Below are positions 1-64,000 of a stretch of 64,000 nucleotides of DNA, piece by piece. The stretch is from Antedon mediterranea (taxonomy: Eukaryota > Animalia > Echinodermata): assembly GCF_964355755.1 (NCBI RefSeq), contig NC_092675.1, positions 10,287,812-10,351,811 on the forward strand. The letters run 5' to 3'. Both the position numbers and the translations under genes were made by a program. The notes beneath the pieces are model-generated. The model did no database searches. It saw only the letters and a list, made by a program, of their open reading frames with translations, and was not told where the DNA came from. Position 1 is the stretch's first letter, and every line of letters begins with the position of its first letter.

Positions 1-510
1 AGTCTCTAGATTTTGTGCTAGTCTCTACATTTGTGCTAGTCTCTACATTTGTGCTAGTCTCTAGATTGTCTGCTAATCTCTACATTTTGTGCTAGTCTCT
101 AGATTTTGTGCTAATATCTAGATTTTGTGCTAGTATCTAGATTTTGTGATAGTCTCTAGATTGTGTGCTAGTCTCTAGATTTTGTGCTAGTCTCTACATT
201 TTCTGCTAATCTCTAGATTTTGTGCTAGTCTCTACATTTTCTGCTAATCTCTAGATTTTGTGCTAGTCTCTAGATTTTCTGCTAATCTCTAGATTTTGTG
301 CTAGTCTCTACAGTACATTTTGTGCTAGTCTCTAGATTTTCTGCTAGTCTTTAGATTTTGTGCTAGTCTCTAGATTTTGTGCTAGTCTCTACATTTTCTG
401 CTAATCTCTAGATTTTGTGCTAGTCTCTACAGTACATTTTGTGCTAGTCTCTAGATTTTCTGCTAGTCTTTAGATTTTCGGCTAGTCTCTAGATTTTTCT
501 GCTAGTCTCT
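1..510. repeat. 19-bp minisatellite (CTAGTCTCTAGATTTTGTG)n, truncated by window start
   Basis: Tandem units visible directly, with variants CTAGTCTCTACATTTTCTG and CTAATCTCTAGA. Confidence 0.95.
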
Positions 511-880
511 ATTATTATTTATCTTTTATTGACAACTGGGGATAACAGTGTCCAACATGGCATACAAATAGTAGGTGATACAAGCATTAAAATAGCAATA
601 ACAAACTTAAATAATATTTTCACTAACTTTAAGAACTTCATACATCGGATGAATATCAAGAGAAGGATTTAATGTGAAACAATATTTACTAAGTTTAGTA
701 CTCGTGGATTCTAACACACGGTTACGAATTCTTGTTATATCATTATTACGATGATCAGGAATCTCTAAAATACTACAAACATAACGATAAAATGGAGTTT
801 GAGTAAGTTGACATATTGACCATGCCAACATGAACGGGTCGTCATTCATATTCTCCCTTTCATTTAATATTTTATTAAAA
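511..880 (-). mobile_element. 3' fragment of a non-LTR retrotransposon (LINE)
   Basis: ORF 607-849 (STKLSKYCFTLNPSLDIHPMY) resembles LINE ORF2 C-terminal sequence; AATAAA and (AAT)n-like tail on the minus strand at about 511-530. Confidence 0.45.
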
Positions 881-1373
881 ACTAATATTGAACTAATGCA
901 TCACAATTTACTTAAGATTTTTTCTACCCTAAAAACATACAGTGGATGTGCAGCTGATTCTACAGTATAAAGTTGCTATTAATTAAAGTAGTAAACATTA
1001 GTTTGGAAGGAAAGGGCCTGCCACAGCACAATACAACCTAACACATGAATGTAGATCAATTATTTCATGAGATTGATGTTTTGTTAAGTCTAATTTTGTC
1101 TTCAAGTTCATTGAGAAATAGATCACTTACTGAATAAGTGGTGTAATTGTATACAAATAATGAATGTTTATGAGTGAAATGGTACAAATAATTTCATGAG
1201 GTGAAAGCTGAATGGTCTAATATTGATCTTTATTTGATTTTGATTTTTAAGTTGATCGAACATGATCAGTCAATAACAGTCTCTTGTCGCTTGTGGTTGC
1301 TCACAAACAATTATTTATTATCGTGTAACTCAAAATCCTCCAATCAAATAAAAAGAATCTACTAGGTATGTTA

Positions 1374-2816
1374 TCTATATATAAATTTACGTAAGGGCAA
1401 AATTCGGTAAATCTCGGTTTATTTCTAGAATTTCTACTCGATGGTATATAAAGTTGGTTCATACTTTCGGTACTGATTTTAACCATCTGATGTAACCCTG
1501 TTTACTAATTAAATTGAGTTAGGTAATTAGTTATTGACGATTAAAACGAATTTAGGTTCAACGATTTGCCCCAAATAGGGGTGTTTTTCGATCGTGGTAT
1601 ACACTGTCTAATGGATGTCCATCTTGAAAAATACCCGCCACAAAAATACGAGGAGGCTTCGCATTTTCCTATCTCCTCCTACGATAATTGTTTTTAATAG
1701 CTGAAAACTGGTTGAACAGCTAGAGTACAGCATCATAATGTTGAAGACAGGCCGATTTTCTTAAAAAAATACTATTTTGATAGATTTAATATACGATTAT
1801 ACAAATGTATTGATTTGCGATGAATGGAACATTCCAATCTCTGTTTCACAAGTGTCTATTCCCTCAGGCGTCGTAAAGGCAAGTACAGCACTGTATACTC
1901 GAAATTCGATCCATTTTTGTTTTCAATCTGTGCTGCAGAGGTTGGATATAATTTTTTTTTAAACGGATAATGAGCTAGCGTTTTCACTCGCCGTATATTA
2001 TGTACAAATCTTTATTATTGCAGTTAAACCACCCACATCATCACCTTTCCCTCACTGGCATGAGTAGCGTTGTAAAACCAGTAGAGAATAGGCCTACGGT
2101 ACATCACATGCCCTAAACGCAGAACAACTTTGGTGGGTAGGGTAGGAACCAACTTAAGTATGAATTGGCTCTAAGAAACAATTGAAAACCATTAGGCCTA
2201 CTAATTAAGTTGAGTTAGATAATTTAATATTTATTGACGATTAAATCGAATTTATGATTTTCCCCGAATAGAGGTGGTTTTCACAAATTGTTTTACATTA
2301 TATTATAAACATATACACGTCGTAGTGATGTATCGTTACATGTGCTGTACTATTTCAATCGACTAGGACGGTGATAGTTTCAACAAAGTATTACATCGCA
2401 ATGTTTTACTGTGTTTAGTGGTATATTATTTGTAAAACATGAAAGCAATTAATATTTCGTTACTAAATGGATAAAGAATATATTTTAACATTGTTCCTCT
2501 TTGCACCCATCCTCTTCCCCATCCCTCAACCCTAATGTTACATACAAAACACAAATTAAGTTTTTTTAAATTTGACTTAAACAATTGGTCTTATTTTGTG
2601 ACAAGTTTCTCTTTCGGAAGTAATAAGGTGCTAATTTTAGTTGAGTACATAAATCACAGTGTCTATTTATTCGTTCCTGTACACGACATGTATTATTGTC
2701 CTGCGGTACGTACATTTGAAATCGCCAGTTTTTTAACGCTGAAATTATTATGTATTCGAGAACCATCTGTGGGCACGACCTAGATGGTACGCGAGCGAAG
2801 CGAGCGTACCATCTAG
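1374..2816 (+). mobile_element. Non-autonomous Helitron, copy 1
   Basis: Starts A|TCTATATATAAAT; ends with the hairpin CTAGATGGTACGC-GAGCGAAGCGA-GCGTACCATCTAG and terminal CTAG; no TSD. Confidence 0.85.
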
Positions 2817-4337
2817 TCTATATATAAATTTACGTAAGGGCAAAATTCGGTAAATCGCGCCTTACTTCCTGAATTTTTACTCGATGGTATATAAAGTTGG
2901 TTCGTACTTTCGGTACTAATTTTAACCACCTGATGTAACCCTGTTTACTAATTAAATTAAGTTAGATAATTAGTTATTGACAATTAAAACGAATTTAGGT
3001 TCAATGATTTGCCCCAAATAGGGGTGTTTTCCCGATCGTGGTATACACTGTCTAATGGATGTCCATCTTGAAAAATACCCGCCACAAAAATGCGAGGAGG
3101 CTTCGCATTTTCCTATCTCCTCCTACGATAATTGTTTATAATAGCTAAAAACTGGTTGAACAGCTAGAGTACAGCATCATAATGTTGAAGACAGGCCGAT
3201 TTTCTTAAAAAAATACTATTTTGATAGATTTAATATACGATTATACAAATGTATTGATTTGCGATGAATGGAACATCCCAATCTCTCAGGCCCTGTTCAG
3301 ACCCATGGCGTTAGACCGTTTTAGCGTACGACGCTAAAAGAATGTGTGTCTGAACAGTTGGGGATTAGCGTACAACGCGTCGTACAACGGTTGTAGCGTT
3401 GTAGTGGAAAACGGTTGATAGTACCGTTTTAGCGTGCGACGCTACTGTAAGTCAACGTTGTATCCAATCAGAACGTTTCCTGTTATGACGCGAAACAAGG
3501 TTTGACCTAGGCTGACATCTTGTATCGTCACTGTGTGTAATGGATTTCAATAACAAAAAGGCCAGAATAAATAAGGCCTAACTACACTACAAATACAACT
3601 GTTACAAAGGCTACAAACTATTATCAACTGATTACCATTATATTTTCTAACAAATGACATAAATACATGCACCTTGTATTTAAACATAGGGACTACGATC
3701 CCATCTGCTTTTAGGCCTAGCTAGGCCTAGAGCCATTCACGCATTTCATTCAAACTAAAAACTAGCGTGGGACATCAAGTCACTCATTGATACAAGGCAG
3801 ACTAGACTGGACAAGTTTAATGCTGAAACCCCCTAACTCCTAAAAAAGATCAGTAAACAAACAAGGGGAGCTGTGTCCCTTTTATTAGCAAGTTAAGGGT
3901 TATTTTCAACCGACTGGACCAAAGAATATATATCTTTGACTGGACTGGATAGACTAATCACAATCATTTTTTTCTTCATCATTATTACGAGGCCTGCTTT
4001 ATTTTCGGTGACTACTTCTTCGCATGCAGCTAAAGTAAAATGACGTCACGTTAAAGTGTGTCGTCACAGAGTCTCATGCATATGCAAAAGAAATGTTTTC
4101 TCTCTGCTTCTTGATTGCGCGATGATGATTTTACAGAAGTAATTCCCAGGGTGCTAATTTTAGTTGACTACATAAATCATCGTGTCTATTTATTCGTTTC
4201 TGTAAACGACAGTGTATTGTCCTGCGGTACGTACATTTGAAATCGCCAGTTTTGTTACGCTGAAATTACTGTGTATTCGAGAACCATCTGTGGGCACGAC
4301 CTAGATGGTACGCGAGCGAAGCGAGCATACCATCTAG
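2817..4337 (+). mobile_element. Non-autonomous Helitron, copy 2 (head-to-tail with copy 1)
   Basis: TC start directly abuts the CTAG of copy 1. The first ~470 bp and last ~190 bp match copy 1 but the middle differs. Ends CTAG|T. Confidence 0.85.
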
Positions 4338-4407
4338 TAAAAATAATTATATTAATTCTGAAAAACATGCTCATTAGCCTTTTTTGCAAACAATTCTTAC
4401 ATAATTA

Positions 4408-5688
4408 GGCCAAAAAAAAAAAAATAGTTGTCATCCGCCGCCCCTAATTTCGCCAAAAATTTGGGGCGGAGATAAGAAAAAGTTTTTTTTTACGTTGAGG
4501 GCGCTTTAAAAAAAAAAGGTTTTTTATGATTTTTTTGGGCCGAAAAGGTGTAAAAATCGAGTGTGCGAGGATGAAACAATAAAAATAATAACGTAGCGTA
4601 TATTTCGGTGTATAATCGCACTTTTGACACGCAAATTTAACCTCTAAATTAAGGGTGCGTCTTTATACACCGAACATAAATGCCTCAACACACAGATATC
4701 GCCACCTCGTTGGCTAGGCCTGGGCTTTTTAAGGTAAGGCCTAGGCCTATTAGTATTACTAAAGTCTAAAGAGAGGCCTAGCCTAGCTACAGTGTACTAG
4801 CGTAACAGCAACCTGCTAGTTTTCAAGGCATTTTAGCGTGATTTTGAACTAAATATGATGAAAAGATTTGTTCATTATGGAGCTGTTTTAGGCGCTCCGA
4901 TAAAATTTCATTTGTAAACGTTTACGATTGGAATAGTATTATAGTTATACGCACGACCGTCGTACCCATAGCGCGAGCGAGCCCTTCTTGGCAACCACAT
5001 TGTGTACACAGTATTCGACTAGTATCTCCAGTTGATTATAGCAAGACCTAGCGTACACACTTCTAGGATACATAGATACTAATCGAATACGATTGTCCGT
5101 GAAAACGTGCGCCTCTCGATAAAAGGATCGAGCGATCGAGGCTAGCCCACACACACGTGCGGTCATGCACTCAATGTTGCGGGTGCGAAACTCATGAATA
5201 ACAAGTTAGAAAGAACTGACGGAATGGGGGACTTCCCTTCTTGTTGAGGCTGGGCGCGGCCGTCTTATACATCGACGATATACAAAACACCGATATTTTA
5301 CTCTCAGTTAGGGGGTGCGTCTTATACACAGGTGCGACTTATACACCGAAATACACGGTACACTAACTTCTAAAATATTTAATTAGGCCTGCTAACAACG
5401 ACCTACTGTGTAGTAGTAGGCCTAGCCTAGGCTAGTTTAGACACAGGGCCTAACACGCCCAAAACAGAATTAAAGTGTGAACCAAATTATGAATAGATGT
5501 TTGAGCTCGTTGTTTTATTCAGTGTGTTTTGTTACTCTCAAATTCGCGTACAATTAACAGAGAAATTAACATTAAAAAAACAAAAACAAAAAACAAAAAC
5601 ACTTTTTTCCACCCGCCCCCACCCCCCCCCCCCCTACCAAAAAAAAAAAAAAAAATTTACAGCAAACAAACAATTTTTTTTTTAGGCC
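4408..5688. mobile_element. PIF/Harbinger-type MITE
   Basis: Termini GGCCAAAAAAAA... and ...TTTTTTTTAGGCC, flanked by a TTA duplication (4405-4407, 5689-5691). Confidence 0.65.
4596..5358. mobile_element. Tc1/mariner (pogo/Tigger-like) MITE nested in the Harbinger MITE
   Basis: ~27-bp TIRs GCGTATATTTCGGTGTATAATCGCAC / GTGCGACTTATACACCGAAATACACGG; TA on both flanks. Confidence 0.75.
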
Positions 5689-7419
5689 TTACCACAAAAT
5701 AGATTTAAATGAAGTAGAGCAGACCGTATTCATTAATTGTTGATTGTGTATAATCTAGGAATTTTGTTTAAATAACAACAAATTATTTAATAAATTTCAT
5801 TAGATACTAAATAATATCACGTCATTTTAGACCAGGTGTCTCTTTTAAAGACATTCAATATAATCTATTTATGAAAAAAATATTGAACTTTAGGAATTAT
5901 TGAATAATTACTACACTGGCCATTATTATAATATTCACTATGATAATAAATTATTTTGCATAAATAATTAGAAAAGGCTTACAATACGAGTCATTATTTT
6001 TAAACAATTCATTACTTTAAACTGGTATTGTTTCTATTTAGAGTAATAATGTCAATAATCCATAGACACACAGTAATTTCCATATGTAAAACAAAATATA
6101 ATACATTTTTAATTTGTCTTTTCCAAAATCCTATCTCTATTCTTCTAATATCTGACTATTAATAATCAATACATATAAAGTGCATACATAAAGTGCATTA
6201 TTTTGTAACTGATGTATTTTGTAATAATATTCAACTTTTATTTAAAAATCTTTTATATTACATAATTCATATCTTATTGTTATTATTTTCAAGACCTTTT
6301 TTGTCTTCTACATTTATTATTAAACCAGGTCGTTGTTGTAAGAGTTGCCGTCCATTGTACAATGTACACAATGAAGTTTGATGGTACTGTAGGTAAATAA
6401 ATGAGGTGAAACAAAGTAGTTTAAAGATGGAATTCTTCAACTAAGTTGATGCCATCTATCAATTACATTGTAATAAGTTTGTCATGTTTAAATAGCTTAC
6501 AAAGCATAGAAGATACATCACTATCAAGTAGTAGGACAAACAGCCAGACGCTATCCAGTTGTATTTTAATGCAATAAGATACTGTATTGGTGGATATTTT
6601 CTATATTTCAAATTTTCTTATTCAGATTTTTATTCTTATGTAATTAATTTAATTTTTTTGGTTTTTGTTTTTCTTTAACCTTTCCGTTTTTGATGTATTT
6701 TGTGTATTGTATCTGTTCTGAGGGTCCCAAATGATCCAGATGCTGGATGGATCACCCTCATTTAATATGGTTAAAATAAAAAATAAAATTAAAAAAAAAC
6801 AATGTTACTTTGTTTCTTCTATATACATGATTGGGATTATTATAGGCCATGTAAATATTTGAATGTGTCTAAAAGATGATTACCATTTGGAGGATTTTAA
6901 ACGTTATGAATTCCCGAAGACCGTGAATATATCGCCAATAAATCATTAATTAGTAATTATTTGCCTTTATACTCGGGGATTTAAAAAGTTATATTTCACC
7001 TCTAAACAGGCAATAAATATAATAAACATAAATCAATATTTTTTCTATACAATAAAAAAAGGAAGGAGAAAAGTTAATACATGTGGATAATTTATACAGC
7101 AAATAGACATTAGGAGTTGTTTTATTATCTGTAATTCCGTTTATGAAGGTTCTGTAACAAGTACGGCAAAGCTTATTAACACTAACATTTTACAGCATTA
7201 GCATCCCTGGAGAGATGTACAAGTTTAATTGTTGAGAGAGACAACCTAAATACTAATGTAGTATTACTGTTTTGTCATAGGGACATTGTTGAATATGTCT
7301 TCAGAAAAATTTTAATTCATCTAGAATTTATAATGCAATTTCTTCAAGGTTATTAATAAAAGTAGCTAATAGTTACACAAATAAATAATTTAATCAATAT
7401 TTTAAAAAATTAAATATAT

Positions 7420-7867
7420 AATATTAAAATACTAACCTACAACAGCGGAACATGGGGTTTAACCAAAGAAGAGGAAACTAAATTAGATACATCATAGACG
7501 CCAATTAAGGCATATATTAAGAGTTTTGCATCCACAAAGGATTTCTAACATACATTTGTATATAAAAGATGCAACGCACGACCCTTATCTTTAGAAATCG
7601 TCGAAGCGCGATGGAAGCTTTTCGGACATATTATTGAGACAAGATAGGAATACACCAGCAAATCTGGCCATAAAGTTCTAGTTTACAAACACAAAACACA
7701 AAAAATACAGAGGTAGGTCTAATGCACACTTCCAGTTACTTTAAACAATGACATAAAAAAGGTGAACTCCCCTAGCATGATGAGGCTGGAGACAATGAAA
7801 GATGTTGACTATTTTAGAAAGTTGGCCAACAAACGAAAGGAATGGAGAAATCTGGTACAAAGACTAA
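7420..7867 (+). mobile_element. RTE-clade LINE 3' fragment (decayed); continues at 12935-13000
   Basis: Frameshifted translation ILTYNSGTWGLTKEEETKLD...ARWKLFGHI...YRGR...KRKEWRNLV is typical of the RTE ORF C-terminus. The reading resumes after the inserted element. Confidence 0.7.
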
Positions 7868-8563
7868 TAGTAGAGAGGCCAAATACACAAAAGTCCTCTA
7901 TAAAAAGTTTGGGGGGCATTTTTTGTTAATAGCAGGCAACCATGTTGAATGTATCCTTTGTGGGGTGACAAAAACGATAGGGGTGGATGCCATCTTCAGT
8001 TTTGGGTTTTAAGGTCAGTTTATGTGGTCAAGAGGTCAAACAAGGTCAAAATATAGGATTTTTTTTTATTCACGGAAAATCATCTACATCATCAGATCTA
8101 TCCAAAAAGGTATATCTGAAGATCAACTGATGCTTCATATTATAGTAATTATGAGATAAACATTTAATTTTACACATAAAAACATAGGAAATTAAATATA
8201 AAAGTGTCATTTTCTCAAAATGTTGTTTTCACATATTTCTGTAAAGTACACACAGTTTTTTAATAGGCTTTTCCCAGTCATTGTAAATTTGTCTTTTTCA
8301 TGTTGTCCACCAGTCATCGTTTTGATTTTTGTCGGAAAAAATAGGTCAAGTGTTATATGTATGAAACGCCATATGTGCCAAAAGATTGGTCTTTTACTAT
8401 AATATTAATATTACCTATAATAATTAATGTAATACAGTAATATTTAGAAATTTGTTTTTAGAAAAATTATTAATATTACCTATAATAATGTAATAATACT
8501 TAGAATTTGTTTTTAGAAAAATTTCGAAAACAGAGACCCCCTATATGAACAAGTTTTTATTGA

Positions 8564-8568
<5 letters not shown>

Positions 8569-8596
<28 letters not shown>

Positions 8597-10093
8597 TGAA
8601 CACTTTCATATTTAAATTTAAAAAATAGCTTAAAATAATAACACTTTCTTATTAATAGTAATACACAATATAAATAATAACACTTTTTAAATAATAATAA
8701 TATATAATATACATTTCTCTTAAGAACAAACTATAAATAATTTCATGATGTAATAAATATAAATCTACTTTTTCTTTTTTCTTAAAAACAAAGTCTATAA
8801 ATAATTTGTTGTCAATTTTTTTTTTTTATAACATATTTCAACTAAATAATTTAATTAAACATAAAACTTTCTTATTCAAATATATATTTATAACTTACTA
8901 AATAAACAGATCATAAAAGTGTATAAATAATTCAGGATTAAAAAACATATTATAAAAAACAGTACTAAGTCCTTTTTTTTTTAATGCAAAGTTACCAGTC
9001 AATAAGTTCATGTTTTTCCTAGAAAGGACTCCATTTGTTTAAGTAAGTATGATGCTCCCCTTTGGTTTTCAAAATAAATTCTTCTTGTTTAACGTGTAAC
9101 TTAATCTCATTCACGAATCGAACAATATTGGGCTTAATTTTTCTCATTTTACAGCTATATATGTAGTGTCGACAAATTAGTAAAATAGTATTTAGGGCTT
9201 TAAATGGTTTTTTTCTAACTCCAAAAAGGCATAATTCGGGGTTGATAATTACATTTATATTAAAATATGATTTCAACCATTGTTTAATCTTTCTCCAAAA
9301 TATTTTAATTTCACAGCATTGTGCAAAAATATGTATTAAGGTTTCTGTTTCTGCTTTACATAAAGCACATAAAGGTGAGTCAATTTTCCCAATTTTATAC
9401 AAAAAGGAGTTATTACCTAAAATTCTATGCACAATTTTATATTGAAACCAGATTAGTGGTGTGGACATAGTAAGTGAGAAAAACATGGTATTAATAATTT
9501 CCCACTCTTTATCAACATATAAAGTATCCAATGCCTTCTCCCACTTAATTTTAGCTTTCGATTGTTTTTTTCTAGAGTTGATTAGAGTATTATAAATTAG
9601 CTTTGATCCTTTTTTATTTTTTATTACTACGCTAAGGTTAAAAGGTAGTAGTGGGCTATTTATTTTTCCTTTTGGAGAAATTTGATATAAAGACGTATGT
9701 TGTCTGACCGCATGTATTAGGCCTTCATATTGAAGAAAGTTGATGTTAAGATTATGACGTTTACTAAGTTGTTTTAATGGAGTTATTCCATGTCTATCAA
9801 CTAAATCATTTATAAAATTCACCCCATGATTACTCCAGTTTTTATAATAGATACTTTCTCCGCCGACTTTAATATTATCATTCATCCAGAGTGTTTGTCT
9901 ACATATCGATTCGGTGCTCATAGGAGTGTTGTGTTTCACAAATACGCACCACGCCTTTATTACATCCAGCCAAAATGCACTAACCGTCTAACCCACGTGA
10001 TTTTTACCGATTGAATATATGCGTTTATATCGACCATTCGTAAGCCTCCAAATTTATTTTCTTGTATAAGTTGATCTCTGGATATTCTATCTA
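8569..10093 (-). mobile_element. 5'-truncated L1/Tx1-type LINE with poly(A) tail and 15-bp TSD
   Basis: TSD TTTTTATTGAAGTTT at 8554-8568 and 10094-10108; poly(T) on the plus strand; KFGGLRMVDI motif near the 5' junction; ORF 9019-9939. Confidence 0.9.
9019..9939 (-). CDS. L1/Tx1 ORF2 C-terminal fragment (zf-RVT region), TE remnant
   Basis: LWMNDNIKVGG, WFQYKIVHRILG, CALCKAETETLIHIFAQC (CCHC zinc knuckle), YIYSCK. Confidence 0.85.
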   Translation of the reverse strand: MKHNTPMSTESICRQTLWMNDNIKVGGESIYYKNWSNHGVNFINDLVDRHGITPLKQLSKRHNLNINFLQYEGLIHAVRQHTSLYQISPKGKINSPLLPFNLSVVIKNKKGSKLIYNTLINSRKKQSKAKIKWEKALDTLYVDKEWEIINTMFFSLTMSTPLIWFQYKIVHRILGNNSFLYKIGKIDSPLCALCKAETETLIHIFAQCCEIKIFWRKIKQWLKSYFNINVIINPELCLFGVRKKPFKALNTILLICRHYIYSCKMRKIKPNIVRFVNEIKLHVKQEEFILKTKGEHHTYLNKWSPF

Positions 10094-10479
10094 TTTTTAT
10101 TGAAGTTTGTTGTTTCAAGAAATCTCGAAAGAGAAACCTGGGTATCGAGTCTTTGCTTTCAAAAACCCTAACTATTGGACTTTATCAAGGTTGGAAGGAG
10201 TGGTAATTGGGGACTTCTTCTTGAGGCCTTCGCATCTATGCTATCATGGCTGACGGTGATAACAAATATAAAACTCCTTAAGTAATTAAGAAGTCCTTTA
10301 TACACATGGATAAAGACGGTTTTAACGTTATTTACAAACATTACGTTACGTACTGTGTCCAGGTATGAAATCCATTTCTCCAAAAAGACATAAACGCACT
10401 TGAAGAGGACAACGTCATGCGACAAATCAAATTCCAGCTATCTATTCTTATTCATATGAAGATTGTTTAAAGTTTCTTG

Positions 10480-10800
10480 GCCTAACAACCCTGTATGACA
10501 GACGAATTCATGGTGACTTGATTGAAAATTTTCAAAAGATTTCGAGGGTGTAGCCAAGGAAGACTTCCTTCAAATGAGATGCAATCTAAGCAGAAATACA
10601 CGAGGACATCAGCTTAGACTTTTTAAACCTAAACTTCACAAAGGACTGATAGGAGATCCACTTTTTCACAATTAGTAATTATATATTTTAATAGTTTGCC
10701 AACCAAAGTCGTCATTTCTGAAACTACCAACACATTTAAAAACCGATTGGATTCGTTGTAGAAATGAGGTTAAAAGGGTAAACAAATTTACCTATCTAAA
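10480..10800 (+). mobile_element. CR1-clade LINE 3' fragment
   Basis: Translation NTRGHQLRLFKP...NSLPTKVVISETTNTFKNRLD is the typical CR1 ORF2 end. Confidence 0.75.
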
Positions 10801-13113
10801 CTATCAGAACCAATATTCTAAACACTGAGTGGATGATTGATCAATTCAAAATAGAATCATTGGTATAACATGAAACGCTGTTAAATTCATTGATAGGTTC
10901 TGCATGACATAGTCAGACTGATCACGAATCACACATAATACACAATATTCTTTCGAACTGACAGATGATAAGGAAGATCTTATATTTAAAGTAACAACTT
11001 ATTGGAAGAAAAAAAACAGTAGAACTTAGAACTTCATGAGCCACTGAGAAAGCATCGCTCTAAACCTTTGCGGATTTCTATAAGGCAACAGTTTCGATAA
11101 AGTATATAAAAACTGACAGAAAATCTGCTGATCAACCATTGGAGTATGATCATAGCCCAATTTTAATATCTTTAACCAAATATGACTTCACATATCTTGA
11201 TGGATGGCGTTGAAATACCGACAGATGTTCCAGAAGAAAACTTACAGTAAAAACATGATGGTCATGCACTATAGGATGCAGTAAACATGGCTGTAAACAT
11301 TTGGTGACTATGCAAGTATTTATTCAAGTTACCTAGATATTTCATCATTTTGTTGTATTTGATCATTACATTGGAAAGGGGTGGATAAAAGCAGTGACAC
11401 GATTGAAAGGATAGTCCCAATGTACTAATCTGTACTTCCGTATGTGTTTTGGGCCACACTCATCGGTTTGAAGGAGAACAAATATCACAAAGTTTTTAGA
11501 CATTCTTTATGTCAATAACAAAGAGCTTGCAATTATACATGAAAGTTGATGTTAATTAATGATATGCACTTTGTAACAGTAGCCTTAAAAGTATGGACGA
11601 TGTCTGGTATAGTGAACAATAAAGTGGTTGAAAACCTATTAAGAATAATCTAACCAGGTTCCATGCTATTACAGGTTGCAGCACGTCATTATTTGCTGGT
11701 TATGGGAAGAGGTCATACTAGAAATCATTTGTAACGCATCCACTCCTTGTAAATGGAATTGATTAAGATTAAGACTTTCCACGTACAGTGTACACTAAAG
11801 TTTAATATTGCCAAATATATGGTACTCTTGAGCAGAACTGTATAATAACAGACTACTCTTTGGTGCTACCTCCATCTAGACTCAGTGACCATATACCATT
11901 AACACTAGTGATATATATTTCCCTTAAATATTAAGTATTTCACTTCACTCAATAAATATTTAAGTACCTGTATTTCTACTTCGGGAAACACTTAAAATTA
12001 AAAAAACTCGCCTATGGTGAATACAGACATCATAGAACCTAAACATACGAGCCAACTATCAGGCAGAGCTATCAGTAGGCCTATGTGGCCTAAATGAATC
12101 GGGTCGTTTGGAAGCCCCTAACCCAGTAGTCAGTTTGGAACTTGTTACATGTGTATGTAAACTAAAGAGCCAGATGAAGTTGTTACAGAAAGCATGCATA
12201 TGTGGTTGTGATTCAATCGTTTGCCGTTACCCAGATGGCTAGTAGGCATTATATATCAGTGCTTGAAGGAATACCCACCTCAGAGCGTTACCTCCTTCCA
12301 TCCCAGAAAAATTTCGAATATTGGCATGTGCCCATGCCGCCCATTACTCCCAACCCACAAACCCTCTGTGACCGTTTTTAAATGAAATTTAAGACATTCC
12401 AGTAGGCCTCCAATTTCGGTTATTTTGATACTCTAGGACTCATCCTCTCCATTCCTTGAACACCTTCCAGGAGTGACTCAAAAAGTTTAAAATCTTCCCA
12501 GTACAATTCTGGTCTTTTTGACACCACACTATAACCATCAGCTCCAGGCTATCATGAAAATTATATTTATTTCAATTATTAATACCGATAATTAACAGGT
12601 ATGTGCTCTATTTGACCTTATGACCTTGAAAATGACCTTTAAACTTGTAAGTTGAAAAATTGATGAACTTCAGCATCTACAGCAATATGTCAATAATGAT
12701 CAAATAATGGTTACATTTCTTTTAATTAGCTTATATGTTGTTGAAAACAGCTTAAACCTCTATTTTACCATATTTGACCTTATAACCTTGAAAATGACCT
12801 TTGACCTGAAATTTGAGAGCGGCATCCACCCCTATCTTTTTTGTCATCCCATAAGGGATATATTCCACATGGTTGCCTGCTATTAACAGAAAATGCCCCC
12901 CATGATGAAAAAGCTCACATTGGCCGCCCTACTATAAGCATGGCAGGCAGCCCAGGCAAAGAAATCAGACGATTACTTGGCGAAAAGGCACTAAATATAT
13001 ATATCAATATAATATTAAAATGTCTTAAATTCTTCTCTTCTTATATATAATTTCCCAGAAGTATACCAAAACAAAATTGAATGAATGTAAAAGATAATTA
13101 CTGTATTATATTA

Positions 13114-16100
13114 GGCGTCATCTACAAATTATTTCAGACCACAAATCAGCGTCCAGACGCGTTTTCTATTGTTTACCCAAAAACACATCTCAAAACCCTT
13201 CTGATTTGGCTGCGTCTAGACGCCAATATGCATGTTCGACTATGGCCCCGCCCCTGTATACGGCTGACTGCACATTGTTATACTGTGTACTGGTGTTAAA
13301 GCGCTACATACAAGTGAATTCATTGAGAGCGTGATATTAAATTATTATTTAGAACCGGCAGTAAGACAAACAAATCAGTACAGGTATACCCTTTTACCGC
13401 CGACAGAGTATACTGTAAAGCGCAAATTTTCGTTTCTATTTATTCGCGACCTTTTATTTTTGCGATTTTATTTTTCTTGTGCTAAAGAGTCCATTTACCA
13501 CATGCAAAAACGTTAAAGTTAACTTTTGGAACATGGAATCACTCAAACTATTGACCTACAGTACAGAAAGAAAATACTGCAACTTTACCTACGAAGTAGC
13601 TTCGTAGGCTACGTTGTTGGCTTTGTAGGTTCCATTGTTTGGCTTTGTAACCTCAATAAACAACTTTCAATGAGCTACGTTCTGAACTTCGTAGGGAGTT
13701 CGTAACCTAAATAAACAACCCTACGATGTTCTTAGTGAAGAAAGAAGGTGTGAAATGAATGTGTTAAATTTAACTGCCGGAGGACCAAGTTGTAAATATA
13801 TAATATTTTTTAATCGTAATCGTTTCCTTTGTGCGTGTTTACCTACTCAACGGCGAATATAAATATAAATTTCCCACGATGTAAACGTAGAGACACGCGA
13901 TCCAACACAGGTGACCCTCAACGAACAGGCCAATTAATAAACATATTATAGCGAACGTCCAGTCCATCCAGAACGATGCCGAGAAAAAAAGATCGTAAAC
14001 AATTCATTCTAAATATAGTATCAGAACATTTTCAGTCAGTCGCTCAAAATTTCGCTCAAAAAGACTGCCGACAGAAGACCGTAATAAATACAGACCTAGT
14101 TTTTTTGGTCACATGGCATGAAACGCGATACTCTGGTGGCTGCCGTCTGATGATGATAAAACAGTAATTAAGATCGTGTACCTGGATTTTGTGTCACATG
14201 ACATGAAACATAATACTCTCTCTCTAGCTCTAAACTGCTCACATGTTTTTTCCCCTCCAAATTCTGGTTGAGCCTTTTTCTTTACACATTTTAAAAGGCC
14301 TAGGCCCTAGGCCTATGTTAAATCTTAATATGGAATATATATTTATTTTTCATATCCTAGCCTACCCTTTGCAAAAAAACCGTATACGAACGTATACGAT
14401 TTACCATGGAGTAACATACGTTTCGTATATGTTTCGTATAGGAAGTCCACTTCGTATACGAAACGTATACGTCAATTCGGAAGTTCCTGCCCGCATAATA
14501 AACATATACGAACCGTATACGATCATTTATAAACAATTTCCTAATTATACGCTCCGTATATGATCCGTATACGACGACGCGTGTATACAAACTGCATCGT
14601 ATTACCAAGCGAAAAGGGACTGTCCCTCTTTTTACAAGACGACGATAGCATACGTTTACGATCGCAGGAGCATCTTGACTTCAATAATTAGTGTACAATT
14701 TAGTTTTTTTTCAGTCGGTATATGTACATTAAATTCCCTATGATGATTTAGTTCATAGTTTTCGCGAATGAAAATTTGGTGCTGTCTTTTACTAGACGTT
14801 GTTTTTCTAGCAAGCATAAAAACCCACCCAGGCTGTTCTGCCTTGTTTATCCCCTCTGCTATTTCTTTACCTTTTGTATGTTCCATTAATAATTGAATCA
14901 CACAAAATGTGCTGTTATTAATTTGAAAGTGCTTTAAATAATATTAATGTACTTGGAAATAAATAAGTAAATATTAAATTGGGCCCGCAGTATATTAAAT
15001 TTAAAACGAGTAAGTAAAATCCATAAATTACGATTTAATAAAAATGTAGAATACATGTGGCTCCCTATTATATATATGGAATGATCCAAATAAATTCGCC
15101 CAAAACGTGCCTGTGTTATGTGCCCTGCATGCATGCATCACATGGATGGATCAGATTTCATTCATTTTCAATCATCATTGTTGATTTTTTGGCTACGGGT
15201 TTTGACTCACCATAAAAAAAAAAAATAAAAAATGGGATGTAGGCCTAGTTACAGTAGGCCCAGGTAGATAGTAAATTCGATGACTTCTAGCTAGCTAGGC
15301 TATTATATAGGCATATTGTAATTGTATATATCGAATATGCAGTATATAGCTACTGCAGCAGCTCTAGTAAACTAAGAGTTAACTAGGCCTGGGGAAAATA
15401 CGCCAAGGAAAAGAGTCTGTGGTACACTCATTGTGAAAATAAGCTAGCTAGCTTTCCCCCATATATTAGATTTGGTTATATTGTATTATTTTAATAACCT
15501 ACTCTAGCTAGTAGTATATCAACAACGGTGAAATGGAAATACGATGCATTATGGATATCATCGTTGCAGAGTTAGGGGGTGCCAACAAAACATTACACAG
15601 CCAGAAATACAAAAAAGAAGCTCCGACGTTTTTATTTAGAGCATTTTACTATTTTAGGCATACAGAACTAATTGCTGTAAATTTCCTAGAGTTGTCACTG
15701 ATAAATACAATTTAACATAACCTACATATAACTTAAAAAATCCAAATGATAAATTGTACGCGAACGCAGTAAAACCAACCAGTTAAATGTTTGTTAAATA
15801 ATTATTTTACGTCTCCCTGGTAAAATGGTACCCTACGCCCCCATTTTTATGCCTCCATCATTGACAAGCCCCCTCTGTACACACGCCTGCCGGCTATTTG
15901 TTTATCATTTTAATGAATGTAGTACGTACGAGTCTAACTCCAAATAAAGATATAGAACACATTTTAAGAAGTGTTGATCTTTTTAATAAGAATCTGATAT
16001 ATACCATGAATCATGTTTTTACATAATATACAGCATAAGCATGTACAATCCAATTTAATTGTCACACAATTGAATTAACAAAGGACAAGGATTTCAAATA

Positions 16101-17814
16101 AACTGTTACAAATAAACAATTATTAATGAAATAGTTGGGGTATTGTTGGGTCCATGGGAAATCAACAATGTTTAGTAGACTTATTTAATTTGTTATTTAA
16201 AGTTGAGGGTAGTTATTTTTTAAACAATTATTGGAATACCATGAAAATAAAGAAAGATATGTTTTATGATTTCTTAATCTCCAAGCAGAAATAATGAAAG
16301 CAATTCAATCTGTTCGCTACCGGGAATAAATTGAGATTCGATATAATTGTATTTACTATCACCACAAATTGTGTTTTTTTTTTATTCATATATAATTCAT
16401 AATTCATACAATTTATATATATTCAAAATCCGAATGTATTCATCGTTAAATAATAATTATTATAATGACCTTATTTCTGTTTTGGGTCATGGTTTTCCTC
16501 TTCGGCATTGCCGAATTATTGTTACTCCATCTCCATTGCTACAACCATGGAGAAATCTCCATGCTACACAACACACGTCGCGGAATAATATCGCTTAACA
16601 TAACGATGTAATTTGACCACCCAAAGCTCGCACGTGGCGTGACGAATTGAGAACGACGAACCCGATGATTCACCCGATGATATGCATGATTGGCCACCAG
16701 GGAGCCGAGTCGACCACGAGTTGGAACTGTAGGCAACCGAGCGACGCTCGGTCGTCGTCGGCGGCTGCACTTACTGACCTCTGTCATATTTTATAAAGGA
16801 AAACTGCAAACAACATCGTCGATTTGTGAAAATGGCCCCTTGTTTTTTCTAGGCCTACCTAGTAGTATACCTGTTTAGCGTACTTTATTTACTTGCGAAA
16901 AACGTTGTTTGAATTTTATCGGTAGCCTAGGCTATCTAATAAATATAGAAATAAATATGATGCTCCTACTACTTATTAATAATTAATACTACTAGACTAG
17001 GCCTATCTAATGGCTGGTGCTAGCTAGAGGCCTAGCCCTAGGCCAGAGCCTACGTACGTATTTGTTGTAATGACAATTTAAATGTTTTATTTAGCTCTAT
17101 TCTACTCATTACTGCTATTATAATTTATAAAATGGCCTAGTTTGTTCGTATATGATTCGTATACGTCCCGTATACGATATTCTTATCATGAATAAACAAC
17201 GTATACGTTACGTATGCTAAACGTATACGACGCCAACTCTTTGTGGAGCAACAGAGTGGAAATAATGTAAACAGTGAAATCGTATACGATCCGTATACGT
17301 CGTATACGTTTTCAGCGTATACGGATCGTATACGGCTTTTTTGCAAAGGGTAGGCCTAGGTGTCATTGTTTTTATAATTCGCTAACCCAAGGTAGGAGCG
17401 TTAAATAATTTATAGGCCTAGTGTAGGCCGCCGAAACTAGGCTAGCCTAGACTTTCTTTCTCTCTGCATGAGCTGAGGTTCACAGGCCCGATGTCGTCTC
17501 ATCGGCGAATTTCCGTCCAAATTAGGATAACCTAGGCCTAGTCTCAGATTTGTTGGTTCTGTGAAATGATACCAATGTTGTTTCACCATACAAGCAATAC
17601 AGACGGGTTTTAATCACTCAGACGCGTTTTCTATTGTTTTACCTACTAACAGCGAAGACGGGTTTTAATCACAGACGCGTCTTCGCCACGATTGGGTAGC
17701 TCATGAATATTCATAATAGATCGTTAATGAGGTTCAGCATTGGACAGACGCGTCTGATGGGTTGCAAGTTTTCAGACGCGTCTCTGTGGTCTGAAATAAT
17801 TTGTAGATGACGCG
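13114..17814. mobile_element. Non-autonomous Harbinger-type element (4.7 kb including nested inserts)
   Basis: TIRs GCGTCATCTACAAATTATTTCAGACCAC / GTGGTCTGAAATAATTTGTAGATGACGC; TTA on both flanks; subterminal CAGACGCGT repeats. Confidence 0.8.
14365..17350. mobile_element. Non-autonomous TIR element, EnSpm/CMC-like
   Basis: TIRs CCCTTTGCAAAAAA / TTTTTTGCAAAGGG; 2-bp TA flanks; arrays of palindromic CGTATACG subterminal repeats at both ends. Superfamily is inferred. Confidence 0.7.
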
Positions 17815-17982
17815 TTAAATGTATAATATTCTGAGAAACATAATTATCGTTAAAGCTTTTAGCATAATTCATGCTCATGGGGACTTAAAAGCAGATGTCC
17901 TTGTCTATCTGAGTGGTGATATCACATTGATACATTCAACTCATTCAATTACCCGTCTCCTAAGAATGTTATTAACACTCAC

Positions 17983-18076
17983 CAAGCTGGCCAATGATGC
18001 TGGATACCAAACCTAGAGGGCGCATTTCAGCTTTCTCATCAAGAACCATGTTAAGATACTGTATTTCGGGTAACTC
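17983..18076 (-). CDS. NAF1: NAF1-like exon (start of Gar1/Naf1 domain)
   Basis: ttgttacag|...|gtgagt, 94 nt: ELPEIQYLNMVLDEKAEMRPLGLVSSIIGQL, matching the remembered NAF1 pattern ELP.....I.L.....L.PLG.VSSII.QLV. Confidence 0.8.
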
Positions 18077-18830
18077 CTGTAACAAAGTATAGAACATGAT
18101 TAAACTGATATGATCAAAAATATAATCAACTATTACAATATGTTCCATTCTCAAAAACTTTTCTTTTAAAACATTTGAACTTAATTATATACAGTAGAAG
18201 CTCTCTTTTGGGGCATCCCTGTGGAGACAAAATTCATTTGAAGGTTAAACAAAAATGTAGGAAAATTATCCATTAAAATTTCGTCTTGGATTTCTTCCCA
18301 CAATCGCGGGAAAATATGAATTACTGATTGATGCAGGCAGTTAGTCCGTACATAAAAGTGTCTGAAATGACGTGCATTGATGCAAACATTTTTACGGATA
18401 CTTTCACAATCTATGTACCAATCTCGGTGATTCCACCACGCTCACAATCTATGTACCCCATTAGCGTTTTATAGAGAAACACTAAGAAAACCGTTCGGAG
18501 CCACCGGTAGCCCAGCAACCCAGCGAGGGGGAGATGTCTCCCTGAGAAAACCCACACCGCCGGGCCACACCCCTTAAATTGCGTGTGTGAAGCAAAGCAA
18601 AGCTCTCGGTGATTCCACCACGCTCGGTTTCGCGCTAAGTACACCTCATCACTCACTTTTTTTTTTGGCTTATCTTAAATGACGAAGTAAGGGCTTATCT
18701 TAAATGATGAAATAACATATTTCTTTTAGTTTGTTTTCCATATCTATTACCAATCGAGTTCTTAAAAATTGATGAAAACTATTTATAGCTTTTTCTTCAC
18801 TCTAAATAATATTATTAAATGAGAACTTAC

Positions 18831-18894
18831 ATCAACTTTAATTTCTTTGCCTGTCATAAGTGGTGGTGGTGGTACGGTTAATTTCTCTGCAGTT
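18831..18894 (-). CDS. NAF1: NAF1-like exon
   Basis: ttgttttag|...|gtaagt, 64 nt, phase 2 to 0: TAEKLTVPPPPLMTGKEIKVD. Joins both neighbouring exons in frame and corresponds to the P.KTKDE segment preceding ELP in NAF1. Confidence 0.75.
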
Positions 18895-19345
18895 CTAAAA
18901 CAAATAAAACTAATAAAATTAAAACACTATAATACCGTAAAACCTCCAAAAGAAGCCCATGGGCTTCTTTTTTTAGGACTCTTGGTTGGGCTTCTTTTTA
19001 AGATGGGCTTCTTTTCGAGACTGGCTCCTTTTCAAGATGGACTTCTTTTCGATGTTACTTTTGCAAACTGAGATGGGCTTCTTTTCGATATGGGCTTCTT
19101 TAGGGAAGAATCTCAGGGGATTTCATTTCGAGGGTTTAATTTAATTTATGTTTATGTAGGATTTTCTTTCTTTCAATGTATAATTTTTTACGAATTGTAA
19201 TACAATATTAGACACGTTCTGAAATTCGTTGTAGTATAATTACCATTAGTGAAAGATGGTTAGTGTTTTAATACTTTCTTTAATTTAATTATAATATATA
19301 ATATATATATAACTCAATATAGATTACAATAATATGGATTTTTAC

Positions 19346-19476
19346 CTTTTCCCAAGCTGCTCCTCCTCATCACTGTAATCATCATCATCATCATCATCTT
19401 CTGATGAACTTATCTCAGATGAAGACAATTCTGATTCATTGCTAGAATCCACATTACTGGAGGAGCATGATACAGA
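19346..19476 (-). CDS. NAF1: NAF1-like Ser/acidic exon
   Basis: ttttcag|...|gtaaaa, 131 nt, phase 0 to 2: SVSCSSSNVDSSNESELSSSEISSSEDDDDDDDYSDEEEQLGK, a Ser/Asp tract typical of the NAF1 N-terminus. Confidence 0.75.
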
Positions 19477-21606
19477 CTGAAAAAAAAAACAAATTTACAT
19501 TCTTAGTGTTATGTTGTATTATTCATTCTGCTTAATATCAATCTGTTTGTTTAAATTAGGTTATATGCATTATCATGCATATACTAGCAGTAGCAGTAAG
19601 CCGGTGCTCCACATGGTCTTTTTCCGCCTTAATATAATACAAGCACACTCTGATAAAAGTACTTTGACAAATTATTGGAAAAAAAACAAATTGTATCAAG
19701 AAAAAATGTTTACGGCCATTGATTTTGTATACACACTATCCTTTCATTTTGAAATATATGTAAATAAACTAAAAAATGAAAGCAATACTGGATATGGAAC
19801 TTCTGACTGTTCAGACTTTTATGAAAATAAAAGACCCTAAAGAAAAATTGTGCTGTGTGAATTAGATAATGTGCGCAACACCTTATAAAATGCCAAAATA
19901 TATTAATTATTATTTTGGGTATTTTTCATGGTGATAATTATTTGATACACATGAAATAAAAAAGTAGACATAAATCGAATGAAAAACACATTGCTACGGA
20001 AAAACGAATTGTTAACTTGTTTTCTTGTTCAATCAAACCATTTGGAATCGTTTTGTTTGAGTGTGTGTTCATTTTTATTCATTTACAATTTTTTTTTTTT
20101 ATTTCAATGGTTTTGATATTTTGCAATGTTTTTTGTGTGGGAGATTTGTTAATACCTATTTGCTATTTTTATAATTAAATTGTGGTCTAGCAGTAACCCG
20201 GCCCCAAACAAATTAAATTGTCAAGAATAAAATTCGGAACTATTTACGGACATTGATTTTGTTATAAACAAAGTACGTCGAAACATGACACCCTTTTGGA
20301 TTTGTTTTATTTTTGTGTGTTTTTTTGTTAACTTACATTTTTTTTTATTTCAATGGCTTTTTATACTTTGCAATTTTTTTTTGTGGTTGGTATCTTTTTT
20401 GCTAGTTTTGTAATTACATTGTGATCTAGTTTTGATTTTTTTGCTTTAAGCGGTAATACATATTTACACATATCATGGATTCCAGATCGAACGTACTAAG
20501 CATTTATATCAATGGCCACAACGTTTGACTCACTGAGCAAAACCGTGATTTACGAAAATAATTCTGTTCAAAGGATAGGTGTAATTAATTAAAACTTTAA
20601 CAACGCGATCATTCGATACAGTTGACCGGCTGCCAAGCATACACTGTCTTAATTTTTCGGCCCGGCATGGTATTTGTAGATCTGGCCATGGCAGTACACA
20701 ATAGGAGGATGTTGCGTAGTTTATACAGTGACGTAACATGGTCGCTGAGACGTCAAATTACTGTCATTTTTTGCCTTTTTAACTGTTTATCCTTAAAATT
20801 CAGGATAAAGTGACATACAGGTAGTCTATTGTGTACAGCCCCTCAATAAACATCAGTGTGCCAAATGTGAGCATGTACAGTACCATTCATTGGTTTCGGA
20901 GGATTAAAATTACGCAAACAATTTAATAGCATTAATATATGGATAATCTTATTGATTTTGTCAGAATCTTTATGTTGTGATTCGATTTGAGTATGATCCG
21001 CTATTGAATAGGTTAGCTTCAACCAAGCAGATTTGAGCGTGTGAGGCCCGCCTCTATGAAGGGATAACCGACGCAGAAATTATTCAGACACACTGTGTTG
21101 GTTGCCACACAAGACTTCATTCATCTCCTTCCGTATGTGCATATATTCACGTTATTCTTACAAGAACAAAAAAACCCTGAATCGAATAACTATGTTAACT
21201 TGTACATGTACATCATAAGCACCTTTCAACCATTATAATCGACGATTATAATGGTATAAAATGTTCAAAGAATCATCGTAACATTGATAAATAGAATTAA
21301 ATACTTCTTAGACTTAGTACATAATAACTTTCTGAAAATTAAAAGTCTTCTACCGACGGCAACAAACAACAAGCCTTATAACGGAAGAGACTCATGGTAT
21401 GCAAATTAAGTTTACATTCCAACGCACGCCACCAACCAATTCTGATATAGCAAACAGAATCGAACCGTGACATATTCCCCGCTTGAAGGACCCTTTTGAC
21501 CCAAAAAGGCGGAAAAATAATTTAAGCAATGCAAATTAGTTCTGTAAACTAGCCATAGGCAACCGGTGAGGATTTCGATGCATACTTTAACTGTGTAAAA
21601 CATTCA

Positions 21607-22624
21607 GGAACTACAATGAAACTACATTGTCAACGTTATTAAATTCGAAACTACAGTGAAACTACACTGTCAACGTTATTACTGGAAACTACACTACAGT
21701 GAAACTACACTGTCAACGTTATTACTGGAAACTACACTACAGTGAAACTACACTGTCAACGTTATTACTGGAAACTACACTACAGTGAAACTACACTGTC
21801 AACGTTATTACTGGAAACTACACTACAGTGAAACTACACTGTTAACGTTATTACTGGAAACTACACTACAGTGAAACTACACTGTCAACGTTATTACTGG
21901 AAACTACACTACAGTGAAACTACACTGTCAACGTTATTACTGGAAACTACACTACAGTGAAACTACACTGTTAACGTTATTACTGTGAAACTACACTGTT
22001 AACGTTATTACTGGAAACTACACTACAGTGAAACTACACTGTTAACGTTATTACTGGAAACTACACTACAGTGAAACTACACTGTTAACGTTATTACTGG
22101 AAACTACACTACAGTGATACTACACTGTTAACGTTATTACTGGAAACTACACTACAGTGAAACTACACTGTTAACGTTATTACTGGAAACTACACTACAG
22201 TGATACTACACTGTTAACGTTATTACTGGAAACTACACTACAGTGAAACTACACTGTTAACGTTATTACTGGAAACTACACTACAGTGATACTACACTGT
22301 TAACGTTATTACTGGAAACTACACTACAGTGAAACTACACTGTTAACGTTATTACTGGAAACTACACTACAGTGATACTACACTGTTAACGTTATTACTG
22401 GAAACTACACTACAGTGAAACTACACTGTTAACGTTATTACTGGAAACTACACTACAGTGAAACTACACTGTCAACGTTATTACTGGAAACTACACTACA
22501 GTGAAATTACACTGTTAACGTTATTACTGGAAACTACACTACAGTGAAACTACACTGTTAACGTTATTACTGGAAACTACACTACAGTGATACTACACTG
22601 TTAACGTTATTACTGGAAACTACA
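21607..22624. repeat. 43-bp tandem repeat array, left part
   Basis: Unit GGAAACTACACTACAGTGAAACTACACTGTTAACGTTATTACT, period 43, roughly 23 units; degenerate units at the left edge. Confidence 0.97.
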
Positions 22625-23855
22625 TTAAGCGTCACACCCTCATAAATTTTCAGGGGCGGGGGGACGGTTTTTTTTTTTTTTTTTACTTTTTATAGAGGTA
22701 TATTTTTGCGCGGTGGACGTTTTGCCCCACTTTTTTTAGGACGAAACGTCAAACTTTTAAAATGCGAAACAGAACAAAATTGACTATGTATGAAATATTA
22801 TTGCTTATGACAAAATTGAGTTTTGTATTGTTCATATCCAGACGTAATTAAAACATTAAATTTAATTGCCACCAAGCGAAATTGTAGGCCCTAGGCTAAC
22901 TAATCCGTCCAAGCTGCTACCCCCACCTCACTCATCGGCCATCCGCCGTTTCTCGCTCGACTCATCTATCCAGGAAATTCCCTATCACGAGAAGCATGAT
23001 TTGGTCTCAATAATACTAAATAGTGGGCTGATTTATAGTTTGAAAACAGCTTACGGCATTTCTTAAGTGAATTTTTATTCAACGTATTCATTCTTCTTTG
23101 ATGAATCCTTTGCCAATTGCTGTGTAAATCAGTATTTAAAGTTGTGATGCAAAAAGTGTATGTAATTATTCCACAGATAAACCAGGCATAAGGAAACCCA
23201 TCGCCCAACAGGACCGCGTGGTGTGCCGATCTCGAGCGCGAGATCATCGTAAACAAACTTGGTAGAGTCCATTATGTATGGGGTGTTTCCTATTTACGAA
23301 CCTATAAAAAAACGCGCTTCGACCACTGTGTAGGCAAAATATTTATTTCGTTAAATCCCTAAATTGATAATCGCGTATTCTGTAATCACGTGACTGATGA
23401 TGTAATCCTCAGCGACGTACTAAATGCACCTGATTTAATGTGTTGGGGAAAAAGCTTGCTGTTTACCACATTACATGATTCACGGTGCTATTCGCGTTTC
23501 CTTGACGTAAATCGGCGGCGTGTAAATGAAACAATTGTTTTCACCAAATTGCCGTTGTCGACATAGAGCGATCGGCGGCTAGCGTTGTCTAAGCTAAAAA
23601 GTACGTATTTTTCCAAAATTACACTAGCCTAACAAACATTTGCTAGTTTTGAAATTTTCAAATAGCACTTTATGAAGAATCTACTAGCAAAATCCTAGTT
23701 TGCTAGCGTGAATTTCGAGCCCTACTCTGGAGCTGGGCCGGGCCGCTGAACTTTCCGTTGTATATCGGTAAAAAAAAAATAAAAATAAAAAGAGAGGCGG
23801 CTGGATAATCAGGAGCGGGCGGTGACGCTTAACAAGTATGTTTTTTTATTTGGCC
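22625..23855. mobile_element. Harbinger-type MITE inserted in the satellite, left outer TIR lost
   Basis: Right end GTGACGCTTAACAAGTATGTTTTTTTATTTGGCC|TTA; left end starts at TTAAGCGTCAC (inner TIR only). Confidence 0.7.
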
Positions 23856-25551
23856 TTATTACTGGAAACTACACTACAGTGAAACTACACTGTTAACGTT
23901 ATTACTGGAAACTACACTACAGTGAAACTACACTGTTAACGTTATTACTGGAAACTACACTACAGTGAAACTACACTGTTAACGTTATTACTGGAAACTA
24001 CACTACAGTGAAACTACACTGTTAACGTTATTACTGGAAACTACACTACAGTGAAACTACACTGTTAACGTTATTACTGGAAACTACACTACAGTGAAAC
24101 TACACTGTTAACGTTATTACTGGAAAATACACTACAGTGAAACTACACTGTTAACGTTATTACTGGAAACTACACTACAGTGAAACTACACTGTTAACGT
24201 TATTACTGGAAACTACACTACAGTGAAACTACACTGTTAACGTTATTACTGGAAACTACACTACAGTGAAACTACACTGTTAACGTTATTACTGGAAACT
24301 ACACTACAGTGAAACTACACTGTTAACGTTATTACTGGAAACTACACTACAGTGAAACTACACTGTCAACGTTATTACTGGAAACTACACTACAGTGAAA
24401 CTACACTGTTAACGTTATTACTGGAAACTACACTACAGTGATACTACACTGTCAACGTTATTACTGGAAACTACACTACAGTGAAACTACACTGTTAACG
24501 TTAATACTGGAAACTACACTACAGTGAAACTACACTGTTAACGTTATTACTGGAAACTACACTACAGTGAAACTACACTGTTAACGTTATTACTGGAAAC
24601 TACACTACAGTGAAACTACACTGTTAACGTTATTACTGGAAACTACACTACAGTGATACTACACTGTTAACGTTATTACTGGAAACTACACTGTTAACGT
24701 TATTACTGGAAACTACACTACAGTGAAACTACACTGTCAACGTTATTACTGGAAACTACACTACAGTGATACTACACTGTTAACGTTATTACTGGAAACT
24801 ACACTGTTAACGTTATTACTGGAAACTACACTACAGTGAAACTACACTGTTAACGTTATTACTGGAAACTACACTACAGTGAAACTACACTGTCAACGTT
24901 ATTACTGGAAACTACACTACAGTGAAACTACACCGTCAACGTTATTACTGGAAACTACACTACAGTGAAACTACACTGTTAACGTTATTACTGGAAACTA
25001 CACTACAGTGAAACTACACTGTTAACGTTATTACTGGAAACTACACTACAGTGAAACTACACTGTTAACGTTATTACTGGAAACTACACTACAGTGAAAC
25101 TACACTGTTAACGTTATTACTGGAAACTACACTACAGTGAAACTACACTGTTAACGTTATTACTGGAAACTACACTACAGTGATACTACACTGTTAACGT
25201 TATTACTGGAAACTACACTACAGTGAAACTACACTGTTAACGTTATTACTGGAAACTACACTACAGTGAAACTACACTGTTAACGTTATTACTGGAAACT
25301 ACACTACAGTGATACTACACTGTTAACGTTATTACTGGAAACTACACTACAGTGAAACTACACTGTTAACGTTATTACTGGAAACTACACTACAGTGAAA
25401 CTACACTGTTAACGTTATTACTGGAAACTACACTACAGTGAAACTACACTGTTAACGTTATTACTGGAAACTACACTACAGTGAAACTACACTGTTAACG
25501 TTATTACTGGAAACTACACTACAGTGATACTACACTGTTAACGTTATTACT
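23856..25551. repeat. 43-bp tandem repeat array, right part
   Basis: Same unit, roughly 39 units, including 27-bp deletion variants. Confidence 0.97.
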
Positions 25552-25699
25552 AGTGAACATGCTTTAACTTTTTAACGCACTTTTTAATTCACAAAAGGCC
25601 TTTGCTCTACCTCGGTCTATCGGAAATCACCAACATTTCCCCGCTTGTGTGTTGGACATGTGGGTAATTTCGTGCAAAGCGGATGCTATTTTAGCATGG

Positions 25700-26100
25700 T
25701 TTTGAATGAAACGCCTGATTAGATTATTCTTAATAGGTTTTCAGCCACGTTGTTGTTCACTATACCAGACATCGTCCATACTTTAGTATGGTTGCTATTG
25801 GAGTGCATATCATCGCAAGCTTCTTTGTGATTGACATAGAAGAATGTCTGAAAACTTTGCAAGGTCACATTTGTTCTCATCCAAACCGATGAATGAACCG
25901 ACAGTTTCAATCACTGTTTTTATCAAAAGTGTATCAACCTCTTTCATGTAATTATCAAATACAACAACATGGCGAAATATCAATGTAACTTGCAAAAATA
26001 CTTGCATAGTCACCATACTGTATGTTTGACAGCCATGTTTACTGAATCCTACTAGTACATGACCATCATGTCTGAACATTAGGTCATATGTTTCCGAGAT
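25700..26100 (-). mobile_element. Possible second decayed Academ-like coding fragment
   Basis: VVVFDNY...FIGLDENKCDLAKF and, in another frame, NHKEA resemble the VFD.Y / NK.DL..FL / HEEAD motifs of these elements. Confidence 0.35.
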
Positions 26101-26894
26101 TTTTCTAAAACTGTTTGTTTTTTGTTGCGGTACTATTAAATTAAACTTAGTTTTAGTATTATGTTTTTAGTATTTTGTAATAAAAATATTACGGCCACCC
26201 TGTAGAACATACAGTGCATTGAGAAAAAACCATGTGCTTGCTGCAAGACGTCATCACCCAAAGTTTTCTTCTTATTGTTTTGCACATACACATCGATGCC
26301 TGCTATTGTCTGGCTGGATGATTGTGTGTTGATTCCTGGTTAATTGTTATAACTTGGCACGGACATTTTGCAGTTTTGCACACAAAATAATTCAATTTGT
26401 GGAACTGTACTTTTATTCCACAAATAATATGATTTTATGTAAGCTGTAATTATTGGTGTATATGAGATATTGGATATTTGATATGAAGTACTGTAAACGT
26501 TTGGAGCGCTAATTTATGCACTCCTTTGATCGTCTTCTTCAACGCCTTGGTTTTACTTTTATTTTAAATCAAGGTCTCATTACTACTTATTACACCTAGG
26601 CTTACTATAATCTATAAATAGGATAGTTCGTATATGATTTGTATGCTGTCCAGTATGCGATATTTGTTATCATGAATAAAAAACGTATACGTACATATGA
26701 TAAGCATATACGACTTTCACTCTTTGTGAAGCAAAAAAGTGGAAATAATGTAAACAGTGAAATTGTATACGATCCGTTTTCAACGTATATGGATCATATA
26801 CTGCTTTTTTGCAAAGGGTGTATGAAATATTAGCCAGTCAATTTAATTAGCAATTATGACGAATCTAATCTAGCAAATTCTAGCCTTGACATAC

Positions 26895-27218
26895 CTTTTT
26901 TTCTGCACATGTAACCTGCATATCCTCTTCCTTATCCTCAGTTTTTCTATTTCTATCTTCACATTCAGAATCAGCCATGACTATGTCTTTGTCACTACAA
27001 TTTTCATTTAAAGTCACAGCACTGCATGATTGTGTATCAGTGCAACACTCATCACTGACAGTATGATCCTCATCTTGCAATGCTGGTTGACAGTGGTTGA
27101 TTACAGATTGTAGTACAATATTTGAATCTGTTTGGGATATTGATTCATCCTCCTTAATCACAGTAGGATCCTTTATTTCATTGGTAGAATCCACATTACT
27201 GGAGGAGAATGATATAGA
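26895..27218 (-). CDS. NAF1: Repeated N-terminal exon, copy 5 in transcript order (324 nt, phase 0-0)
   Basis: ttttcag|TCTATATCA...GAAAAAAAG|gtatgt; open 108 codons SISFSSSNVD...VTCAEKK. Linkage to NAF1 is inferred from frame and shared sequence. Confidence 0.7.
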
Positions 27219-29560
27219 CTGAAAAAACAATATTACATTCTTAGTGATATTTTGTATATATAACACCTAAATAAATTGCTGTCATGTGATTGGACGATTG
27301 TGGGTCACATGGCGTTCAATAGTACGCACTATTGCAGGGTTGGACATTAACGCCATTAACGCATTATCGCCCAGTCGCCCATGGCGACCTTTATTCACCT
27401 AGAGCAACTAACAATTCTGTAATGGTCTCTCCGTTTGGCTACAAATCAAAACCTCTATAAATCTGTACTTTTTACTATGACCAAGATAGGCCAGGCCTGC
27501 CCTAGTTCAAGTCGATTTAAACTCTTCATAAGTCAAGAGAGTAATGATTCCCAGCTTCGTCCTTCATGGAGATGAAGCACAACAAGTCACCAAAATGGGG
27601 ATTCCCCTGCCTGCTGCTTTCATCAAGCACGAATTTACTTCATTACCTTATAGTGTATCCAGTATGGTATCAGAGTAACGCCTCCTTTACAGCAAGGCAT
27701 GCATAATAACCAACCAAATTACTATTTTTTTTTATTGAACGAAGCAATTTTGAATTTGATAAATAAAAATAGTTTATAAAATATTTAATAGTAGGTCTAA
27801 ATAAATGTTTATCATTTAGAGAGTCCATTTTGCTTCAATTCTGCCTCTGTTTTTCAAGTAAATTTTTTATTCAGGAACCAGTTAGATAACTTCTTGAATC
27901 CGAATCCTCCGCAAAACATGTGATGCATGCCCTGCCTGCTGTCTAGAGCTGCTCTTCTGGCCCTCCCGTGATGTGTGTGTGACCAACACATCCGGTTGTT
28001 TGATAATCAAATATAACCATTTCTTGATTATTTTTAAATCATTATTCGCAAATTATTATCAACATTGCTTGTTTTAAATTGTATAAATTTATGAAAAGGC
28101 CTACAGTACTGGTCAGAGGACTTTCGAGATTCTCGCTCGTGTTTTTCTGCTGTGTTTGTGGAGCGTTTCTAGAGTGTTTATCGAGGGATCGAGAGATTGA
28201 ATGCTGACCTCGGCCAGCGAAGCGTGAACATTTTACAACAACAATTGAAATCAATCATATGTACATAATATGAGCCCTTTTTATCTTTAGATTACTGACT
28301 TTGTTTATCTTCAACAAATAATACAAAGTATATTAATTAACATAATAAAAAAACAATAAAATATGTTTAAAATTCACATGTTAAAATTCATATCTTCAAA
28401 TTCCGAGTCAACAACATGCGCATCTACGATCTTTGTTATGTTGGTGGTCATCAACCCTAGATTTACGAAACTTTAGGCGATATGACGTCACGCAGCAAGC
28501 AAATGGTTTTCTCATCAGCTTTCGCTGCAAATTTTACAAAATTGTTTCTGTTGACTTTTTCCAGGGCATACAAAAACGATCATTTTGATGCAGTTTATTT
28601 ATTTTGTTTCAACGTTTATTCTGTTCATTAGATATACATAATAATTATATCGGTGATGATTACATACAGTACATATGCTATGCTACGGTAATTCATTGAA
28701 AATAAATGTAATTTCTTAACACATTTTTCTTTCTTCAAGCACAACGTTCAAACCAACTCAGAGAGCCTTGCTGTGTGAATCGCGGCACCACTGCTGACAG
28801 ACCATGTGTTTACTGACTGAACAGCAAACAACGCACTTTGGCCGGCCGGCTGTTTGCCACGATTACCGTTCTTCTGTGTATCATAATGCAACTCAAAGCA
28901 TGAATTTGTTTTATAATAAATAATTTTGTATTGAATGTGCTTTTATCAACTAAAATGAGATGTGAAAAATATGAATACCAAAGCCGAATAAAAAAATTTC
29001 AAAATAATATATTTTTAAAAAACCACATGATCGTATGAGGTCAATCACATGGTTCAATTAACAGTGGAAGAGTACAGTGTAGTAAATGGGGTAATATTTT
29101 TGTGGAAAAAACAACATCCTTAAGTATCGTTTTGCCCGATTTATTTCAAAAATCGTATGACCCCAGTTGGTGAGAATAACGACAACAACAGCACCTCATC
29201 CCCCAAACCTCATAAAAAAAAATTTTTTTTAAGTTCTAGAAATATTGCATTAAATATTTTATTAATAATGTTCATTAGGAACATTGAAACATGAAATTTA
29301 TTTTTCTGTTTTTTCGCCTTAAATATTACCATTACAAATTTGGAGTTTGAATTTGTACACTGCAATGTCCCATTGGCGCCTGCTGCTGGAAATACTGAAA
29401 AACGGTATTGGAAAAAAAATTGGGGCCACTAGATTTCGATAAGGGCAACAAACATTTATTTGTTGGGTAGCCCTGCTGGCTCTTGAGGTTTAGTGCTTTT
29501 GTGAAGCAACAGAGTGGAAATAACAGCGAAATTCTATATGATCCGTTTTTGGATCATATA

Positions 29561-31445
29561 CAGTACAGATAAAAACTACTGCAACATTTGCCACGCGTAG
29601 GTAACGTAGTCTACGCGTGGCGGGTGCGTGGCGGTTGCGTGGCGTAGCATTCGTAGTGCGTAGGCTACGCGTAGCATTCGTAGCCTACGTTGTGATCAAC
29701 TGTGTGTGGGAATTCCCCAAACTCAACTGTGTACAAGTACATCGTCGACGGCTAAGCAGGCTACGAAAGGTTCGAATAAATAGAAATGATACGATTGTTT
29801 CGCCAATACAATAATATCATCATCATTATTAAACATACTTGAAATTCAAATTTTTCTAAAGAAAATAGCAATTAAAATTGCTCAAAGCCTAGGCTAGACG
29901 CAAAAAGTCTAGGCTACTGCTGACTGCTGTACATTCACCATCGCCAGCCAGGCAGTAGTGTACAAAATGAATTGATGACGGGCCGTTATTATGACTACCT
30001 TCCATAGCAATAGTATTAGTAGTAGGCCTAAAATTGCAAGTTAATTTTTTATAAGTAATTAATACAGTACTCAGTATGTTTCATTTAAACAAAAAATATC
30101 CAGGTTTGAAACTGTCGTAACTGTACATCAAACTCCATTATTAGCTATTGTAACAACCTGCGGCAGAGGATCGGTGGAGGGTCAAGTTACAGGTCGTTTT
30201 ATAGAACATCGTCATCAGCAGAGAGGAGGAGGATCGGAGGACACATAACACATGGTATAATACCTCCATGCATAACATGTGCTTGCCTGATCTTGTTGTT
30301 TTGGTTTTTTTTAGTCATGCGCGATAATAAATTAGATAGTATTTAAATAAATGTTATTTTAGTTATAAATAAAAATAAATTTTAGGGTTAGGAAATATGC
30401 AAGACTTTATTTAATAAAAGTTGAACTTCACTAAATTGAAGGTTAAAATCAAAACATAAAAGTACAGTTCAGAGAGTGTATCCATCCGCGGATCATAAAA
30501 ACGTGGATATAAACACACTGGGCGAATGAATTACAAATGGAGTGATCCGTCTCGATTTCCGTTGGAACAAAAATAATATCGTATTTGTATTCTACTATTT
30601 TGACATTTACAGTATTTAAACAATTCATATTATCCCATAGTACTAAATAAGCGTAATATTTCATTTAAACGCAATTTTAAAACGAAACATCGTTCATTAT
30701 ATAGCCTAGTATTAGTAAACAAACATAGTTCAGACAGTAGAGTTGTACTGCGCGATACACACACGTGGGTAAACAGCAGCTTCACGGCGAAAACTGTCGT
30801 ATAAAGAAAATATCCTTCTGTCACCTAGCTAGGCTATACACATTATTTCACATTTTCACGCCATGTACATCGTATTTAACGCTTGTACACAGTATGGATT
30901 ATCATACAGTACTACTACTAAGTAGGCCTATAAGTAAGGCGTACCACATATTTTAAAATTAAACTGTCGGTAGGTACGCCGGTAACCCTACCTTTTTAGC
31001 AAGCTAGCTAGGCCTAGCCGGAGGCCATTTCACACAAACAGACGACGACCGCCGTCCGTCCGTACGATGGCCGATCGGTGATAGATGTACTACACTTCTT
31101 CTTCTTTCATAAAAATAAATGTTCCATTTTAACACAACCAACACACAATAATTAATACTAATATTAATACATTTATTATTACTTCACAGTAATTAACTCG
31201 CATTTTAAATTTGATGAAAACTAGTATTCAAATTCGTTAACTAATTCCGTGTGGTGCATGCAGCGCAGTACACAATAATCTGAACATTGGGATTTCCCCT
31301 CCTAGCTCTCGCTTCGTAGGCTACGCGTAGACTAAGCGTAGCATGTTAGCTTGCGTAGATTACGCCACGCGAAACCTACGAAGTGGCCACGCGTACGAAA
31401 CGTAGTCTACGCGTCCAAATGTTGCAGTATTTATTATCTGTACTG
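29561..31445. mobile_element. TA-targeting MITE (Tc1/mariner-like termini)
   Basis: TIRs CAGTACAGATAAAAACTACTGCAACATTTG / CAAATGTTGCAGTATTTATTATCTGTACTG; TA TSD; empty site GGATCATATACTGC seen in paralogous units (~26791, ~36693). Confidence 0.85.
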
Positions 31446-31561
31446 TACGCTTTTTTGCAAAGGGTGTATGAAACATTAGCCAATCAATTTAATTAGCAAT
31501 TATGACAAATCTAATCTAGCAAATTTCTAGTTTGCTGGGATGAATTCTAGCCTTGACATAC

Positions 31562-31885
31562 CTTGTTTTCTGCACATGTAACCTGCATATCCTCTTCCTT
31601 ATCCTCAGTTTTTCTATTTCTATCTTCACATTCAGAATCAGCCATGGCTATGTCTTTGTCAATACAATTTTCATTTAAAGTCACAGCACAGCATGATTGT
31701 GTATTAGTGCAACACTCATCACTGACAGTATGATCCCCATCTTGCAATACTGGTTGACAGTGGTTGATTACAGATTGTAGTACAATATTTGAATCTGTTT
31801 GGGATATTGATTCATCCTCCTTAATCCCAGTAGGATCCTTTATTCCATTGCTAGAATCCACATTACTGGAGGAGAATGATATAGA
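31562..31885 (-). CDS. NAF1: Repeated N-terminal exon, copy 4 (324 nt)
   Basis: Same AG/GT boundaries; open frame. Confidence 0.7.
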
Positions 31886-31934
31886 CTGAAAAAAACAATA
31901 TTACATATATTACATTCTTAGTGATATTTTGTAT

Positions 31935-32840
31935 TATATAACACCTAAATAAATTCCTGTCATTTGATTGGACGATTGTGGGTCACATGGCGTGCAATAG
32001 TACGCACTATTAAACGATCGTTTAATAGTACTTTTTGAAACATTTTTGTGTACGAAAAAAAAAACGTCTCGCGGATGAAAAAAAATCTAGTACACAAATT
32101 ATCCTATGATATGGCTCTGTACGGTGAAATACAACAGCGCCACCTGTCGTCTGGTCTCAGTTTCATTTGTAAACACCACCGCGAGATATGCAACAGCAGC
32201 AGATATTTGTGTATGATTTGGACATTATGTACTAATTTCATTCAAAAAGGCATTTAAATTAGCTTTAGTTCGTTTTTAGGATTTTGATTAATTAATGGGG
32301 ACATCCCTACAAGACGTGGAATTGTTGGAAAAACCATAATTAGCTTTAGATAAGTTCCAATTGTCTGTCGAAGTTTTGCCTTTCAGCCAAGCTAGTACTA
32401 GGTCTAGCCTAGGCCATGCTAGTATCTATTAGGCTAGGCCTAGCCAAGGCGTTTTAGCCTTGCTTGGCCTAGGATTGTTTGGTCGTTTGTTGACATAATT
32501 AACACAAAAGTAGGTGTGTTTACGAAATCCATATAAATATAACATTTAATATAAAATTATTAAAAACCAAATGTTACTGTTTTTAATCAATGTGAATGAA
32601 ATGTAGTAGGCTAGGGCTACCTTTTATTGATTCAAATAACTTGAATTTATTTAGATGTTATATACAAATAACAAATAATGAATGTTTTGTATTCGTGTAA
32701 TGGTACAAATAATGGCACTTGGTGAATGATGAAAGGTTATATTTCAACTCGGCTCATCGCCTCGTTGAAATATAACCTTTCATCATTCACCTCGTGCCAT
32801 TATTTGTACCATTACACTCATAAACATTCATTATTTGTAT
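31935..32840. mobile_element. Non-autonomous element with long terminal palindrome (Crypton-like)
   Basis: Starts TATATAACACCT...GATTGG; ends in a ~170-bp hairpin (32671-32838); related pieces at ~1150-1220, 38953-39090 and 53125-53573. Family is inferred. Confidence 0.55.
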
Positions 32841-34241
32841 ATTATATAACACCTAAATAAATTGCTGTCATTTGGTTGGACGATTGTGGGTCACATGGCG
32901 TTCAATAGTACGCACTATTGCAGGGTTAGACATAACAATCGCCCGGTCGACCTTTATTCACCTAGGGCGACTAACAATTTTGTAATGGTTGCCTCGTTTG
33001 GCGACCTACAAATCAAAACCTCTATAAATCTGTACTTTTTATTATGCCCAAGATAGGCTAAATAGACCACCCCCTGCCCTAGTTCAAGTCGATTTAAACT
33101 CTTCCCAAGTCAAGAGAGTAATGATTCACAGCTGCTTCCTTCATGGAGATGAAGCACAACAAGTCACCAAAATGGGGATTCCCCTGCCTGCTGCTTTCAT
33201 CAAGCACGAATTTACTTCATTACCTCATAGTGTATCCAGTATGGTATCAGGGTAACGCCTCCTTTACAGTAAGGCATGCATAATAACCAACCAAATTACT
33301 TTTTTTTATTGAACGAAGCAATTTTGAATTTGATAAATAAAATAGTTTATAAAATATTTAATAGTAGGTCTAAATACATGTTTATCATTTAGAGAGTCCA
33401 TTGTGCTTCAATTCTGTCTCTGTTTTTCAAGTAAATTTTTTATTCGAGAACCAGTTTGGTAACTTCTTGAATCCTCCTCCTCAAAACATGTGATGCATGC
33501 CCTGCCTGTTGTCTAGAGCTGCTCTTCTGGCCATCCTGTGATGTGTGTGTGACCAACACATCTGGTTGTTTGATAATCGAAAATAAACAATTCTTGATTA
33601 TTTTTAAATCAATATTCGCAAATTATTATCAACATTGCTTGTTTTAAATTGTATAAATTTGTGAAAAGGCCTACAGTACTGGTCAGAGGACTTTCGACAT
33701 TCCCGCTCGTGTTTTTCTGCTGTGTTTTTGGAGCGTTTCTAGAGTGTTTATCGAGGGATCGAGCGATCGAATGGTGACCTTGTTGTTTTACAACAACAAT
33801 TGAAATCAATCATACGTACATAATATGAGCCCTTTTTATCTTTAGATTACTGACTTTGTTTATCTTCAACAAATAATACAAAGTATATTAATTAACAATA
33901 ACATTTATAAAAAAACAATAAAATATATGTTTAAAATTCACATGGTAAAATTCATATCTTCAAATTCCGAGTCAACAACATGCGCATCTACGATCCTTGT
34001 TATGTTGGTGGTCATCAACCCTAGATTTACGAAACTTTGGGCGATATGACGTCACGCAACAAGCAAATGGTTTTCTCATCAGTTCTTTCTGCGAATTTGA
34101 CAAATTGTTTCTGTTGACTTTTTCCAGGGCATACAAAAACGATCATCTTGATGCAGTTTATTTATTTTGTTTCAACGTTTATTTATACTGTTCATTAGAT
34201 TACATAATAATTATATCGGTGATGATTACATACAGTACATA

Positions 34242-35915
34242 CAGTACTGACTACAAATCATGTACCATAACCCGCGTTTGTCGCACGTGTAAAATATGTG
34301 TAATTGCCGCGTGCCTGTATTTGCCGTGTGGACCATGATGTCATCACTTTGTAGCTTTTTACTGGTAAAATATGGAACTCCCGGTACGACGCCCGCGACA
34401 ACACACACGTGGGTATCAGTTGTTTTGTTTCTATTGTTTAGGCCTACCATCATATTTATGTAATCTGAACCCGCCCGTTAACTGTATGTAACAAAGTTTA
34501 TTTTTTCTCTATTGTTTAGGCAAACAATAAATAAGAAAGTTTATAGAATTCATGTAAATTGTTTTTCATCGGGGTTTTGTTTAGAGTTCACGTCGTATTA
34601 TTTTATATAATGTGAGGCCTACAGTGAGAAGTTTACAACAGGGAGGCTAGAATAGAGAGCTACTGTACCTAAGCCCCCCACAAAAAAAACATATTTAGCA
34701 ATCTTTAATAGGTCAATAAATAGCCTAATAATAGTAAAATTATAAAATGATGTTTCCTTGTATTTTCGTAACCGTAAGCCAAATATTTAAATTAAAATAA
34801 AGAGCTAGTGTTTTAGGCCAAGTACAGTATTGGCTCAAATAACTGTGACTGTGAATGGCTTTTCCGCCGCTCGGTGTAGAAAGTCAAATTATTACGTTCT
34901 TCTAACACGTTTATTAAATGTCTTTTAGTATATTTCTATCTAACATGTCTGCATTGTATACTTGCTTTATAAATTCTCTGCTTATGAAACAACTTAATAA
35001 GTTGCTAAATTGACGTTTAAAGCAGATATTTGTCTGGCATCAGCACATGTTTATAATGAAAACAAAACAAGGTTCCAAAAATGGTACAGTCCAAAATGAG
35101 GTGTGCAATTAAATAATATCAACGTAAACATATGCGCACGGTATCAGGGCTGTAATTATAAGAGAACTGATTTCCCCTGGATGGGAAATGGTAAAAACTT
35201 GTATTTATTCGACCTTGCTTCTCTCGTTAGTTACCGCGCTAAATACATGCATGTCAATACTGGCGTTGTAATAAATGTTTTCCTCCCCGACGGGGAATGG
35301 TAAAACCTTTATGTTATTATTTGGCTTAGCAACTGTGTGTACTCAATGGATGAACTCTACAACGTGGTGCGTACAGAAGTACGTCATTCGGCCACCAGCG
35401 ACGATCGTGTTTTGAAAGATATTGTTGGGTCTTTTCTACCTTGTTTTTTTTAATGAGTTTTCTCAAATACTTAATAAATATGACTTTAAAATATATACAG
35501 TATAAACAAACCCTGAAAGTAAACTAGGCCTAGAATAGTAGTACTGTACTCCCGGTAGTAGGCCTAGTATTTTCAATCACAGACATAATTGCATCATGAT
35601 TCATGGAGGTTTTTACCTCCATGATTGCACTATGATAAATAAATCAATTTTTTATTTCAAATAGGCCTATATTTTGTTATATAAAATGCTGTTATCCTGT
35701 ACTGTAATTCCAGTTATTGTCTGTTTGATGATAATAATATATATGAACAAAACATCAACAAATTATAAATACAGTTCGCTGCAGTTGAATTACTCAATGC
35801 AGTAATGCACGAGTGAATATGGACAGTATTGTTAGTACCTAATTACACGCGAGTCATGCGTTTTCACACCCGTGTAAAATGTGTGGGCTTGGTATATGAT
35901 ATGTAGTCAGTACTG
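34242..35915. mobile_element. TA-targeting MITE
   Basis: TIRs CAGTACTGACTACA / TGTAGTCAGTACTG; TA TSD; empty site TACAGTACATATGCTATGC at ~28665. Confidence 0.85.
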
Positions 35916-36818
35916 TATGCTATGCTACGGTAATTCAATGAAAATAAATGTAATTTCTTAACACATTTTTCTTTCTGCACAACGTTCAAACCAACTCAGA
36001 GAGCCTTGCTGTGTGAATCGCGGCACCACTGCTGACAGACCATGTGTTTACTGACTGAACAGCAAACAACGCACTGTGGCCGGCCGGCTGTTTGCCACGG
36101 TTACTGTTCTTCTGTGCATCATAATGCAACTCAAAGCATGAATTTGTTTTATAATAAATAATTTTGTATTGAATGTGCTTTTATCAACTAAAATGAGATG
36201 TGAAAAATATGAATACCAAAGCCAAATAAAAAAATTTCAAAATAATATATTTTTAAAAAACCACATGATCGTATGAGGTCAATAACATGGTTCAATTAAC
36301 AGTGGAAGAGTACAGTGTAGTAAATGGGGTAATATTTTTGTGGAAAAAACAACATTTTTTTTAAGTTCTAGAAATATTGCATTAAATATTTTATTAATAA
36401 TATTTTATTAATAATATACATTAGGAACATTGAAACGTGAAATGTTTTTCTGTTTTTTCGCCTTAAATATTACCATTACAAATTTGGAGTTTGAATTTGT
36501 ACACTGCAATGTCCCATTGGCGCCTGCTGCTGCAAATACTGAAAAACGGTATTGGAAAAAAAATTGGGGCCACTAGATTTTGATAAGGCAACAAACATTT
36601 ATTTGTTGGGTAGCCCTGCTGGCTCTTGAGGTTTAGTGCTTTTGTGAAGCAACAGAGTGGAAATAACAGCGAAATTGTATATGATCCGTTTTTGGATCAT
36701 ATACTGCTTTTTTGCAAAGGGTGTATGAAACATTAGCCAATCAATTTAATTAGCAATTATGACAAATCTAATCTAGCAAATTTCTAGTTTGCTGGGATGA
36801 ATTCTAGCCTTGACATAC

Positions 36819-37142
36819 CTTGTTTTCTGCACATGTAACCTGCATATTCTCTTCCTTATCCTCAGTTTTTCTATTTTTATCTTCACATTCAGAATCAGCC
36901 ATGGCTATGTCTTTTTCACTACAATTTTCATTTAAAGTCACAGCACTGTATGATTGTGTATCAGTGCAACACTCATAACTAACAGTATTATCCCCATCTT
37001 GCAATACTGGTTGACAGTGGTTGATTACAGATTGTAGTACAATATTTAAATCTGTTTGGAATTTTGATTCATCCTCCTTAATCACAGTAGGATCTTTTAT
37101 TTCATTGGTAGAATCTACATTACTGGAGGAGAATGATATAGA
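36819..37142 (-). CDS. NAF1: Repeated N-terminal exon, copy 3 (324 nt)
   Basis: Same AG/GT boundaries; open frame. Confidence 0.7.
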
Positions 37143-37946
37143 CTGAAAAAAAACCAATATTACATTCTTAGTGATATTTTGTATTATAGAACACCTAAAT
37201 AAATTGTCATTTGATTGGACAATTGTGGGTCATATGGCGTTCAATAGTACGCACTATTGTTGGGTTAATCATTTAACAATCGCCCGGTCGCCCATGGTGA
37301 CCTTTATTCACCTAGGGTGACTAACAATTTTGTAATGGTTGCCTCGTTAGGCGACCTACAAATCAAAACCTCCATAAATCTGTACTTTTTATTATGACCA
37401 AGATAGGCTAAATAGACCACCCCCAGCCCTAGTTCAAGTCGATTTAAACTCTTCCCAAGTCAAGAGAGTAATGATTCACAGCTTCTTCCTTCATGGAGAT
37501 GAAGCACAACAAGTCACCAAAATGGGGATTTCCCTGCCTGCTGCTTTTATCAAGCATCAATGTAGTCAAAGGTAAATAAAAAATTTTGAATAACTTTCAT
37601 AAATTTTGTAAAATTTGCATAATCCATAATAAGTCAAAACACATTTGAAAATAAAATGTCCTTGTCATTATTTTTCTTTTTTAATTATTTTAGTTTAGTT
37701 ATGGTTATGCTTTTTTGGTCCCGTAGGAGCAAAATAAACTTAGGGGTCAATGGGTCAAGAGAATAGACCAAATACTATAGCCTACCTACAGTAGGCTAGC
37801 ATAGCTAGGCCTAGACCTTATGTAGCCAGGCTAAGTTAGGCCTAGTTGGCCACTGAAATTCGAGGCTAGTCAGACCATGCAAAATAAAAACATGTTGGCC
37901 TGATTTCTTCCAAAAATCGTATGACCCCAGTTGGTGTGAATATCGC

Positions 37947-38362
37947 TGTCATATTATGTTTCTACATTCCTATAGTTAGATAAAGAATGTTTTAGACCAG
38001 GTCTGCTAAATTTATAAGCCAATCATATGGTACTCCTCTGAAGCCCCTCATTTGCATGTTGAGTATATAAAGGAAATGTTATAGATATTGAGAGAAGAGA
38101 TAATAATATCATAGTAGAAAGACATATGAGTATAGAGAAGAAAGGTCTAGACTGGTAGAAAGTTGTATTGTATTAATAGTATTAAATATGGAGTTACAAG
38201 AAAAAATAAAAATACAAGAAATAAAAGTTGATATAGTAGAATATACTTTTGTATGTGGAATCGCTTTTAGTCTGTGTACGGTCTTGTGGATGTGTACGGT
38301 CTCGTGGATTAATACGCCAGAGAAAGCATACGCTCGGAACCGACTCGAATAAATTCACTAAA
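37947..38362 (+). mobile_element. Probable solo LTR
   Basis: Starts TGT; contains CCAAT, TATATAAA and AATAAA; flanked by 5-bp direct repeat ATCGC; absent from the paralogous position (~29175). The 3' end is AA rather than CA. Confidence 0.6.
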
Positions 38363-38573
38363 ATCGCCAACAACAAATTTTTGTTTTTAAGTTCTAGAAA
38401 TATTGCATTAAATTTTGTATTAATAATATTTATTAGGAATGTTAGAACATGAAATATTTTTGTTTTTTCGCCTTAAATATTACCATATCAATATATCAAT
38501 TTAATTAGCAATTATGACAAATCTAATCTAGCAAATTGCTAGTTTGCTGGGATGAATTCTAGTCCTGACATAC

Positions 38574-38915
38574 CTTGTTTTCTGCACATGTAACCTGCAT
38601 ATCCTCTTCCTTATCCTCAGTTTTTCTATTTCTATCTTCACATTTAGAATCAGCCATGGCTATGTCTTTTCCACTACAATTTTCATTTAAAGTCACAGCA
38701 CTGCAAGATTGTGTATCAGTGCAAGATTGTGTATCAGTGCAACATTCATCACTGACAGTATGATCCCCATCTTGCAATACTGGTTGACAGTGGTTGATTA
38801 CAGATTGTAGTACAATATTTGAATCTGTTTGGGATTTTGATTCATCCTCCTTAATCACAGTAGGATCTTTTATTTCATTGCTAGAATCCACATTACTGGA
38901 GGAAAATGATATAGA
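38574..38915 (-). CDS. NAF1: Repeated N-terminal exon, copy 2 (342 nt, 18-nt internal duplication)
   Basis: Same boundaries; in-frame TDTQSC duplication. Confidence 0.7.
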
Positions 38916-39517
38916 CTGAAAAAACAATATTACATTCTTAGTGATATTTTGTATATAACACCTAAATAAATTCCTGTCATTTGATTGGACGATTGTGGGT
39001 CACATGACGTTCAAGAGTACGCACTATTCAACGGTTGTTCAATAGTACTAATTCGCCTCGTTGATAACATTTCATCATTCACTTCATGCCACCTAACTCA
39101 ACTAAAAGTTGTTTTTCAGTAAGGCCGCACTCAAAACGAAAACATATACTAAAAAATGGATACAGAAAAATGTAAAGTAGAACAGACCTAATTACTTTTA
39201 AAGCAAAATAATAAAACAATTAAAATGAAATCAATAATGCACTTCAATTAAAGTCCCATTCCCTAGATTTTTTTAATCTAATTTAAGGTCACAAACTACA
39301 TTTAATGTAAAGAATAAATACTATATGGTCCTATTGCAAAAGATTGTTTGTCTTTAAACAGTTACACATGTGAAAAATAAGTTGATTCTATATGTCAAAT
39401 AATTAAGTTGAATTTACAAAGATTATTTGCTAGAATAAAAGGTAACCATTTTACCAACCAGCAAAATTTAGCCAGCAAATGGCTAGTTTGCTGGGATGAA
39501 TTCTAGCCCTGACATAC

Positions 39518-39796
39518 CTTGATTTCTGCACATGTAACCTGCATATCCTCTTCCTTATCCTCAGTTTTTCTATTTCTATCTTCACATTCAGAATCAGCCA
39601 TGGCTATGTCTTTTCCACTACAATTTTCATTTAAAGTCACAGCACTGCAAGATTGTGTATCAGTGCAACATTCATCACTGACAGTATGATCCCCATCTTG
39701 CAATACTGGTTGACAGTGGTTGATTACAGATTGTAGTACAATATTTGAATCTGTTTGGGATTTTGATTCATCCTCCTTAATCACAGTAGGATCCAT
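39518..39796 (-). CDS. NAF1: Probable first coding exon (copy 1), MDPTVIKEDES...
   Basis: Same donor AAG|gtatgt; ATG at 39796 preceded by an in-frame TAA; candidate acceptor ttttaag at 39821, so 39797-39820 would be 5'UTR. Confidence 0.6.
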
Positions 39797-39873
39797 TATA
39801 CTGATATCATGTTAATTTACCTTAAAAGATAACAAGTATACAGTAGAATCCTCCCTTTTAGACACACCTATTA

Positions 39874-40016
39874 AGGGGACACCCCTATTAAGGGCCTATC
39901 ACAGCACACCTGGACACTCCTATTCAGGGGACACCCCTATTAAGGGCCTATCACAGCACACCTGGACACTCCTATTCAGGGGACACCCCTATTAAGGGCC
40001 TATCACAGCACACCTG
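39874..40016. repeat. 52-bp tandem repeat, about 3 copies, inside a CAGTAGAA-type MITE end
   Basis: GGGGACACCCCTATTAAGGGCCTATCACAGCACACCTG recurs with period 52. Confidence 0.8.
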
Positions 40017-42227
40017 TTCTGGCAAATGAAATCAAATGTCAATGTTTCATTTTCATGTGGCTACGCACAAATAGATTGACGTATTTATAGCCGAATGGAA
40101 CGTCGTAAAAACGAAACTTTGACTTTTGATTTGATGGACAGGAACCATGCCAGGACAGATGTGAAAGACCAATTTTAAGGGCCATTTTTTCTGGTCCTAA
40201 AGCTGAAAATGTCCTGCCAGGCCATTTAGAGAACTGACTAATACTGACCATCTTAAAATTGTTTATGTTTCAGAAGCAACACCAATAATGTTTATCAAGA
40301 ACTTTTTTTTCTTATTATTTTAATAATTTTTTAGTTATATTATATAATACATTTCATTTTTCCTCTTCTTTCGTCTTCTTCAAGCACATATTCTCTCCCT
40401 TCCATTATTCTACATGTATGTGTAAAATATAGTGAAGAAACAAATTTACTGCCCGCTGGTATAATTAAGTAAAATACTGCCAAAACATGTTTGTTAATTC
40501 TCACACTTAGCCTAGAGTGACAACTATTCCATCAAATCAATCATTTTTAGGAATCAATCGTGTGTGCTTTTATCTTGTTGTTTTTTTCGTTTTATGGTTT
40601 TTATTTTCAGTGAGCATCAAAATCAATGTTTTTTTGTTCTGATTCTAATTGTGCATAGTTCCCCCTGTTATACCACAGCATTAAGTTTTTATATTTTGAA
40701 ATAAAGTTATTATTATTATAAATCTATGTCGATTCTAAAAAAGTGATTGGCAAATTATACACAAACTTGAAGTATTTACATTCTTTCTGTCAAATTCTGG
40801 GTGTAATGTTATAAATTATACAGTGCAACAACAAAAGCACATACCCACTGCAGGCAAATAACACAGCAATCAATTTTGTAGACTTTCCCCTCGAGATTTC
40901 TCACTGAAAATATAAGTAAAAACATCAATGAAATTGGAATGTTTTAAAGTGTATATAAAAAAAATTATAACTCCCACACATAATGACATATTCAACTAAT
41001 AATCTTATTGTGTTTACATGGAGTTTGTTGTTTTGAAGTCTGAACACCGGTAATTATTCTCATTAACATGGCTGTTTCTAAAAGCTCTGCACTTTGAAAA
41101 TTAATCCAACTATAAAATGATTGGTTACTAGTTGTATACAAAATACTAAAAGACATTCACCCTCATAAACAAGAAGTACATCCTCATTAAACAATTTGTT
41201 TTTGCTTTAAGAAGTCGTAAGGAAACATTTTTAGTAAACATGTGCATCTTGCACATCAATTCATTAAGCATCATTAAAGAATATGTAGCTCAGTTAAGCT
41301 GGGCTAATCACAGTATTCTACAAATTAAAGTCTCTTAGTAGCAATTTATAGGCCGTTAAAATGATTCTTCAAATAATTAATTAGCTTTTTGACTTGCAGT
41401 TGAACTTGGACAGACCTGATGGTTTAATTTCAAATAAAAACAGATTTTAAAATTTTCAAAATCAGGAAAGTAATGTTTTTTTATATTATTTTATTTTATA
41501 TTGTGAATGACGTTTGATATTTAAATTTATGAAAAAAATCAATCAAGCCTAGATGTCAACAAGTGATAAATGGCCAGTGAGGTACTATAAAGAGACATTC
41601 GAGTGTGAATAAGTTGTATTCTATTACAGTACAAACAAAAACTTTACTATGGACTGTTTTGATCATAATTCAATGATTATCTGAGGGTGAATTATTATAT
41701 CAACCTAGATTGACAGTCAAATGGGAGTCATTATAAATACCGGCCTATATGTTGACAGCCAAAATAAAGTTTTGATTTGACAGTGAATTATTATAATACC
41801 GGCCTAGGTTGACAACAATTCAATTCATTTATTTTCCGGAAGACGGATTGTAGAAAAGTGACGAAGTCACTTATGTGAGTACTCTCCTTCTGGTGCAGAC
41901 AAAAACAACAAGTTAACAGCAAATGACAAGAAAAAGTCATTATTTATTTTGAAAGACTTTACAGATTACTGTCTACATGCATCTCAATAATACTGTATTA
42001 TCAGCAAATGTTTTCATAGACTGTCTTCTCCCAGATGTGCCTTGGGGTTTGTAATTTGAGCTTGACCCTGCCAAGTTTACAAAATTCCAAAACTGTCAGC
42101 CTCTAGAACTATAGCTTCCGTTTGATATAGCTTCTGAATGAGTATCTTCTGGGAATATAGCTGGCTAAATGTTATTATTAAAATACAGTTCAGGTAAATA
42201 ATTTTTCTTACAATCCAATTTGTAACT

Positions 42228-43055
42228 TTATTTTTTATTTTATTTTATTCAATTTCCAGGTAACATACAAAAATCATAAACAAGGTACGGCATCATTCAA
42301 CAAAACAGAACAAAAGTACTATCAGCACCTGCGGGTAACCAAAAGTGGATCAGTTCAAAAGAACTGCACTGTCGAGTGGCTTTCCCAACTAATAGTACGA
42401 ACAACGCAATAGACATAAAAACACAGTGATAGTCTAGATGAATTCGATATCAGTAATACATTTTTTCAAATCCCTTCTAAACCCCCCAAAGTTAAACAGG
42501 ACTTTGTTACGAACTTCATGCGGGATACATTCCCATATTCGAGGGAAATTAACAAACAGGGAGTATTTAAATGCATTAGTTCTAGCATACATGTGTTTAA
42601 AGGTGAGGGACTCTGGATACCGAGAATTAATTGTAAGGTATTCAAATATATCAAAATCAATTAAATTATGCAAACACTTAACTACAAAAATTATACTATG
42701 AAATTTCATTCTTTGAACCATATCTGGTAAATTTAGAATCTTAAGCCTGTCAGTGAAATCGCCTTCAACACACAATTTAGTAACCCGTCTTAATGACTTG
42801 TTAATAGCTATATTATGTTGTTTTTGATGTGGATCCCACACAGGAGCACCATATTCAATAACAGGTCGACATAGTGCATTAAAAAGTCGTAGTAAAATTT
42901 CGGTGTCATTGAAACCTACAAACCGTTTGATAAACCCAAGCATTCTCATAGATTTCATCGATACATCATTAACGTGAGCAGACCATGTTAAATCACGTGA
43001 GAAGTTAATACCAAGATACTATCACTCTTAATGTGCATGTGCAAGCAAACCTGTT
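42228..43055 (-). mobile_element. CR1/L2-group LINE 3' fragment
   Basis: ORF 42434-42958 RMLGFIKR...LFNALCRPVIEYGAPVWDPH...FKYSLFVNFPRIW; (TAAAA)n-like tail at ~42228-42250. Confidence 0.85.
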
Positions 43056-44726
43056 CATTTAAGCTATAAAATGTTTGGCTGTTAAAGTTACAATACTTAA
43101 CCTTAGTTTTACTTTTAACTGCACATGCCATTATCAAAATTGACAAAGTACACACTACACTATTGTAGAAATAATATAATGAAAAGACCAGAAGGCAAAT
43201 TAGCACTCAAAACCATATCAATGTCAGTCAATGCAATATAAAATGTTGTAGGTTTGAAGAAAATCAAAGTCAATGTTATTTATTAATGGTTCAGATTAAT
43301 GACTCAAATAGTGAACTTATGTGAACCTATCATGGCGCTGTCCTGAATGTACACTAATGTTAATTTTGTATAGTGTGTATTATGTTCTTATATATTTATT
43401 CGTTCTTTTTAAATAGTGTACAAAAAACAAATTTTCGATATGTTTTATTGGACCTAATAAATAAATGCTGTGAGAACAGCGCATATTATTATTATCATGG
43501 ATCACTACAAGATTAAAATCATCCCAATATCTACAGTATTTTAAGTACAAGAAAACTGATTAAGCATGATAAAGTAACCCTTCTCTGTACATAAATGTTC
43601 GCCTGTGATAAGATATAAAATTGTCTCCATTAATGCAAATTAATAGGAGTATAAGTATACCTGTAGGAGCAACAAAATATTTGAACGTTTTCTCATGAGT
43701 CATATATGAAAACATATTTTAATTGCATATTTGACGGTGAATTATTGATGTGCAAAGCATACAATTGATTGATCTTGGAACGAAACATCCCATAACTACA
43801 TCTTATTAATAACAATGTTTTAAATTCATAATGCATGCTTTGAAGACTAAATAAAATAATAAAGTGTTATATTTGTTAATATACTGAAAATATTAAGATA
43901 TTACAAGATACAAGAAACTTTATTTGTCTTCGTAAAAACAAAGAAATGTTGGTGGTCGGCAAATCCGATTACAAGATGCATAAACAGACTAAAAATGACA
44001 AAAAATGTATCACAGTAAACATTAAAATCTTTAAAAACGTATAGTTACATATTACATTCTAGAGACACCAGTGTTAAAAATATGAAAAGAGTTTGGCACA
44101 AAAGAATTTCTATTAAACATCGCACAAGTTTAATGTGGAACGTCAGCCATTTTGAAATACAATATGGTGGCTGAAAGAGTGGTCGAAAAAAATGGCACAT
44201 AACAGAAGACATAATAATCCTTACTATTTTACGTGGTGGACAAAGTCTAATAATTGACCTATAAGTATTAACCCTTTCATTGCGGTGCATTATTCCCACC
44301 TCTGTGCGTAATATATATTTAAGAAAAACATATTGTTGCTCCTATATAATACTTATGCATTAATGGAGACAATTTTGACACAATTAACCTCATCTGTATA
44401 TCAAGTGACTTTAGTTTAACCAAATGTCGTAAGATTTTATATTAAACGGCTCTGAAAAAAACCACCACCACCTCCTCTATTTTTTAACTTTGATGTTGGC
44501 ATGTAATTGTAAGCTATATATCGGTGTTTTGTCTACAATTTTATATTTAAATTAATAGAACATATTTTATTGATACTGTTACCAAAATGTTGATATAAGT
44601 ATTATGTTATGGCTAAAGATACGGTACCATATCCATACTTCTAAATCTAAAGGTACAGTCATTATAGAGGGTGCTATGTAAAGATAGATGTTAATATAAT
44701 AGGTTATGGCAATGGTTTTCAGCAAG

Positions 44727-44980
44727 CCAGCTGTGTGGCTTAGTGGGCTTGTGATGAGGCTATGGCTTAAGGGGTTGCAGGTTCGATTCTCTACTTGATG
44801 TTTTTTTCGCGCCGCGGCTCTAGCCCGCTACGTCCCTTTAGGACATAGTCTCTAGGAAGGCGTTTCATCGCGGTAGCTATAGTTCTAAGGCTGACAGAAA
44901 TGCGACTTTGGAAACTCGACTATAATTTATTATTTCCAGCTGCTAAGCCCAAAAAATGCCTGGGAAAGAGTCTATGAGGT
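44727..44980 (+). mobile_element. tRNA-derived SINE-like repeat
   Basis: A box TGGCTTAGTGG and B box GGTTCGATTC; downstream body has an inverted relative at ~42015-42165; no convincing cloverleaf. Confidence 0.45.
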
Positions 44981-46954
44981 CTCACGGTTGAACGATTTTG
45001 GATTCTCGCCTTTTGATTGGTTTGCAGTTTATCACCGCCTATTTTTGGAGATCATCTAAAAGTATGATGCTTTTTGATTGGAGTTTCCGTGACAACCTGA
45101 GGTGATTGACAATTAGATTGGTTTCCGAAGTGAAATAATGCAAGGGCAAAGCAACGATGTCTAGAACAAGTGTAGCTCGTCAACAATAACAAACAACGAA
45201 TTGAAACGAACAGAATTGGTGAACTTTCAAAAATCGTCTTCGTTTTTTCGGTAGGTTGATGCAATATTTTAAATCAAAGACACAAATAATATGAAAATAT
45301 AATGTACCTATTGTTGAAATGAACAGAAAAAGAAAATAGTAGGCACATGTGTTTCGATTCTCAATCAAGCCATATAGGCCTAGTCCATTTAGTTCCATTG
45401 TCTCTGGCTGAGGCTAACTTCGGACTGCCTGCAGAAGACTGTCAGTGGAATTTTGGCTTAACGGAGGTTAAATCTTATATATTTAATTTTAACCAACATT
45501 GATTATAATTATGATTAATATATTTGCTATTCATAACGTTCCGAATTAATAATATTAATAAATACACTGTAGGTACTTTATTATTTTTAAGTGTTTTAAA
45601 ACATATTAGTTTGAAATGCTCAACATCCCTATTATGGTAAATGAAATCGTCCGTACCATGAAAGTTAAATACATTATGGACAGGTCCACTTATTTTCAAG
45701 GGATATTCTGTGGTTATAAATGAATTTATTTTAATTATTTAAATTATTATTTATCAACAGGTATTTAATCTCTACAGTCATGAAAGAAAATATGAAAAAA
45801 ATATCAGAATCAAATTCTTCAATGAACACATGATGTAATTTCGACAGTTTGAAAAAGAAAATTCATCGTGCAAATAATTTTTACGATTCAACATATTTTT
45901 ATTTATTACATATTTCTATGGTTACAAAAACATATTTTTAATAAACATTTTGATTGAAAATTGTGTATTTATATTATACAATTAACTGGTGAAAAAATGG
46001 GCATGATGTGATTTATAATTTAATAACTATGTTAGATTTTGTGTATTTTTGCGATTAATCAACACATTTTTATTTTGTTGCACGTTTCCATGGTAACAAA
46101 AACATATTTTCCATAAATTATTAAAAATTGTGTATTTATAGTATACAATTAACTAGTGAAAAATGGGCATGTAATTCATAATTAAAGAACTATCTTTGAT
46201 GTGTATGTATCTCATTAAGAAGCTTTATCATACAGATTCCTCTCTTATCGTTCCAAATTAATTAATCAGTATTACTATTATAATAAATATCTTTTCACGA
46301 AATCCACATAAATAAATACACAAAAAAGTTGATTGATAATAAGTCAATTTAATTATTTATTTTTTACAAAATACAAAGGGCATTATTAGATTAATGAAGA
46401 TTGTTCTTACAACTGACCAGTCAAAAAGTTACACAGCGTTTTTTGTAAGAAATATTTCTTGTTTAGTTTTTAATTTAAGAGAGATTATTTAGAGGGTTAA
46501 GTTTTTAATATTTAGGGACAAGTTTTAATATTTAGGAAAAATTTTTATATTTAGGTACGAGTTTTAGGAATGCAATTTTACCGTACCTTTAGCAAACGAA
46601 AGCGCCCTCTATACTAATACCTACCTTTTAGTTTTTAGAAGTATGGATACGATACCATATCTTAAGCCGACTTGCCTTAGTGCCGACTTGATGTCGGGCT
46701 GACTTGACTTTGGCCAAGAATATTATTAGATTTATTTGTACTTTCGTTTATTTCAATCGCAAGGCGATCAACAGAAGATGCAAATTTTGTTTATACATCG
46801 TTTGCGAGGCTAACAAAAATTATTATTTTTGGCATATGTTGAGGCCCTACAAGGTAGGTAGGCCTTTTATTTAGCTAGGCCTAGATTTTAAAAACAAATA
46901 AAGTAGGACTTTATAGATAATATATGCCTTGCTAGGCCTAGCTGAGCTGGGTTA

Positions 46955-47539
46955 GGCCGCTGGAAATACATTACATGGTTCTTTTCAGCACTTATCAACA
47001 AATTGGTGAGGGATTTTTGTCAACGTTCATCTTTCATCACAGTATTTTAATTAAGTGAAATAAACCTTGAATGCAATAATGCCGTAGTAGGCAGAGAGGT
47101 AGCTAGGCACGACGATCGATCGCGAAATGTACGAGAGCAGCAGACCAAAAAAAACGCGGTAGACCTCGTTCTGATGCAAGGTATGGATATCGCGTGTGGA
47201 TATGACAAACACACGCTCACCGCCTGGACTAGAATACTTGGTTCCAAAATGAGGCTCAAAATACGGATTGATGGCGGTACGCGACGATTAATATACACAC
47301 TTTATGTTGCGAAATCGTGCGATCACATACACAATGGTTTGAGCGTTCACGATCGACAGGAGGCGAGTCGGATTTTCATAAAAGTCTAACAAAATTTGTA
47401 ATTTTCCCATATTTTCCCCTGTTTTTTCTTAACAAATACACAAAGATGAACTTTTTGGGTGCGGGGCCTAAAATCGCGAGCGGGCGCAGACGAGGGTGAT
47501 TCCTGACGAGAACCATTATGTAATGTATTTCCAGCGGCC
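46955..47539. mobile_element. Harbinger-type MITE
   Basis: TIRs GGCCGCTGGAAATACATTACAT / ATGTAATGTATTTCCAGCGGCC; TTA TSD. Confidence 0.85.
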
Positions 47540-48969
47540 TTAGTTTTTGGTTTATTATTTCATTAGTGTAGTCATTATTACCTTTTTAGGCCTAGCTAGT
47601 AGTACTAGTAGACCTATCTTAGGCCTATCTCATTATGATAATAAAAAAAAAACCAAAACAATTAACAAACATCATCGATTTTGTTTAAAATGCGTATTTG
47701 ACAATATTAAAATTGGGCCGAAACGTCTCTCTTTTTTTTTTTCTTTTTTTTAATGTCATTTCAACACATACATAATACAAAATACGAAACGTCTCACCTG
47801 GGACTCCCGGCCGAATCGTCCCGATACAAGTACTTTTCACCAAACAGAAATAACTTACCTGGCTAGGCCGCCTAGCCCGAGTAGGTAGGGCCTAGGCCTA
47901 GGCTAGGCCTCTAGTCTAATAATATCTAGAGTATAGTACTAGCCTAGCCTGCCCTCCTCCTAGGCTAGCCTAAGCTTTTGTGTAAAAAGAATTTCAAAAA
48001 AACCGTTTATTTGATATAATAATAAGAGATACATACAATGGGAGATCCCATACAATGTATACAATTAATTGCAAGTAATAAAGTGCATTAATATTATTCG
48101 TTTATTTGTATTCAACCTACCTACACTACAGCAGAAAGAATACTCGTGCATGTGGCGACAATGTTTTGATACGCGAATTGGACATGTGGTCAGGTTTATT
48201 GTATGGCACGCAAAAAGTGCCATCCAGTTTGGTTTCGTATTTATCTATCCCAAGATATCATTTAATAAAGATTAATTTCAAACAATGCATTTTTTGGTGA
48301 ACATTAACATTTTCAACAAAATATACAATAATAAATTCTAAAGTTTGCTGCTTTAATTTATTTATGTCATGTGTTTTTATACAAATGAATTTCAACAAAA
48401 TGAATAATTACAGCGCACATAAAAGTTATATTAATATCAAAATTGAAATAAATATTCCTATAAAACATACCCTATTAAATATTTGTTTTGACAAATGTTT
48501 TGTTGAAAGAAACAAAAATAGTAAATATATATTGCTTCAGTGATCATTATATCAACTGCATATTGTAACATATAAAATAAACATAATGATCAAATAAAAT
48601 ACTAAATAAATACACACTGAAACTGATAAGAAAATAAATGCAGCTACATCTATCTATTTAGCACAATGATTCAATGATACTGTAGCTGTATACAAATATA
48701 GATAACTTCAAAGCGATAGCCAGGTAAAGATAGAACTTCTTTTAAAGAATATAGTAGCATGAACATACTTTAATCTGAAAAGTCAGTTACAATTGTTTGT
48801 TATTTATCAGCTGATATTTCTAATATAAAAATATATAATTCTTAGTGTACTGTATGTATACAATATTCCCTATATGATATGTACGAAAGATATGTACTGT
48901 TTAATTAATATGACTATTATTTATCATAAACTGGATACCAAACTAGGCATTACTTGATGTATAAACAAG

Positions 48970-49064
48970 TTAATGCATTTTAATCTTGGCTATGAATGTC
49001 CTAATTTGCATTGGCGTCAACATGACACTTAGTGTGTCTGCTGAAACTGGCTCAGGCTTATAAT
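48970..49064 (-). CDS. MAN2B1: alpha-mannosidase terminal exon
   Basis: [31 protein letters not shown]-stop. Confidence 0.9.
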
Positions 49065-52000
49065 CTGTTAAAAAAGAAACACAAAATTTAATTAAAACCA
49101 ATTAAAAAAGATATTATTAGGTTTAAAAGTAGATTTACACCTAGCCTAAAATAAAATAGAATTTCAAGAGTTTTTTTTAAGTATAAGAATTTAAATTTAT
49201 AATTGTCTTCTAGTTCTTACCTGTTGGTACTAAGCCATCAGCTGTTTTCCATTTTAACCTCTTAGCTTCTGACAACAGTTGATTGCCACCTAACGTCATC
49301 TCCTGCACACTTATAATGTCAAAGTCAGCAAACAGACCCTAGAAAAATTAATAAAATTACAAAGAATAGAATAACAATTCTGAAATTGGTCAGATGTTTG
49401 CTCTAATCTGACGTAATTTTGTACTTTATAATGCTGTATGTACATTGAGAACACAAGTAATTCTCATGTGGGACTTGAAACCCATGACCTGCAGGCATTC
49501 ATACATCTATATCACTGATGGCTAGGTAGACATGTGACCAATTACTCAACTCCCTCATTCAAGGTACTCCATAGTAGTTAAATACTTCAATTATCATTTC
49601 TATATTCAGCAGGAAATTATAAAATAATATACAGATCTGGAAACTGTAAGTACTTTGGCATCCATGCTGTGTAAAGTGTCTTTCACACTGCTCCATTTCG
49701 GCTCCGGCAAATAATATTGAACTTCACCTATGTGCCAATCGATATGCGTGCTAGCCATGTTGTGCGTTGTAAAAACGAAACATCTATGTGCCGGAGCCAG
49801 ACAGGAGCAGATGTGAAAAATGCTTAAATCATGTTCAAATAATTGTAAATCTGAATATAAATGGGTCAAAGCCTTAATTAGGCTTATATTATATATCATT
49901 TAGCACCTCAAATACAATAGGTTACCTTACTATTTGTAGCTTGGCCCTATTTAGATAGTTAGATAGTTTTACCTTCAAAGAAACAGTAGCATTCTTTGAT
50001 AAGTCTGCATTGTCGGTCTTTTCATATTGATGTTCCAACCTCAACAACACTGTATCATCACCCCACTTCTCCAGGGTAAGGAGATGCACATTTTCTGGAA
50101 TTTGGTGCTGTAACAATGAACCCTATTAAAGAAATTTAAATGTAAGTGAACTGTAACATGACAGCACAATCAGTGCAGGTATTAACATTATTACAGACTG
50201 TGTAGCAGATGAACACATGGAAGGAAAATACTACTCTCAAGTCTCCGTAAACTATAAAACTACAGACAATACTTTAAAGATGTATTGTCCCTTGAAACAC
50301 AAAAAATGAAGGTCAAAATATTCTGAATTTAAATTGGCCATATCAAAATAATATTAAAGTTATTCACTTGAAGTCAAAAATTCGAGCCAAAAACAACAAG
50401 TTTACGTAATTAACAGGTAAATTAATTTGATTACATTTCGTCTGGAAAATTGTCGCAAGGGAAAGTAAACAAAGATTTCAAACCAAGAGTATGCATTATG
50501 CTTATTAGGATTGTTTACAACTCGTCACGGTTGAGGAGGTGTTTGTCTGTATTTCAGACTAATTTTTGGTGAAAGTTAATAACTATTATGATACTTCAAA
50601 ATGACTCACTTTAAACAAAAATTTTTTTTTCACATTTTTTTGGAATTAGTCAAAGGGACAATACATCTTTAACTTATACAACCATGCTACGACAATGTTT
50701 TGATACGCAAAATGGACATGTATATTGTCAAAAAATTCAACTATTTGTCTTCAATGTTGTATTTCTTGTTTTTATGCAATCACAATCACATGAATATTTA
50801 TAGATGGCAGATGCAGAAAATAAAAGTAAATCAAATCTAATTTCGATTGGAATTAGAAATATTATGATAATATGGCAAGCCATACGTTCAAATAAATGGT
50901 CCCTTTCACTAATTAATCCAAAAGCATGACTTAAAAACACTGTAAGAGAAAAATCACAAAAGGGAGTGCAGAAAGCATAAAGGATAATGTACAGACAAAC
51001 GGTAACTGCAAGCTGAAAACCATGTAGCTTGTTCCACGTAGATTCTGTATCTATCCACGTTTTGTGTAATGGTCATAAGGAATAATATAGATTCTATATT
51101 TTTATTACCATTACCGCTCGTCTCTGTAAATTGGCCTTAACTGCAAATAAACTTTTTGGAAAATGAACAGATACCCGAGGCAGATGATGATCATGAACAT
51201 CTTGGAAATACAGCATCAGATCATAGACCGGTTTGAAAATTCACATAGCATCACACATCGTCCAGACAGACCGAAATGGAAGAACTGCAACCACCCTCAT
51301 AATGAGGACGGTACGTAGTAAGTAAGTAGTATTTCAAGAACTCACTTTTATCTTTTTGGCCGTATTTGCTACTGCAGAAGGCATAAACATCACCATAGGG
51401 GCCATGTATAATTTCTCCCCAAGGCTTCTGTGCATTTTCCCAGCATCTGATGGCTTTGCAAGCTGTACAAAGTGCTTGCCACGCACCATCAATCCATCCC
51501 CAAATTGTCCAGATTCATTCAATGGTTCACCAACACCTCGATAGTCATCAACTAGTAACCTTCGATGTATCTGTCATAAATTAATGTTAATTTTAAAGTG
51601 ACCAAGTTTAGTATAAGTAAGTTTAGATATACCCTTTGTTTTTTCTAAATTTCGTTTTTATAATTAATTTGTAAGAATGTCAACTGTCGCTAAAACTCAT
51701 AGATGCATTTGTATGGATTGCTTAGAGTCTTGCTAAATTCTTTTTTCATAGTCAGTGAGCACCATTCAAATGTTAACATTTTAAAAATGGGCCAATCCTG
51801 ATGTATAAAAGTACAAGTAAACAAATAATCAATTATAATTCTTGGCTACTGCGTAAAAACACAATTGCTATAGTATAAGTAAAACATCTTTACCATAAGT
51901 TCAATAGATCCATTCTTTAAGGAACTACCACCTTGACTACGGTCAGTTAACACAGTTAGCTGTGCTTTAGGATCCTATAAATATGAAAATAAAAGTAAAA

Positions 52001-55000
52001 TATATAGTTGCTATGCTTCTTTTCATTAATGGATACAGTAACAAGAACATCGCCCAGGGTCAGGACACTCGATTATCAAAGCCTTAGGGCATATATTAGA
52101 AAATTGGCTAAAATACAGCATTTGTTTGTTAGAAAATGTTTGTAGTATATTAAAAGCAACAAACTATTCCAACACAATTGTTTAACCTACAATCAATTAC
52201 AGTTTTTTGTATTATCTTTTTAATTCTTATTTTGATAGGATATGATAGACAAATGTCTTTTTCTCTCGAGCTCCTGTGAGTACTGCTCCGACGAGCTCTC
52301 ATATGGAGTATGGAGCGGTGTAAATGGTTCCTCTGCTTCTTATTGAATTTATTGGTTAAATCTACCATTATTATTATTTATTTTCTGGTTTTTATTTATT
52401 TTATTTCTGGTTTATAAAGATTGTGTTTACCTTAATACAGATCCTGCTATTAACTGGATAATAATTGCCTGCAACTGGTTCTGTAATTTTGTAGTCCCAT
52501 GTGTCACGATGATTCAGCCTTAAACAAAATTTTTCTTTTATATTTATTCATCTATAATTTTACCATAAACTGTTGAGGGCCACAAACTAGAAGGCAGAGT
52601 TTACAAATCATTTTTCAAATAGCAATGTAAGCTTTTATACAATAGAACCCCTCCTTTGGGACACCCAAAGGCCACTATTAAGATTACACTTTCCCAATAA
52701 ATGAATGAGGGGAATTGTATGTTGGGGTTTTACATTTTTTGGTAAAATGAGGTTGACAGTAAACACGTTTGAGGCTAATCAATCAATCTCAATTCAAGTT
52801 CAAATCAATTGATGAAAATAAAAGTATACCGTCACATATACATAGACACAAACGAAGAATAGAAGTTTTTATCTATGGCAATACAAATACTTAATAATAT
52901 AAATATAAAATAATAAATACAGTAATATAAAAGTATGGGATTCTTACTCTCTTTTGATCATCTGTCTTCCATTGGCATCTGTGTAGAACATATTCTCTGA
53001 TTCTATATCTGAATCAAAACGACTAATTATTTCTTTGCCATTATTATCACTGAAAAAAACAAAATAGGTTTACTGCAAACGTAACATAATTTACTGTATA
53101 TATAGTAAATGATTCATTTTGTTTTATAACACACCTGATTGTATTCTTTACGCATCAAGTACAGTACGTACATAACAAAAAAGCGATATGATCTAATGGT
53201 AATAATTAACACACTCTAATGCATGTCTAGCTTTCTGTAAACAATTTGAGAATTTTTGCCATGCGACGTTGTTGACTGATTTAATAGAAAATCTACTTGT
53301 TGTGCGCGCCGTAAGTTGGAGCACCATGCCATGATGAATTGCCAAGCTTCCCAGCCTAGCATTCGTCAATGATTAACAATGAATAAATTTACTTAAAGTA
53401 GGTGTGTTATATACAAAAAATAATGAATGTTTTATATTCAATGAAAATGTGACTGCTCTATATTCAACCTGGCTCCGCCTCATTAAAAGTCAATCGAATA
53501 AAAACAAAAATAAATTTTTCAACGGATGAAATCTTCTCACCATCCAACTTATAAACATCTATTATTTGTATAATGTACAATGACACTGTTCAGGCAGGAT
53601 TTCATTTTTTTAATTTTTTATTTTATATATTGTTTTATCTAATTTTCTTTCAGAAAGTATTGCCATACTTGATTGGAATTGGTCCTACAGTCCACTCAAA
53701 CTCGGCAAAATCCTGGCCTTCTCGAATTCTCACCACTTGACTAAGCCATGGTTGAAACTGTTGATGAACCTCTTGGATGAGGTTACCCTGTTAAAATAAA
53801 GTTGCACTCAAATATTGATAGTGAACACAATGGGAATAAGTAGAAGTAGAATCCATCCATGTAGAAAACTATACATGGACACATACAGACAGACTCAACT
53901 CAATCTCAAGTGCTATACACAAAATGTGCACACTTATTACTTCTATCTACTACAACTATGTTCTACCTTTGAACCTTTGTCAATTCTATTGTGGTTATAG
54001 GTTTTCATGACCCATCCTTAACTGCTCAGCCACTCAATATTTGTGTTGTGTGTATTAAGGAAGCCTCTCAGAATAAGTAGACCCGTATCCGACGCGTCGG
54101 ACCGTCGGCCACGCGCGGCTATTAACCTGGATGAATAACCATAAACAGCGACGCGCCGGGATTAATATTTGGAATATTCCATTACCAATGGGTTAAGACA
54201 GCCATAGAATTGTTCTTTGTTGGTTACCGTATTAATGACTGATGGTAGTGTTTCACGCGGAGATCATAATATGTTGATCGGACAAAACAACAACATTTTG
54301 TTAAGGCTTTTTACGCTTTTATTATGCTTAAAATACGCCGTATTATCTAGGTTACGTCATACAATATTATTATTATTATTATTATCGATAACGTTAAATA
54401 TATGGTGAACAATGCTTGGCAAAAAAAATAAATAAATCACAGTTTTACCTCGTGATTGTTTTAATACTAGAACTAGGCCTACTCTACCGCCAATGTGGCC
54501 CACGAGGTTAAGGCATAAACCTGTATGTAGCGACTGCATTGCATGAATAACGATCAAAGTGCCGAATCTTGGCTGGCATTAATAACCTCGAGTATAGTGT
54601 TTGTTGTTCCGTGCTAGCTCAATACGCAAGTGGCGATTTGTTGACAAAAGTAACACTCGAGCTTCCAGAGAGAGTACATTACATTGTTTGTACCACGTGT
54701 GTTCGCCCTTCAATTCACTTGCCATATCGGCCTTTTTAAAAATCGTGTAATTCATTTGTACAACCGTAGACCTATGGGACCTTAATAGTATTAAAATTAT
54801 GTTTTTGTAGGTCTAGTAACAAATAATAAAACCAAAACAGAAAATAATTACAAAAGAATACAAGTCATAAAATTATATAGTTCATCATAATTATTAAATA
54901 AATATATATATATATACCTTCATTCAATAATTTGCCGATTTATTTTCAAAAACTTGTCAGTATTGTTTATCGAATATTATAAAGAATTCAATTATTAATT

Positions 55001-58000
55001 TCCCAAGGAACGAACGAAAGTGTCATAACATTTTTGATGTAAAATAATTACTAACTTTAATCTCGTTTTAATTGATTGATTAAAAAAGATTGATTGACAA
55101 AAAGAAATATTCAATTAACAATGGCCAGTAAATCAGAAAACAATAGATGTTGTAAAATATAAACAACATCTTCTGGTCATTCATTACATTATCTGTAGGG
55201 TAATTCATTCATGGAGTCCTGTATGGCGTCACACCTGTTTTGTAATTCATCATTACAATATAAAGCTTTCTGGATTTATTATTATTTATCAAGTATAACG
55301 AGAAAATTTAAGGAAATATAGAAAAAGTATGAAAACATTTATTCAAAAATTCATTGTGATATTGATAAATATTTAAAAGTGGTAATTAAACCACAAAGAG
55401 GAAAAAAAATTTCACAAAGTTGAGTCGTAGAACGGTGCTAGACAGTGTTTCGACGACATTGTTATTTTGGCATACTGTATATGGCCTTTTACGTACTTAA
55501 TTGATTCCAGACAAATAAAATACCAGTATACAACAGGGAAACACACATGGTTATTCTGTTTACAGTACTGCGGCGTCGTGTGGAAGTGGAGCGTCGCAGC
55601 ATTGAAACATCTGTATGCCTAGCAGGCTGTCAAGCCTGTTCGAATTCGAGCGGAAGTCGAGCGTAAATTTTGTCAACAGAAATCGCAGCATTGAAACATC
55701 GGTATGCCTAGCAGGCTGTCGAGCCTGTTCGAGTTCGAGCGGAAGTCGAGCGTTACTGTTGTCAATTTAATCGCAGCATTAGCACTGACTGAGCAGTAGA
55801 AAATAATATTATTATCAAACATCGACTAGGCCTAGGCCTAATGATTCTTGTTTGTAAGTATTGTTCGGAGCAATTGTTTTATTAAAAAAGACAAACATAA
55901 ACAAAACAGAATAGCCTACTGTATATGATTTTTAAATATTTCCATGACTTTTTCAAAAAGTAATTTTGTCTGGACTTTAATCAAAGGTCTTGAAAAAACG
56001 AACCCACATTAAAGGGGGGTTCCGGGTTTAAAATGAATAGTAAAAAATGTAAAATATATTTGTTTGTCTCTTGAACGGTAAAAGTTTCAATTTATATAAG
56101 CGCCCAGTGAAGCAGAACGAAGGCTGTGAAATGAGGCCAGATTACAAGTGCAGCTACGGCAAAATCACACTGTGGTTACAGAATAGGAAATTCGTGAAAT
56201 GGTCAATGTTCCGACGACTCGTTATCATTAACCATATCAATTACTTTTGTAAAATTATACTTATCTGATGTAATTTTAGTCGGTCTTCCCATTTATAAAG
56301 TCAATTTTCTATGAAAATCCATCAAAACAGTGAAAAATTAGATAGGTTTGCACTTTACGTTTGCCGATTTTCGCACTGACTTAGGGAAAGCCTTCAAAAT
56401 CAATGAAGCGTAACGTATACATTCCTGCTGAGCGAGGAGAGAGCGAGACGACGATACACGTGCTCTCTCTGCTCCATGCCTGGCATCGTCACGTGATAAG
56501 CAGATACAGTATACAATACCAAACTGGTTGGGTCGAGTATACCCCGTCTATAATCACAACATGAACGATGTACAGTATTTGATTGAAGGTTGACTCGACC
56601 TACCGGAATGGTATAGATAATATAGCTCGAATGAGAGAGTTGGAATATTTGTATAAACATAAGTATTGCTAATTTTAACAAGTGTAGCCTATAGTAAAAG
56701 GCCTGGTAGTATCAATTCGCATAGGGTCTACTACACTAGCTAGCTCAATTTTTAACTGGGCCGGATCGGCTAGGAGGTCTATTTGCTTGATGCAGTATCC
56801 GCTTTTTTGGAGAGTAAACTAGGCCTACTTATTAATTAGACGATCGGGACACCATACGTGCGGACGGCGATCGGACCTTGTTTTGCCTCAATATTTACAG
56901 CCGATTTTGTAGAACGTTTTAGGTTTAGATTGTTTAGGAGTTTGGTTGATAGGATGGGTTTGGAATGCACTGAGTTTTGTTATTTATGGGCCAATCATTT
57001 AGTAGTAGGCTAGCTAGGCCCATGATGGCCCCAATATTTTAACGTAGCCATCGTGGCATGGAATCCCTAGTCAGAAATGGCTCTCACCCATGAATAAAAT
57101 TATTTAGGCTAGGCCTAGCCTAGTACGTGAAGCCGATATACGATCTGTACTATTCGAGGTATAAAAATAGTATAATTTATGACTCCGTAATCTGTACTAA
57201 ACTTTGTATTTCATTAAATGTCAAATAAATATATGCTACACTTTAGGCCCAGTTTAGAAAATCTACAAAAAAATGTATTTCACAATGATCGGGTGGTCGT
57301 CGTTTGACAGGGGAGAGAGAACACAACGTACAAGAAGCTTGACGTCGCGAGTTTGGAATCCACTGATGACGTGATTTTGTGAATATCTCATGAATATTAA
57401 TGAGCTTCCCTAAGCTGCTGAAAAACAGACTTTCCATGAATTTACCCTAAAATGTATATGAAATTTAATTTGTTTAATTTCTCGTTATTACTTCTTCATT
57501 CTGACATGTCTATATTGTTATAATATTTTTTATTTAATAAATAAACGATATTTAAAAGCAATTTTAAACCCAGAATCCCCCTTTAACTTTCCGAATTTTG
57601 TACGTACAGTAGGCCCTACATAGTACTATAAAAACAATCGTGTGTGTGTGTACATTTTACCCCTATTTTATAAAATAAGGTTCTATACAATTTTTATCGA
57701 TTTTATACTTGCACGGGCGACGCGTCCTTGCCGCGAATGAATTAAGTTGTTTATTTTTTAAATTAATATGCGTGGTCATAAGGAATAACATAAATTATAT
57801 AATTTTATTACTGTTACTGCTCGTCTGTGTAAATTGGCCTAAACAATTATAAAGTAGATAAGATTACCTCTATGACTGACAAAGACACAGATTTTCCATT
57901 AAACAGTGGTTCTGGTGTTGACTTGATAGGACGGAAGATATATGCACCTGAAGGTTGGCTACTAACGCTATCACCTGTGTTGGGATCATACCAGTAGAAT

Positions 58001-60712
58001 GACTGGTTCACTTTGATTGATGTGTTTGTCAGCAAATTAGTCATTGATTTCAGAAGTCCAGTAGTACCATCAAAAGAAAGACTAAAAATCTGGAATAAAA
58101 TACAATCAGTGTATTATGTTTACTATTGGATTTATTTTGGAAAAAGAAAGAATAAAACATAAAATAAAAATTAAAAAACAATCTAGGACGTACTATAAAT
58201 CATTTTTCCAATTCATGAATCTATAAATAACAAAGTTTTCAAAATAATTGCGTATAAAATTATGTTTTTTTAGTAATCTTTATTTTATATATATCAACAT
58301 TAGCAATATCCATATTAAAATGTGTAAATGATAGTTCAAACACCTTTAAAAACTTGATAAATACCAACAAAAAAGGGTATGTATATTAACAATCATTGGT
58401 TTGGTCTAAAGTGAGATGAATCTTCTCACTAAAAGTTGGCCTAATCATCTTTGGGCCAAATCGTCTGTGACACATACAGTACTGTAATCGAAGGTTGTCA
58501 CCTCAACCTGAACCAACAAAATTGGGTCCGAGACATCCCTGCAAATCGAAAACCCACTATTACCTTATTTTTTATTGTTGTATCCCCATTAAATGGAATC
58601 CTTGCAGTTGTGTACTTGCTAATTCCCTTAGAGTTCATTTCATTTGTGGTTACTATACAGAACAAAACAAATACTATTATTACATTCTCACGTCATAAAC
58701 TGTATTCATAGAGATATTATTCACTATAATATCTCTATGCTGTATTGTATACAAAATTATCCCAATAAAGTATCATATCTTTATCACTGACAAAATTTAT
58801 TTTTACAAGCAAATACATTATATATAGGAGTTTCTAAATAAATTCAACAATGATTTACAATTTGGATTTGTTCATACAGTAATTGTATTGAATTTAAAGA
58901 TGTATTGTCTCCAAAAACATGAAAAAATGAGTTCCTGTTTCTGGGTTTAAGTAATTAAGTAAAACTGTTCTTTAATTTCTTTTTGTATGTATTTTTGTAT
59001 ATTTTATTGGTGTTGATTAAGCAAGAGCAGTTATTCTGTTTATCAATTGTTTCTGGTATATTACTTTTTGTTAAATTTGTTAAATATTATTATTATCTAC
59101 TAATGAAAAAATCTTACAGTAGCTTTGAGCTGTCACATGGTATACTGACCACCCCAATGCAGACACCGAGTAAGGAAAGATGAGAACTTTACTAGAACCT
59201 TTTCTAGTTCTGCGAATACGCTTTGTCTCAGCTGTTACATCAAATACCTATACAATACATAAAAGAAAAAATTGTAGAATCTTAATATTATGATTAAGGC
59301 CACTAATAACAATTCCCAATTGATAGGAAGATTAGCATGCAGTAATGGTGTTCTGTTAAAAATATATATTCAGTAGTCAAAAAAATGGAATAGGCAGTTT
59401 GGGAAACCTCCACACGTATGGGTAAAACTTGTGTACTACATCAGTACGCTGATTTTCGATGCCTTATGATGTGTAAATCACACATTTAAGATTTATTCTT
59501 TGAAAATTAAGTTGTATTGTTAAATGCAGCACTTATCATCAAAACTTCAACATAAAATATTCAAGAAAATTCAGACAGAGTTTTAGTATAAAAATGTTTC
59601 AAGAAAACGACAGAGAAGCAAAAAATATTGGTTAGGCCTAGGCTAAATGCGCTGATTAACCTAGGCCTGCCTCCTACATACCTTTAGACCTTTAACGGTA
59701 GTAAAATGATTTTGCCCAAATGGAAAAACTATATATTCAAATGTATTAAGTATTGATAAGGGTACGTATGCGTATAAGTGAGTTTGTCCAAACTCTCTAA
59801 TATTTAACAAACTTATCAAATGATGTTTGCTACTTATATAACTGGATATTCAGAAGCAGATTGTAATGTAGCAAATGACTGAATATTACCTGGCTGCTGA
59901 TGACAAATTTATTTTCATCTGTGACTACATAAACGTTTCCATCAACTGGTATGTTGGCATAGTCTGTAACTGCACGAGCAATCGGATTGTAAACTGTTAC
60001 AATAAACTTGTAAATAAAAAAAAAAACATAAATCAATGATTAAAAATAAATTTCTTCTAAATAAAATATGATTATATCATAAATATTGAACAATATGGAT
60101 GTTAGTTTTAATGTTTTTCAATTTTCAAAATGAATTTTGTTTATTTAGTTTTATTGTTTTTCATTTTTGTCCACAAAAAAAACATGAAAAGATTTATAAA
60201 AGACTTTTTCGCAGTTTTAATAAATTTATGCACTAAAAAATAATGTTTTCACTTATAAAAAGACAAAATAAAGGGTTAAATTCAACCAAAAACCCATTTT
60301 TCAAGTAAAAAATGTTTTGTTTGATCTAATTTTTGGTCAAAGTGAATAATTATTATGTGACATTAAATATAAAATTGCATATTCAACAAAACATTTAAAA
60401 AAAAAACAATTTTTCAAGGGGATAATATCTTTAAAATGGAACATAGAATGCAGTATTTACGTACATAATTTAAAAGATTATGCACTTTTTTAAGATATAA
60501 TTAGAAAAATAAATGGATTTATTATTTATGTACTTTAATAATACATTAAATCAATGTAAAATCCAGTATTATACTATGAAATATAATATACATACCTTGT
60601 TTGAAGATTCTGTAATGGCACAAATACTTATATTTGTAAATTCACAATATTGTGCTTCGTTGATTCCAGTTTTTCCAGTCACCAATGATGTCATCGTGGT
60701 TCCAATCAATTC
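48970..60712 (-). CDS. MAN2B1: Lysosomal alpha-mannosidase (GH38), 3' half, 13 exons; 5' exons not seen in the window
   Basis: Exons 60596-60712, 59890-60006, 59118-59247, 58564-58652, 57868-58089, 53669-53787, 52948-53049, 52431-52518, 51894-51974, 51346-51570, 49973-50122, 49221-49338, 48970-49064; all GT-AG and phase-consistent. Motifs [87 protein letters not shown]. Confidence 0.93.
49973..50122 (-). CDS. MAN2B1: alpha-mannosidase exon
   Basis: [35 protein letters not shown]... Confidence 0.9.
50278..50668. mobile_element. Kolobok-type MITE (TTAA target)
   Basis: TTAA|AGATGTATTGTCCCTT ... AAGGGACAATACATCT|TTAA; partial relatives at ~58895 and ~60420. Confidence 0.75.
51346..51570 (-). 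CDS. MAN2B1: alpha-mannosidase exon
   Basis: [33 protein letters not shown]... Confidence 0.92.
55594..55780. repeat. ~90-bp tandem duplication
   Basis: TCGCAGCATTGAAACATC.GTATGCCTAGCAGGCTGTC...CGAGCGGAAGTCGAGCGT occurs twice. Confidence 0.8.
56013..57582. mobile_element. Kolobok-type non-autonomous element
   Basis: TTAA|AGGGGGGTTCCGGGTTTAAAAT ... ATTTTAAACCCAGAATCCCCCT|TTAA. Confidence 0.7.
57868..58089 (-). CDS. MAN2B1: alpha-mannosidase exon
   Basis: [16 protein letters not shown]...QSFYWY...[10 protein letters not shown]. Confidence 0.92.
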
Positions 60713-61583
60713 CTAAATATACATTTGAAAAGTACATACTCAAAGACTTATCAGTTTTAAATTTTAAATTTATAATGTAAAAAATTGGTCAAACTTGCTA
60801 TATCAGTAATATACTTTATTTGATTACGGTGACACACCTCAATGCTGTTTTTTAACAAGGCCGAATTTCAAATTGCTAATTTCATTCTAATTCTCATTTA
60901 TTAAGCTCTGTCTAAACTATCAAACTACTTTGACAAAAATGTGTGACGTGCCCAAATAAAGTAGTGATGACATCATCGTATCCATATATCAGGGTTCGTA
61001 CACCTGTAAGCTAGTAAAATTCCAGGACATTTCAAGGACATTCAATGTCAAAAGTTAAACATTTAACCTAAATATTAAGTTTAACAGAATAAAAATTTTT
61101 ACTTTTTAAGGTTGAAGAATTTCGTAGTTATGATGTTTTTCAGAAAATTCAAGTACTGTAGCCACTAAAAACATACAGCGAATCGTGTATTTTACGAAGT
61201 TTACGAATCGTCTTTTTTACAAAAAATAACGATGACCGTCCCATTTTAGAGATGTTTTTCGCCTTTATTTTTGATCGATGACGCACGGTCAATCCACGAG
61301 GGAAAAATAATATTAATATTTGTTGTAATTGATTATAATGCTTAGCATTTATTATCGTACCGGAAGTACCTTCATCAGGGATCAGGGATTGTTAGTCGCA
61401 TGTGTTTTCCGGCGGAAAACATAAGCTCCGTTCGTTTTGCTGTTTCTAGTGGGCTATGCAGTATCATTTAAGGCGAATTTTACATGCGCAAGTACCATTT
61501 CCGGCCATCTAGGGGTGTCATTTAAGAACATTAAGTAACACTTTTATTATTGTTCAGTGTTTTTAAAACATTATTACAAAGAA

Positions 61584-64000
61584 CTAGAGGGTGAGCTCGC
61601 TTCGCTCGCTCCCCCTCTAGGAAGTGTAGACAATGGTTCTCGGAATGATAATTTTCTCCTTGTACGTTTTCTGTCGGTTACCATTATTTAAAATGCTTGA
61701 CATTCGTAAAACTAAACTACTTTGTTTCAGTGTTTTAGATGATTAATAACATTTTAAAGTATAGTCTTTATTGTTTGGTAGGGCCCATTGGGGAGGTGGA
61801 GTTCATTTGAGGGAGGTGCTTATTCTAGGGATATATGTTAAATTTTTTAGTTTTAATAATATGGTAACATTTATAATCAAATGAAATCCTCTAATAGATA
61901 TGAAAAGTGGTAAAAAAGAATAACAAATGCTTGGTAAATTGCAGATAACAGTGCGATGAATTCTATTACAAATGGTATAATTGTGTTATTATAAATGTGG
62001 ATGGACGTTTATTAGATAGTTGGGTTGAGGGGGGGGGGGGGGATTATTATTCAAAGTGATGTTTTATTGGAGAGGCATTTATTCAAATAAATACCATGAC
62101 TCCTAATAATTATTCATACATTATTTAATTTAAACATCTTTTGTGAAACTAACTGAGTGGGCCCAAGAAAGAAGACATTACAGCTTGCAACATGAGCAGA
62201 CATCTCGGTCCTAACGGGACACAGGAAGAAAGCCTACAGTTATTCCTGCCAGCTTACTCAATAAAACTCAGCTATCGGGATTTCACTCGATTTTAAACTA
62301 AATGTCTTATCATCAAATCTCACATCAAATTTTATAATACTATTCCCCACAATATAATCCGATTCTTTATGGCGTATATTTAATTTGATCTTTATTAATT
62401 TGCAGTATAATTTCTATTTTTTAACTACTGTACCTTTAGACCGGGCGCCCGGAAGATTTATTCATGTGAAAAGATACAAAAGGTTTGATGATGTAGTTAG
62501 GTGCGTATTAGGGTGAGATGCAATATTCGACATTGCTGCCGGGTCACAGCCTGTACATGGGGCCTGTGGGGATCATAACATAGGGTGGTAAAAATGCATT
62601 TATTCATGTTAAGCGATACAAGGATAAACTTTTTTGGATATTATTCGCAGTGGGCTACTAATGATTACATCCCCAATGACAGCAACTTTATCCTGTACGG
62701 GGCGCCAAACAGCAACATTTTAGGGCCACACCCAAATGGGTATATTCATGTGAAGCGATACAAGGTTGAATCTTTTTTTAATGGCAGCAGTACATATTGG
62801 GGATGACAAAAACACCAATGACAGCAACTTTATCCTGTACATAAGCTCAGACAGCAGCCCTACAGGTCCGCAGTTTCCCTCTATTCGGCTATATACTCGG
62901 CGCGTATGTCGTCTTATGGCGTTCAGCTGAGTTAGAAATACGTGATACGGACTCGGACTGACAATAGCCTAAATACACAGTAGAATGATAAAACAATAAA
63001 TAAAGAGAGCAGTTGTTTGCTGTACCAAATCATCAAACATCAAACTCTTAGGAACTCGCCCAAAATGGGTTTATCCATGAAGTATGAATCATTTTTAAAA
63101 AAATGTTGTTTTTTTTTCACTTTATCCGGTACACAGCAGCTCAAATGCCCGAGGCTCCATTCGTGATCAACAATGTTGATAATACAAACACATTCACGAT
63201 AACGAGTGACTTTTATTTTATAATTGAAATATATCTTTAATTTGGGGAATAAAATAACACCAACAAAAACACTTAAAATAACCAACAGCAGATTTGTATT
63301 TTAGGGTAACATTTTGAACAATCTATTTTATATCAAAATCATTATTTCGATCAAAATAATATAATTTAAGAATATTTTTCAGATAAACTAAATAATTACA
63401 CTCATAATGATCGACACCGGTACCTATAATATTGTACATTATTATTATAACTCGATTTAAATATTGTTTTAATTACACACTAGACACCATAGTGATATGT
63501 CTATATGAAAAAAGGCAACAAAATCTAAATTTGCAACATTTTTTAACATAACATAACATAATAGTAAAGTAAATAATAGTTCGAATTCAACATAATCACT
63601 TAGAGAATTGGTAAGGTATAGATTAGACTATCGATTGCACACTATTACTGTATTTTTAACTCAATTTAAATTTTAAAAAAGTAACCGTTTTCATGTGAAT
63701 TAGCCTGATAAAAACCAACAAATAACTTAATCTGCGCTGCCAACATTTTAAACATCGTTACTTGTCCATAATGGATCGACTACTGTATCGATTACTGCAC
63801 ATTGTTTTACTTTAACTGAACCAAAGTCAAACTTTTAATTGTTACTGTACTAACATTAGACAGTGATATCTGATAAAAGGCAACATTAATTAATATTAAT
63901 AATACTGAACCAAATTAAATATCGTTACTTATCCACAATGGATCGACTACTGTATTGATTATTGCACATTATTTTACTAACTAACATAAGAAAGTGATAT
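61584..64000 (-). mobile_element. Helitron 3' terminus (minus strand); internal extent uncertain
   Basis: Reverse complement of 61583-61620 is CTAGAGGGGGAGC-GAGCGAAGCGA-GCTCACCCTCTAG|T, with the same loop and upstream CGAGAACCAT as the Helitrons at 1374-4337. The 5' end was not identified. Confidence 0.5.

What the first reader, a model, noticed from the sequence alone, without database searches (positions are those of the whole stretch)
26895..39796. NAF1-like gene with an array of five near-identical, frame-preserving Cys/acidic exons
Seen: five minus-strand copies (279 coding, 342, 324, 324, 324 nt), each with an intact GT donor. Copies 2-5 have an intact tttcag acceptor, are phase 0-0 and carry no stops or frameshifts, while the introns between them have accumulated different TE insertions and deletions. 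They splice in frame onto exons reading SSSEDDDDDDD...PPPLMTGKEIKVD|ELPEIQYL...PLGLVSSIIGQL. Known: NAF1 assembles H/ACA RNPs (snoRNPs, telomerase RNA) and has a low-complexity acidic N-terminus. Inference: this copy gains about 430 extra residues, with about 7 Cys per repeat (HC...ECC...SC...NC...EC...TC) in an Asp/Glu-rich context. Symmetric exons could be skipped combinatorially, giving length-tunable isoforms or a possible metal-binding/redox module.
Basis: partly seen in the sequence, partly recalled or inferred. Interest (0 to 1): 0.78.

Follow-up and report, generated by a model that had tools for sequence, protein, structure and literature searches.

The report
Recent hybrid-exon expansion in NAF1
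A repeated duplication inside the gene for the RNA-assembly factor NAF1 has made four extra in-frame hybrid exons, which likely lengthen the protein's predicted floppy front end by up to 438 residues without adding a new function, so this is a tidy species-level case of a common kind of gene change.

Summary
There are five minus-strand copies (279, 342, 324, 324, 324 nt) with intact splice sites, and all 16 skip patterns stay in frame. The gene is NAF1: exon 18076-17983 matches PDB 2eqn_A and crinoid NAF1, and a 1416-nt contig from one run splices the three downstream exons exactly.

Copies 2-5 are chimeras: the acceptor and first 42 nt of the exon at 19476 are fused to the first coding exon, whose ATG now reads AAG or AAA. 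They arose by duplicating a segment from exon 1 through intron 1 into the start of exon 2.

No frameshift sits among 29 exon changes (p 0.008-0.04 against introns), but amino acids show no constraint (3-4 of 23 variable sites are synonymous), cysteines are gained and lost, and no fold is predicted. The related crinoid NAF1 already has 8 cysteines at its N-terminus. Depth arithmetic suggests spliced chimeric heads in the RNA-like run, but no copy-to-copy junction was seen.

Best reading: near-neutral lengthening of a disordered N-terminus. A metal or redox module is not supported; tunable skipping is untested.

The parts
39518..39796 (-). E1: likely the first coding exon of NAF1 (93 codons from ATG, 7 Cys) and template of the repeat core
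   Evidence: An in-frame stop lies upstream of the ATG. First-exon status is inferred.
38574..38915 (-). R2: chimeric exon (42 nt from the E6 start plus the E1 core), phase 0-0, with an in-frame 18-nt tandem duplication; core 99.3% identical to E1
36819..37142 (-). R3: chimeric exon, 324 nt, phase 0-0, one Cys lost
31562..31885 (-). R4: chimeric exon, 324 nt, phase 0-0, one Cys gained
26895..27218 (-). R5: chimeric exon, 324 nt, phase 0-0, last copy before E6
19346..19476 (-). E6: ancestral second coding exon (Ser/Asp-rich, 131 nt, phase 0-2); its acceptor and first 42 nt are the source of the repeat heads
   Evidence: Homology 19435-19522 to R2-R5; spliced to E7 in run X1 record 1
18831..18894 (-). 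E7: Pro-rich linker exon (64 nt, phase 2-0)
   Evidence: Joints in X1; aligns to crinoid NAF1 residues 198-216
17983..18076 (-). E8: exon reaching into the start of the Gar1/Naf1 domain (94 nt, phase 0-1)
   Evidence: PDB 2eqn_A E=8.7e-5; P0001 71% identity, E=1.8e-5; profile E=2.8e-13; spliced in X1
40845..40903 (-). Candidate 59-nt 5' UTR exon (TTTTCAG acceptor, GTATGT donor); untested
   Evidence: Sequence only

Best explanation
A tandem duplication inside NAF1, with one breakpoint at the start of coding exon 1 and the other 42 nt into exon 2, likely created a hybrid phase 0-0 exon that was then multiplied to four copies; these are likely spliced into the mRNA and would lengthen a predicted disordered N-terminus by up to 438 residues, kept in frame by selection but otherwise drifting. 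Shown: chimeric anatomy, open frames, intact splice sites, NAF1 identity, and splicing of E6-E7-E8. Inferred: the order of events (unequal crossing-over with some conversion), inclusion of the hybrid exons, disorder, and near-neutrality. The Gar1/Naf1 domain that binds dyskerin lies downstream and is not touched by the repeat.
For: Chimera: R2-R5 match E6 and its upstream intron over 19435-19522 (87-89%) and match E1 from about 39799, with ATG read as AAG or AAA. Frame: 0 frameshifts (one in-frame 18-nt indel) among at least 29 exon substitution events, against 17 non-3n indels per 80 substitutions in 2283 aligned intron bases; Fisher p=0.008, rising to 0.018 and 0.041 when indels near homopolymers are dropped. 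No protein constraint: 3-4 of 23 variable core sites are synonymous against about 4.4 expected (binomial p 0.66-0.84), and exon divergence (3.1-5.6%) is not below intron divergence (3.5%). RNA: run X1 record 1 (1416 nt, 0 differences) joins E8-E7-E6 at two GT..AG introns, joints absent from 3 of 3 other runs, and runs on 1075 nt past E8. X1 depth fits record 1 alone in the two E8 bins and the E7 bin, but shows an excess of about 17 that fits places 19435-19478, with depth 0 at intronic 19480; this is the footprint expected of spliced chimeric heads. Disorder: all five copies lie on the disordered side of the charge-hydropathy line; pLDDT 41. NAF1 N-termini vary in length up to 332 aa, median 186, among 83 of 120 homologs that start with Met.
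Against: No copy-to-copy or R5-to-E6 junction was seen directly. The inclusion signal is arithmetic on binned contig depths from one run, the tool warns that depth is a poor expression measure, and the extra records were not listed. An excess of about 17 is far below four-fold inclusion (about 60). Record 1 extends 52 nt upstream of E6, which fits none of my graph models (34 nt for full inclusion, 279 for E1 only, 3 for both). The absence of stops is not significant (P about 0.26). The frameshift test uses one intron pair and is biased because intact arrays are the ones noticed. The rest of the NAF1 domain is not in the window.
Confidence: 0.6

Rival explanations
1. The hybrid exons are mostly skipped: the main mRNA joins E1 to E6, and the copies are young duplicated DNA included only at a low level.
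For: The excess X1 depth at the head is about that of one copy, not four. Substitution rates in exons match introns. The lack of stops is expected by chance.
Against: Splice sites equal the ancestral ones in all four copies. Frameshifts are missing relative to introns. Record 1 stops 52 nt into the upstream exon instead of running through E1, as an E1-only graph predicts, though a coverage break could also do that.
Confidence: 0.2
2. The array is adaptive: regulated combinatorial skipping tunes N-terminal length, or the Cys/acidic repeats bind metal or sense redox state and modulate H/ACA RNP or telomerase assembly.
For: 16 of 16 skip patterns are in frame. 74 of 114 columns are invariant, including five Cys columns. 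0 of 120 homologs have an internal N-terminal repeat of 30 aa or more, so the state is unusual.
Against: No synonymous excess; Cys lost in R3 and gained in R4; invariance follows from recent age. Cys is only about 6-7.5% of residues, and the crinoid homolog has 8 Cys with two CC pairs in 104 aa without any repeat. No confident fold. No Pfam family at E below 0.6.
Confidence: 0.1
3. This locus is a 5'-partial or decaying NAF1 duplicate, and the functional gene lies elsewhere.
For: No exon for crinoid NAF1 residues 248-365 lies in the 17,982 bases downstream: tblastn with 120 homologs and profile searches gave a best E of 0.42.
Against: The spliced contig matches E6-E8 with 0 differences and continues 1075 nt, enough for the 314 remaining residues of the crinoid homolog. 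A long, repeat-filled intron explains the gap equally well.
Confidence: 0.06
4. The array is an assembly artefact.
For: None found.
Against: Copies differ by 0.7-5% with different intron blocks and indels. DNA-like runs show about 3.7-4.6 times the local depth at 19480, where the copies are homologous (depth is not a copy number, and these runs are one sample that may be the assembly's source).
Confidence: 0.02

Closest known systems
NAF1, H/ACA RNP assembly factor (Pfam PF04410 Gar1/Naf1); nearest hit XP_033115585.1 of the crinoid Anneissia japonica (P0001)
   Same: E7-E8 align to residues 198-247 and score best of 120 homologs. Both have an acidic Ser-rich stretch before a Pro-rich linker and a Cys-containing low-complexity N-terminus. 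Function (binds dyskerin through the GAR1-like domain, later exchanged for GAR1) is taken from passages of PMC5519232.
   Different: With all copies included, the region before E8 would be 596 aa against 216 in P0001 and at most 332 among the 120 homologs aligned. 0 of 120 have an internal N-terminal repeat. E1 has no significant BLASTP match to P0001.
Tandem exon duplication / internal gene duplication in animals
   Same: Adjacent paralogous exons with flanking intron homology. A passage of PMC3342872 says 7-17% of metazoan genes carry tandem exon duplications and that many may be nearly neutral. Passages of PMC7605655 describe an intragenic duplication that includes part of exon I of sole dmrt1.
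   Different: Here the breakpoints fall in two different exons, so the repeated unit is a new hybrid exon, and it was amplified to four copies in a housekeeping assembly factor.
Mutually exclusive exon arrays such as Dscam (named in PMC3342872; details recalled)
   Same: An array of paralogous exons with their own splice sites.
   Different: The copies are 95-99% identical and not diversified. The introns are long (602 nt or more) and the exons are multiples of three, so nothing in the anatomy forces exclusive use.
Metallothioneins and other Cys-rich metal-binding repeats (recalled)
   Same: CC pairs and scattered Cys.
   Different: Cys is about 6-7.5% here against roughly 30% in metallothioneins (recalled); spacing is wide (6-18 residues outside the CC pairs) and Cys is gained and lost among copies.

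Membership tests
NAF1 | Gar1/Naf1 domain (PF04410) | tested here: inconclusive
   E8 alone gives no Pfam hit. It matches 2eqn_A (that LOC92345 is human NAF1 is recalled) and P0001 residues 217-247, while PF04410 in P0001 spans 235-322. The rest is outside the window, and the 1075-nt continuation in X1 was not shown as letters.
NAF1 | Best homologs are NAF1 rather than GAR1 | tested here: met
   The only hit at E up to 0.001 among 1.84 billion representatives is P0001, named NAF1-like. A profile from its homologs hits E8 at E=2.8e-13. E1, E6 and E7 show no Gly-Arg repeats.
NAF1 | Long acidic low-complexity N-terminus before the domain | tested here: met
NAF1 | Pro-rich C-terminal region | not testable with these tools
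   Outside the window; no genome is held
NAF1 | Binds dyskerin and is needed for H/ACA RNA accumulation | not testable with these tools
   Needs an experiment; known function from PMC5519232 passages
Tandem exon / internal gene duplication | Adjacent paralogous exons in one gene with homologous flanking intron | tested here: met
Tandem exon / internal gene duplication | Duplicated exons used in mRNA | tested here: inconclusive
   Indirect depth footprint only
Mutually exclusive exon array (Dscam-like) | One variant per mRNA | not tested
   No junction data over the array; the anatomy gives no forcing mechanism
Metallothionein-like metal-binding repeat | High, conserved Cys content in closely spaced motifs | tested here: not met
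   6-8 Cys per 93-114 aa, with a loss in R3 and a gain in R4; the family definition is recalled

The most novel reading that the evidence does not exclude
The four symmetric hybrid exons are skipped in a regulated, combinatorial way, so that an essential snoRNP and telomerase assembly factor carries 1 to 5 Cys/acidic modules that tune its activity or respond to metal or redox state in a regenerating echinoderm.
Probability: 0.08. Interest if true: 0.75.

Novelty: new member of a known kind. Interest (0 to 1): 0.32.

Why it matters
It is a young, readable case of how a new protein repeat is born: one duplication with breakpoints in two exons made a hybrid symmetric exon, which then multiplied, with selection apparently guarding the frame but not the residues. 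If inclusion is confirmed, it shows that NAF1 tolerates a near four-fold longer N-terminus, a natural test that this region is a passive spacer. It does not point to a new system unless regulated skipping or metal binding is shown.

Tried and rejected
No whole genome is held, so the downstream exons, other NAF1 loci and related species could not be read. The run search listed no holder on record as RNA; X1 was only guessed to be RNA. Homolog searches with E1 (longer proteins, 8 candidates, none significant) and R5 (59-189 aa, no candidate) found nothing. The ESM Atlas gave no usable hit. Pfam gave only ATG27 at E=0.64 for E1 and nothing for R2 or R5. Rfam found 0 matches in the window. The de Bruijn model did not identify which exon joins E6. 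No fold search was run because the model has pLDDT 41. Literature: 'NAF1 + snoRNP + exon duplication' gave 0 papers; the 15 listed of 137 for 'Naf1/Gar1/crinoid' had 0 occurrences of crinoid; word searches in PMC2063812 and PMC10123114 showed no mapping of the NAF1 N-terminus (passages only, supplements not read). Earlier scan findings: none by place or by words.
Full report
OBSERVATION. A self-comparison of the window shows five homologous blocks on the minus strand. Translation and boundary checks give E1 39796-39518 (279 nt from ATG), R2 38915-38574 (342), R3 37142-36819, R4 31885-31562 and R5 27218-26895 (324 each). All have GTATGT donors; R2-R5 have T-rich CAG acceptors and no stops. Joined in a script to E6 (19476-19346), E7 (18894-18831) and E8 (18076-17983), the model has 627 codons, no stop, 438 added residues and 37 Cys, and 16 of 16 skip patterns stay open.

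THE GENE. E8 matches PDB 2eqn_A, labelled LOC92345 (E=8.7e-5; that this is human NAF1 is recalled). Among 1.84 billion representatives it has one hit at E up to 0.001: P0001, 71% identical over 31 aa, named NAF1-like of the crinoid Anneissia japonica, with PF04410 at residues 235-322. E7+E8 score best against P0001, then the starfish homolog, of 120 proteins, so the host is likely a crinoid or other echinoderm (inference). The remaining domain exons are not in the 17,982 bases downstream: tblastn with 120 homologs hit only E8 (95 hits) and one chance place at E=0.24, and profiles of the missing part gave a best E of 0.42. Contigs laid on 17850-19650 largely remove this worry. In run X1, one 1416-nt contig covers E8, E7 and E6 with 0 differences, joined across the 754- and 451-nt GT..AG introns; these joints are absent from 3 of 3 other runs, and X1 depth is 0 in the intron bins that lack repeats. 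The contig runs on 1075 nt past E8 (358 codons; P0001 needs 314). The gene is therefore transcribed and probably complete, with a long intron leaving the window. This rests on one run of one study, and the letters of the continuation were not shown.

ORIGIN OF THE ARRAY. R2-R5 are chimeras. Their acceptor, about 45 nt of upstream intron and first 42 coding nt are homologous to E6 (19435-19522, 87-89%). The rest is E1 from a few bases before its ATG, which reads AAG or AAA in the copies. This is what a tandem duplication running from the start of exon 1 through intron 1 to nt 42 of exon 2 would leave, and it independently ties E1 to the same gene as E6. Because intron 1 is phase 0 and the head adds 45 nt, the hybrid exon is symmetric. 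Of 7 informative columns, 5 fit ((E1,R2),R3,(R4,R5)) and 2 conflict, which suggests conversion or unequal crossing-over. The R3-R4 and R4-R5 introns share 2.3 kb at about 96.5% identity outside gaps, so whole exon-plus-intron units were re-duplicated. The order of events is inferred; no outgroup was available.

SELECTION. In the 276-nt core, 23 columns vary and 3-4 are synonymous, against about 4.4 expected without selection (binomial p 0.66-0.84). Exon divergence among R3-R5 is 3.1-5.6% against 3.5% in the shared introns. One Cys is lost in R3 and one gained in R4. Residues are thus not detectably constrained, though the counts are small. The frame looks protected: 0 frameshifts and one in-frame 18-nt indel among at least 29 substitution events, against 17 non-3n indels per 80 substitutions in introns (Fisher p=0.008; 0.018 and 0.041 after dropping 3 and 6 indels near homopolymers). 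The absence of stops is not significant (P about 0.26). The test uses one intron pair and is subject to ascertainment.

ARE THE COPIES SPLICED IN? The indirect sign: X1's binned depth equals record 1 alone (15.63) in the two E8 bins and the E7 bin, but exceeds it by 16.6 depth-bases in bin 19375-19435 and 725 in bin 19436-19496. Extra contigs of summed depth 16.9 covering 19435-19478 predict 15.9 for the first bin, as observed; contigs running on into the intron predict 15.82. X1 depth at intronic 19480 is 0, while the DNA-like runs have 45, 1266 and 156 there. That is the footprint of spliced chimeric heads, which are 91-93% identical to the E6 head. Against leaning on this: the records are not listed, the tool warns against reading depth as expression, no variant rows appear at the expected head differences, 17 is far from four-fold, and record 1's 52-nt extension upstream of E6 fits none of my graph models (34, 279 or 3 nt; X1 is a different sample from the other runs and may carry other alleles).

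WHAT THE REPEAT IS LIKELY TO DO. All five copies fall on the disordered side of the charge-hydropathy boundary. AlphaFold on the five-row alignment gives mean pLDDT 41.2, with 105 of 108 residues below 50 (shallow alignment, weak evidence). No family or relative was found. Cys richness is not new: P0001 has 8 Cys with two CC pairs in its first 104 residues and the starfish protein has 10 in 221, among the top three Cys fractions of the homologs. NAF1 N-termini range up to 332 aa, median 186 (83 of 120 starting with Met), so length is already labile; 596 aa would be an extreme, and 0 of 120 homologs show such a repeat. NAF1 acts through its GAR1-like domain, which binds dyskerin and is exchanged for GAR1 (passages of PMC5519232; passages of PMC2063812). 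That domain is downstream of the repeat. The simplest mechanism is a tolerated extension of a spacer, with frameshifting alleles removed because the exons are included in an essential gene's mRNA.

COMPARISON AND NOVELTY. Tandem exon duplication is reported in 7-17% of metazoan genes and is often near neutral (passage of PMC3342872). An intragenic duplication including part of exon I is described for sole dmrt1 (passages of PMC7605655). Gao and Lynch 2009 was seen only as a citation in those papers. My searches found no report of such an array in NAF1, in a library that lacks most subscription journals. Verdict: a real feature and a new member of a known kind, interest 0.32. The bolder reading, regulated combinatorial skipping or a metal/redox module in a telomerase and snoRNP assembly factor, is not excluded but has no positive support (probability about 0.08).

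Noticed in passing
window 51337-58113, minus strand: Exons of a likely lysosomal alpha-mannosidase upstream of NAF1 on the same strand; 57850-58113 hits Pfam Glyco_hydro_38C at E=5.4e-4, below the curated cut-off.
   Followed up: partly
window 21610-22627 and 23856-25551: Two arrays of a 43-bp tandem repeat (about 24 and 39 copies) inside the R5-E6 intron.
   Followed up: no
window 1-511: A 19-bp satellite array (26 copies) at the window start, within the presumed long NAF1 intron.
   Followed up: no
window 9022-10437 and 42437-43018, minus strand: Open frames resembling LINE retrotransposon remnants; 9022-9987 hits Pfam zf-RVT at E=3.2e-4, below cut-off, and 42437-43018 has no Pfam hit.
   Followed up: partly
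window 32633-32874: A 242-bp imperfect palindrome (84% arm match) in the R3-R4 intron, possibly a MITE, with a partial match at 1150-1216.
   Followed up: no
window about 18930-19130 and 19550-19620: Short high-copy repeats in the E6-E7 intron and upstream of E6, with depth hundreds of times the local level in the DNA-like runs.
   Followed up: no
window 39794-39811, minus strand: A short out-of-frame ATG-initiated frame (5 codons) ends in a TAA that overlaps the E1 ATG; a possible small upstream ORF if this stretch is in the 5' UTR.
   Followed up: no
window 39861-40016: Three copies of a 52-bp repeat just upstream of the putative E1 acceptor.
   Followed up: no
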